In this document: positions 1 through 64,000 of the stretch, piece by piece
Layout of the letters: every line of letters begins with the position of its first letter
How positions within the stretch are numbered: position 1 is the first letter of the stretch
DNA from: Eledone cirrhosa
Taxonomy: Eukaryota
Direction: 5' to 3'
Assembly (NCBI GenBank): GCA_964016885.1
Contig: OZ024742.1
Location: 330,770,001-330,834,000 of the forward strand
Length of the DNA: 64,000 nt
The notes under the pieces: generated by a model
What the model saw: the letters and a program-made list of their open reading frames with translations, nothing else
Databases searched by the model: none
Told to the model about the DNA's origin: nothing
Program-made: the position numbers and the translations under genes

Positions 1-662
1 TTAATATTCTTGTAGATTGTGTTGTTAGTGTAGCCGTTCTTGCCGTGATAACGGCAGCTGCAGCCGGCGTGGTGTGATGTGTTGCGTTGTTACTAGTGTT
101 GTTGTTGTTATTGTTGTTAGGTTAGTTGATGTTTTCAGCACAACGACTGCTGTTATCGTTGAATGTGTTATTGGTGTTGTTCGTAGGTGAAGTGGTTAGC
201 CCGTCTCACTCAATGTTGTGAGATGCTGGGATAGATTGCCGGGGGCACGTTATAACATTGAACAATAACATTTATTTCATGTTGATCAAGACTTCTCAAC
301 AAAAATCACTTGTACCTTTATTTCAAAGGTCCGGCCTTGTGACACGTTACTTTATATAGAATGTCTCTGACGAGTACCTTAAGTGACACATTTCACGCGG
401 GATTACACCGTTGTTCAACAGTTAGAACAGACATCACTGTAACTGATGGAATTACAACTTGTAGGTGTTTAAGTATTTGGTTGTATAATAACCAATACTG
501 TAGTGTACTGCTGCTGTTTCATATTGTGTGTAGTTTCGTGTACATTCATATGTTTATACGGGTGTCGAGGAGCAGATTTACATTTGAGAAAAGGAATAAT
601 AAAAAGAAGCGCATATCGATTCTGGATGTGAATGCGTGTGTCTGTGTGTGTCTGTGGCAATT

Positions 663-670
663 TGTGTGTG

Positions 671-742
<72 letters not shown>

Positions 743-780
743 GGTGTGTCAAGGTGTGTGCCAGTGTGTGTGTGTGTGTG
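663..780. repeat. (TG)n microsatellite
   Basis: Directly visible. Confidence 0.95.
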
Positions 781-1485
781 TTTCTACATATATGTTAGCT
801 TTTTACAATATACCTCAATATTATTTGTTAATGGAAAGTTATTTACGGGGAGATGTGGGGTGATAGACTCCGAGGCTCGATAGTCACTGTAATGCATGTG
901 TACGTTGTGTAGGTTGTTAGTGTTAGTAGATGATTTTAGCTCCAAGAAAAAGTTGAATAATCATATTTAATGGTTAAACCATTCCAGCTATTACGAACCG
1001 ATTGATTTGTAATCTGTATCCGGGACTACGTTTCTCAAAGTATCTGATTTTTCCAAGACGACAGGGTACGATTTAAACAGTAATTACCTGCTATTTCTAG
1101 CAGTTCATGTGGTCAAAACAGAGGAAACTCCCACTTTAGTGTATTTAGACGATATAGTAGTGACGGTGGATAAATAAAATTTGTTAATGAGGTCCTAGAC
1201 GTTTCAATCATGAGGGGCTTATATTAGCTATTGCTGTTTAGACCTAGGGTAGACCCGATCAGGAGATGCTTGTAATATCATTATAACCAGAACACCCGCG
1301 CGCACACGCGCGCACGCGCGCGCACACACACACACACACACGCACACGCACACACACCACGCGCACACAGAAATTTACAAAGTTACGGCATCAACATATA
1401 TGATGATTATGTTTCTCAATAGAAGAGCTCTCACTCTCTCTCTCTCTGTATATATATATTTTTTTTTTTTAAATTTGCTTATACA

Positions 1486-1566
<81 letters not shown>

Positions 1567-3018
1567 GTGTGTGTATGTGTGTGTGCGCGTGTATCACTAA
1601 TTTATCGAAATTGTATAACGTTTTTTTAACTAGGAAATTCGATTCCAACCTCTCTGGAACTACCCATTATGTAAAACAATTTATTTAAAGTGTTCGCATT
1701 AAATTTAAACCTTCCATTAAGATTTTATGTGGAAACATTTCCTCTTAGGGTACTTTCCAGATACTGACTTAAGATTGTCAAAGTTAACTACATTACTTAA
1801 TTCTCCCATTGAAAATAATAATCAGTGTATTTATATAGGAATAAAGTAATGAAAGGATTAATTAAATAACTATGTTGGTATTTTAGGGAATATGACTGTT
1901 TATGTAGTCATTATTGTTGACATTAAGATTTTAGTTAATTTTGTTACTGTTTATATTGTGGCGGTAATGTATGTGGTAGTGCTAGCATTAGTGTTTGTGA
2001 TTGTGGTGATTATGATCGTGTTGTTGATCAGTTTGTCTTAGTTGCTGTTGGAGTGGTAGTCGTTGCGATTGTGAATATGGCGACAGAATTGGTGATCATG
2101 ATCGTGCTGATGATTTTGGTGGAGTTAATTTTTGTTCATATAACTTGCTCATGGCGTTGCTGTGGTTGTGGTGATGCTAATGAATGATGATGCTAATAAG
2201 TGATGATGCTAATGATGATGATGCTACTACTGGTGATGACGGCGAAGTTGATAATGCTGATAATGACAGGTATGAGTAGGATAACAACACGGAAGGCCAT
2301 TTATAATGATGATGATGAAAAGATGATGGTGTAGGATGAAGCGGACTATGATATTAGTGTTAGTGAAATCTTAAAAGTTCCATCTTTACCACTGAATTTT
2401 TTTTTTTCTTTTTCCAACAGGTCACTTTGATGTGTATGGTAGTTCCGGTCTCTAAGACTATTGGTGTTTTTAAAATTTATTTTTCATTTTGATGTTGTTT
2501 GTGTTGTTGATTTTATAATATTTACTGATGTTAAATTTGATACTGTTGTTGTTATTAGCAATAATTTTGGTTATTTTGGTTTAACACTTTAAACATATTT
2601 GCTTTTTAAGGATCTGACATATATTGTATAAGGATATAATTAGTATTAGTAACATTTTTAGAACAACTAGTGGTTATGGTAATTTTACAAGTAGCTTCGA
2701 CATGTGCGTGCAGGTTCATTATATATATATATATAAACACACACACACACACATAGACACAAACACACTTATACACATATACATATATTCATGTTTACAT
2801 GTGTGAACATTCGTTTGTATGCATTGTGTATGTATGCATATGAGTTTGTTTTTGAAATAGATAATAAATTTAAAAGACACTTGTATACAATGCTAACATG
2901 AAAAGCGGTGAGAAAAATACAGGAATAATTTACTTTCTTTTTTTCCTTTTTCGTAATATAAAATTCCATAAAATATGTATTTCACTTTAACTCGTATTTA
3001 ATAAATCAATATAGTATA

Positions 3019-3073
<55 letters not shown>

Positions 3074-3118
3074 AGAGATAGAGAGAGGAGAGGAAGAATA
3101 AGAGATAGTAGAAAAGTG

Positions 3119-3161
<43 letters not shown>

Positions 3162-4417
3162 GTTTGTATTTTCTTTACATTAAAACTATATATTATTGTA
3201 GTCGTTATGATATAAAGTATTTTTTCTTTCAATTATATATATAGAGATTTGTGTTTGTCTGCCGTTGGTGACAGATTTGTTATTTCCCTGTTTAAAAAAA
3301 AGGATAAAGAACTGTAAAAGTAAACACACCGATAAATTCCATTCTTCGAGTAAATAAATTGTAATCCGTTATTGTCACTTCTCATTCTCTCGCTTTATTT
3401 GTTCTCTATTTCAGTCTTCCATTTCTTTAATCACTTTTTTTTTTCCTATCTTACTTTGTCTTTCTACCTATCATTCGTCCTTTGAATCGTTTGTTCTTTC
3501 TTTCCTTCTTCCTTTCTTTCTCTCTGTCCAAGTATTGTTTGCTCTTTCTTACATCTGCTGTATATCCTTACTCAAACATATTTATATTCCGTACACAACC
3601 CGACCAAAATGACCTCTCAAGTTATGTTATCACAATCGACGCTGCGCAAAGCTTTTTCTTACACTACTTGTTTTAGAAAATCCATGTTGGAGAAATATAT
3701 TCACTCTCGGCTAGTCATAATTAGTGCGACTAGTCACGCCTACTTCCATCTCCCTCCTCTACTCTCACCTTCTCTACGCATCTATTTTGATTTTAACACT
3801 TCTACTATTTCACTATCCTCACTTTCATCTCTCAGTCTCTCAACCAACTTCTTTTTGTCTCTTTCTCACTATCGGTTTCTCTCTATCCTTCCCTCCGCCT
3901 TTCTTCCTTTCATTTCTTCCTAAACCTCCGTCCTTCTAATTTTTCTTCTGTCATTCCTTTCATTCAATTCTGTCTTTCTGTTATCTACTTTTCTTTCAAC
4001 CTCCTCGTCGCATCTCTATTCATTCTATGAAATATATCATTTCTTCCCTACTCGACTTTACCTGTAACACACCTTCTCCGTGTTTGCCAAAAAGAGGGTG
4101 ACTAGTAGGGATAGAAACAAACACTAATACAATCACACACATCCACATAAAAACAAAGCAAAAAAAAAACATTTAATTATTTTCGCGCACACATACACAT
4201 AAATTGTCATCCGCATATACATATACTACACAATTACAAACACACATACACAAATACACACAAGCAACCACACTCGTACAAGCAAGTACACAAACAGTTA
4301 CTCACAATAAGATTCAAAAACAAACACACCATTTCCATTCACTCTCAACTACACATAAACACATTTACACACAAAAAGAACACACTCACTATCAGAAATA
4401 AATATACAGAATCATTA

Positions 4418-4593
4418 GGTGAATTTGCAGTATCGGTAGAGGCTTTGACGCATAGAATACGGCCTTTGCCATTCTGAGTTCGAATCCCGCCGAGGTTAAC
4501 TTTGCCTTTCATCCTTACGGAGTCGATAAAATAAAGTACCAGTAATACACTGGTTAATTTGCTGGCCTTGTGCCAAAAAGTAGAAACAATTAT
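4418..4593 (+). mobile_element. tRNA-derived SINE
   Basis: A-box-like TTGCAGTATCGG, B-box GAGTTCGAATCC, core CTTTGCCTTTCATCCTTACGG.GTCGATAAAAT, end GTAGAAACAATTAT. Confidence 0.8.
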
Positions 4594-5101
4594 ATGCTAT
4601 CACTACAGTTTACTAGCTTCTCTGAACCAGAACTAACTTCATCGCCACCGCCTGTACTACCAATACATTTTCTAGCTACATATTACACGGCACATCACAG
4701 TCCACGCAGCACAACCAGTAACCGAGTAATCAATCCACCGCCACCATTAGCAGCACCACCACCATCAACATCAACAAGGACCCCGCCATCACGACGACCA
4801 TAACTAACACCAACATTACCAACGCCACAAATATCACACGTGCCACCAACGCGTCCACCTCTACCATACCCACTAGCAACACCACCACTTTAAATATATA
4901 TTTCAGCCCCACGTCATAACTCGCAGTTACTACACCCTCTGAACTCCAAGCAGCTATACTACCCCTCACCATTGCCACAGCAACCACTCCAAACACATAT
5001 TCCAGTATTACCAACATATCCCATACCCAGCCCTATTACTTTCTTTGATTTATACTTTTGGCGATATTTAATACGCACATATGATTTTTTGTGTCTAACT
5101 G

Positions 5102-5134
<33 letters not shown>

Positions 5135-5313
5135 GAACGCACGCATACACGCTCGCGCACACACATATATATATGTATATATATATATGTATATATATAT
5201 GTATATATATGTATATATATATATGTATATATATATGTATATATATATGTATATATATATGTATATATATAGTATATATATATGTATATATATAGTATAT
5301 ATGTATATATGTA

Positions 5314-5380
<67 letters not shown>

Positions 5381-5476
5381 ATATAAATATATATATGTAT
5401 ATATGTATATATATATATATATATAAAATATTAAACAAATAATGAACAAACAATTCCTTATATTAAACAAAAAAAG

Positions 5477-5631
5477 TTCACTATTTAACGATCGTTTCTA
5501 GGGCATATATGTGCTATAATTGGTATGCATATTTAACAGATCTATGTACAAAATTATACAAAATTATACAAATTATCAAGATTAAATATACATACCTAAC
5601 TCATATATACGCCGTCTTCAGAAATAATGAA
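5477..5631 (-). ncRNA. Type I hammerhead ribozyme (Naiad unit 1)
   Basis: Minus strand reads UUCAUUAUUU-CUGAAGA-C-GGCGUAUAU...AUAUAUGCC-CUA-GAAA-CGAUC-GUU-AAAUAGUGAA: 10-bp stem I, stem II, palindromic stem III. Confidence 0.75.
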
Positions 5632-6399
5632 GTATATTTATTGATAATAACAACAATTCAAAATATCAGTTCAAAATTGACCAATGAAAACACAAAGGGT
5701 TAAAAAGCAGTTTGGTGTGTGTATATACATGTAAAACCCTACACACATTTTACAATAATGTGTGTATAATATGTATGTGCATACTAAAAAGATGGATGCA
5801 AATAAAAAATTTCAAGGTTAATATCTCTGTAAGCTTAATGCGCTGATAAGATACGCAATGATACTTATGTAGTCAAGCATATAAATATATTTTTTTCATA
5901 CTCACACATATCAGTATAATCACACATACATGTGCGTATATATATAAATATACACATAACCACGAACACACAAACACACACACACCCCCCACTCACATTT
6001 ATATATGTGGATATAAAATCATAAGCAAATAGAAATTAAGTCACTCACATAAACACACTGGTACACACATTTCAAGATCAAGATACAGAAATTAGGTGGG
6101 AGGGGGGGGGGAGGGGTCAGTATTAGGTTGTCAGACCAGACAGCCTAATATAAATGTATCTATAAATTATGAAAAATAAAAAAATAAAAACAATAAAATA
6201 TATTACATAATATAATGTACATACGCATACAGATATACATACACATACGTACATGTACGCACACATAGAGATATCTACACATACATACATACACACATAC
6301 CTATACTGTCCTACACACACATACATTTACACGAACATACACATACACATATAAAAAGATAAAAATACGGACACACACACGCGCAACACATACACACAT

Positions 6400-6444
<45 letters not shown>

Positions 6445-6554
6445 TATACACACACACACATAGACTCATATATATATACATACACATACATATACTTATA
6501 CATAAACATATATATCCCACACTCATACCACCATGAAAACACATACAAACATCC

Positions 6555-6604
<50 letters not shown>

Positions 6605-6701
6605 ATACACACACGTACACATATATGCATATATACGTACACATATACACACATACACATATATATATATATACACACACACATAAAATACAGACATGCA
6701 C

Positions 6702-6732
<31 letters not shown>

Positions 6733-6831
6733 CATTTCATTACCCTTATATATACACATAGTATATATACATACACAACCTCACTTATACACATATACAC
6801 ATAAGTTATATTACAATAATAATAAAGAATA

Positions 6832-6862
<31 letters not shown>

Positions 6863-7001
6863 TATACACACATATACACATATACATACATACACATACA
6901 TATACATACATACATACACATACATACATACACCTAAATATAAACATATATAAATACACACATACGAATAAAGACATATATTCACACATAGACACCTATA
7001 T

Positions 7002-7040
<39 letters not shown>

Positions 7041-7589
7041 TATCTATATACACACACATACACATACATACACATATATATAAATATATACACATATATA
7101 CACACGCACACACATACAGACGCACATACACACTCACATATATATATATATATATATATATATGTGTATGTGAGTGTGCGCAAATACATACATATATATA
7201 CACACACACACATACAAACACACACAAACACATACATATGCATACATGCACACACACACACATATATCACATAGATACGAAGATAAACATATAAATAGAG
7301 AGACATACAAATATATACAGAACCCATATACACATACATGCAAACACGCATATACATATATACATATATACACACATATATATTCCCATATACAAGCATA
7401 CACATACGCACACATATATACATATACCTACACATATATATACACCACACATTCACATACACGTACATATATAATACATATATATACATACATATACATA
7501 CATATGTATGTACAATCATATATACACACTCAATCTTACATTCATATTTACATGCTCATATATGTATTTTTATATCTAGAAATAAATAC

Positions 7590-7640
<51 letters not shown>

Positions 7641-8902
7641 ATATAGACACCCATCTACCCATATATTCATACATATACACTTACAAAAACAGATGATAAT
7701 AGTATGGGGGAAAGGGGGGGGTTTGGAGAAGGGGATCAAAGTAAATATATGTTTCAAGAAACCTATAATATTTTCCATATCTTAATTCAATGTATGTTCT
7801 TACATATTTTCAATGCTAGGAAATACGAAATCTTTGCATCACAAAATAAAAAAGTATACCATTAATCATATGTCAACTAAACCAAAGATAGTCAACATAT
7901 TGATTTCCAAGGTGTAAATTAGTTAGGTTTATAATATTTGAAGCAGAATTATGAAGTCAAACAGTAGTAGATTATTAATTACATTATAACTAAATTAAAG
8001 TTAATAATAGGGAAAAGAAACCCAAATAAAAATAAAATAAAGTATTACATCGGTAGTAGCATATAAATTATATGTAAACTAAGTTAAAAATTATATATTT
8101 ATTTCAATAGTATATGTTAATTAGTATATGTTAATTAGGTATACAATACATAAAGCAGATATTGTATTTCATCAATAGCATAATATAAATATATGCAAAT
8201 AAAAATCAAAATTAATACGCATACACATACATATACATACACATACACATACATATACATATACATACACATATATATATATATATATACATATATATAC
8301 ACACGTACATACATATATAGTCACATAAATATACATACAGATATACATACAATACACACATATACATATACATATAGATATACATATCTTTTTCAAAAAA
8401 TTTGCACAGAATATATTAACTAGGTATATATCCAAAAACACCTCCCATTCTATGATTACATGAAATTCTGCAATTCGTCTGTACAAGGATACTAATTTTA
8501 AGCAAATTAAAATTAAAATTAAAGTTTTAGGTTGATTAAAGCTAAAACCAAATAATAAATATATTTCCAAAATATATATTAATTAGGTCAATAATACTAA
8601 AAATTCTTTCTCCGTCATAGGATACATGATATTATTTTGTTATATTTTATCTGTAAAAGAATTATAATAAAAAAAATTTTATAATAAAAGGTTAAACTAA
8701 ATTAAAAAATTATAATAAAAGGTTAAAATAAGTTAAAATTAATCTATAAATTAAATTACTGAATATATATTATTAGTAATATTTAAAGGTTTTTCAAAAT
8801 TAATGATTACATAATATTTTCTCATCTGTAATAAAATATTAATTAAATTAAATTTATAGGTTAACTAACATTTAAATTAAATTAAATTCTAGAATAATGT
8901 TA

Positions 8903-11344
8903 TTAATTAGGTTTATAATATTTAAATGTTTTTTTTAGTTTATGATTACATGATATAATTAATTCCTGTCTTTTATTTAATAAGATATCCCTAGACTTCA
9001 TTATTTCAAATAGTTCTTGGGAACATAATCTACATTCCTTTCTATTATTTTGATAAGGGGTGGCTCTTTTGAGCACACTCCAGGTCAAATCATATTTTAT
9101 ATTTTTATTTTTATAACTATTGATTTTTTCTGCTAGAGATGTTGTATTAGCCAGTGCGGCATTTTTAAAGCTATGTTTGTGGGTATTATACCTTGTCTTA
9201 AAATTGTTAGAGGTAGCTCCTATATATGAGCAAATAGAATCTTTAGTTTTAACATTACATTTATAGACTATGTTGTTAACAAGACAATTCCCTTTTAATG
9301 GGCAGTTTGTTTTGTTTCTACAGTTACATCCTTTCGTTAATTCTGTATTTGAGGAGATATTATTGTTAATTTGATGTACTGGTGGTATACTTATAGTTTT
9401 CTTACATTTATATGCATTATATGCACTTATATTTTGTTTTATGTTATTTGTTGTAGAATATGAGAATTTAACTGTAGACCTATTTAAGATTTGATGGTAT
9501 TTGTGGTTTGGCGGGAAGTTTTTCTCAAGGATATAAAAAAATTTTTTAGCAATATTATCCTTAACTTGTAAATTAAAAGGAGCATTATACCAAGTAACTC
9601 GTCTATTACGGTTTCTATGTTGTTTATTATTTTTATTATTTTTATATGTTGTATCATGATTTTTACTAGGAGGAATAATGTTAATGATCTCACCACAACT
9701 ATTTTTAGTTATATTTGTAGATTTAGGTGTTTTATCTTTTTTATTAGGAGTTTTATTATTAATATTTATTATAGTCTTATGATGAGTAGTTTTTTGAGGG
9801 TTACTATACTTTATATTAGAAGATTTAGTATTTTGGGGTATACTGTGGGTGGCATTTAGGTGTGTACCTTTCATTTGGTGTTTGTTGGTAATATTATGCT
9901 GTATGTTTTCAGTATTTTTAGTAGAAGTTATATACTCTAATCTATTTTTGTGGCCACTTCTATCTAGAGCTTCATTATAAAAGGTCGCATTTTTATCAAA
10001 TACATCTTGGTTAGAAGAAAGGTTAGAAATTCTAAGTGATATATTATATGCAAGGTTTTTAAGGATAGATTTAGGGTGATTAGATTGTGAGTGTATGTAA
10101 TGTAAGTTTTGGTTAGGTTTATGGTAAGGTTGGTATATACCCGTAGCTAAATCTAAAGTTATATCTAGGAAATTTACTACTTTACTTGTTTTTTCAAAAG
10201 TAATATTAAGATTATAATAGTCCTTAAGGAAAGTTCTAATATGCTTTTTGTTTTTTTCGATTTCTGAAAGGCTAAGGTTGTTAGAAAGAAGAAGACAGTC
10301 ATCACGATATAAACCACCTTTGAGGTGGGGAAAAGAGGCATTTATGTTGAAAAGGAGAAAGAGGCCCACAAGATCAGTAATTTGGGCAGAATCGCTTGAA
10401 CCCATAGTAATATCAAAAAGATTACTATAAGTGTTTCTGGTCCAGTATTCATTCTGAAATTCAATAAGTGTTTGTCTAGCATGTGTAATAATGTTAATGT
10501 CATCCGAAGTTAAATTAGATCTATTTTTAGCAAATATTAATGCTTTGTTCAGGAGTATGGGTGATATAGAAGAATAATAGTTATCTATATCAAACTGTAG
10601 GAAAGAAGCAGAAGATTTACACCTAATATTTTTAAACCAATTAATTACCTGGGAGGTGTTTTCCCAGAGTGGTAAAATAACGTATTTTCTTATTTGTGGG
10701 ATGACTCTATCTAAAATTTTTTTGCTAATTATTCCAATATCTGATTTGGAGGGACATATAAGTCTAATAGAAGGATTAGAGTTAAAGTTAGATTTGTGAT
10801 CTTTCAGGTTAAAGTGTGGACTTCTCAATGCCAAAGGTTCAGTTCTATCTTCAATATTTAGTTTTTTTACTATGTTGTGTGTTTTGTTGTTGATGTTGGT
10901 GAGTGACGCATTATTAGATTTTTTATAACTTTTTCTGAGTTCTTTATATATGAACTCATTATAATGTTCAATATCCATATGATACAAGTTACCAGTTTTG
11001 TCCGAGTGGACATGGATTTTTTTAGACTTTTTTAGGTCCAATAGGGTAGAATCAAGGTCCTTTTGAAAGACGGATTTATACTTTTTAAATTTGAGATGTT
11101 TAATTAAATTAAAAAGGTCTTTCTCGAAGTCTTCAAGTAAAAAGTTGTGTGGTGGATTCTTGTAAGTGTTGAAATCATACATATATTTCCGATCTGCTTG
11201 TTTAGATTTTCTATCAAAGTGGTAGGCTCTCCATCTAACCCTTCTGATAAAATTATTAGTTTTCTGAATCATAAGGAGTAAGAAGTCGTCCTTAGAAGGT
11301 ATTGGTATGTTTTTTAAGGAGGTTCCTAAATATTGTTTTTCCAT
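8903..11344 (-). CDS. Penelope-like (Naiad-type) reverse transcriptase + GIY-YIG endonuclease, intact, ~813 aa from the first ATG
   Basis: N-terminal SLKNIPIP. RT motifs FDIDNYYSSI, MGS, YRDD, NFLDITLDL, SNHP. RNRRVTWYNAPF linker. CNC..CPLKGNC, IVY..YIG (GIY-YIG), C-terminal CRLC..E and LNKRQE..SCNH. First ATG at 11344; the ORF track starts at an upstream TTG. Confidence 0.93.
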   Translation of the reverse strand: MEKQYLGTSLKNIPIPSKDDFLLLMIQKTNNFIRRVRWRAYHFDRKSKQADRKYMYDFNTYKNPPHNFLLEDFEKDLFNLIKHLKFKKYKSVFQKDLDSTLLDLKKSKKIHVHSDKTGNLYHMDIEHYNEFIYKELRKSYKKSNNASLTNINNKTHNIVKKLNIEDRTEPLALRSPHFNLKDHKSNFNSNPSIRLICPSKSDIGIISKKILDRVIPQIRKYVILPLWENTSQVINWFKNIRCKSSASFLQFDIDNYYSSISPILLNKALIFAKNRSNLTSDDINIITHARQTLIEFQNEYWTRNTYSNLFDITMGSSDSAQITDLVGLFLLFNINASFPHLKGGLYRDDCLLLSNNLSLSEIEKNKKHIRTFLKDYYNLNITFEKTSKVVNFLDITLDLATGIYQPYHKPNQNLHYIHSQSNHPKSILKNLAYNISLRISNLSSNQDVFDKNATFYNEALDRSGHKNRLEYITSTKNTENIQHNITNKHQMKGTHLNATHSIPQNTKSSNIKYSNPQKTTHHKTIININNKTPNKKDKTPKSTNITKNSCGEIINIIPPSKNHDTTYKNNKNNKQHRNRNRRVTWYNAPFNLQVKDNIAKKFFYILEKNFPPNHKYHQILNRSTVKFSYSTTNNIKQNISAYNAYKCKKTISIPPVHQINNNISSNTELTKGCNCRNKTNCPLKGNCLVNNIVYKCNVKTKDSICSYIGATSNNFKTRYNTHKHSFKNAALANTTSLAEKINSYKNKNIKYDLTWSVLKRATPYQNNRKECRLCSQELFEIMKSRDILLNKRQELIISCNHKLKKTFKYYKPN

Positions 11345-11687
11345 TGTGATATGGATGATGGACAATTGAAAGAGCTCAACTAAATGTATATGGGTTTACA
11401 AAATCATACATATATATATGTATATACATAAATATAAAATTAATACACACATACAGTACAAAAATACGAATATTTCCGTGAAAATAGGAGCAAAATTATG
11501 TAGATAAATCTACCAAGAGTTTACGGTAGTGTCCAATCCGTATGAAGAACTCAATGTATTCCGGATATCATGGAAAGAAGAGATGTAATGAAAATCCAAT
11601 TTCGGTGAAAGATAAACGGTATACAGAGTCAAGATAAAATATTAAACAAATAATGAACAAACAATTCCTTATATTAAACAAAAAAAG

Positions 11688-11842
11688 TTCACTATTTAAC
11701 GATCGTTTCTAGGGCATATATGTGCTATAATTGGTATGCATATTTAACAGATCTATGTACAAAATTATACAAAATTATACAAATTATCAAGATTAAATAT
11801 ACATACCTAACTCATATATACGCCGTCTTCAGAAATAATGAA
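11688..11842 (-). ncRNA. Type I hammerhead ribozyme (Naiad unit 2)
   Basis: Same sequence as 5477-5631; lies ~340 nt upstream of the next ORF's ATG. Confidence 0.75.
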
Positions 11843-12610
11843 GTATATTTATTGATAATAACAACAATTCAAAATATCAGTTCAAAATTGACCAATGAAA
11901 ACACAAAGGGTTAAAAAGCAGTTTAGTGTGTGTATATACATGTAAAACCCTACACACATTTTACAATAATGTGTGTATAATATGTATGTGCATACTAAAA
12001 AGATGGATGCAAATAAAAAATTTCAAGGTTAATATCTCTGTAAGCTTAATGCGCTGATAAGATACGCAATGATACTTATGTAGTCAAGCATATAAATATA
12101 TTTTTTTCATACTCACACATATCAGTATAATCACACATACATGTGCGTATATATATAAATATACACATAACCACGAACACACAAACACACACACACCCCC
12201 CACTCACATTTATATATGTGGATATAAAATCATAAGCAAATAGAAATTAAGTCACTCACATAAACACACTGGTACACACATTTCAAGATCAAGATACAGA
12301 AATTAGGTGGGAGGGGGGGGGGAGGGGTCAGTATTAGGTTGTCAGACCAGACAGCCTAATATAAATGTATCTATAAATTATGAAAAATAAAAAAATAAAA
12401 ACAATAAAATATATTACATAATATAATGTACATACGCATACAGATATACATACACATACGTACATGTACGCACACATAGAGATATCTACACATACATACA
12501 TACACACATACCTATACTGTCCTACACACACATACATTTACACGAACATACACATACACATATAAAAAGATAAAAATACGGACACACACACGCGCAACAC
12601 ATACACACAT

Positions 12611-12655
<45 letters not shown>

Positions 12656-12765
12656 TATACACACACACACATAGACTCATATATATATACATACACATAC
12701 ATATACTTATACATAAACATATATATCCCACACTCATACCACCATGAAAACACATACAAACATCC

Positions 12766-12817
<52 letters not shown>

Positions 12818-12914
12818 ATACACACACGTACACATATATGCATATATACGTACACATATACACACATACACATATATATATATATACACACACACATAAA
12901 ATACAGACATGCAC

Positions 12915-12945
<31 letters not shown>

Positions 12946-13044
12946 CATTTCATTACCCTTATATATACACATAGTATATATACATACACAACCTCACTTA
13001 TACACATATACACATAAGTTATATTACAATAATAATAAAGAATA

Positions 13045-13075
<31 letters not shown>

Positions 13076-13214
13076 TATACACACATATACACATATACAT
13101 ACATACACATACATATACATACATACATACACATACATACATACACCTAAATATAAACATATATAAATACACACATACGAATAAAGACATATATTCACAC
13201 ATAGACACCTATAT

Positions 13215-13253
<39 letters not shown>

Positions 13254-13802
13254 TATCTATATACACACACATACACATACATACACATATATATAAATAT
13301 ATACACATATATACACACGCACACACATACAGACGCACATACACACTCACATATATATATATATATATATATATATGTGTATGTGAGTGTGCGCAAATAC
13401 ATACATATATATACACACACACACATACAAACACACACAAACACATACATATGCATACATGCACACACACACACATATATCACATAGATACGAAGATAAA
13501 CATATAAATAGAGAGACATACAAATATATACAGAACCCATATACACATACATGCAAACACGCATATACATATATACATATATACACACATATATATTCCC
13601 ATATACAAGCATACACATACGCACACATATATACATATACCTACACATATATATACACCACACATTCACATACACGTACATATATAATACATATATATAC
13701 ATACATATACATACATATGTATGTACAATCATATATACACACTCAATCTTACATTCATATTTACATGCTCATATATGTATTTTTATATCTAGAAATAAAT
13801 AC

Positions 13803-13851
<49 letters not shown>

Positions 13852-15113
13852 ATATAGACACCCATCTACCCATATATTCATACATATACACTTACAAAAA
13901 CAGATGATAATAGTATGGGGGAAAGGGGGGGGTTTGGAGAAGGGGATCAAAGTAAATATATGTTTCAAGAAACCTATAATATTTTCCATATCTTAATTCA
14001 ATGTATGTTCTTACATATTTTCAATGCTAGGAAATACGAAATCTTTGCATCACAAAATAAAAAAGTATACCATTAATCATATGTCAACTAAACCAAAGAT
14101 AGTCAACATATTGATTTCCAAGGTGTAAATTAGTTAGGTTTATAATATTTGAAGCAGAATTATGAAGTCAAACAGTAGTAGATTATTAATTACATTATAA
14201 CTAAATTAAAGTTAATAATAGGGAAAAGAAACCCAAATAAAAATAAAATAAAGTATTACATCGGTAGTAGCATATAAATTATATGTAAACTAAGTTAAAA
14301 ATTATATATTTATTTCAATAGTATATGTTAATTAGTATATGTTAATTAGGTATACAATACATAAAGCAGATATTGTATTTCATCAATAGCATAATATAAA
14401 TATATGCAAATAAAAATCAAAATTAATACGCATACACATACATATACATACACATACACATACATATACATATACATACACATATATATATATATATATA
14501 CATATATATACACACGTACATACATATATAGTCACATAAATATACATACAGATATACATACAATACACACATATACATATACATATAGATATACATATCT
14601 TTTTCAAAAAATTTGCACAGAATATATTAACTAGGTATATATCCAAAAACACCTCCCATTCTATGATTACATGAAATTCTGCAATTCGTCTGTACAAGGA
14701 TACTAATTTTAAGCAAATTAAAATTAAAATTAAAGTTTTAGGTTGATTAAAGCTAAAACCAAATAATAAATATATTTCCAAAATATATATTAATTAGGTC
14801 AATAATACTAAAAATTCTTTCTCCGTCATAGGATACATGATATTATTTTGTTATATTTTATCTGTAAAAGAATTATAATAAAAAAAATTTTATAATAAAA
14901 GGTTAAACTAAATTAAAAAATTATAATAAAAGGTTAAAATAAGTTAAAATTAATCTATAAATTAAATTACTGAATATATATTATTAGTAATATTTAAAGG
15001 TTTTTCAAAATTAATGATTACATAATATTTTCTCATCTGTAATAAAATATTAATTAAATTAAATTTATAGGTTAACTAACATTTAAATTAAATTAAATTC
15101 TAGAATAATGTTA

Positions 15114-17555
15114 TTAATTAGGTTTATAATATTTAAATGTTTTTTTTAGTTTATGATTACATGATATAATTAATTCCTGTCTTTTATTTAATAAGATATC
15201 CCTAGACTTCATTATTTCAAATAGTTCTTGGGAACATAATCTACATTCCTTTCTATTATTTTGATAAGGGGTGGCTCTTTTGAGCACACTCCAGGTCAAA
15301 TCATATTTTATATTTTTATTTTTATAACTATTGATTTTTTCTGCTAGAGATGTTGTATTAGCCAGTGCGGCATTTTTAAAGCTATGTTTGTGGGTATTAT
15401 ACCTTGTCTTAAAATTGTTAGAGGTAGCTCCTATATATGAGCAAATAGAATCTTTAGTTTTAACATTACATTTATAGACTATGTTGTTAACAAGACAATT
15501 CCCTTTTAATGGGCAGTTTGTTTTGTTTCTACAGTTACATCCTTTCGTTAATTCTGTATTTGAGGAGATATTATTGTTAATTTGATGTACTGGTGGTATA
15601 CTTATAGTTTTCTTACATTTATATGCATTATATGCACTTATATTTTGTTTTATGTTATTTGTTGTAGAATATGAGAATTTAACTGTAGACCTATTTAAGA
15701 TTTGATGGTATTTGTGGTTTGGCGGGAAGTTTTTCTCAAGGATATAAAAAAATTTTTTAGCAATATTATCCTTAACTTGTAAATTAAAAGGAGCATTATA
15801 CCAAGTAACTCGTCTATTACGGTTTCTATGTTGTTTATTATTTTTATTATTTTTATATGTTGTATCATGATTTTTACTAGGAGGAATAATGTTAATGATC
15901 TCACCACAACTATTTTTAGTTATATTTGTAGATTTAGGTGTTTTATCTTTTTTATTAGGAGTTTTATTATTAATATTTATTATAGTCTTATGATGAGTAG
16001 TTTTTTGAGGGTTACTATACTTTATATTAGAAGATTTAGTATTTTGGGGTATACTGTGGGTGGCATTTAGGTGTGTACCTTTCATTTGGTGTTTGTTGGT
16101 AATATTATGCTGTATGTTTTCAGTATTTTTAGTAGAAGTTATATACTCTAATCTATTTTTGTGGCCACTTCTATCTAGAGCTTCATTATAAAAGGTCGCA
16201 TTTTTATCAAATACATCTTGGTTAGAAGAAAGGTTAGAAATTCTAAGTGATATATTATATGCAAGGTTTTTAAGGATAGATTTAGGGTGATTAGATTGTG
16301 AGTGTATGTAATGTAAGTTTTGGTTAGGTTTATGGTAAGGTTGGTATATACCCGTAGCTAAATCTAAAGTTATATCTAGGAAATTTACTACTTTACTTGT
16401 TTTTTCAAAAGTAATATTAAGATTATAATAGTCCTTAAGGAAAGTTCTAATATGCTTTTTGTTTTTTTCGATTTCTGAAAGGCTAAGGTTGTTAGAAAGA
16501 AGAAGACAGTCATCACGATATAAACCACCTTTGAGGTGGGGAAAAGAGGCATTTATGTTGAAAAGGAGAAAGAGGCCCACAAGATCAGTAATTTGGGCAG
16601 AATCGCTTGAACCCATAGTAATATCAAAAAGATTACTATAAGTGTTTCTGGTCCAGTATTCATTCTGAAATTCAATAAGTGTTTGTCTAGCATGTGTAAT
16701 AATGTTAATGTCATCCGAAGTTAAATTAGATCTATTTTTAGCAAATATTAATGCTTTGTTCAGGAGTATGGGTGATATAGAAGAATAATAGTTATCTATA
16801 TCAAACTGTAGGAAAGAAGCAGAAGATTTACACCTAATATTTTTAAACCAATTAATTACCTGGGAGGTGTTTTCCCAGAGTGGTAAAATAACGTATTTTC
16901 TTATTTGTGGGATGACTCTATCTAAAATTTTTTTGCTAATTATTCCAATATCTGATTTGGAGGGACATATAAGTCTAATAGAAGGATTAGAGTTAAAGTT
17001 AGATTTGTGATCTTTCAGGTTAAAGTGTGGACTTCTCAATGCCAAAGGTTCAGTTCTATCTTCAATATTTAGTTTTTTTACTATGTTGTGTGTTTTGTTG
17101 TTGATGTTGGTGAGTGACGCATTATTAGATTTTTTATAACTTTTTCTGAGTTCTTTATATATGAACTCATTATAATGTTCAATATCCATATGATACAAGT
17201 TACCAGTTTTGTCCGAGTGGACATGGATTTTTTTAGACTTTTTTAGGTCCAATAGGGTAGAATCAAGGTCCTTTTGAAAGACGGATTTATACTTTTTAAA
17301 TTTGAGATGTTTAATTAAATTAAAAAGGTCTTTCTCGAAGTCTTCAAGTAAAAAGTTGTGTGGTGGATTCTTGTAAGTGTTGAAATCATACATATATTTC
17401 CGATCTGCTTGTTTAGATTTTCTATCAAAGTGGTAGGCTCTCCATCTAACCCTTCTGATAAAATTATTAGTTTTCTGAATCATAAGGAGTAAGAAGTCGT
17501 CCTTAGAAGGTATTGGTATGTTTTTTAAGGAGGTTCCTAAATATTGTTTTTCCAT
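15114..17555 (-). CDS. Second copy of the Naiad-type RT + GIY-YIG ORF
   Basis: Translation identical to the 8903-11365 copy in the ORF track. Confidence 0.93.
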   Translation of the reverse strand: MEKQYLGTSLKNIPIPSKDDFLLLMIQKTNNFIRRVRWRAYHFDRKSKQADRKYMYDFNTYKNPPHNFLLEDFEKDLFNLIKHLKFKKYKSVFQKDLDSTLLDLKKSKKIHVHSDKTGNLYHMDIEHYNEFIYKELRKSYKKSNNASLTNINNKTHNIVKKLNIEDRTEPLALRSPHFNLKDHKSNFNSNPSIRLICPSKSDIGIISKKILDRVIPQIRKYVILPLWENTSQVINWFKNIRCKSSASFLQFDIDNYYSSISPILLNKALIFAKNRSNLTSDDINIITHARQTLIEFQNEYWTRNTYSNLFDITMGSSDSAQITDLVGLFLLFNINASFPHLKGGLYRDDCLLLSNNLSLSEIEKNKKHIRTFLKDYYNLNITFEKTSKVVNFLDITLDLATGIYQPYHKPNQNLHYIHSQSNHPKSILKNLAYNISLRISNLSSNQDVFDKNATFYNEALDRSGHKNRLEYITSTKNTENIQHNITNKHQMKGTHLNATHSIPQNTKSSNIKYSNPQKTTHHKTIININNKTPNKKDKTPKSTNITKNSCGEIINIIPPSKNHDTTYKNNKNNKQHRNRNRRVTWYNAPFNLQVKDNIAKKFFYILEKNFPPNHKYHQILNRSTVKFSYSTTNNIKQNISAYNAYKCKKTISIPPVHQINNNISSNTELTKGCNCRNKTNCPLKGNCLVNNIVYKCNVKTKDSICSYIGATSNNFKTRYNTHKHSFKNAALANTTSLAEKINSYKNKNIKYDLTWSVLKRATPYQNNRKECRLCSQELFEIMKSRDILLNKRQELIISCNHKLKKTFKYYKPN

Positions 17556-17898
17556 TGTGATATGGATGATGGACAATTGAAAGAGCTCAACTAAATGTAT
17601 ATGGGTTTACAAAATCATACATATATATATGTATATACATAAATATAAAATTAATACACACATACAGTACAAAAATACGAATATTTCCGTGAAAATAGGA
17701 GCAAAATTATGTAGATAAATCTACCAAGAGTTTACGGTAGTGTCCAATCCGTATGAAGAACTCAATGTATTCCGGATATCATGGAAAGAAGAGATGTAAT
17801 GAAAATCCAATTTCGGTGAAAGATAAACGGTATACAGAGTCAAGATAAAATATTAAACAAATAATGAACAAACAATTCCTTATATTAAACAAAAAAAG

Positions 17899-18053
17899 TT
17901 CACTATTTAACGATCGTTTCTAGGGCATATATGTGCTATAATTGGTATGCATATTTAACAGATCTATGTACAAAATTATACAAAATTATACAAATTATCA
18001 AGATTAAATATACATACCTAACTCATATATACGCCGTCTTCAGAAATAATGAA
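17899..18053 (-). ncRNA. Type I hammerhead ribozyme (Naiad unit 3)
   Basis: Same sequence as 5477-5631. Confidence 0.75.
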
Positions 18054-18821
18054 GTATATTTATTGATAATAACAACAATTCAAAATATCAGTTCAAAATT
18101 GACCAATGAAAACACAAAGGGTTAAAAAGCAGTTTGGTGTGTGTATATACATGTAAAACCCTACACACATTTTACAATAATGTGTGTATAATATGTATGT
18201 GCATACTAAAAAGATGGATGCAAATAAAAAATTTCAAGGTTAATATCTCTGTAAGCTTAATGCGCTGATAAGATACGCAATGATACTTATGTAGTCAAGC
18301 ATATAAATATATTTTTTTCATACTCACACATATCAGTATAATCACACATACATGTGCGTATATATATAAATATACACATAACCACGAACACACAAACACA
18401 CACACACCCCCCACTCACATTTATATATGTGGATATAAAATCATAAGCAAATAGAAATTAAGTCACTCACATAAACACACTGGTACACACATTTCAAGAT
18501 CAAGATACAGAAATTAGGTGGGAGGGGGGGGGGAGGGGTCAGTATTAGGTTGTCAGACCAGACAGCCTAATATAAATGTATCTATAAATTATGAAAAATA
18601 AAAAAATAAAAACAATAAAATATATTACATAATATAATGTACATACGCATACAGATATACATACACATACGTACATGTACGCACACATAGAGATATCTAC
18701 ACATACATACATACACACATACCTATACTGTCCTACACACACATACATTTACACGAACATACACATACACATATAAAAAGATAAAAATACGGACACACAC
18801 ACGCGCAACACATACACACAT

Positions 18822-18866
<45 letters not shown>

Positions 18867-18976
18867 TATACACACACACACATAGACTCATATATATATA
18901 CATACACATACATATACTTATACATAAACATATATATCCCACACTCATACCACCATGAAAACACATACAAACATCC

Positions 18977-19024
<48 letters not shown>

Positions 19025-19121
19025 ATACACACACGTACACATATATGCATATATACGTACACATATACACACATACACATATATATATATATACACACAC
19101 ACATAAAATACAGACATGCAC

Positions 19122-19152
<31 letters not shown>

Positions 19153-19251
19153 CATTTCATTACCCTTATATATACACATAGTATATATACATACACAACC
19201 TCACTTATACACATATACACATAAGTTATATTACAATAATAATAAAGAATA

Positions 19252-19282
<31 letters not shown>

Positions 19283-19421
19283 TATACACACATATACACA
19301 TATACATACATACACATACATATACATACATACATACACATACATACATACACCTAAATATAAACATATATAAATACACACATACGAATAAAGACATATA
19401 TTCACACATAGACACCTATAT

Positions 19422-19460
<39 letters not shown>

Positions 19461-20010
19461 TATCTATATACACACACATACACATACATACACATATATA
19501 TAAATATATACACATATATACACACGCACACACATACAGACGCACATACACACTCACATATATATATATATATATATATATATGTGTATGTGAGTGTGCG
19601 CAAATACATACATATATATACACACACACACATACAAACACACACAAACACATACATATGCATACATGCACACACACACACATATATCACATAGATACGA
19701 AGATAAACATATAAATAGAGAGACATACAAATATATACAGAACCCATATACACATACATGCAAACACGCATATACATATATACATATATACACACATATA
19801 TATTCCCATATACAAGCATACACATACGCACACATATATACATATACCTACACATATATATACACCACACATTCACATACACGTACATATATAATACATA
19901 TATATACATACATATACATACATATGTATGTACAATCATATATACACACTCAATCTTACATTCATATTTACATGCTCATATATGTATTTTTATATCTAGA
20001 AATAAATACC

Positions 20011-20041
<31 letters not shown>

Positions 20042-21303
20042 ATATAGACACCCATCTACCCATATATTCATACATATACACTTACAAAAACAGATGATAA
20101 TAGTATGGGGGAAAGGGGGGGGTTTGGAGAAGGGGATCAAAGTAAATATATGTTTCAAGAAACCTATAATATTTTCCATATCTTAATTCAATGTATGTTC
20201 TTACATATTTTCAATGCTAGGAAATACGAAATCTTTGCATCACAAAATAAAAAAGTATACCATTAATCATATGTCAACTAAACCAAAGATAGTCAACATA
20301 TTGATTTCCAAGGTGTAAATTAGTTAGGTTTATAATATTTGAAGCAGAATTATGAAGTCAAACAGTAGTAGATTATTAATTACATTATAACTAAATTAAA
20401 GTTAATAATAGGGAAAAGAAACCCAAATAAAAATAAAATAAAGTATTACATCGGTAGTAGCATATAAATTATATGTAAACTAAGTTAAAAATTATATATT
20501 TATTTCAATAGTATATGTTAATTAGTATATGTTAATTAGGTATACAATACATAAAGCAGATATTGTATTTCATCAATAGCATAATATAAATATATGCAAA
20601 TAAAAATCAAAATTAATACGCATACACATACATATACATACACATACACATACATATACATATACATACACATATATATATATATATATACATATATATA
20701 CACACGTACATACATATATAGTCACATAAATATACATACAGATATACATACAATACACACATATACATATACATATAGATATACATATCTTTTTCAAAAA
20801 ATTTGCACAGAATATATTAACTAGGTATATATCCAAAAACACCTCCCATTCTATGATTACATGAAATTCTGCAATTCGTCTGTACAAGGATACTAATTTT
20901 AAGCAAATTAAAATTAAAATTAAAGTTTTAGGTTGATTAAAGCTAAAACCAAATAATAAATATATTTCCAAAATATATATTAATTAGGTCAATAATACTA
21001 AAAATTCTTTCTCCGTCATAGGATACATGATATTATTTTGTTATATTTTATCTGTAAAAGAATTATAATAAAAAAAATTTTATAATAAAAGGTTAAACTA
21101 AATTAAAAAATTATAATAAAAGGTTAAAATAAGTTAAAATTAATCTATAAATTAAATTACTGAATATATATTATTAGTAATATTTAAAGGTTTTTCAAAA
21201 TTAATGATTACATAATATTTTCTCATCTGTAATAAAATATTAATTAAATTAAATTTATAGGTTAACTAACATTTAAATTAAATTAAATTCTAGAATAATG
21301 TTA

Positions 21304-22755
21304 TTAATTAGGTTTATAATATTTAAATGTTTTTTTTAGTTTATGATTACATGATATAATTAATTCCTGTCTTTTATTTAATAAGATATCCCTAGACTTC
21401 ATTATTTCAAATAGTTCTTGGGAACATAATCTACATTCCTTTCTATTATTTTGATAAGGGGTGGCTCTTTTGAGCACACTCCAGGTCAAATCATATTTTA
21501 TATTTTTATTTTTATAACTATTGATTTTTTCTGCTAGAGATGTTGTATTAGCCAGTGCGGCATTTTTAAAGCTATGTTTGTGGGTATTATACCTTGTCTT
21601 AAAATTGTTAGAGGTAGCTCCTATATATGAGCAAATAGAATCTTTAGTTTTAACATTACATTTATAGACTATGTTGTTAACAAGACAATTCCCTTTTAAT
21701 GGGCAGTTTGTTTTGTTTCTACAGTTACATCCTTTCGTTAATTCTGTATTTGAGGAGATATTATTGTTAATTTGATGTACTGGTGGTATACTTATAGTTT
21801 TCTTACATTTATATGCATTATATGCACTTATATTTTGTTTTATGTTATTTGTTGTAGAATATGAGAATTTAACTGTAGACCTATTTAAGATTTGATGGTA
21901 TTTGTGGTTTGGCGGGAAGTTTTTCTCAAGGATATAAAAAAATTTTTTAGCAATATTATCCTTAACTTGTAAATTAAAAGGAGCATTATACCAAGTAACT
22001 CGTCTATTACGGTTTCTATGTTGTTTATTATTTTTATTATTTTTATATGTTGTATCATGATTTTTACTAGGAGGAATAATGTTAATGATCTCACCACAAC
22101 TATTTTTAGTTATATTTGTAGATTTAGGTGTTTTATCTTTTTTATTAGGAGTTTTATTATTAATATTTATTATAGTCTTATGATGAGTAGTTTTTTGAGG
22201 GTTACTATACTTTATATTAGAAGATTTAGTATTTTGGGGTATACTGTGGGTGGCATTTAGGTGTGTACCTTTCATTTGGTGTTTGTTGGTAATATTATGC
22301 TGTATGTTTTCAGTATTTTTAGTAGAAGTTATATACTCTAATCTATTTTTGTGGCCACTTCTATCTAGAGCTTCATTATAAAAGGTCGCATTTTTATCAA
22401 ATACATCTTGGTTAGAAGAAAGGTTAGAAATTCTAAGTGATATATTATATGCAAGGTTTTTAAGGATAGATTTAGGGTGATTAGATTGTGAGTGTATGTA
22501 ATGTAAGTTTTGGTTAGGTTTATGGTAAGGTTGGTATATACCCGTAGCTAAATCTAAAGTTATATCTAGGAAATTTACTACTTTACTTGTTTTTTCAAAA
22601 GTAATATTAAGATTATAATAGTCCTTAAGGAAAGTTCTAATATGCTTTTTGTTTTTTTCGATTTCTGAAAGGCTAAGGTTGTTAGAAAGAAGAAGACAGT
22701 CATCACGATATAAACCACCTTTGAGGTGGGGAAAAGAGGCATTTATGTTGAAAAG
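21304..22755 (-). pseudogene. 5'-truncated third copy of the Naiad-type ORF (from just upstream of YRDD to the stop)
   Basis: Matches the other units until the inversion junction at 22754-22755. Confidence 0.9.
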
Positions 22756-24975
22756 AAAGACCTTTTTAATTTAATTAAACATCTCAAATTTAAAAAGTAT
22801 AAATCCGTCTTTCAAAAGGACCTTGATTCTACCCTATTGGACCTAAAAAAGTCTAAAAAAATCCATGTCCACTCGGACAAAACTGGTAACTTGTATCATA
22901 TGGATATTGAACATTATAATGAGTTCATATATAAAGAACTCAGAAAAAGTTATAAAAAATCTAATAATGCGTCACTCACCAACATCAACAACAAAACACA
23001 CAACATAGTAAAAAAACTAAATATTGAAGATAGAACTGAACCTTTGGCATTGAGAAGTCCACACTTTAACCTGAAAGATCACAAATCTAACTTTAACTCT
23101 AATCCTTCTATTAGACTTATATGTCCCTCCAAATCAGATATTGGAATAATTAGCAAAAAAATTTTAGATAGAGTCATCCCACAAATAAGAAAATACGTTA
23201 TTTTACCACTCTGGGAAAACACCTCCCAGGTAATTAATTGGTTTAAAAATATTAGGTGTAAATCTTCTGCTTCTTTCCTACAGTTTGATATAGATAACTA
23301 TTATTCTTCTATATCACCCATACTCCTGAACAAAGCATTAATATTTGCTAAAAATAGATCTAATTTAACTTCGGATGACATTAACATTATTACACATGCT
23401 AGACAAACACTTATTGAATTTCAGAATGAATACTGGACCAGAAACACTTATAGTAATCTTTTTGATATTACTATGGGTTCAAGCGATTCTGCCCAAATTA
23501 CTGATCTTGTGGGCCTCTTTCTCCTTTTCAACATAAATGCCTCTTTTCCCCACCTCAAAGGTGGTTTATATCGTGATGACTGTCTTCTTCTTTCTAACAA
23601 CCTTAGCCTTTCAGAAATCGAAAAAAACAAAAAGCATATTAGAACTTTCCTTAAGGACTATTATAATCTTAATATTACTTTTGAAAAAACAAGTAAAGTA
23701 GTAAATTTCCTAGATATAACTTTAGATTTAGCTACGGGTATATACCAACCTTACCATAAACCTAACCAAAACTTACATTACATACACTCACAATCTAATC
23801 ACCCTAAATCTATCCTTAAAAACCTTGCATATAATATATCACTTAGAATTTCTAACCTTTCTTCTAACCAAGATGTATTTGATAAAAATGCGACCTTTTA
23901 TAATGAAGCTCTAGATAGAAGTGGCCACAAAAATAGATTAGAGTATATAACTTCTACTAAAAATACTGAAAACATACAGCATAATATTACCAACAAACAC
24001 CAAATGAAAGGTACACACCTAAATGCCACCCACAGTATACCCCAAAATACTAAATCTTCTAATATAAAGTATAGTAACCCTCAAAAAACTACTCATCATA
24101 AGACTATAATAAATATTAATAATAAAACTCCTAATAAAAAAGATAAAACACCTAAATCTACAAATATAACTAAAAATAGTTGTGGTGAGATCATTAACAT
24201 TATTCCTCCTAGTAAAAATCATGATACAACATATAAAAATAATAAAAATAATAAACAACATAGAAACCGTAATAGACGAGTTACTTGGTATAATGCTCCT
24301 TTTAATTTACAAGTTAAGGATAATATTGCTAAAAAATTTTTTTATATCCTTGAGAAAAACTTCCCGCCAAACCACAAATACCATCAAATCTTAAATAGGT
24401 CTACAGTTAAATTCTCATATTCTACAACAAATAACATAAAACAAAATATAAGTGCATATAATGCATATAAATGTAAGAAAACTATAAGTATACCACCAGT
24501 ACATCAAATTAACAATAATATCTCCTCAAATACAGAATTAACGAAAGGATGTAACTGTAGAAACAAAACAAACTGCCCATTAAAAGGGAATTGTCTTGTT
24601 AACAACATAGTCTATAAATGTAATGTTAAAACTAAAGATTCTATTTGCTCATATATAGGAGCTACCTCTAACAATTTTAAGACAAGGTATAATACCCACA
24701 AACATAGCTTTAAAAATGCCGCACTGGCTAATACAACATCTCTAGCAGAAAAAATCAATAGTTATAAAAATAAAAATATAAAATATGATTTGACCTGGAG
24801 TGTGCTCAAAAGAGCCACCCCTTATCAAAATAATAGAAAGGAATGTAGATTATGTTCCCAAGAACTATTTGAAATAATGAAGTCTAGGGATATCTTATTA
24901 AATAAAAGACAGGAATTAATTATATCATGTAATCATAAACTAAAAAAAACATTTAAATATTATAAACCTAATTAA
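22754..24975 (+). pseudogene. Inverted, 5'-truncated Naiad-type ORF (starts at KDLFNLIK, lacks ~75 N-terminal aa)
   Basis: The 749-aa ORF 22726-24975 is identical to the unit ORF from KDLFNL onward. Its first ~10 aa derive from the antisense arm. Confidence 0.9.
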
Positions 24976-26237
24976 TAACATTATTCTAGAATTTAATTTA
25001 ATTTAAATGTTAGTTAACCTATAAATTTAATTTAATTAATATTTTATTACAGATGAGAAAATATTATGTAATCATTAATTTTGAAAAACCTTTAAATATT
25101 ACTAATAATATATATTCAGTAATTTAATTTATAGATTAATTTTAACTTATTTTAACCTTTTATTATAATTTTTTAATTTAGTTTAACCCTTTATTATAAA
25201 ATTTTTTTTATTATAATTCTTTTACAGATAAAATATAACAAAATAATATCATGTATCCTATGACGGAGAAAGAATTTTTAGTATTATTGACCTAATTAAT
25301 ATATATTTTGGAAATATATTTATTATTTGGTTTTAGCTTTAATCAACCTAAAACTTTAATTTTAATTTTAATTTGCTTAAAATTAGTATCCTTGTACAGA
25401 CGAATTGCAGAATTTCATGTAATCATAGAATGGGAGGTGTTTTTGGATATATACCTAGTTAATATATTCTGTGCAAATTTTTTGAAAAAGATATGTATAT
25501 CTATATGTATATGTATATGTGTGTATTGTATGTATATCTGTATGTATATTTATGTGACTATATATGTATGTACGTGTGTATATATATGTATATATATATA
25601 TATATATGTGTATGTATATGTATATGTATGTGTATGTGTATGTATATGTATGTGTATGCGTATTAATTTTGATTTTTATTTGCATATATTTATATTATGC
25701 TATTGATGAAATACAATATCTGCTTTATGTATTGTATACCTAATTAACATATACTAATTAACATATACTATTGAAATAAATATATAATTTTTAACTTAGT
25801 TTACATATAATTTATATGCTACTACCGATGTAATACTTTATTTTATTTTTATTTGGGTTTCTTTTCCCTATTATTAACTTTAATTTAGTTATAATGTAAT
25901 TAATAATCTACTACTGTTTGACTTCATAATTCTGCTTCAAATATTATAAACCTAACTAATTTACACCTTGGAAATCAATATGTTGACTATCTTTGGTTTA
26001 GTTGACATATGATTAATGGTATACTTTTTTATTTTGTGATGCAAAGATTTCGTATTTCCTAGCATTGAAAATATGTAAGAACATACATTGAATTAAGATA
26101 TGGAAAATATTATAGGTTTCTTGAAACATATATTTACTTTGATCCCCTTCTCCAAACCCCCCCCTTTCCCCCATACTATTATCATCTGTTTTTGTAAGTG
26201 TATATGTATGAATATATGGGTAGATGGGTGTCTATAT

Positions 26238-26272
<35 letters not shown>

Positions 26273-26821
26273 GTATTTATTTCTAGATATAAAAATACAT
26301 ATATGAGCATGTAAATATGAATGTAAGATTGAGTGTGTATATATGATTGTACATACATATGTATGTATATGTATGTATATATATGTATTATATATGTACG
26401 TGTATGTGAATGTGTGGTGTATATATATGTGTAGGTATATGTATATATGTGTGCGTATGTGTATGCTTGTATATGGGAATATATATGTGTGTATATATGT
26501 ATATATGTATATGCGTGTTTGCATGTATGTGTATATGGGTTCTGTATATATTTGTATGTCTCTCTATTTATATGTTTATCTTCGTATCTATGTGATATAT
26601 GTGTGTGTGTGTGCATGTATGCATATGTATGTGTTTGTGTGTGTTTGTATGTGTGTGTGTGTATATATATGTATGTATTTGCGCACACTCACATACACAT
26701 ATATATATATATATATATATATATGTGAGTGTGTATGTGCGTCTGTATGTGTGTGCGTGTGTATATATGTGTATATATTTATATATATGTGTATGTATGT
26801 GTATGTGTGTGTATATAGATA

Positions 26822-26860
<39 letters not shown>

Positions 26861-26999
26861 ATATAGGTGTCTATGTGTGAATATATGTCTTTATTCGTAT
26901 GTGTGTATTTATATATGTTTATATTTAGGTGTATGTATGTATGTGTATGTATGTATGTATATGTATGTGTATGTATGTATATGTGTATATGTGTGTATA

Positions 27000-27030
<31 letters not shown>

Positions 27031-27129
27031 TATTCTTTATTATTATTGTAATATAACTTATGTGTATATGTGTATAAGTGAGGTTGTGTATGTATATATA
27101 CTATGTGTATATATAAGGGTAATGAAATG

Positions 27130-27160
<31 letters not shown>

Positions 27161-27257
27161 GTGCATGTCTGTATTTTATGTGTGTGTGTATATATATATA
27201 TATGTGTATGTGTGTATATGTGTACGTATATATGCATATATGTGTACGTGTGTGTAT

Positions 27258-27307
<50 letters not shown>

Positions 27308-27417
27308 GGATGTTTGTATGTGTTTTCATGGTGGTATGAGTGTGGGATATATATGTTTATGTATAAGTATATGTATGTGTATGTATATATATATGAGTCT
27401 ATGTGTGTGTGTGTATA

Positions 27418-27462
<45 letters not shown>

Positions 27463-28231
27463 ATGTGTGTATGTGTTGCGCGTGTGTGTGTCCGTATTTT
27501 TATCTTTTTATATGTGTATGTGTATGTTCGTGTAAATGTATGTGTGTGTAGGACAGTATAGGTATGTGTGTATGTATGTATGTGTAGATATCTCTATGTG
27601 TGCGTACATGTACGTATGTGTATGTATATCTGTATGCGTATGTACATTATATTATGTAATATATTTTATTGTTTTTATTTTTTTATTTTTCATAATTTAT
27701 AGATACATTTATATTAGGCTGTCTGGTCTGACAACCTAATACTGACCCCTCCCCCCCCCCCTCCCACCTAATTTCTGTATTTTGATCTTGAAATGTGTGT
27801 ACCAGTGTGTTTATGTGAGTGACTTAATTTCTATTTGCTTATGATTTTATATCCACATATATAAATGTGAGTGGGGGGTGTGTGTGTGTTTGTGTGTTCG
27901 TGGTTATGTGTATATTTATATATATACGCACATGTATGTGTGATTATACTGATATGTGTGAGTATGAAAAAAATATATTTATATGCTTGACTACATAAGT
28001 ATCATTGCGTATCTTATCAGCGCATTAAGCTTACAGAGATATTAACCTTGAAATTTTTTATTTGCATCCATCTTTTTAGTATGCACATACATATTATACA
28101 CACATTATTGTAAAATGTGTGTAGGGTTTTACATGTATATACACACACCAAACTGCTTTTTAACCCTTTGTGTTTTCATTGGTCAATTTTGAACTGATAT
28201 TTTGAATTGTTGTTATTATCAATAAATATAC

Positions 28232-28386
28232 TTCATTATTTCTGAAGACGGCGTATATATGAGTTAGGTATGTATATTTAATCTTGATAATTTGTATAAT
28301 TTTGTATAATTTTGTACATAGATCTGTTAAATATGCATACCAATTATAGCACATATATGCCCTAGAAACGATCGTTAAATAGTGAA
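28232..28386 (+). ncRNA. Type I hammerhead ribozyme (inverted Naiad arm)
   Basis: TTCATTATTT 28232-41, CTGAAGA 28242-48, GAAA 28365-68, GTT 28374-76, AAATAGTGAA 28377-86. Confidence 0.78.
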
Positions 28387-28577
28387 CTTTTTTTGTTTAA
28401 TATAAGGAATTGTTTGTTCATTATTTGTTTAATATTTTATCTTGACTCTGTATACCGTTTATCTTTCACCGAAATTGGATTTTCATTACATCTCTTCTTT
28501 CCATGATATCCGGAATACATTGAGTTCTTCATACGGATTGGACACTACCGTAAACTCTTGGTAGATTTATCTACATA

Positions 28578-29364
<787 letters not shown>

Positions 29365-29711
29365 GCGTGTGTGTAGGCCTCTTTGTTTCAGTAATCAGTG
29401 TTGCTTGATCCTAGCAATCAAGCAACTGATGTGTAATCGAATATAAAAACCCTGCGTCATGCGGATCATAATATATTACATATATGGTGTCAGACGGAGT
29501 AACAAAGTAAAAAAAAGAAGAGTGACGATATCACATATTCGACTGCGAATTATTTCCTAGCTATGTACATTTCCAAGGCATCATAATACCATCATGTTAT
29601 AATTATCCAATGTGGTGTCGTCAGGCAGGTATTTCAATGTAAACATGTTTATTTATTTATTTATTTATATGTCTGCCATAATATCAATTCGGTCCCGAAA
29701 GTATATAATAT

Positions 29712-29828
29712 ATAATTGTTTCTACTTTTGGCACAAGGCCAGCAATTACCCAGTACATTACTAGTACATTATTTTATCGACCCCGTAAGGATGAAAAGCA
29801 AAGTTAACTTCGACGGGATTTGAACTCA
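29712..29828 (-). mobile_element. 5'-truncated SINE copy
   Basis: B-box to 3' end of the same family. Confidence 0.8.
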
Positions 29829-31681
29829 TATATAATATATAATGATGAGATGTTGCGCTGGCCATCTAGATGTAGAAAATTGGGAACTGATGTGGTGGTG
29901 GTGGTATTAGGTGAAGTTAGGTCAGTGGAGCAAAGGTGTCTGGCTGTTCACTCTGGCCTATAAAGCAAATAATTCTCACAATTTGATTTATATATATTTG
30001 TTATCACTATACTTTCATCAGTTAACTCAGAGAAGGGGACAACAATCGTGTTACCCGTTACTGTAACGTTGATGTCCGTAGGTCTTCAGTTAATGGTCAG
30101 TTATTTAATCAGTGATACATAGGGAATAGGGAGTGTACTTATGATTAATGTGTGAGTATGTCTCCGAGCGTGTGCGTGAGCTAAATCTTAATAGAGTGAA
30201 ATCCCATTTTTTGTACAAGCGCATACTTACACATGGTCACGTAGAAGTAATATACCGATATACATGCATATACACGTGAACATTCGATCACCCATTCACA
30301 GGTAGACACATGGAGATAGACAAACGACCCATACGGGCCCATGTACATATACAGGCACGTATACAGTATCTCGCACATATGGAGGGAGATGGATAGAAAA
30401 AGAAAGGTACAAAGAAACCTCACTATAATTAAAGACGAGTACCAAACTTTAGGTCCTCGGTGACATGGTTGTTCAGGGTTCCAGCCTGTAAGGTGGAAGT
30501 TTAATAGATATTAACTACGGAAACGTAGTATTAACATATGTCCGAGGAAATAGCAAAGGGAAAGAGCCAAGTACGCCGTAGGATATATTTACTGCTGCAT
30601 CTACACATTCATGTTTTCCCGATGAAGTGGAGGTGATTTTCAAAAGGTATAAGTTAATCAAAGAGCTTTAAGAAGGTTATTGATATTTTGTATATGCATG
30701 TGTGACCCATCCATATAATATTTACGGCTTCCATGTTGCATGAATCACTAGCTCTCGATGAAAATCCTCGTGCATATCTGTATGTAGTTCTAACAATGGA
30801 CCACGACAATCATTCTTGCATACTATCCTGCTTAAGTCTCCATATAAACTCCGGGAAATTTGATCTATTTTCTAATGATTTGCAACCGTTAATTTAGCGT
30901 ATTTTCTATTTTTTTTCAGACTATTTTGTTCAGTATATCATATCATTTATTACATTAATCCTTCTAGGCTTATCCTTATAATGTACGCAGGACAACACAA
31001 AGTACCACACAATTATAAAGAGCTGATCTGTTAATTTTGAAGTAATTCTACATATATTCATAATACCTAACTGCTGTTATTCCGTTTACATTTTTTTCTC
31101 TTCCTTCCTGCATTCAAGAATATTGTATTCCTTCATTCCTAGATACTGCTTCCAAATTTATTTTCCACATATTCGCCGATGTTTCTGTTTGTTTGTGTAT
31201 CTGTCCTCAATCTAAAAGTTTGTCAATTCTATATGTCCATAATATTAGCTAATATATAATTATATATGGAATAATTTATTTAGTTATTCATTAATTAATT
31301 AATTTATTTATAAACTCAAACACACACACATTACGCATACAAAGCACATTTAGTTCAAGATAAAACATGACAAACAAATTGACGAAATTAGACAATATAT
31401 TATACGAGGAGAAGGAATGCTTCATCGTCTTGGATCTTAATTCTCAGCAAGAACGAGACAATTTGGAGAAGGAGGTGAGTGCGAGGTACAAGACGAAGAG
31501 GTATAAGGATAGTTGACGTAGGCAGTTACGTAGTCCGGCATGCGTTATAGGTACCGTAATTGAGCGTCTTGGTCAATTGGATGTTATGATGTGGATGTGC
31601 AGATGGTGTGCATTGTGAGCATGTGCGTAGTGTTGATCTTATTTTTTCTTCGTTTGTGTTCATGTGTGTGCGTATGAGTTC

Positions 31682-31738
<57 letters not shown>

Positions 31739-31741
<3 letters not shown>

Positions 31742-32398
31742 CGATTCTGAATTTGTTTAGCAAGATTCTTTATCTGAAAACGTGTGTTGAAACCGATATT
31801 TTTATACTTTGGGAGGGTCATGTTGCCGATAAGAAACACACGCACCAGTAGCTTTCACTCCAATTTATTATAAATTAAAACATTTTTTTTTTTTAAATGT
31901 TTTCAAAGAAAATTTATAAATTTCCGGCTCGTTGGTTGGTTCCACAACCGGACGGTTGTTCATATATTGTCAAAGTTCTTTGGTAACACATTATGTGACC
32001 TCTTCAGTGACTGAGGATTTTTTCTTTGTTTTGTGCCTCCCGTTTGTTCTGTCCTACGCCATCTTGTTTTTGTGTATGCTGTGTGGTTAGTTTGCGCATG
32101 TGTTACATTTGGGTGTCGGTGTGTGTTTTTATGTGTTTATTTATTTGTTTATTTACATGTTACTGGTTGGTTGTTTGTTCTGTGTGTGTGTGTTTCCATT
32201 TCGTCATGTAAGTTGAGATGTTGCTATTCCATTCATGTTTTATATTTAGTTTTGGTTGGAGTTCATTTATGTTTATTGCCTCGGTGATTTGTCTAAACAT
32301 TGCATATTTTATGTCTGTAGTCTGTAATTTATAATAAATTGCAGTGAAAGCAACTGGTGCGTGTGTTTCTTATTGGCAACGTGACCCTCCCAAAGCAT

Positions 32399-32406
<8 letters not shown>
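31739..32406. mobile_element. Short non-coding PLE derivative with ~80 bp inverted termini
   Basis: 31796-31877 is inverted relative to 32325-32406. The terminal motif TGACCCTCCCA(A)AGTATAA.AATATC.GTTTC.ACACACG is shared with the Neptune-like end at 50993-51031. Flanked by (TA)n. Confidence 0.75.
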
Positions 32407-32474
<68 letters not shown>

Positions 32475-34969
32475 TCACTATCAGTTTATTTCATTATATC
32501 ATACCATTTATGAACATTTCAAATGTGTCAGATTGTTTTTATCCAACAGTTATCTGAGGCGTTGCCGCCAGACCAGTGTTTAAATAGAAATAGAAATAAT
32601 GTTGGTGTTTCTTTTTTGCTTTTATATGGCTTCCAACTAAGAGGTGTTGATATTCCGTATGATTTACAAAAATTCAGATACTATGATGGTAGTATGTGCT
32701 GAATGTACTAAGTCAATGTCAGGCCATTCATTTATAGTAAATGTTTTCCTTTGGCGGCGTTAAGTCTATGGCGTATTATTATCTATTTCACCTATTGTAT
32801 TTGGGGAAGAGTGATATACTGAAGATAAAACGTACGGCTATTGCTATGAGTGTATATGCGAGCTAGTTCTAATATTCTAATGTTTGTGACCTGTTTTCTT
32901 TCATCCATTCTTTTTCCTCCTTCCTAGCTTCTCTTATTTCCTTCGAGTCAACTCAAATCGAGCCGCTGTTCTCTGTCCTTCAAAGTAATATTTTACCCAA
33001 CGTCGCTTCGACGGTACTTTGCTGATCTCACAGCCTCCATACACCGATGTTTTCCATTTTCCTGAGAATATATATATATATAGTGGGGTGCATTCTTATT
33101 TCCCGTCATAAGTATTGTATATATATATATATACAGAAGCATTTACATATGTAAGTGTGAATAACAAGTTATATACGAAATATAATTAACACTGACCATG
33201 TATCGAATTAGAGTAGTAATGTTACTAGATATGAAAACAAATGTTGTTGTCATTAATTTCAATGAAATTGTGTAGAATCCAATCGTATGCCAATAGCAGC
33301 TGTGCTATTTTACGAATATATGTGTGTGTATGTATGTATGGATGCATATACGTACTTGTGTATGTATCGATGTTTATGTATGAATTTAACTAATGTACAT
33401 ACATGCATATACAAATATATATAAATATATATACATTTGTGTCAGTATGTGTGTGCGTGTGCATGTGAGTGTGTGTATAAGTGTGTGTGTAATTACAATA
33501 TTATGTTGGACAACATTTTCTACTTGTTTTATCAAAGCTTTATTGACTTTTTAACACAAGGGACATTTTACATATCAAAACATTTACCTTTCTGTGTGTG
33601 TATGGGTGTGTTGGAAATATAGTATAACGACGCATTATGTGCAGAAACGTGTTCACCAACGTATACAGCTAAATTTTGCCAGATTTTAGACTTTATTTGA
33701 TACTTGTGCGGACATTATACAAGCAACAAAAATGCATCACTTATAGTAAGCTGCATATAATCAAGCACTCTTTTTTCTAACTTTTGCGAAGGCAAAGAAT
33801 GTTCTATCTAATTTGTCAGATACATATTGATTCCAAGATTTTCCCTTGTCAGCTTTGAATTCAGCAAAAGAATTATTCATAGGTAAGTGATTACCGGAAA
33901 GGTTTCTGTTAGGTATTGACCGAGAATAACTTCTAAGCATTTGAAAATAAATTGCTTTGAAATTATGCCAATTAAGTTGTACATTTCCCTTGCAAAGTAT
34001 TAAATGTGAATCAATGCTAGCGAATGTCATTAGGGCATGCCTATATCTGTCTATTAGGAAGTTTTTGTTAGAGGACAAAGAATCAGTAATCGAATTGAAT
34101 TGTACAGATGAATTAAAAAATAACCACAGCTCCAGTAGTAGTACCGAAGAGGTTCAAGTGACTTCAGTATAAAACGACCACGTAAGTTAGTAAGAACAAC
34201 ATTTGCGGGCTGATATTTGATTACCATTCATTCGTGTTGGAAAAAGTTGTAATTTTAGTTAGATCTGTATAATTTAAACATTTATTAATTTGTTTCCAAC
34301 TAAAATGTCCGAAATATCTAGGAAGAGGATTCAAGTATAGAATTAGCTACGAAGACACAACATGATTTATAATGTTTAACAATGCCGTTATTCTCCAACC
34401 TCTGCGAGTTCCTACTAAAAGTGTGCTATATATTTTCTAGACGGAAAAGTCTGCTACTGAAAGTATCGTGCATGGAGATGAGCTTTCCACCTTTTCTTGT
34501 ACATTTAATGGAATTCGCAAGATGATTGAGCGGAAGAATCTCATTTCCATCATTCAAATCCCGTTCTTGTGAAACGACGATTTTTACCCGCTTTAATATG
34601 TATGCGCTTATTTATATATGATCATTACCGTAAACCTTAAACATCATGCACATAGACCTATTTACTCTTACAGCCCAAGTGCCATCACATATTTTTCAAT
34701 TGCTTGGGGAATATTCCGTTTTAAGTAAAAGAACGTCCCCTCTGAATTTTTAAACAAAACTCAGTTCTCTTGTAATAACTCTTATGGAATCATAACAAGC
34801 TGGTAATTAATTCATGTAAGCGAGAGTGCTTTTTTTCCGCCTAATCGCACTGGATGTGCATTTACTATTACGAGTTTCAGAGCAGTAAAGACAAGTGGGA
34901 TGTACGGATTAGCGTCAGCCATGTCAGAATCCGAATTCTTGTGAAAGAGCCGACTCCGCTAAAAGCACC

Positions 34970-35170
34970 TAAAACACAGGCATTAAAATGACTGAACGTT
35001 TAAGGGCACAAGGCACGAAAAGCAGGCCAGAATTTGAAATAATATTACAAAGAACGGGAACAATATCACAACGCCTCATATGGAACGCTCTGATGATTAA
35101 GCTCTTTCTCAACGCCGATAATATTTTGTTTATCAATCCCGAAAAGATCAAAAACTATTTTAGCATTGGC
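34970..35170 (+). pseudogene. Possible ancient PLE GIY-YIG C-terminal remnant
   Basis: IILQRTGTISQRLIWNALMIK...IN resembles the IL...R.I.EAL.IK...IN tail of Penelope endonucleases. Confidence 0.35.
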
Positions 35171-35862
35171 GGACGCTGTAACTACGACTACCAATTATAT
35201 ATATCGATGAAATTATTCTTAATTGCATTTGACCTTCCAGTTGTAGATCTTGGCACGGTAGATTACAGTTATAATATGAAGACATGTAGAGATTGAAAGG
35301 TGTATTGTCATTTCAAAATTTCGTGTTGATTGGAGAATTCAGGTCACCTGCAAATAATATTATATATGCAATACTGTAATGGACAAATTAACAAATGTTG
35401 CCATTTGTATAATCACCGGGCAAATCACTGCATTCTATTTAGGAAGGAGAGATCAGACACGATACAATATTATTAAAATAATATATCAGGAATAATATAT
35501 AATTGCTGTCAGGCAACAACACAAGTCGAATTGATTATCATTGTATCCATTTACTCAATGATTATTTCAATCCTAGTTTAACTATTTATATACGCAACTA
35601 GTTGAGAGCTTCGATGGTTGGTAAAAATATAATTATTTATTCCTGGAGTGCATTCTCAAATAGAAAAAGGTATTGTGGCATCTCCCCTAGGATCATGTGA
35701 TGTAACGTGTACACTTATTCTAGACTACTGCTACAGTGCTTCAGTAGTATCCGAAGTAGCAAGGTCGTTTGAGAATGACGGAAAAGCTCCCGCTGAAGGC
35801 GATGCAACAGTCCAGGATTATCTAGGTAATTCATTAATTATATATAAAGGCATTTTTTATAT

Positions 35863-35982
35863 ATAATTGTTTCTACTTTTGGCACAAGGCTAGCAATTAT
35901 CCCAGTACTTTACTGGTACTTTCTTTTGTCGACCCTCTAAAGATGTAAGGCAAATTTAACCTATGTGGGCTTTGAAGTCAGA
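35863..35982 (-). mobile_element. Diverged 5'-truncated SINE copy
   Basis: ATAATTGTTTCTACTTTTGGCACAAGGC... matches the family 3' end. Confidence 0.7.
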
Positions 35983-36399
35983 ACGCATTGTTTATATATA
36001 ATGATTCGGCACACTAGAAAGCAAATTGTTCACGGTCCTTTTTTTTCTCACATCTGTTGTTGTTGCTGTTGTCGTTCTTCTTCTTCTTCTTCTTCTTCTT
36101 CTTTCGGTAGAACCCAATTATTTCGGCCGCTTGTATTCACTATCGCATTCTTTAGTTTATTACGTGAATTCAATACCATATGCAATGATTGGCACGAATA
36201 CCAATTTGAAGATAGTGAGTTTTGCTTTATACATACCTCTCTTCTTGATGACCGAATACATAAGTTGGCGCATGACTGCACCTAATCCTATAATTCCTTC
36301 ACTTAATTCTGCCTCACTGGAAGATCACTCACGTCATCTAAGCCTTCGTAAAGGCTTAACTGAGAGGAAGAATTTCTAGATCTTCGCGCATTACATACG

Positions 36400-36700
36400 A
36401 CATATCTTGCACCCATTAGGATTGATAACGTAAGTCAATCCTGTCCATGAAGACTATAAACAAGAAAGGTTCCACAGGTGCCAGTGTCTGACATCCACAT
36501 TGAATGATTTCGAAACATTTATCCGAATAGAGAGAGACACCACAGCAACATGAGTATCTCCATCGATTACATGTTCTTGCTGAATGTTCCACATGGCCCA
36601 TGGAACACTGTCATGTGTCTTTTCGACGTCTACGCAACAAGCATTCAATTAGTGACAACACTCTCTTGAAATCCTCTAAGACGCCACAATGTGAATATTT
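36400..36700 (-). pseudogene. RTE-type LINE RT remnant
   Basis: CVDVEKTHDSVP resembles FVDLEKAYDSVP; downstream LAPVEPFLFIVFMDRI. Confidence 0.6.
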
Positions 36701-37360
36701 GTTAGGGATTACTGTTCATCTTTGGGAGGCAGAGAGAATAATTTGCTGATCTAAACAGGGTCATAATTTCATCTTCTGAGGTACACGACGGGCATCTACG
36801 TCATATTTTATTTCTCATCTATCTATTGATGACGGATTAGTTTTAGAACAGTAAAGACAGACTTCCCTGCTTGATAAAGCGTTAAACTCTTGTATTCCTT
36901 AATGTAATGTGAGGTTTGCTTTCTTACTTTCTTTTGTTTCCACACTCATAAACACACACACTCACACACATGCACTCACACATGCACACACACACACCCA
37001 CACACACACACACGCACCCACAGAGTGCTCAACCCACAGAGTGCTCAAATTGATTAAAAAAATGAGGAAGTAAATTACCGCCAAAAAACAATACATGCGC
37101 ATGACAATGAAATCTGAAAGGAATTCAGGCCACGTGCTAAGAACTCAATTGGAAATTGAAAAAATATCTATGTGTGTACAACATTTGATGACACACACAG
37201 ATATTTTCTCGTGCAAAGTAACAGAATGAGATATAAGGAACAATCAATATTCATATGTAAAAAATAAACAAAGAAATGCTAACCTTATACCGGGAAATTT
37301 TTTCAAATCTGCTGCACCAAGAGTATATATAGTTATGTAATAAACAACATAACATAATTA

Positions 37361-37420
37361 TTTCATTTACCAGTGGTTGCTTGAAAGCAACCAATATTGC
37401 TTTCATTCATCAGAATGAAA
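37361..37420 (-). ncRNA. Hammerhead of the same family with GAAA mutated to GCAA (probably inactive)
   Basis: Minus strand: TTTCATT-CTGATGA-ATGAAAGCAA..TTGCTTTCAA-GCAA-CCACTG-GTA-AATGAAA. Confidence 0.65.
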
Positions 37421-37732
37421 AAAATCCGGGTGTCTTTATTGACAGTGGATTTGAAAAACAAAAATATAACAGATATGAAAGTGAGGCTGGAGAAAAAAAA
37501 AGGGGGGGGGGACTGGGAAGAATAATAAATAAGAATATATAACAACACACACGTATACACACACACACGCACACGCGCACACACGCTCACATATACACAC
37601 ATATATACATATATATATATACAGACATGTGTATATATATATGTATCCATACATAAAAACACCAGCACACATATATATTTGTATATATATATATAAATAT
37701 ATACATACTTATAAATATATGCACACACATAC

Positions 37733-37783
<51 letters not shown>

Positions 37784-37841
37784 CATACATATATATATAT
37801 ATATGCACACACATACATATACATATATATATATATATATA

Positions 37842-37885
<44 letters not shown>

Positions 37886-38339
37886 TATACATACACATAC
37901 ATATATACACACACACACACATACATACACACATATATACACACATGCATACGTACTCACATATAAAAGTATACATATGCACACACACAAGTAAGAATAA
38001 ATAATCATAATAGGCCGTCACATACAAATAAGCAAATAAAAAATAAAAATATTATTAAGTTTACAGCGACAAGAGACGGCAAAATTTAAAATAAAAATAA
38101 AAATAAGTATAATAATAATAATAATAATGATTTCATTTATCGGCCACAAGGGCCGACATATAGGTGACAATACAAAAGACTGGGATAGTGGGGTTTTACA
38201 GAAAAATCGAGTAAACAATATGAATAAACAAAGTAACAATAACAAAGTAACAAGAAAGTAACAAGAAAATTACAAGAAAAAATTCCCCAATAGGGGGGAT
38301 GACCACCTAGGGGTCGCTCAGGTGCCCCACCAGTGCTAT

Positions 38340-41300
38340 ACGACCCGACGCTTCGAGAGCACCCTGGAAGGGCACCCCTCTCCTCTTCAAATTTACCTAC
38401 ATACAGCCGCATGACCAGAGTAGGCCCACTCACACGGGCCATTCTCGCCACATTCACCCACCTATCAGCAAATGTACTGGGGGGGGGGGGGGGGGGCAGC
38501 ACTTCTCTCTCCACCCTCACCTTCCTTCCCAAGTGAAACTTGAAAAAGTTGATGCGGGATTGGCCGAAGAGAAAAGTGTCTGTCTTCAGTCCTTTCAACC
38601 TCGTCCACCATACAACCTCTTTCGCTACTGCCACCAGGCAGAGGAACATTGCCTGCCCTTCCTGGCCAAAAGAAGGCGGCGGGTCGATCTTCACTATGGA
38701 CTCGGCCAATAGCCGGATCCGTTCTACACGCGATAACAGCTGTTCAACATAACACCACAAGTCAGTAATGCACGGACACTGGACGAGTGCGTGCAGAACG
38801 GTTTCGTCGCTCTGCGCGCATCTCGGGCAGGTCTGTCTGACAGCACTTCCGTGTCTGTAGAGTTTATCTCGAACCTTGTACTGACCCCCGGTAGCACTGC
38901 CAAGCGAGGGATTTTTGGAAATTATCCATCGTCCCCGGCTCGAAAGTCCTCCGGTACAGACTGATTAGTTCGACTTCGTTGACTCCCAGAGCCTCTTCAA
39001 GTGCGCCGTCGCACTTGCCCACCACTAATCCTCTATAGAACTCGAGAGTGGAAGTTCCACTGACCGCATTGCCCGCCTGGTAGAGGGCAGTGAGTGCCTG
39101 GCAACATTTCAGATGCTAGTCACCCAGTCTCGGTCTCTTCTTGATCCAGGACTGCAACTCAGTCAAAGAAACGAGCTGCGGAAAGGCCTGTCTGACAAAC
39201 GTTGACCACACCTGTTCACCGTTTAGGCAGAATATCTGGAGATGCCGCAGCCTAAGCGCGTGCCTGCACATCATTAGCCACGGCAAGCCCAGCCCTCCAC
39301 GTAGAGGGTGCTGGCAGCAGATGGACCGCCTCACCAGCGGAACCTGACCCCTCCACAAAAATTTGATGAGGAGCCGCTGCAAGATGGCGAGGTGCGAACG
39401 GGGGCAAGGGACGACAGTCAGACGGTAGTAGATGACGGACGCGATGTACTTTTTCGCCACCTCCGCCCGACCTTTCAGTGATAGCTTCATCCCAGCCCAT
39501 TTCTGGGTGAGACTGACTACCCTGCCCATCACCTCGTCCCAATTCTTATCCACCTGGAGGTCCAGCCCGAACCAATCCCCTAGCAACTTTATCGGTCCGT
39601 CCGTCCAGCGTCTAACGACGCTGTTGGACGGCATGGACTTGCCGCTCCAGGTGCCGAGTTGCAAGCCCACTGACTTTTCCGGGTTAAGTTTTGCTCCCGT
39701 CAACCTTTCATATTCCTCCAATAAGTTGCCGACCACCTCGATTTCTGAGGTATCCGACACCATCACGGTGATGTCGTCCGCATAAGCCGACACAGCCTTT
39801 CCGCGTCCCGGTTCGAGCGGGATGCCCTGCAACAGCTCCAGCTTCCGCAGTAAAGGAGTCAATACGTACAGAAGGGAGGAGAGAGGGCACCCTTGACGGA
39901 CCGATCGGGAGACCTGAAACGGTTCCGAGAGGTGGCCATTAATTTTGACCATCTAGCAGGTGCTGCTGTGCATTGCAGCGATCCAGCTTCTGAAGACGGG
40001 ACGAAGCCAGCCGCCTTGAGGACATCCTCCAGGTACCGATGGTCGACCCTATCGAATGCTTTCGATTGATCTAAATTGATCAGAGCCCCACCGAAGCCAG
40101 GTTTACACCCGACCCTCTCTATGATGTATCGCATCAGGTGGAGGCTGTCGTGTATGGACCTGGTTGGGATTGCGCAAGTTTGCGCCTCCCCAACCAAATC
40201 CCCGACGACAAGCACCAACCTCTTCGCTAACACCCTGGCCAAAATCTTAAACTCTGTGTTGAGCAGAGTTATGGGCCTGAAATTGCCTAATGTGTCCCTC
40301 TTGTTCTCGTCTTTCCTTATCAGCGTCTCTACGCCCCGGCTCACAGAACTGGGAATACTCCGTGTTGCTGTCAGTTGCAGTAGAGCGCTTCGAGAAGATT
40401 GAGGAACAAGCCTGGCATATTTACGTAAAGCTCGTAGGGCAGACCATTCAAACAGGGTGACTTTCGCCTCATGCAGCCCACAAGGGCATCCTGAATCTCG
40501 GCTGAAGTAATTGGCCTTTAGCAGCGCCCTGCGTCACCCGTCGAAAGTTGCGTCAAGCCATCGAGGTAGGGATTGAAGTCTGCCACCATCTCTGACCCGC
40601 CACTTCCCCCGAAAAACCGAGCAAAATGTTGGCGAAAGGCCCCACACATCCTCTTGGAAACGCTCAGCTCGAGCCCGTCTCGGTCCGTCAAAGACCGAAT
40701 CGCGGTTTTATTACCACGCTGCGCCTCTGCCACCGACCCATCTAACAGCTTTGGTTCCCTCGTTTCTCAGAACACGCGCCTTAGCTCTGACAATGCAACG
40801 TTCGTGTTTTGCATTGAAGAAATGGTCTAATGCCATTCTCGCCGCTAGAACATCAGTTGCAATGTCACTACCAATAGCCTCGTCTAACTTATCTACCAAC
40901 TCTCCCTCCTTTCTATTTTTCTCTAATGCTACTTCTTTGCTAAACTCTATCGACATTACTCTAATCTCTCTTTTGAGAGCCCCCCACCATCTATTGTTGA
41001 CGACTCCCCCTGTCAACTTTTTCTTAACTAAATTGTTGACCTGGTCCCGTAAGCCTTACGTGCCGGAAATGACATCTTTAGCTTCCAGTAACCAGGTCCT
41101 AACCTACGCGTCTTATCTAGGTCGACCGTACAGATCACAAACTTGTGATCCGATAGGCGACCGTTTCAGAACGTGGACAGCTTACACTACTTCTGTCTAT
41201 TTTCCTAATGAATATCCTGCCAATATATGATCTAGATGACCCTATGCGGATAGCACAGGTCCACACTGGCGCATTAGGGAAATCTAGTCGTTACCTGTCA

Positions 41301-41824
41301 GACAGTTGGAACTGGCTGATCAGTTTCTTGAGGCTTTTGCACCCCCCGCTCCTATCGGATACTTCCACACAGTCCCAGCGTGTGTCTAAGATGCTGTCCC
41401 AGTCCCCTGCTAACAGTAAAGAGCGAGACGTACACAGAAAGGCTTCCAGGCGTCTAAAGAAGTCTGGCCGTCCTGCACCAGTAGGAGCATAGACGGCCAC
41501 CAGTCTAAAGGCACCACCTTCATTATTGTTCACGTCCAGGACAACCAACTTCCCGTCCGGGTCCCGGAAGATCGACCTTACCTCGAGATCCAGGCCTTTC
41601 CTAAACAGCACTGCCACCCCGCCTCCCATTCCCGGCTGGCTAACAGATGCAAAGATCTGATAGTCGTCGAAAATGGGGGCTAGTGTGTGCGTGTCGGAAA
41701 TCCTGGTCTCGCTGACTGCAATTACATCCATTTCTATAGACCTGAGGTCGTTGAGCAGGTGACCCTGCTTCCAGGACGATCCCAGGCCTCGAACATTTAA
41801 ACATGCTACTCTTAATACGGCCAC
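38340..41824 (-). pseudogene. LINE ORF2 (APE endonuclease + RT), multiple frameshifts
   Basis: Consecutive fragments 41291-41824, 40711-41016, 40518-40733, 39859-40344, 39116-39952 and 38137-38760. Confidence 0.88.
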
Positions 41825-42538
41825 GTTGGCAGGTTAAACAGAGAGAGAGGAAGGTTTACTTACCTTCCGGGCTCTTGTGAAGGTCGGGTTGTTCGACCTC
41901 CATAGTTAGTGGGGTTTCTTTTGGGAACACCTTTAAAAGTCTTGAAGTGGGTTTGATGTTCGGGGTTCCCACGTCCCGAGGAAAGCTGTCTCATATTTCT
42001 TTGAATATGTCGAGCGACATTCGCACCAGAACCAAATCTTCCGGCACGCGAAATGTGCTCGATTTAAAAATTTCCCCTCTATTTGTATATTTTCACTTCG
42101 TGCTACGAGGGCCATCAGTTCCTTGTCGGCCCTCCTGACGAGCACGAAGTTGTGTATGTTTTGTTGGTGTGATTGTATTTGTTTGCGTGGCTGTGGTGGT
42201 GATGGTTTTGGTGGTGTTGTTTCGGTTGTATCTGTGTTTGTTGTGAGTGCGGTGTCTGTGGTTTCAGATGTTTGTGTGTATATTTGTTCTGGTGTCTGTT
42301 TCGGTTGTTTGCGTTTGGGGGATTCTGGTGATTGTGATGGTGGTGTTGATGTTGGTGTTATTGGAGAGATGTTTGCGAGGGTGGTGTCTGCGTTTTTTAT
42401 TGTGGGTGCTTTTGTGCTTTGTTGAGTTTTTTTTTTCTTTTCGTGTTTCCTTTTTTGTATTTTGGGGGATTTGGGATTTCACCACTGGTAGATAAGGGCT
42501 ATGTGTCTGTAAGTGTGTTTGTATGTATGTTTAAGGTT

Positions 42539-43797
42539 TTATTGGTGTGTGTATTTTGGGGGGGAGGGGGAATTTGACTGCTTTCCTCGTTTCCCCCCTG
42601 GGTGGTCAATGTTGGTGGTGGTTTTTCTATTGGTGTTGTTGTTGGTCGTTTTGCGGGTGCAGGTGTTGGTTGTGGACGTCGCCCCGGCGTCGGCAGCAGT
42701 GGAGCCTTTCGACTCCTTGCCTCTTCCAGCAGTTGAGGGCAGAAGGCTCGCAAATGTGTTTTTACCCCCACAAACAAAACACTGCGGCCTTTTGCCTTCG
42801 GTCATAATGTGAATGACAGTCCCATTCTGAAGTCGGATATGGTCTGGGATTGTCTTCACATTCTCGGGCCTGATCTGGAGAAGTATCACCAGGTCAACCC
42901 CGGACCAGTCCTCTCTGGCCGTTCTGGTCACTTCTATAGGGACTGTATCCGTCCCCTCCACAATCACACATCCCAGAAGCCACCACATGTCAAGTCCTGG
43001 TGGTATTCTGGGAATGCGGAGACGGGCCGTTATTTTTCCCATGTGGGAGGGGTACATTATGACCTTGCTGGTTTTGCAAGGAGTCATGGTGTGTTTAATC
43101 GCGAGGGCTTCTGACTTGAACAACACCGAAATGGTGCCGTACTGTCTGCCCCTCTCTATGTACTGGGTGTCTTCTCTGATGCACCTCAACACGACTTCGA
43201 TATCTTCTTGTGGGATTAACGCTGCCCTTTTGGTTTGTGCTGAGATGCATTTATAATGCACCATTTTGCGCTCCACTGCCTCAATAGCTTCTACCGGGAC
43301 AGTTAAGTCGGCCCAAGTTTGTTCTTGTTTGATGAGCTTCCATGCCTGGGCCAACTTTTCATCTTTGTTTCAGAGGTCCATGTTAAAGCATGGCCTCTTT
43401 TTTGCTGCTGCCGCAGCGAAAGTGGTCTTGTTTCGTTGGGGGTGTTGTTGTTAGCACTGTCGCTGTTATCATTGTTGTCTTTGATGCCACCGTTGTTCTC
43501 GGTGCAGTTGGTATTGTTGCTGTTGGTGTTGTCGCTGTTTGTGTTCATGTTAGTGGTGTTGATATTGTTGTTGTATTTGTTATTTTTTTTTTTGTTATAT
43601 GTATTTTCGTTGTCGCTGTTACTGTCATTTTTTTCAAAATTAGAATTCTTATTTGTATCATTGGTGTCTTTGTTTACCTTGTTTGTGGTGGTGTTTGTGT
43701 TATCAATGTGTGTTAATTTCGCTGTAGCGCTCCTCTCAACTTCCACGTCGTTGTCGCACTACAGCCGACATATCGCTGGGGGGCGTGGCTCAGCCAT
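42539..43797 (-). pseudogene. LINE ORF1 (Asn/Thr-rich N-terminus, zinc-knuckle remnant), frameshifted
   Basis: ORFs 43303-43746 and 42539-43354; EGKRPQCFVCG..N motif. Confidence 0.7.
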
Positions 43798-44474
43798 GTT
43801 TTTTTTTCTTCGCAAATTTTTTAACTTGTAAAAAAAAGTTCCAATTATTTGGGCCAAAAGGCCCAAATATTGTACTTTCACCTTCCCGGAGCAAAGTCTA
43901 TGGGCTTATATCCCTTACACTACAAGAAATATTTAACAATAAATAATTTAAACAGGCAAACAAAGCGACTTACTGTGAGCGAGCAAAATACGTCCGCTTA
44001 GACCAATAATAATAATAATAATAATAAATGACCAAACGCACGTGGTAAGCAAATTCACAAAAAAAAATTAAATATAAATATATATAAACATATATATATA
44101 TATATATATACACCCATACATATATATATATATATATATATATAGTAATAATAATAAAATTGAAGACTAAAATCCAGAAAGGGATCGATAAGGAAAATAT
44201 ATATCAAATATATAAGAACCGAAGAGCAAATATTTATTAAAATAACAGATTAAAGTTTAAGCAAAGAATCGCTGCTTTCACCCTTAACGGGATCTTCTGA
44301 AACTAACAAAGTCAATCTGTAAACGCAGAACTGCATATTTCAAAAAATGTTGCAACCGGAGGAAGACAGGAAGACGATACTTTGGTTCATGGTGACGTTC
44401 GCTGGCAAAGAACGGGAAAAAACGAATAATACGTCATTAATAAGAGCGGTGAAAGACAATTACGTGCAAGGACA

Positions 44475-45077
44475 GAACCACGTTTATGGTATAAAAGAGG
44501 TCGTAGACTAATGTTCTCTAAGTGGTGCATAGAGACGTTCTCTGGCAATGAACGAAAAAACGAAGATAATAAGTCATATGTGGAGCGTGGAGAACAATAG
44601 CGTGCAAAGACAAAACCACGTAAATGGTATAGCAGAAGACGTAGACTAAAATTCTAACTAGGAGACCGAATGAATCTCCGCTACAGAGTTAAGAACAAAG
44701 TAAATAAATACAATACAGAAGTAATAGGAACAAATAAATACATACACGCAAACAGATACGTACATACACAAGCATACGCAAAACCTTACCATAGGTATAC
44801 AAAACCACGCACATATAATTATGTGTATGTGTGTATGCTTGTGTACAAATAAATAAATAATTATATAAACGTATATAAGTAAATAAATACGTATATAACA
44901 AGCGCACACACATACCTACAAATAAATACATGAAGCTTTTGTCTTTGCACGCTATTGTTCTCCACGCTCCACATATGACTTATTATCTTCGTTTTTTCGT
45001 TCATTGCCAGAGAACGTCTCTATGCACCATTTAGAGAACATTAGTTTACGACCTCTTTTATACCATAAACGTGGTTC
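44475..45077. repeat. ~140-bp inverted repeat (44475-44615 vs 44937-45077)
   Basis: AACCACGTTTATGGTATAAAAGAGG...CGTGCAAAGACAAAA and its near-perfect reverse complement. Confidence 0.85.
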
Positions 45078-45741
45078 GAACACTAAGTTCGAACACTAAG
45101 TTCGAACACTAAGCTTCCGTTTTGCTTCATTTCCATTTAAAAGCATTTTAAAACAATATTTTTACTTGAAAACAAGTCTATTTAAAGACTACGTAAAACA
45201 AGCAAATATTTCGTCGTTAGGCGTGCAGACAGACAGTCGTGCAGAGAGACAGTCGTGCAGAGAGGTGATATACGCGTGCAGACAGATAGTCGTGCAGAGA
45301 GGTGATATAGGCGTGCAGACAGACAGTCGTGCAGAGAGGTGATATAGGCGTGCAGACAGACAGTCGTGCAGAGAGGTGATATAGGCGTGCAGACAGACAG
45401 TCGTGCAGAGAGGTGATATAGGCGTGCAGACAGACATAACTGATAATTTGGTTACGCTAATGTTTTTCTCTGCGTTGCAGTGTTTACATTTTCGATCTTT
45501 GTTAATAAATAACCAGTGCAGTTTCTATCCCCAGCATCCTCTTTTGTTATAACATTCGGGTTATCGTTATGTTTTCTTAACTTCATAAGGCATATTGTTG
45601 GTTGAGGGAATATTAATCAAAAACACCACATGCAAGTCTGCACAGTAGACACTACAGTTTTTAAGCCAAGAAAGAAACTTAACATTGTAACTTTAACACA
45701 GCTACTGAGCGACCCCGAGCAACGCCGGGCTTTACTGCTAG
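45076..45741 (+). mobile_element. Non-autonomous Helitron-like element, 3' end (5' boundary uncertain)
   Basis: Subterminal hairpin CCCG-AGCAACGC-CGGG (45714-45729) followed by CTAG (45738-45741) and then T; internal minisatellite. Confidence 0.65.
45218..45436. repeat. ~38-bp GC-richer minisatellite (AGGCGTGCAGACAGACAGTCGTGCAGAGAGGTGATAT), about 5-6 units
   Basis: Directly visible tandem units built from a CGTGCAGA subrepeat. Confidence 0.9.
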
Positions 45742-46172
45742 TAATCAATAGAAGTAAGCATTAAAAAAACTATGTATGTAATTATGGATATACATACAAA
45801 ACCATACATACACACACACACACAACCAACTACATACAAATATATATATATATATGACTTGTATTTTAATATATATATATATATGACTTGTATTTTAATA
45901 TATATATATATATGACTTGTATTTTAATTTCACTGCCCTAACTTCTTATATTATGGAAACAATATAAGTGTATGTATGTATATATATATATTTGGAGGCC
46001 ATTTCTCTGTGTGTGGGTGTATGTATGTGTATATGTGTGTGTGTGTGTATGTGTGTGCATGTGGATGTATGTATTGTGTGTCCGTGTGTGTGTGTGTGTG
46101 TATGTATCTGTGTATCTGGATGTATGCGTATGTGTATATATATATGTGTATATATATATGTGTGTGTATGTG

Positions 46173-46222
<50 letters not shown>

Positions 46223-46416
46223 TATGTGTGTATGTATATATATATGTGTGTGTGTATGTATGTGTGGGTGTGTGTATATATATGTGTATGTATATGTGTG
46301 TATATATATGTATGTACACATATATATATATATATATATATATGTGTGAGTGTGTGTGTGTGTGTATGTATGTGTGTATCTGGATGTATCTGGATGTATG
46401 TGTATGTATATATATA

Positions 46417-46449
<33 letters not shown>

Positions 46450-46654
46450 GTGTGTGTGTATGTGCATATATGTGTGTGTGTATGTGTGTATGTATATGTA
46501 TGTGTGCGTGTATGTATGTGTGTATATGTATATATATATATTGTTATACTTGGAGAGGGTCATATTTGCGTAATATTGCCAGAATTAATAACAGAACACA
46601 CTCACTGTTTGGTTGGTTTTCGCTTCTCGCTGTCTTTTATTATATCTGCGATCT

Positions 46655-46840
46655 GGCGGGGGATTGGCAGTATCGGTAGAGGGTCGGACGCCATGCTTTG
46701 ACGCATAGAGTTACGGTCCTTGCCATTCTGAGTTCAAATCCCGCCAAGGTTAACTTTGCCTTTCATCCTTACGGGGTCGATAAAATAAAATACCAGTAAT
46801 ACACTGGGTAATTGCTGGCCTTGTGCCAAAAGTAGAAACA
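46655..46840 (+). mobile_element. Full-length tRNA-derived SINE with a 16-bp TSD
   Basis: TGGCAGTATCGG A-box, GAGTTCAAATCC B-box. TSD ATTATATCTGCGATCT at 46639-46654 and 46841-46856. Confidence 0.9.
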
Positions 46841-46948
46841 ATTATATCTGCGATCTAACTTACTCGGTCCTCAATGTTGCCATTGACTGACCGGCGGTCA
46901 AAAATAATACAGATACAATATAGACACAAACACATATATATATACTTT

Positions 46949-47005
46949 ACATAATTTACATAAATCTTTCGTTGCACATCTGCTACATCGTCAGTGGTGT
47001 TATAT
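46949..47005 (-). ncRNA. Candidate hammerhead in the inverted Neptune-like arm
   Basis: Reverse-complement copy of 50752-50808 with one stem II mismatch. Confidence 0.5.
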
Positions 47006-47269
47006 TCATTGTTCCTCCTGTTGTGTTGTATGTCTACGCCATTTTTTATTCAGTCTGTCTATATATTTATTTATTTATTTGCTTGTTTGTTTATCTTATT
47101 TTATTTTGTCTTCTTTGCGCATTCGTTTGCGTGTGTGTATAGTGTTATGTGTGATGTGTGACTAGTGTGTATAGTGTTGTGTCTGCTGGGTGACTAGTGT
47201 GTGTTTATGTGCTTGTTGTTATTGTGCTTGTGTATGTATTTATTTATCTTATTTTATTTTATTTTATTT

Positions 47270-48709
47270 ACTTATTTAGGTCAGTGTTGTTTGTTTGGGT
47301 GTTGTTGTTGTTCCACTCATTCTTTCTGTTTAGCTTTGGTCTTCTAATTTCTATTTCACTGGCCTCTCTGATTTGCCTATCTGCTGGGTCATTCCTATGT
47401 TTAGATATTATTCTAATTTCTATGTTGTCTATGTTACCGTCATGTTGTAGTCTAGCATGTTCGTATAGTACTGACCTGTTTTTTCGTCCTTTTAGTTCCC
47501 CCCCAGTGTTGGTCTATCCTTTCACCTATGCTACGAGCTGTCTCACCTATGTATGTTGTTGTCATGTTTCTGCAAGTACCCTCTGTACATCTTATGCTAT
47601 AGACTACGTTTCTAGTTTTACAGTTTATCCGGGGGTTCACCTTACATACGATACACTTCCTATTGGTACAGTGGGTTTTCTTAAAAGGGTAGGTTTTGCT
47701 GATCAGGGATTTTATGGTGGTTCCTGGCTTTTCTACCACCTTTATTTTTATGTGGGTCTTTCTCAGGGCCTTTCTTCACTGGTTAGCTAATTTCCCTCCA
47801 GGGGTGGCGTCCACAAACATGACACTCTGATATCTCTGGTTGTCGTACCATGATGTGGCCTTCCCTATCTTATGTCTAGCCCTATCTAAGCTATTCCATG
47901 ATTTGCTCCTGTATAGTGGGCAGATTCCTTTCATGTCCAGTTCTATGAGGGTCTTATACTTTTCCATGGCTCCTTCGTATACTCTGACTCTGTCTCTTTG
48001 GTTGTAGCCAGAGAACTGCATGCGGTTGATGAAGTGTTGGATGTGTCCTTCCATTTCTGTTGGGTCGCACATGCTGGACACATTCTTCATCACTCGTACC
48101 AAATCTGCGATCAGAATATTAAACTTAGCACTACTAGACATTGCTGAGTTTTTGAGTATCAGGTATTTGGAGGCCATGGGTTTAGCATAGTGTGAGTCGA
48201 GAATTTGGGCTCTCTCGCCTATAGTGTTAATCCAGAGTTCTGTGTCTAATACAGGTAGTCTATTGTTAGGGTGTTTGGAAGGGAAGTCTATAGTTACAGT
48301 TATACTCTGGTGTATGGAATTAGCTATCTGCTGGATGCTTTCCATCGTGCTACGTTCTAAATCAAACTTGCTAGTGCTCTCTAGTGGGGGTGTTCTTATA
48401 ATTATATTGATATCGTCTACATAACGAGAGTACATGATGAGGTCTATGGAGCTTTCATTAAGGAGATCTGTAAGTCTCCTTTCCCACCATACCATGAAAA
48501 GGTTGGCAACATCACCAGCTATGCTGACGCCGATGGCTGCTCCCTCAATTTGGGTGTAGATTTTCTCATTGAACTTAAATATGTGGCCCTTTAGGGTAGT
48601 TTTGATACTAGCCCCTATTGCATGTGCGACCATTTTTCTTACCTGATCAGTGTTTTGGGGGGTCCGTATGGCTTTGGTCCACCCAATCCACCTTCCTATG
48701 GGAGTCTCT
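47270..48709 (-). pseudogene. Inverted, further truncated and disrupted copy of the Neptune-like ORF
   Basis: ORFs 47776-48912 and 47452-47739 match 49031-50482, with a stop and a frameshift. Confidence 0.88.
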
Positions 48710-50482
48710 GAGATGTCCCCAGATGTATGTGAAAGTACAGAGGACCTCCTCAGCAGAATCAGTGAGTGCAACAAAAACAGGAGCCTATCCAACTGCATAA
48801 TAGGCAGCATGGATGTAGTGTCACTGTACCCATCCATTAACATTGATTTTGCTGTGAAAAGATGTGTGGAGATGATCATTGAGAGTGAGGTGGAGTTTTG
48901 CGACGTCGACACAGACGAACTGGGCCTCCTACTTAGACTTACCTACGACACTGACTACCTAGACAGCCATGACCTTAGATGTTTCTGCCCTAGTAGACCT
49001 ATAAGAGGTAGACCCCCCACCATAACCTAAATGGCTAAAGAGACTCCCATAGGAAGGTGGATTGGGTGGACCAAAGCCATACGGACCCCCCAAAACACTG
49101 ATCAGGTAAGAAAAATGGTCGCACATGCAATAGGGGCTAGTATCAAAACTACCCTAAAGGGCCACATATTTAAGTTCAATGAGAAAATCTACACCCAAAA
49201 TGAGGGAGCAGCCATGGGCGTCAGCATAGCTGGTGACGTTGCCAACCTTTTCATGGTATGGTGGGAAAGGAGACTTACAGATCTCCTTAATGAAAGCTCC
49301 ATAGACCTCATCATGTACTCTCGTTATGTAGACGATATCAATATAGTTATGAGAACACCCCCACTAGAGAGCACTAACAAGTTTGATTTAGAACGTAGCA
49401 CGATGGAAAGCATCCAGCAGATAGCTAATTCCATACACCAGAGTATAACTGTAACTATAGACTTCCCTTCCAAACACCCTAACAATAGACTACCTGTATT
49501 AGACACAGAACTCTGGATTAACACTATAGACGAGAGAGCCCAAATTCTCGACTCACACTATGCTAAACCCATGGCCTCCAAATACCTGATACTCAAAAAC
49601 TCAGCAATGTCCAGTAGTGCTAAGTTTAATATTCTGATCGCAGATTTGGTACGAGTGATGAAGAATGTGTCCAGCATGTGCGACCCAACAGAAATGGAAG
49701 GACACATCCAACACTTCATCAACCGCATGCAGTTCTCTGGCTACAACCAAAGAGACAGAGTCAGAGTATACGAAGGAGCCATGGAAAAGTATAAGACCCT
49801 CATAGAACTGGACATGAAAGGAATCTGCCCACTATACAAGAGCAAATCATGGAATAGCTTAGATAGGGCTAGACATAAGATAGGGAAGGCCACATCATGG
49901 TACGACAACCAGAGATATCAGAGTGTCATGTTTGTGGACGCCACCCCTGGAGGGAAATTAGCTAACCAGTGTAGAAAGGCCCTGAGAAAGACCCACTTAA
50001 AAATAAAGGTGGTAGAAAAGCCAGGAACCACCATAAAATCCCTGATCAGCAAAACCTACCCTTTTAAGAAAACCCACTGTACCAATAGGAAGTGTATCAT
50101 ATGTAAGGTGAACCCCCGGATAAACTGTAAAACTAGAAACGTAGTCTATAGCATAAGATGTACAGAGGGTACTTGCAGAAACATGACAACAACATACATA
50201 GGTGAGACAGCTCGTAGCATAGGTGAAAGGATAGACCAACACTGGGGGGAACTAAAAGGACGAAAAAACAGGTCAGTACTATACGAACATGCTAGACTAC
50301 AACATGACGGTAACATAGACAACATAGAAATTAGAATAATATCTAAACATAGGAATGACCCAGCAGATAGGCAAATCAGAGAGGCCAGTGAAATAGAAAT
50401 TAGAAGACCAAAGCTAAACAGAAAGAATGAGTGGAACAACAACAACACCCAAACAAACAACACTGACCTAAGAGAAGTATAA
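48710..50482 (+). pseudogene. 5'-truncated PLE RT + Cys-rich linker + GIY-YIG, with one in-frame stop at 49028-49030
   Basis: SMDVVSLYPSI, Q.EGAAMG, YSRYVDD, LPVLD, FSGY, C..RKC..C..NC, VVYSIRC..C..YIGETARS..ER..QH, R.IREA..I..LN. ORFs 48650-49030 and 49031-50482 are in the same frame. The Neptune assignment rests on the Cys-rich linker. Confidence 0.88.
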
Positions 50483-50751
50483 ATAAGTAAATAAAATTAA
50501 ATAAAATAAGATAAATAAATACATACACAAGCACAATAACAACAAGCACATAAACACACACTAGTCACCCAGCAGACACAACACTATACACACTAGTCAC
50601 ACATCACACATAATACTATACACACACGCAAACGCATGCGCAAAGAAGACAAAATAAAATAAGATAAACAAACAAGCAAATAAATAAATAAATATATAGA
50701 CAACTGAATAAAAAATGGCGTAGACATACAACACAACAGGAGGAACAATGA

Positions 50752-50808
50752 ATATAACACCACTGACGATGTTGCAGATGTGCAACGAAAGATTTATGTA
50801 AATTATGT
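50752..50808 (+). ncRNA. Candidate type I hammerhead ribozyme in the Neptune-like 3' region
   Basis: CTGACGA-T-GTTGCA-GATG-TGCAAC-GAAA-GAT-TTA; stem I interrupted by an internal loop (ATATAA..CA / TG..TTATGT). Confidence 0.55.
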
Positions 50809-51055
50809 AAACTATATATATATGTGTTTGTGTCTATATTGTATCTGTATTATTTTTGACCGCCGGTCAGTCAATGGCAACATTGAGGACCGAGTAAGTT
50901 AGATCGCAGATATAATAAAAGACAGCGAGAAGCGAAAACCAACCAAACAGTGAGTGTGTTCTGTTATTAATTCTGGCAATATTACGCAAATATGACCCTC
51001 CCAAGTATAACAATATCTGTTTCGACACACGATTTCATATAAAAACCTCGCAAAA

Positions 51056-51100
<45 letters not shown>

Positions 51101-51686
51101 ATGTATATGTATATGTATGTATGTGTGGATGAAGGTATGTGTGTATATATAGGTGTAAGTGCACTAAATCCCTTTCTATCAATCTCCCCTCTCCTACTGA
51201 GCACAGGAAGATATATGTATGTATATTGCTTCCACCCCCTCACTGACCAGCAGTTGGCCATCTGGCCATTGCTAAATTTGACCTTTATAAAATAACCCAC
51301 ACCCCCAAATAACTTCTCATTCACTACCAGAAGCAGTCAACGAGCTGCTACCAAGATGAAAACTACTATGAAATCCCACAATGAATTTTATACTTGAATT
51401 TTCAAATCTCAAATTTTAACTCTTCTTATTATTAATTTTTCTTAATATTAATCAACATTTGAAAAGATGGCTTTTGCAGACACATCGAAACCGGTCATTT
51501 TTTATACCCTTTATTATTTCCTTACCTTATAAAATTATATGTTTTTTCACAAAAAAGTATTCTGTCTCTTATATATTCCATGTGCCATTACCAACCTCAA
51601 ATTTCTCTCTCTATATATATATATACACATATATATATATATACATATATATATATATTTATGTAATAAACAACATAAGGCAATTA

Positions 51687-51747
51687 TTTCATTTACCAGT
51701 GGTTTCTTAAAAGCAAAAAAATGTTGCTTTCAATCATCAGAATGAAA
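51687..51747 (-). ncRNA. Compact type I hammerhead ribozyme (mirror copy)
   Basis: Left arm of the 51658-51903 palindrome; same core and stems. Confidence 0.85.
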
Positions 51748-51812
51748 AAATCGTGGCGTATTTATTGACGTTGGATTTCAAAATCCAACGTCAATAAATA
51801 CGCCAGGATTTT

Positions 51813-51873
51813 TTTTATTCTGATGATTGAAAGCAACATTTTTTTGCTTTTAAGAAACCACTGGTAAATGAAA
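51813..51873 (+). ncRNA. Compact type I hammerhead ribozyme
   Basis: TTTTATT-CTGATGA-TTGAAAGCAA/TTGCTTTTAA-GAAA-CC-ACT-G-GTA-AATGAAA. Confidence 0.85.
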
Positions 51874-51897
51874 TAATTGCCTTATGTTGTTTATTAC

Positions 51898-51983
<86 letters not shown>

Positions 51984-52215
51984 ATGTAGTTGATTGTGTG
52001 TGTGTATGTATCGTTTTGTATGTATATCCATAATTACATACATAGTTTTTTTAATGCTTACTTTTATTGATTATTTGCTCCAGGAACTGGTGAGTGCTCT
52101 TAATCAGCTATAAACATTTATACCTTTATTTATTATTTTTTAATTGTCGTAGGCCCTACTATTTGAATACTTCTTCTTTCCCTTTATTTTTATTTTGTGT
52201 ATGTATGTATATATG

Positions 52216-52292
<77 letters not shown>

Positions 52293-52301
52293 ATATATAT
52301 G

Positions 52302-52382
<81 letters not shown>

Positions 52383-52391
52383 ATATATATG

Positions 52392-52491
<100 letters not shown>

Positions 52492-52609
52492 TATATATAA
52501 AGCATGATAAGAAAAGGAATACTGCGTGGTTGCACATGGGTTACATATTATAAAAGTAGTCCCTCGTCAGTGATTTGCCAACCATCATTGATATTTCATC
52601 GAATTAAAA

Positions 52610-52683
<74 letters not shown>

Positions 52684-53119
52684 CACGCGCACTAATATAC
52701 ACACACACATAAGTACAAAGGGTTACAACACCACATAAATAAAAATACACACACACATATAAACCCACATACACACACACACATATATATATACACATAC
52801 ATACACATACATATATATATAAAAATGTATACATACATGTGCACATATATATATATACATACACTTATATGTACATATAAACGACAACATACATACATGT
52901 AACATTAACATCTAAATATCAAAAGGGTGGGTGGTTATGTGAAGGGTAAGGGGGAGAGTAGGTGGGAACATAAGAAAAAGTTTAAAAAGAAGACGAGATA
53001 AGGGAGATAGAGAAAATAAGGGTACAGAAAGTGAGTTCAGAGACTAATAAAAGTCATAGTAAGGCGTAAAGAGCAAAGAAGAAGTTCAAGGCGGTTAAGT
53101 CATCGTAGCAAAGAAGATA

Positions 53120-53372
53120 TTCAAGGTGTTTCCGTCATCGTAGAAATATCAATCCAGTTACAGAGCAGATGTGATTTCAGATGGGGACAACATCTGAAGA
53201 TCTCGATCTTGGAGTTAAGGCAAGTTTAAGGGGCTTTTAAATTCTGTAGAATTCTAAATTTTTCAGTGGTACACAAAGGACAATTATTTGTGCCCCTTTT
53301 GTATTCCCTCGAATGGTCTAAAATAGACCAATCGATGGAGTACGGTATGTTATTATCATTGAATTCCCACAC
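53120..53372 (-). pseudogene. C-terminal GIY-YIG fragment of a second Naiad-like family
   Basis: WEFNDNNIPYSIDWSILDHSREYKRGTNNCPLCTTEK, then after a stop TCLNSKIEIFRCCPH. Parallels W.VL...Y..CRLC..E..LNKRQE..SCNH of the main ORF. Confidence 0.75.
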
Positions 53373-53450
53373 CTTTTTTTCCTCCAGCTTCACTTTCATA
53401 TATGTTATATTTTCGTTTTTCAAATCCACTGTCAATAATGACACCAGGAT

Positions 53451-53514
53451 TGTTTTATTCTGATGAATGAAAGCAATTTTGGTTGCTCTCAAGAAACCAC
53501 TGGTAAATAAAATA
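53451..53514 (+). ncRNA. Compact type I hammerhead ribozyme, same family as 51813
   Basis: TGTTTTATT-CTGATGA-ATGAAAGCAA/TTGCTCTCAA-GAAACCACTGGTA-AATAAAATA. Confidence 0.8.
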
Positions 53515-54362
53515 ATTATCTTATGTTGTTTATTACATAACTAATAAGCTCTGTAACCTACATAGAGCACTCTTTTTTCCTGGACCTTTCCGACAGAATC
53601 ACTTCATATATATATATTTATTTATGTATAGAGAGAGAGAGAGAAACAGAGAGAATGTCGTACACAAAGTGTAGTAAATGTAGTAAAATATATTCGCAAT
53701 TCATATAAATAATGAATACCTGACGGTTTGGCACAACGAATGCCACACATGTATTAGGGCAAAAAATAAATAAAGAATAAACGTGGGGAAGGACGCAATC
53801 TACTATAACATGATGGTATGTGTAATTCCACTTTCAGCGATGGCGTCTTTCTGTCCGTTAGATTGTCTGGCGTAAAGAAATTCTGATTCTGAATTCGTTG
53901 AGAAATGTTTCTGAATATCTTCTTCCACGCATGAAGTCTTATTCTTATGAAGTTTCCTCTAATAACAAAAATTGTGTGAACGTTTATTTTTTATCTTACT
54001 CCCTTATTCACAACTTTACATTATTGGAGCCATACTACGACAGAGAGTGGGACAGATATGAAAGCAAAACAAATAAATGTTTTCATGTAAAGAAGAAGTC
54101 ATAGAGAGATATCTAAAATGTGAAAGGTCTTTAAAAATGAAAACTAAGAGACTATGAATTCTCGAGCATTACGTAAACAAGAACGATGATAGGGGAAATT
54201 GAAAGAAAACAGCTACATATTGCGTATATTCTAGTATCCAGAGGCTATCGAAATATAGCATCACAATATCTTGTTTCCAAATATGTTTTCGACAATGAAA
54301 GGAATGGTATTACGCATTGTTCAAAGCTGCAGTAATACACACACACATACACACACACGCAC

Positions 54363-54436
<74 letters not shown>

Positions 54437-54444
54437 GCGTGTGT

Positions 54445-54490
<46 letters not shown>

Positions 54491-56146
54491 GTGTGAGCGA
54501 GCAAACAGCATTTCATATGCTTATTTTTTCTGCTACCAATGCTACAAAATTATGATGGAAGAGGCACTTTTAAACTGGTCCTTCGTTCAGACACGTGGAC
54601 AAACATAAATAGATGGAACTTTATGTTTCGTTGTCCTTAAGTAGCTTCTTTCTTATTTGAAAGGATATTTTGATTTATAATATTTCAATGCTTTATACGG
54701 CGCATTATTTCGTCGGATCTCAAATTCTTTGACCTCGTCCCTTTCATTACCATCAAATCCTATCTATCATCATTGAAACTTCCATACCAAAACTACAAAT
54801 AAAAATATGGGCAAAACGTGTGGTCCTGACTGTTAGGTTTATTGGCTATCACCTATATGGAACGGTTGAAACCTCAAGTGCTCAACACATGCCACTCCTG
54901 TAACGTCTTCACCATGTGTGAAAATAATATTCTCATCTACATCTTCCCGTTAAGAAGTCGAAAAATTATTTTCGAATATGTATTAAACAATACAGTTCAG
55001 CATAAAACAACTATATGTTTGTGGACCACTCTCCCTGATCGGCTGTAGTGTAAGAATAAATCAAATATGTGACGTACGCAACAACATCTAGACAAAATTC
55101 ACATACGGCAATCTGTTTGCCCACTACAATATAGCCGTTACTTTCAGGTCTAAAATCGGATACATACGGAATATATGCAGCAAGGCGGAGTACCAGGTAA
55201 TCTACACTATAGATTACTTAAAATACTAGATAACAATGGATATCCAGCATCTACCACCAGTCCTTGTCCCATACCTGTACTTAATGTTGCCATACCCCAA
55301 TGATAATATAACCCTGGCTAATTTCAGAGCTATTATTAGGTAGAGATTGGATTTTCATTTAGCCAAATTCTGACAATCATCACTGAGAGGGTGAGCAGAT
55401 ATGACTGTTTGTGGTGGTAATGGTCGTGGTGTGCGTGTTTTATTTTAGTTGAAAAGTCGTGTTGTTTTATTTAATCAGTAGGTTGTGTTAGTATAGGTGC
55501 GTTAGTGTCGTGTTAAATGTTTGGTCGCATTAGTTCAGTGAATAAATGTCTTAGTATACATAATTACTACTGTTACTATAATTAATTGATCCTGTTGATA
55601 TCACTAATTAATACGTTTGTAGGCTTTTCGCCGTATCTACATGAGTTAATGTATATTTGTACCAGTGTACGTAGGTGTGTATGTTGTAGGGGTAATGAAT
55701 ATGTGTTGGTGCGAGAGTGGATGGGCGCTCGATGCTAGGAAAAAGCTGACTAAAGTAACAACAGGGGTGCGTATAGGTCATTTTCAGTTATAGCTTGAAG
55801 AGAGAATGTAATATGCAGTTTTCTATGAGGATGAAGTCCGGGGAACCAGTCCAATAACGAGACCAAAGGCTGTAAGTGCGAAGAGCGTCTGGAATGCTGG
55901 AGACTGGGTAGCGAGGCGTATGTCATAAATATGCTCGCCGGACATGCTTGGTAGTGGAAAACCCGTTTATCAAATGTAAAGCGTTTAGCATAACAGGCAA
56001 CGGAGCCCGTAGAGAAGACTCGTGGAGAGGCAGTGGAAGGGTAGCCATAGGTACTACTCCGGATGGAGATGTCGGTGATGAAGCTGAATGTGTAGCAGTG
56101 GTATCGTGAGGAGTTGGATTTGGGGGAGTTGGAGGGGTAGAATATA

Positions 56147-56204
<58 letters not shown>

Positions 56205-56207
56205 ATA

Positions 56208-56238
<31 letters not shown>

Positions 56239-56391
56239 ATAATATATATATATGATATATATATATATAATAATATATATATATGATATATATATATAAT
56301 AATATATATATATGATATATATATATATATAATAATATATATATATGATATATATATATATATATATAATAATAATATATATATATATATA

Positions 56392-56862
<471 letters not shown>

Positions 56863-57054
56863 GTATATGTAGATTAATCTACCAAAATGTACGGTAGTCT
56901 CCAATCCGTATTAAGAACTCAATGTAATCCGAATATCATGAAAAGAGAAGATGTATTCCAAAATTTTTTTCGGTGAAAATTAACGGAAAACAGAGTCAAG
57001 ATAAATTAATAAAATAATGAATAAACAAAGAAACAGTTCCTCATATTAAAAAAT

Positions 57055-57192
57055 TCATCATTTTACGATCGTTTCTAGGATATATATGTTAGTGTTTGTA
57101 TGCATATCCTATAGATCTATGTAAAATGTTTACAAACTATCAGAGGGAGTATACAAACGTACACATATATATGCTGTCTTCAGAAATAATGA
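57055..57192 (-). ncRNA. Type I hammerhead ribozyme of the older Naiad copy
   Basis: UCAUUAUUU-CUGAAGA-CAGCAUAUAUAUG...CAUAUAUAUCCUA-GAAA-CGAUC-GUA-AAAUGAUGA. Stem I pairing is kept despite substitutions. Confidence 0.75.
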
Positions 57193-57902
57193 TATTTGTT
57201 TATTGAAAAAACCAACAAAGATTTAATACAATAGGTCTGTTTGGGAACAGGTTTTGAATTGACCAATCAGGAGATAGTGAGGTTCAAGATAGTAATATAG
57301 TATTAGAAGAACCTTAAATTATGGGTAGAGGAAGGTAGATTTCAGTTTTGGATGGAAAGAATATTATGAATGAAAGATTATTTTAGGGATGAGAATAGGT
57401 CATATGCTGACCTCAGAAATAATTATATTTGTTCATTGAATAAAACCAACACAGATTTAATATAGTAGGTTTGTTTGGGAACAGGTTTTGAATTAACCAA
57501 TAGAAAGGTAATAATTGTCCAAATGGTAAAATAGTAGTAATTGAAATTTATTTTGGGGTAGAAGAAGGCAGATTTCAGTTTTGAATGGAAGGAGTATGAA
57601 GAACGAAAAGTTTATTTTAGGGGTGAAAATAGGTATGGTCAGTAAAAGGTAACACGAAAAGTTGTTGTTATAAAAGAATAATGCCAATGTAAATATCTAA
57701 GGAGACTAAAATTTTACGATAAAAGTGTTAGTGAAAAAAGTATATATGGAATTTTCATCTATGAAAAGAATATAAATTAATTTAATTGATGGGTATATTT
57801 ATATTGATAAAATTATATTAATGCATATAGATATGATAAATAAGAGTTAGATGTAATTGAAGAGTGCTGTTAAAGACGAGGGGAAATTAAATAAATATAA
57901 AA

Positions 57903-57977
<75 letters not shown>

Positions 57978-58194
57978 TTGGGGGGGTAAATTTATTAGTG
58001 AGAAATAATAAATATATAGAGATTTCAAAGAACATAGAATCATAACCTGAAATTAAAACATTATATATGTTTTCTTAATGGTATCAATTTTAGGAAAAGA
58101 TAGTTGTAAGAAGGAAAGTAAAATTATGTAGTTCATCAGTAGTAGAATATTAATTATATGTTAACTAAATTTAAAATAGTTTTAATATTAATTT

Positions 58195-60070
58195 CTAAAA
58201 TGTATATGAATTAGGTTTATAATATTTAAATGTTTTTCTCAGTTTATGATTACACGATATTATTAATTCCTGTCGCTTATTTAATAGGATATCCTTAGAT
58301 TTCATTATTTCAAAAAGTTCTTGGGAACATAATCTACATTCATATATATTATTTTGATAAGGAGTGGCCCTTTTGAGCACACTCCAGGTCAGGTCATAAT
58401 CTATATTCCTCTTTCTATAATTATTCATTATTTCAGCTAGAGATGTTGTATTAGATAATGCGGCATTTTTAAAACTGTTTGTGGGTATTAAATCTTACCT
58501 TAAATTTGTTAGAGGTAGCTCCTATATATGAATAAATTGAGTCCTTAGTGTTAACTTTACATTTATATACTATGTTATTAAAAAGGCAATTTCCTTTTAA
58601 TGGGCAGTTTGCTTTGTTTCTACAGTTACAACATTTTCTGAATCCTGTATCAGAGGAGATATTATGGTTAGTTTGATGTACTGGTGGTATACTCATGGTT
58701 TTTTTACATTTATATGCATTGTAGGCACTTATATTTTGTTTTTTATTTTTGGTTGTTGAGTAGGAGAATTTAACTGTTGATCTATTTAAAATTTGATGGT
58801 ATTTGTGGTTTGGCGGGAAGTTCTTCTCTAGGATATTAAAAAAATGTTTAGGTATATTATCCTTAATTTGTAAATTAAATGGAGCATTATACCAAGTAAC
58901 TCGTCTATTACGGTTTCGATGTTGTTTATTGTTTTTATAGGATGTATCCTGATGTTTATTAAGAGAATTATTGTTAATGACTTCACCACACACATTTTTA
59001 GTTAGTTTTATTGATTTAGGTGTTTTAGCTTGTTTATTAGGAGTTTTATTATTAACATTTATTAGAGTAGTAGGATGAGTAGTTTTTTGAGAGTTACTAT
59101 ATTTTATATTAGAAGAGTTAGAGAAATTTGATTTTATGTTGGTATTTTAGGGTATAGTGTGTGTGTGTGTATGTTTCATTTGGTGTTTGTTGGTAATATT
59201 AGGTTGTATGTTTGTAGTGTTATTGGTACAAGGTATATATACTAATTTATTTTTGGGGCCACTTCTAGCTAAGGCTTCGTTATAGAAGGTCGCATTTTTA
59301 TCAAGTACATCCTGGTTAGACGAAAGGTTAGAAATGTTAAGTGAGATATTATATGCAAGGTTTTTAAGGATAGATTTAGGGTGATTAGATTGTGAGTGTA
59401 TGTAATGTAAATGTTGGTTAGGTTTATGGTAAGGTTCGTAGATACCCGTAGATAAGTCTAATGTTATATCAAGAAATTAACTACTTTACTTGTGTTTTCA
59501 AATGTAATATCTAGACTATAATAGTCTTTGAGGAAAGTTCTAATAAGTTTTTTTATTTTTTTCTATCTCTGAAAGGCTAAGGTTATTGGAAAGAAGAAGA
59601 CAGTCGTCACGATATAAACCACCTTTAAGGTGGGGAAAGGAAGCATTTATGTTAACAAGAAGAAAGAGGCCCACAAGATCGGTAATTTGGGCAGAATCGC
59701 TTGAGCCCATAGTAATATCGAATAGATTACTATATGTGTTTCTGGTCCAGTATTCGTTTTGAAATTCCAATAGTGTTTGTCTAGCATGTGTAATAATATT
59801 AATGTCATCCAAAGTTAAGTTAGATCTATTTTTAGCAAATATCAAGGCTTTGTTCAGGAGTATAGGTGATATAGAGGAATAATAAGTATCTATATCAAAT
59901 TGTAGAAATGAAGCAGAAGATTTATTTCTAATATTATTAAGCCAGTTAATTGCCTGGGATGTGTTTTCCCAGAGTGGTAAATTAACATGTTTTCTTAGTT
60001 GTGGGATGATCCTATCTAAAAATGTTTTACTAATGATTCCAATATCAGATTTGGAAGGGCATATAAGCCT
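58195..60070 (-). pseudogene. Degenerate Naiad-type RT/GIY-YIG ORF
   Basis: MGSSDSAQITDLVG, YRDD, VTWYNAPF, CNC..CPLKGNC, YIG and CRLCSQE fall in different frames. Confidence 0.9.
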
Positions 60071-60421
60071 ATTAATATAATTTTATCAATATAAATATAC
60101 CCATCAATTAAATTAATTTATATTCTTTTCATAGATGTAAATTCCATATATACTTTTTTCACTAACACATTTATTCAATGAACAAATATAATTATTTCTG
60201 AGGTCAGCATATGACCTATTCTCATCCCTAAAATAATCTTTCATTCATAATATTCTTTCCATCCAAAACTGAAATCTACCTTCCTCTACCCATAAATTAC
60301 GGTTCTTTTACTACTATATTAATATGTTGACCTTCACTATCTTTCTATTGGTTAATTCAAAACCTGTTCCCAAACAGACCTATTGTATTAAATCTTTGTT
60401 GGTTTTTTCAATAAACAAATA

Positions 60422-60561
60422 TCATTATTTCTGAAGACAGCATATATATGTGTACGTATGTATACTCCCTCTGATAGTTTGTAAACATTTTACATAGATC
60501 TATAGGATATGCATACCAACACTAACATATATATATCCTAGAAACGATCGTAAAATGATGA
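60422..60561 (+). ncRNA. Type I hammerhead ribozyme in the inverted arm of the older Naiad copy
   Basis: CTGAAGA at 60431; GAAACGATCGTA at 60541; stem I TCATTATTT/AAATGATGA. Confidence 0.75.
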
Positions 60562-63500
60562 ATTATTTAATATAAGGAACTGTATCTTTGTTTATTCATT
60601 ATTTTAATAATTTATAATAATATATATATATATATATAAATTTAATTTAGAGTACGAAAACAACGTTAGCACCCTTTACGAGCTGTGAGTACACCCACAG
60701 ATATATGCCTAGCACTCGGTGTCATTTAGTTCCAACAATAATTGTTGTAATTATATGGTCAATGAAGGTGATAGGTCATGAAAGTAGTGTGGTAATGGCC
60801 GAGCATTCTATAGACGCCTCTACGCTGAACGTAGTTCAAAGCGATATTCAGCGTGGCACACGCGGTGACAAACCTGGTCATTTGAATATGATGTTTTTCA
60901 GACGAGTTTATTGGAGCAAATCGAAATAAAGTCTTGCTGAAATAACCAAATTACTGTTGGAAATCAAACTCGTAATCTTATGATATAGAAGGAACACCTT
61001 AACCCACTAGTGTAAGCGATTTTACACATTTTCCTACACATATTCAGACATACATCAATATATATTTATCGGATTATTGGGTACTCATAGATGGAAAGAA
61101 ACAGCGATGAATCTATTTCATATTTATCTTCAATATTGATACCGTTGTTTGAATGTTATGCCTCTTTGGGCTATTCTTATAACACTCCTTAGCTATCGTT
61201 TCATTTAAGCGTTTAACGAAACATGCATGAAGCGTCATGTAGTAATATATCCTCCAAATATCAATAAACACAGAAATGAGCCCAGTGAAGCAGAAAAAAG
61301 CATCTATACTACATGAAACGTCTGCTATAAAATGTAGTTATCAAAGAATATGATTTCGAGAAATAAATGGCTTCGTGGAATATATATAATACTGTTGAAT
61401 GTTTCATTGTTGGAAGATTTGATAATGAAATAAATGGACTTGAATTACACGAGATATTATTGCCATTTGAACAAATGGGTTTAGATGGGTCAGGTTGTTT
61501 CATATGTGTAGGGTTTGGAGTAGATATTATATGAATTAATAACTTGGTTAATGCGCTAGAAATTTTTTTACATACCTTGCAAAGTGTTCATTACAAAACA
61601 GAAAAATAGAAGATAATAGCTCAATATGTTATTTATATCAGTGTTACTAGTATCAAAAACGATGGAAGACATCGATAAATGATCCAGAAACTCACTGTAA
61701 TACTACCCAGGATATGAATGTTAATAACCTCACACAAGTTAAAGTCACATACTTGTGATACATTTTATAATCATAAAATTGTATTAAAATTTAATGTTAT
61801 AACATATTATGAATCAGATTAAATGAATAAAATGTTATCATGATTCCACAACATACTACAGAACTGTTGCAGTAACTCCGAGTTCTATACTAAAACAATC
61901 TTCAAATAGGTGATTGTGCGGATATGCGTACAGCCACACTAAAGCAGCGCCATTTGACCTCGTTTGGTCAGAGTCATTTCCGAATGGTAAGAAGAGCGCT
62001 CATTTTTTCCGAAATATTGAATATAAAATGATACTATCATTCTACCGAATTATCGCTTAATCTTAATTAAATCAGAATTTAACATTAATATTAATAGCTG
62101 ATAGTTTTATAATTTCAATTATGATCTCTACTGACCCGTACATTCGCTGTGCCCAAACATGTCCATGCATATGATACAATTTCACAATCCATATGGAAAT
62201 GTGTAATATAAGTAATGGCATGTATTATATTATCATATATCATAATTACACACAAGTGTGGTATTACTGTTTCTGAGCACATCATGACAAGTTTAAGCTA
62301 ATTTTCTCTTAGGACCTAACATAAACGAGCCCGTATGAAATCGGCCATGCTCAGATAATGGATAGGTGTACATTATAGTTTACGAGTTATTCATGTTTAT
62401 ATTTTGTTTTGGAAAGTTAAGATATTATGAGCGAGTATAACTGGCACGTTATTAAACACATTTGAATAAGCATGTATTAGGATCCTTTACAATTTTCAAA
62501 AGTATTTCTTACTAAATGGTCAATTAAACCTATATCCTCGTAGATGAGTTGTTTACACTATAATCCACAGGAAATGATGCCCCGTGGATCCTCTCCAGTA
62601 ATTTTTCGTTATGCAATTCAGCGAGGTCGAGCCCTAGCTACAGAGTTATATTTAACATGTTGGCTTTGATTGAGTTTCATACGAAATAATATATCTTTCT
62701 TACATTTGGAATCCGATATGTTTCGGGATTTCTTTGTCATTCAAGGATTTCTTGTTTCTGTGTAAGGATCTATCAATAATAATATAAAAATCAATAATGG
62801 TCGATTATAATTGCGTTTTAATTGGCAAAACTACCCGATGCCGAATAATCAGAAAATGGCTGATGTGGCTGATATCGATTATTTGCGGAACAATCGGTGA
62901 TAAATTACTAGCAATTTTGGGATATTGTTTAGTAAAAGGAAAACGCCAACTCGGATATTTCATCAATGTCTAGAAGAATATTTATTTTATACACTCTCTC
63001 TTTGTTCACAGTCATTTTATGAGGTATATTTTAGACAATACTTATATATATTTACCACTCGTTACTTGGAACAGAGGAGGTACCGAGATCATAGCAATTT
63101 TGTTTGGAAAGTAGATTTTATACGTTGAAAGATTATATACTAAACCCTCGTTTAACCTAATTCCATTTCTATATCAACTGAAAATAATATTTAGATGTGC
63201 TGATACTTCTGTTGCAAATATTTAATTTGTATTTTTAACATCTACAAAACAAAATGTTTTTCCTTAATGTAAGTCAAAACAGTATAATGTTAAAAGAATT
63301 AGAAATAACAACTTGCATGAATTATTTGTTTTATAGCCATATCAGCACCCAAAATGAACATCATGTGAGACCATTAGTACACTGGCCTACTTTCCCCTCC
63401 TACCATCACTATAACAGCCCACACTTCTCTATCTTTTGCTAAGTACCACCAGTGTGTTGTATTTCGAATGAATAACATCCCATCACCAATGTACACATGG

Positions 63501-63699
63501 AAAGGAAAAACAAAAATAAAATAATTTAAGACGTTTCGAATGTGCATTACATGTGTGATGCATGACAACAAGCAGAAGTTGAATATGTAAAACTGTCCCA
63601 CTTCTTTTTTCATCTTATTGTTATTCCGTAAGAAACCGTATCTGTAATACCCTACGGCGTGGATTGCTTATGCTTGAATACCCTATAGTTTGTTGAATG

Positions 63700-64000
63700 T
63701 ACACGTGGATGCTCGAGAGAAATCTGCCGACTTCATGAACGTTAACGAAACGAGTTGCTCAGGAACTACAATGGGTCTCCTGACGGCTGGTTTTGACAGT
63801 AAAATCTGCCCGGCACGTAAGCAATTCCAATCGGTATGATAATCACAATTTTCCAAAAGGCCGACAAAAGAGATGGCTCCAACTATAGAAGGTTTTACAT
63901 GTTAAACCATGTCCCGTAAATTCTTTTTTGAGTATCAGGTAAAGAGATGTAGGGAGATTGTCGAATCTAAGCTTGATGACGAACAGTGTGGATTTCTTCC
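63700..64000 (+). pseudogene. RTE/CR1-type LINE RT remnant running off the window
   Basis: IITIFQKADKRDGSNYR and DEQCGF read from 63838-63997. Confidence 0.6.

Follow-up and report, generated by a model that had tools for sequence, protein, structure and literature searches.

A tandem, two-armed insertion of a Hydra-type Penelope-like element in Eledone cirrhosa, probably copied from one RNA circle

The window, a 64,000-nucleotide stretch of the Eledone cirrhosa genome, carries a ~23-kb insertion (5423-28577) in which two back-to-back arms hold almost four near-identical copies of a 6.2-kb unit. We consider it probable, by a modest measure, that the insertion belongs to an active Hydra-type Penelope-like element (PLE) and that both arms were copied from a single 6.2-kb RNA circle, made by hammerhead cleavage and re-ligation. 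The DNA-level results are the two-arm anatomy, arm ends fixed at +64 and +201 (in nt, counted downstream from the hammerhead cut), units that go back to a single template, and run-through of both the cut and a stop at -142.

Anatomy and classification of the element

The insertion is flanked on both sides by (TA)n-type microsatellite (5103..5422 on the left, 28578..29361 on the right). The long arm (5423..22755, minus strand) comprises 2.79 units, U1 (5423-11633), U2 (11634-17844) and the partial U3 (17845-22755), all on the minus strand; it runs from its 3′ end at +64 to a 5′ end at unit position 1344 of the third pass. The original prediction had described this head-to-tail array without a linker, and it is present as described, with the qualification that it is only one arm: an inverted fourth copy of 0.94 unit (22754..28577, plus strand) had been missed. 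The inverted arm meets the long arm at a junction with 2-nt microhomology (22754..22755), extends from unit position 574 to +201, and carries a truncated ORF up to 24975. A 137-nt tail (+65 to +201; 28441..28577, plus strand) is confined to its outer end. Predicted cut sites at 5487, 11698 and 17909 give the anticipated 6211-bp period twice, and the single substitution reported between U1 and U2 (5714 G / 11925 A) is indeed the only one, along with (AT)n and poly(A) length changes. U1 and U3 have no substitutions and differ in simple-repeat lengths only, while global alignment of the inverted arm with U1 gives 2 substitutions. The copy number of the array is read from the assembly, and either 2.79 or 1.79 units are possible at 5423-22755.

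Each unit contains one type I hammerhead motif, as had been claimed. The terminal copy lies at 5479..5630 (predicted cut after 5487), the internal copies at 11690..11841 (after 11698) and 17901..18052 (after 17909), all on the minus strand, and the copy in the inverted arm at 28233..28384 on the plus strand (after 28376). The outer end of the array is at cut+64 and not at the cut itself. The motif consists of CUGAAGA, a ~110-nt stem II and GAAA-CGAUCG-UU, with a stem I of 8 bp. An Rfam search, at gathering as well as E-value thresholds, did not pick it up. Across hammerhead variants, the core, GUH triplet and pairing are conserved (98.8% of 322 cells), with covariation no higher than in shuffles (83/500). 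From predicted cut to ATG the leader measures 353 nt, in agreement with the ~350 nt estimated earlier, and a transcript start is inferred near 11839 (cut-142).

An intact 813-aa ORF (8903..11344, minus strand) encodes an RT (YRDD at 346-349), an N/K-rich linker, CxCx5C and, at its C-terminus, a nuclease of GIY-YIG type. A second intact ORF (15114..17555, minus) encodes the identical protein, and a third copy (21304..22755, minus) is 5′-truncated. PLEs are the closest relatives of telomerase, and the top nine PDB matches to the predicted fold of the ORF were telomerase RTs (E 2e-8 to 6e-7); a Pfam search of the ORF returned no family. We found 117 relatives. In an alignment of 12 relatives the nuclease is recognized by motif only, with no profile match: VY..YIG at 693-709, with R, H, E and N conserved. 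The protein also has RWR at 37-39 (RWK or RWR in relatives), DKT at 115-117, the linker CxCx5C at C673-C675-C681 and, near the C-terminus, CxxC (C771-C774) and CxH (C799-H801). CCHH is absent; cysteines between VY and YIG are not conserved.

A single ORF joining a telomerase-related RT to a GIY-YIG endonuclease (EN), together with partial tandems, a 5′-truncated inverted copy and a tail on one side, is what EN+ Penelope-like elements have. As described by Craig et al. 2021 (PMC8557442), Hydra-clade EN+ PLEs share with our element the one ORF with C-terminal GIY-YIG, RW[K/R], DKT, CxCx5C, CxxC, CxH and no CCHH, as well as the (TA)n target, the hammerhead, tandem and inverted insertions, and the tail at one end. 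By these motifs and features we classify the element as an ordinary-type Hydra-clade PLE and not as a novel kind of autonomous retrozyme; non-LTR retrozymes are small, non-coding and non-autonomous, and this is a 6.2-kb element with an 813-aa ORF. A Naiad/Chlamys identity was our first candidate and was rejected, since those elements have an N-terminal EN and no canonical hammerhead, whereas the present element has a hammerhead and carries its EN at the C-terminus. The element departs from the Hydra-clade members described in that paper in several respects (PMC8557442). They are mostly <3 kb, which is usual in the clade but does not define it, and units here are 6070-7190 nt, 6.2 kb in the window with a microsatellite-rich 3′ region of 3.4 kb. 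The tail is 137 nt rather than 30-40 nt, the hammerhead with its ~110-nt stem II is unlike the listed Hydra-1_oBim motif, and arms reach 2.8 units.

The family is young, with roughly 560 insertions and many intact ORFs. In the 3-Gb assembly the junction has 1127 exact, intact matches and 4 more with a different base at -1, and the 813-aa ORF is intact in 16/20 full units.

Fixed arm ends, shared variants and run-through

When arm ends were called genome-wide, 63/65 tail-out pairs consisted of one +64 and one +201 end. The sole 201/201 pair has arms that differ at 3/1019 sites, compared with 20/30,655 over 45 two-arm loci. Circular permutation of genomic copies, put forward as a check in the original prediction, was not seen at their 3′ ends; these are fixed. 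In 6/53 non-mini two-arm loci the 5′ ends of both arms lie no more than 30 nt apart, against a shuffle mean of 0.8, which points to both arms having come from one molecule. We set aside a cross-pass match of 5′ ends at a locus whose arm is interrupted by an assembly gap. We also rejected fold-back copying of one cDNA as a general source of the second arm, given loci such as L103 where the +64 arm is longer than the +201 arm and both are shorter than one unit. At one locus the arms end at +1 and +13, which implies a linear template there. An arm ending at +1 was found in one locus (G000:C3 ~197.976 Mb, arms differing at 0/3191 sites) and in one mini-insertion (L151), and these ends suggest that the hammerhead may cut in vivo.

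Variants shared among copies bear on the number of templates per insertion. Of one variant, at unit position 3864, the assembly contains 4 copies, and all of them belong to this insertion: one in each tandem unit of the long arm and one in the inverted arm. Across the 21 loci whose arms exceed one unit (32,028 tandem-covered sites), 37 rare variants, spread over 14/21 loci, are common to all tandem copies and 11 sites are split. Compared pairwise, 20 of these loci show 1-96 substitutions over the first 3.3 kb, and their units measure 6070-7190 nt. Tandems are thus created anew from a single template of unit length, from which all units of an insertion derive; this counts against their inheritance from tandem donors. 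Rarity within the sample overstates how private a variant is, as the other "private" variant of the window has 73 exact matches genome-wide. The shared variants show no RNA-editing signature (A>G 14, T>C 10, of 67). Terminal and internal copies of +1..+201 differ at 3 private sites, after removal of an unrelated neighbouring insertion (10 sites). Among loci with both arms longer than one unit and usable overlap, 1/3 has two markers that are common to second-pass copies and absent from first-pass copies. In another of these three loci a private base at +101 is common to the two innermost copies, and every model would need an additional event to account for it.

Arms that reach the upstream cut mostly continue through it: 20/178 arms, not selected for length, reached it and 18/20 went past. 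In an unbiased chromosome sample counted by hand, 26/93 arms stopped at -145..-130 on the first pass. No later pass stopped there (0/33), and the inferred transcript start was run through in 33/33. Arm 5′ ends between positions 1500 and 202 number 37/58, or 0.49 per kb, compared with 0.11-0.19 per kb earlier.

A circular template and its rivals

We propose that a transcript starting at -142 and longer than one unit would be cleaved at both hammerheads, aided by pairing of the palindromic stem III, and that a host ligase would close the cut 6.2-kb RNA into a circle. Both ends of one cut in (TA)n would prime reverse transcription on the same circle, at +64 and +201. The RT would go round 2.8 times for the long arm and 0.9 times for the inverted arm, with strand displacement, and the two cDNAs would be joined through microhomology. 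RNAs that are short and contain only one hammerhead would escape cleavage, remain linear and yield mini-insertions. Of the rolling-circle reading in the original prediction, the single unit-length template and the routine passage of arms across the ribozyme site are upheld; the priming of two arms at +64 and +201 was missing from it. In favour of a circle stand the shared variants, the +64/+201 pairing, the 5′ ends that lie close together, the run-through of the cut and of -142, the intact junctions, the conserved hammerhead core and pairing, and the arms ending at +1. Several observations speak against it. Arm stops crowd shortly before a full unit is completed, contrary to what free rolling would give; the +1/+13 ends are seen at one locus, and the pass-matched markers, which a linear multimer predicts, at one of the loci with two long arms. 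The shared base at +101, the hammerhead covariation no higher than in shuffles and the overstated privacy of rare variants also weigh against a circle, as do the unreduced insertion of hammerhead mutants in vitro and the absence of RNA-seq reads ending at the cut in a lizard PLE (PMC11167929).

The main rival to the circle is strand transfer on a linear RNA. Here the template is a monomer that begins at the cut (or -142), continues beyond a second, uncut hammerhead and reaches at least +201; having copied it to the 5′ end, the RT switches to the terminal redundancy of that RNA or of a sister molecule, in some cases more than once. It entails the same single-unit bottleneck and seamless joints, and the +1/+13 locus, the accumulation of arms short of one unit, and mini L175, which shows a jump from the 5′ end back to ~+13, all favour it, as does the uncut RNA that was the main in vitro substrate in the lizard study (PMC11167929). 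However, it requires a jump efficiency of ~90% on long RNAs (18/20), and minis, with their sharp 5′ end, jumped in 1/26 arms and left extra bases; we regard strand transfer as unlikely, if a serious contender. DNA sequence alone does not separate it from the circle.

The remaining explanations fare worse. We hold it improbable that a linear multi-unit mRNA was read through a tandem donor, itself made by earlier unequal crossover or post-insertion duplication. Such an mRNA was proposed for the lizard PLE (PMC11167929) and the pass-matched markers fit it, yet donor units should diverge separately, contrary to the 37 shared and 11 split sites, the position-3864 variant is found nowhere else in the assembly, and later passes do not stop at -142. 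Nor can crossover produce, from sub-unit arms, arms that measure 1.2-1.9 units and end at scattered positions. More improbable still is a DNA circle, formed by recombination of terminal direct repeats, whose continuous transcription would supply identical RNA multimers for reverse transcription; it likewise gives a single-unit bottleneck but needs an extra step plus intact hammerheads that never cut, and no data favour it. Expansion of near-identical repeats during assembly is suggested by the 23-kb length and by U1 and U3 differing in simple-repeat lengths only. We judge it the least probable of all, as arms exceeding one unit occur at 20 further loci, every one of which has variants and a unit length of its own, and the +201/(TA)n junction is present in 674 raw reads of an independent DNA run (X17).

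Known systems and implications

The idea of a circle is not new: the mechanism in the original prediction matches exactly a 2014 model for PLE tandems, with self-cleavage, ligation and more-than-unit reverse transcription (Cervera and de la Pena, PMC4209133). In that paper the model is tentative and put forward without in vivo evidence, and the locus family described here adds genomic tests. A 2020 review called the in vivo role of the hammerhead in PLEs a mystery (PMC7761336). The sole in vitro study of a PLE, on the Poseidon element PAc of Anolis (Frangieh et al. 2024, PMC11167929), reported that cleavage was not required and took the mRNA to be multi-copy. There, two internal RT starts downstream of the hammerhead define the tail, both strands of an AT-rich target are cut and extended, hammerhead mutants insert without loss in vitro, and none of the RNA-seq reads ended at the cut. 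The +64/+201 ends and the AT-rich target in our element match this two-start-site mechanism. Unlike in PAc as reported, the two starts here are divided between the arms of an individual insertion, one to each and both on the same template, and lie in the leader rather than the ORF, and the variant pattern is at odds with the multi-copy mRNA scenario (PMC11167929). Animal non-LTR retrozymes have circular RNAs shown experimentally and are linked to PLEs (PMC7229834; bioRxiv 10.64898/2026.07.22.740005). According to these sources, they too carry a type I hammerhead in every tandem unit, but they are 170-400 nt, non-coding and non-autonomous, whereas the present element is 6.2 kb, has its own RT and nuclease, and its circle is a putative one.

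From genomic copies alone, tandems are seen to be rebuilt from one unit, with both arms sharing one template and a fixed +64/+201 pairing, and the choice of mechanisms narrows to a circle or strand transfer. In the open-access literature searched, we found no paper with comparable genomic evidence for PLE tandems. We see an even chance that the main intermediate of this autonomous animal retrotransposon is a 6.2-kb protein-coding, ribozyme-made circular RNA, copied by two RTs, primed from either end of a single chromosome cut, at fixed sites separated by 137 nt, with rolling copy remaking a promoter-bearing tandem in each generation. If the circular intermediate is true, it would be the autonomous parent mechanism that is missing for animal retrozymes.

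The window insertion and its coding capacity

We numbered positions from the first base 3′ of the predicted GUU cut (+1) over a unit of 6211 positions. Self-comparison of the window matched 5423-16565 to 11634-22755 at an offset of 6211, and in global alignments the first unit (U1, 5423-11633) differed from the second (U2) by a single substitution and in the length of two simple repeats, and from the third (U3) by no substitution; these agree with the number of copies, period and single substitution of the original prediction. The same comparisons revealed a fourth copy on the plus strand (22754-28577, two substitutions relative to U1), which is inverted and meets U3 through a 2-nt microhomology. 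The element's 3′ end lies at each outer limit and abuts (TA)n; the whole is a tail-out insertion of 23.2 kb whose arms, as assembled, span 2.79 and 0.94 units. The insertion is real and belongs to an established type of element; its unit and tail are unusually long.

The ORF begins with an ATG at +354 and encodes 813 aa with RWR, DKT, YRDD, CxCx5C, VY..YIG, CxxC and CxH motifs. These agree with the diagnostic list for Hydra-clade Penelope-like elements (PLEs) in section 11 of PMC8557442, and the assignment is by motifs. The predicted fold (pLDDT 78) best matched telomerase RT, and 117 relatives with 31-48% identity were recovered from 7999 scored candidates. ORF variants present in at least four loci were synonymous in 34 cases versus 18 non-synonymous, an excess that would be expected of an active family. 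Residues 475-580 (9605-9922) form a disordered N/K/T-rich insert between the RT and the nuclease linker, which is missing in most relatives and resembles the N-rich inserts of rotifer PLEs.

In the hammerhead motif, which includes CUGAAGA, stem I has 8 bp, stem II is long and stem III is a palindrome that gives -14.4 kcal/mol when folded as two molecules. Pairing was kept in 98.8% of 322 cells across nine related copies, one reduced to its 3′ part. Covariation in these nine copies was no better than in shuffles and an Rfam search gave no match to the hammerhead, so we treat self-cleavage as predicted.

Elsewhere in the window, self-comparison identified a diverged (~85%) sister insertion (56860-60620) that shares the two-arm layout; its ends correspond to +201 and +64, and its cleavage triplet is GUA. 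An inverted, 5′-truncated pair at 46841-50916, from an RT element whose C-terminal domain carries VY..YIG (minus-strand ORF 47776-48912, plus-strand ORF 49031-50482), has arms that are 98% identical and end in (TA)n, and is probably a second PLE family. A broken non-LTR element with AP endonuclease and RT domains (Pfam) lies on the minus strand at 39116-43354. Short interspersed repeat copies near (TA)n tracts (4500-4600, 29700-29810 and 46700-46850) may resemble cephalopod SINEs.

Arm ends and templates across the family

The exact junction across the predicted cut has 1127 matches in the E. cirrhosa assembly (G000). We fetched 115 locus stretches, combining the best hits of several searches with an unbiased sample, which comprises every one of the 65 loci that account for the first 100 junction matches listed. 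A strict motif search of these stretches called 65 tail-out pairs and 49 single ends, whose partner is variant, beyond the stretch or absent, and left five stretches without a call. One +64 end was paired with one +201 end in 63 of the 65 pairs (32/33 in the unbiased sample), and raw reads from a separate DNA sequencing run confirmed the +201/(TA)n joint. Frangieh et al. (PMC11167929) showed that a lizard PLE has both target strands cut and extended, and a tail set by two internal RT start sites, the same thing as the +64/+201 pair here, where the tail is 137 nt. The use of the two starts one per arm is new here.

Arms of one locus differed at 20 of 30,655 scored sites (45 two-arm loci), with a median between-locus divergence of 0.5%. 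In a hand-curated table of 178 arms from 103 loci, both arm ends lay at most 30 nt apart in 6/53 loci other than short "mini" insertions (shuffle mean 0.8). A variant at position 3864 occurs four times in 3 Gb, once per copy of the window insertion; a second, seemingly private in the locus sample, has 73 matches genome-wide, so rarity in the sample is an upper bound on privacy. These comparisons indicate that each insertion came from one template.

Arms exceeding one unit were found in 21 loci (5/65 in the unbiased sample). Twenty of these, compared over 3.3 kb, are 1-96 substitutions apart, with unit lengths of 6070-7190. Across 32,028 sites in the 21 loci, 37 rare variants were common to all tandem copies versus 11 differing sites, which indicates that tandems are remade from a single unit. 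Had multi-copy mRNA passed tandem units on through tandem donors, units within such a line should diverge as fast as the lines themselves; they have not, which is evidence against this scenario for the PLE family here. The excess of common variants also counts against crossover after insertion, which cannot yield arms 1.2-1.9 units long whose ends are scattered.

Linear and proposed circular templates

Mini-insertions make up 17/65 unbiased loci. They are ~550-bp palindromes of -142..+201 plus -142..+64 (L160, L165, L190, L191, L205, L209 and other loci), and read depth in sequencing runs X1 and X4 was highest over this region. At the hammerhead 5′ edge, 26 mini arms end at positions 6068-6081 (~ -142). 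As their junctions are mutually different, they are independent events, templated by a short RNA whose 5′ end is sharp and whose ribozyme is uncut. We infer a transcript start near -142, where TCATT resembles an initiator. Linear long templates with this start would halt every long arm there on a second pass around the unit, and we found no such stop in 33 later passes (0/17 in the length-unselected table, the remainder hand-counted). Stops fell between the cut and -142 in four arms and near -170 in a further two.

Of 20 length-unselected arms that extend as far as the upstream cut, 18 run through it, and the other two, from one locus, end at +1 and +13. Junctions with another base at -1, a pattern blind to ends trimmed by a few bases, have four matches genome-wide, two being a GUA variant within one locus. 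Cut linear templates thus appear to exist as a minority. Arm stops occur at 0.49 per kb over the last 1.3 kb before +201 and 0.11-0.19 earlier, an excess that fits heterogeneous linear monomers and a barrier to first-round closure equally. In L207 (620-700), a +201 arm has at its 5′ end a short-repeat stutter copied from around the cut site, as if RT had stalled there. A 2.75-unit arm (L194-L195, C1 ~273.66 Mb) jumps internally from position 471 to -16 at short microhomology.

We hypothesize that transcription would begin near -142, and that RNAs with two hammerheads would be cut at both and ligated into a circle, while those with one would remain linear and give rise to minis. The protein would cleave both (TA)n strands, each DNA end would prime at +201 or +64 via ~3 nt of A/U pairing, and both cDNAs would continue, displacing earlier cDNA, until microhomology joined them. 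RtcB-type ligation is demonstrated for retrozymes (PMC7229834), and Cervera and de la Peña (2014) put forward the same circle as tentative (PMC4209133).

We lean towards this circular-RNA account as the simplest. Counting against it, the lizard enzyme used uncut RNA, with no reads reported to terminate at its hammerhead cut (PMC11167929), and arm stops are in excess over the last 1.3 kb before +201. Among three two-long-arm loci with usable overlap, two lack pass-matched variants and one has two; another locus has a private base solely in its two innermost copies. We list both observations against the circle, although the two copies with pass-matched variants lie in opposite orientation about a perfect palindrome, which makes conversion plausible. 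A linear monomer copied with homologous strand transfer would yield identical DNA, but just 1/26 mini arms jumped at the 5′ end, adding extra bases, and we find this account less likely. The locus family offers genomic evidence on this mechanistic question, and a clean test of it.

Follow-up and report, generated by a model that had tools for sequence, protein, structure and literature searches.

A type I hammerhead motif with a long predicted stem II near the 3' end of a Penelope-like element in Eledone cirrhosa

Penelope-like elements in the window

The window, i.e. the whole analysed stretch of 64,000 nt from Eledone cirrhosa (contig OZ024742.1), comprises a Penelope-like element (PLE) arranged as three tandem units plus one inverted unit, with unit ends adjoining (TA)n. 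The three head-to-tail units, with a period of 6,211 nt, extend over 5423..22755 on the minus strand and carry 813-aa ORFs at 8903-11344 and 15114-17555. The inverted unit (22754..28577, plus strand) is truncated at its 5' end and preserves ORF residues 74-813. Units are 99.6-99.9% identical to one another. Element ends determined by self-BLAST are 5423/28440 and 11497/28577; at the 3' end of the inverted unit (28387..28577, plus strand), the end point 28440 is followed by a 137-nt tail to 28577 and then by (TA)n. The tail (28441-28577) ends in a hairpin-forming sequence and is 83% conserved, with 114/137 positions identical to an older element in the same window. The broken ORF of this older element (58210-60070), located near the hammerhead copy at 57054-57193, corresponds to a protein 80-86% identical to that of the young element. 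A possible 75-nt intron (GTATGT ... TTAG) was noticed at 11454-11380 on the minus strand; it would lie after a unit tail and ahead of the ATG at 11344. PLEs are known to carry introns in the 5' UTR.

Motifs in the 813-aa ORF are RWR (37), DKT (115), YRDD (346), CNCRNKTNC of the CxCx5C type (673), YIG (707), CRLC (771) and CNH (799); among them, the linker and endonuclease motifs CNCRNKTNC, CRLC and CNH are conserved in the alignment of relatives. Protein search with this ORF revealed 117 homologues, and Pfam and PDB sequence searches with the 813-aa protein gave no match. The protein contains both YRDD and YIG; Pfam matches to GIY-YIG were weak and limited to 3 of the 35 aligned relatives. Judging by these motifs and by a by-eye match to published Hydra proteins, the element probably belongs to the Hydra clade of PLEs. 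Traits given for this clade in the accessible part of PMC8557442 are an RWK-type N-terminal motif, DKT, the CxCX5C linker, and CxxC and CxH around the E and N of EN, and the RWR variant of RWK is present in the published Hydra-1_Crog. The clade is further characterized by an RT with a GIY-YIG endonuclease C-terminal to it, and by insertion in (TA)n with tailed units in tandem and inverted order. Identity with Hydra-1_Obim was considered and rejected; its hammerhead differs, and gaaacgatcg is absent from the PMC8557442 supplement.

The stop codon and the hammerhead core are separated by 3,267 nt in the young element vs 1,024 nt in the older one, and the unit is for this reason twice the usual Hydra length. 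The 3' UTR (24976-28200) is microsatellite-rich, 3.3 kb long and three times that of the older relative. The young and older 3' UTRs align over their last 371 nt; elsewhere they share short repeat-like matches only.

Hammerhead core and its copies

The hammerhead is located 191 nt before the end of the 6,211-nt unit. In the inverted unit, with all modules on the plus strand, the 5' strand of stem I (28232..28241) pairs in 10/10 positions with the 3' strand (28377..28386), as proposed in an earlier sequence-only reading; pair probabilities are 0.43-0.99. Core positions C3-A9 (CUGAAGA, 28242..28248) are followed by the extended stem II (28249..28364) and by G12-A14 together with stem III (A15.1 C GAUC G U16.1, 28365..28375). 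The distance between CUGAAGA and GAAA is 116 nt, in agreement with the previous estimate of about 115 nt. The second core half reads GAAA-C-GAUC-GU-U (28365-28376), with GAAA at 28365-28368 and the GUU site, also recognized earlier, at 28374-28376. According to the hammerhead consensus and the type I scan, cleavage is predicted after U17 (28376..28377). An AAUAAA hexamer (28221..28226, plus strand), 5 nt upstream of stem I, is retained in the older copies. A small hairpin over AAUAAA is predicted by RNAalifold at 28206-28226 in all copies.

The motif is present in six copies. Four young ones are identical: 28232-28386 (plus strand), and 5477-5631, 11688-11842 and 17899-18053 (all minus strand). 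The older subfamily is represented by 57054..57193 on the minus strand, 3' of the broken ORF, with a 101-nt stem II, and by 60421..60562 on the plus strand, within an inverted 3' fragment, with a 103-nt stem II. The core, CUA-GAAACGAUCG, AAAUGAUGA and GUA described before as retained in a single older copy were indeed found, in two copies instead of one. Both older copies are identical to the young ones in C3-A9 (7/7) and in the G12-A14 and stem III segment (11/11), and keep 9/10 pairs in stem I, with two one-sided changes that retain pairing. Position 17 is U in the young copies (GUU) and A in the older ones (GUA). The type I core C3 U4 G5 A6 N7 G8 A9 / G12 A13 A14, with A15.1-U16.1 and H17, is complete in 6/6 copies. 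Three helices are predicted: an open-ended stem I of 9-10 bp, stem II with 11/13 proximal pairs, and stem III of 2 bp, or of 8 bp in a dimer.

A permissive type I scan of the window (spacer up to 150 nt, stem I of at least 5 bp) disclosed the six copies and three short-armed motifs. The same scan of 300 shuffled 64-kb windows on both strands gave 76 matches with stem I of at least 5 bp and 6 with at least 9 bp; none of the shuffled windows contained stem I of at least 5 bp combined with at least 11/13 proximal stem II pairs. The motif near the 3' end of the PLE is thus a genuine type I hammerhead core.

Core and stem III are identical between the two subfamilies in 18/18 positions vs 77% in the flanks (p about 0.009); counted over the 11 consensus positions alone, p is about 0.06. 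In the older element, a tandem duplication of 234 bp (57169-57634 of the window) includes only the 5' half of the hammerhead. The duplicated half-core reads CUGAGGU, with A9 lost, and one stem I base is changed. The same 5' half is also found near 60185-60212.

Other hammerhead-like motifs occur in the window. A third family (51820 and 53460 on the plus strand, 51740 and 37413 on the minus strand) has a 26-27-nt stem II, GUA and ends in (TA)n. Its closure is U-A or A.A and its stem III ACCACUGGU; at 37413, GAAA reads GCAA. The segment 51612-51948 of this family is an inverted pair, with no nearby ORF match to the Hydra element. The family represents a natural short-armed comparator. A second PLE (46841-50916) also forms an inverted pair, with ORFs 47776-48942 (minus strand) and 49031-50482 (plus strand); its CUGACGA-U-stem-GAAA motifs at 50763 (plus strand) and 46994 (minus strand) fall below the stem I filter.

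Stem II closure and stem III

When read in a continuous register from the core, stem II starts with C.A, G-U, G-C, C.C, G-C and U-G in the young copy, and with C.A, A-U, G-C, C.C, A-U and U-A in the older copies. It comprises 11/13 pairs in each copy, and a G-C to A-U change is included between the subfamilies. The register proposed in the sequence-only reading, offset from the core by C and CUA (GGCGUAUAU/AUAUAUGCC), accounts for 9/9 pairs in the young copy, but both older copies lose 2 of its 3 G-C pairs, and it was abandoned. A register with an extra C followed by G against A at 10.1 was likewise rejected, with merely 2-3/12 pairs. If C and A are instead taken as additional bases, one per side, the pairs are identical to those of the continuous register, so the two descriptions are indistinguishable.

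As previously noted, an R10.1-Y11.1 closing pair directly on the core, typical of canonical tertiary-stabilised type I hammerheads (retrozyme/Schistosoma type), is absent; C.A is present in all copies. The min-HHR descriptor already permits stem II to be flanked by an additional base on either side. C.A closure was found in none of the 25 published Hydra families and in none of the 18 motifs from related loci. A literature search on C10.1/A11.1 closure that covered few subscription papers gave no matching report. In the available part of Perreault 2011 (PMC3088659), U.U is the mispair at 10.1/11.1 giving most cleavage. The 4-bp helix II of that canonical type, with a loop contacting loop I, is not present; contact could still be established via the conserved C.C mismatch at pair 4.

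Stem III consists of A15.1-U16.1 and C-G around GAUC, and the 8-nt perfect palindrome at 28368-28375 is present in all copies. The palindromic stem III suggested earlier holds for this 8-mer; the 10-mer AACGATCGTT (28367-28376) extends into core positions A14 and U17, and only the 8-mer is found in the older copies.

Extended stem II arm

In predicted folds of the isolated 116-nt spacer, 86/116 nt are paired (-38.8 kcal/mol, z -6.4), with none of 500 shuffles as stable. Folds predicted for the older spacers have z of -3.0 (5/500 shuffles as stable) and -3.6 (1/500). The segment earlier described as a loop II of about 95 nt is therefore replaced by a predicted rod-like stem II, kept in the older copies. 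Folding of the whole motif (z -4.9) leaves CUGAAGAC unpaired, and the RNAalifold consensus shows one rod common to all three distinct sequences. Helix II is predicted as an imperfect 33-43-bp rod and stem I is unbroken over 9-10 bp. Among 60 windows compared along the 3' UTR, the arm ranks first in stability (z -7.2; runner-up -3.4). Its tip carries a slipped TAATTTTGTA repeat, detected by TRF at 28279-28316, and has gained an 11-nt insertion. The arm consists of AU/GU-rich repeats complementary to themselves, and the genome is rich in (TA)n.

Maintenance of the arm was assessed on a 40-pair structure drawn by us from predicted folds, using three distinct sequences of two lineages. Over the whole motif, 118/120 cells are paired, with 2 two-sided and 4 one-sided changes. 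The covariation score on this structure, coming from two lineages only, was equalled by 48/500 shuffles, i.e. it is not significant, and for this reason we consider covariation only suggestive. In stem I and proximal stem II, 6/7 changes between subfamilies retain pairing. The outcome of drift simulations depends on the direction simulated. Simulated from young to old, the arm gave 82 and 52 of 600 and the proximal pairs p 0.07-0.33, neither of them significant, whereas the simulation from old to young was significant (0/600 for the arm; p 0.003-0.017 for proximal pairs).

According to the model built on these predictions, the 116 nt would fold back on themselves, and CUGAAGA and GAAA would meet across the C.A mismatch in the same way as with a short spacer. 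The arm is most likely a tolerated and structurally maintained extension, and not a new catalytic part. A long spacer must fold to hold the core together, so folding alone is no proof of an added role. In the literature searched, with few subscription papers covered and some of them available in part, no hammerhead with a comparable arm was found; the longest helix II there has 6-8 bp.

Detection by database searches

With a limit of E<=1, 224 Rfam matches were obtained over the entire window; no hammerhead is among the 150 of them listed, nearly all of which are microsatellite-driven miRNA. At E<=10, the 511-nt region around the motif had 10 matches, none of them a hammerhead. Two matches, again without a hammerhead, were obtained in the control region 50500-51000, despite the normal-sized hammerhead-like motif at 50763. 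Because this motif is also missed, failure of Rfam is not specific to the long-armed variant. In the min-HHR descriptor (PMC4209133, as far as the available text describes it), stem II has at most 7 bp and loop 2 at most 10 nt, while extra N10 and N11 are allowed. With these limits, no more than 26 nt can separate the core halves, and the long-armed motif therefore escapes the descriptor. The expectation that standard searches would miss this variant is borne out in its outcome and by the length limits, but the miss in Rfam is not peculiar to the variant.

Proposed cleavage and alternative explanations

The motif is best explained as a type I hammerhead placed near the 3' end of a Hydra-clade PLE, in which stem II is predicted to have grown into a long arm, and which probably cleaves slowly, and faster with a dimer partner or with the protein of the element. 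Its status as a slow, conditional ribozyme is inferred from insertion ends that run past the predicted cut, and from weak or protein-dependent analogues. Four features would weaken the monomer: closure by C.A, a stem III of 2 bp, the GUU site, and the lack of an evident contact between loops I and II, stem I being unbroken and the stem II tip about 40 bp away. In constrained folding, the monomer hammerhead fold lies 1.2 kcal/mol above the MFE. Several core bases of the monomer are predicted to be partly paired; their probability of being unpaired falls as low as 0.48 in the young copy and 0.2 in the older copies.

If a transcript reads through the minus-strand array, neighbouring hammerheads on it may exchange their stem I strands and build a stem III of 8 bp. 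The dimer would then cut after U17, freeing a unit RNA of 6,211 nt whose ends would stay held by stem I; unit-length RNA may in this way be released occasionally from read-through transcripts. With concentration ignored, the predicted double hammerhead with swapped stem I strands has -98.2 vs -83.4 kcal/mol for two monomers of the young copy, and -69.2 vs -54.4 and -73.8 vs -59.0 kcal/mol for the older copies. The best predicted dimer of the young copy (-100.6 kcal/mol) contains an A14-U17 pair and is more stable than the active form by 2.4 kcal/mol, a competition enabled by the 10-nt palindrome. For the older copies, with GUA, the best fold and the active dimer are predicted to be equally stable. 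Tandem units, suggested earlier as the source of a dimer partner, could serve the three minus-strand copies, which are 6,211 nt apart, but not the plus-strand copy at 28232, which is without a partner in cis and could pair solely in trans.

Each of the six insertions continues beyond the predicted cut, by 64 or 201 nt, and these two end points are shared by both subfamilies. Reverse-transcribed RNA must therefore have been continuous there, either uncut or re-ligated, which fits slow and conditional cutting. The same observation, that the site is carried intact in every insertion, would also be expected if the hammerhead were catalytically dead or nearly so and its fold retained as a structural signal of the 3' end, e.g. 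for the RT of the element. This explanation is unlikely. It gains from the co-occurrence of several weakening features and from the anole PLE, which inserts in vitro without cleavage and for which, in the accessible part of PMC11167929, no RNA-seq reads ended at the site. It is opposed by the invariance of catalytically important core bases between subfamilies whose flanks are 77% identical, by position 17, switched solely between the cleavable letters U and A, and by decay of the partnerless half-core of the older element to CUGAGGU, in which A9 is lost.

Retention of the rod in both subfamilies, as the most stable of 60 windows in the 3' UTR, raises the question of a role for the arm itself. 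It is rather doubtful that stem II is a conserved 35-43-bp platform that gates cleavage, either by binding the RT-EN protein or by joining AAUAAA with its downstream element. Equally doubtful is that such a platform would direct a choice among uncut template RNA, polyadenylated RNA without half of the ribozyme, and a released, circularisable 6.2-kb unit. We also regard as improbable that the arm is a docking site or a switch gating cleavage for the protein or the 3'-end machinery of the element, for instance by bringing the upstream AAUAAA beside U/GU-rich sequence 160 nt downstream. Protein-assisted PLE hammerheads do exist (PMC11167929, available part). A(A/U)UAAA is located within 30 nt of the core in 12/20 motifs vs 1.8 expected from shuffles, in sequences that are related and not independent, with the hexamer upstream of the core in 6 and downstream in 6. 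Nevertheless, any such element would be expected to have a poly(A) signal close to its 3' end, spacers in relatives have only 11-31 nt, and the arm is built of self-complementary AU/GU-rich repeats with the 11-nt insertion at the tip.

An efficient monomeric ribozyme requiring no partner is hardly probable. The 10-bp stem I, the very stable stem II and the small distance of the hammerhead fold from the MFE would be in its favour. So would chrysovirus hammerheads, which have a longer helix II (6 bp), lack clear contacts between loops and cleave at 2-3 per min according to the available part of PMC13725137, but these motifs have a longer helix III, while stem III described here has 2 bp and is a perfect palindrome in all copies. 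Six of six insertions spanning the site are also hard to reconcile with fast cutting, unless re-ligation is efficient. Finally, both CUGANGA and GAAA recur often in the window, and AU-rich sequence makes up stem I and a large part of stem II, but a chance match in AT-rich DNA has a negligible probability given its absence from 300 shuffled windows, its conservation in a 23%-diverged subfamily and its position where Hydra-clade hammerheads sit.

If the slow, conditional hammerhead preferred here does cleave, it would extend the natural length of stem II well past that of the PLE hammerheads examined (101-116 nt vs at most 31 nt in related loci and at most about 54 nt in the published table), and no new chemistry is suggested by it. 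When no hammerhead is detected in a PLE, length caps in the search may be the cause. Were the platform interpretation true, length-capped descriptors would be blind to long-armed motifs and might hide a class of them in invertebrate PLEs. A young element with nearly identical units and intact ORFs, GUU and GUA versions, and a short-armed family in the same window provide a test case for the role of hammerheads in PLEs.

Comparison with related and known hammerheads

One scan of bacterial genome records revealed 18 contigs (L001-L018) that encode relatives of the element. The contigs probably represent host-animal DNA carried into the assemblies. The records come from marine sources, and L007 is located on a 492-kb contig. 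Hammerhead motifs were found in 16/18 related loci (14 by scan and 2 by eye); in the remaining two, the contig stops no more than 26 nt from the ORF match. No spacer over 40 nt was detected in the 18 loci under the filter applied, and BLASTN of 28200-28577 against them gave no match. After exclusion of duplicates and one truncated motif, 18 distinct motifs were hand-picked from these loci, some of them not adjacent to an ORF. Their spacers are 11-31 nt long, closure is G-C in 11, U.U in 5, A-U in 2 and C.A in 0, U17 is present in 4 and a perfect stem III palindrome in 3.

Published Hydra-clade hammerheads were compared on the table of Craig et al. 2021 (PMC8557442, File S2, from the part available), with 25 families (26 rows minus one duplicate) counted by eye. 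Stem II closure is a pyrimidine mismatch in 15, G.U in 3 and G-C in 7, and site 17 is U in 10, A in 11 and C in 4. GUC and GUA are the fastest hammerhead sites and GUU is usable (PMC3138052, available part). The description of closure, GUU and stem III as atypical does not stand for the clade, since mismatched closure (15/25), U17 (10/25) and short stem III are common in it; C.A itself is rare, and the length of the arm is the real outlier. Hydra-clade hammerheads share with the Eledone motif the type I form, the sense strand, a position near the 3' end of the element and a short stem III. They differ in a spacer between core halves of at most 26 nt vs 101-116 nt, stem I of 3-7 bp in most rows vs 9-10 bp, and a unit generally under 3 kb vs 6.2 kb with a 3.3-kb 3' UTR. 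In the same source, C...A closure is found in PLE-X1_cBra (ctgatgac ... agaa), an EN-minus plant element listed as canonical, and stem-loop II is enlarged in the EN-minus plant elements PLE-X1_sMoe and PLE-X1_sTam to about 54 and 48 nt, less than half of the arm described here. Literature searches for an octopus hammerhead in a Penelope element and for a polyadenylation signal in pLTR, covering few subscription papers, gave no matching reports.

The dimer-type PLE hammerhead with palindromic stem III, put forward in the sequence-only reading, corresponds in type to published PLE dimers. A palindromic stem III and an extra base beside helix II are shared with the PLE min-HHRs and dimeric type I motifs described in the accessible text of Cervera and de la Pena 2014 (PMC4209133). 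Their helix II, however, has 4-8 bp, and min-HHRs show high conservation of G10.1-C11.1, in contrast to the long arm and C.A closure of the Eledone element. PLE min-HHRs and dimeric type I motifs are characterized by low activity as monomers and a gain as dimers, often with no clear tertiary contact (PMC4209133 and PMC7229834, in the parts available). An example is axolotl HHR_Amex2, with a 2-bp stem III, a tetraloop and U.U at the base of stem II, whose monomer is 22% cleaved in 1 h and whose dimer cleaves much better (PMC7229834). Partners are a few hundred nt apart in retrozymes vs 6.2 kb here.

The anole Poseidon element PAc, known to us from the available part of PMC11167929, likewise has a hammerhead in its pLTR, and its insertions end at two points, delimiting a tail downstream of the site. 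It belongs to another PLE clade, has a short stem II, an ORF that starts inside the ribozyme, and a tail of 30-40 bp vs 137 nt in the Eledone element. Its hammerhead cleaves only with the protein of the element, and uncut RNA is the main template.
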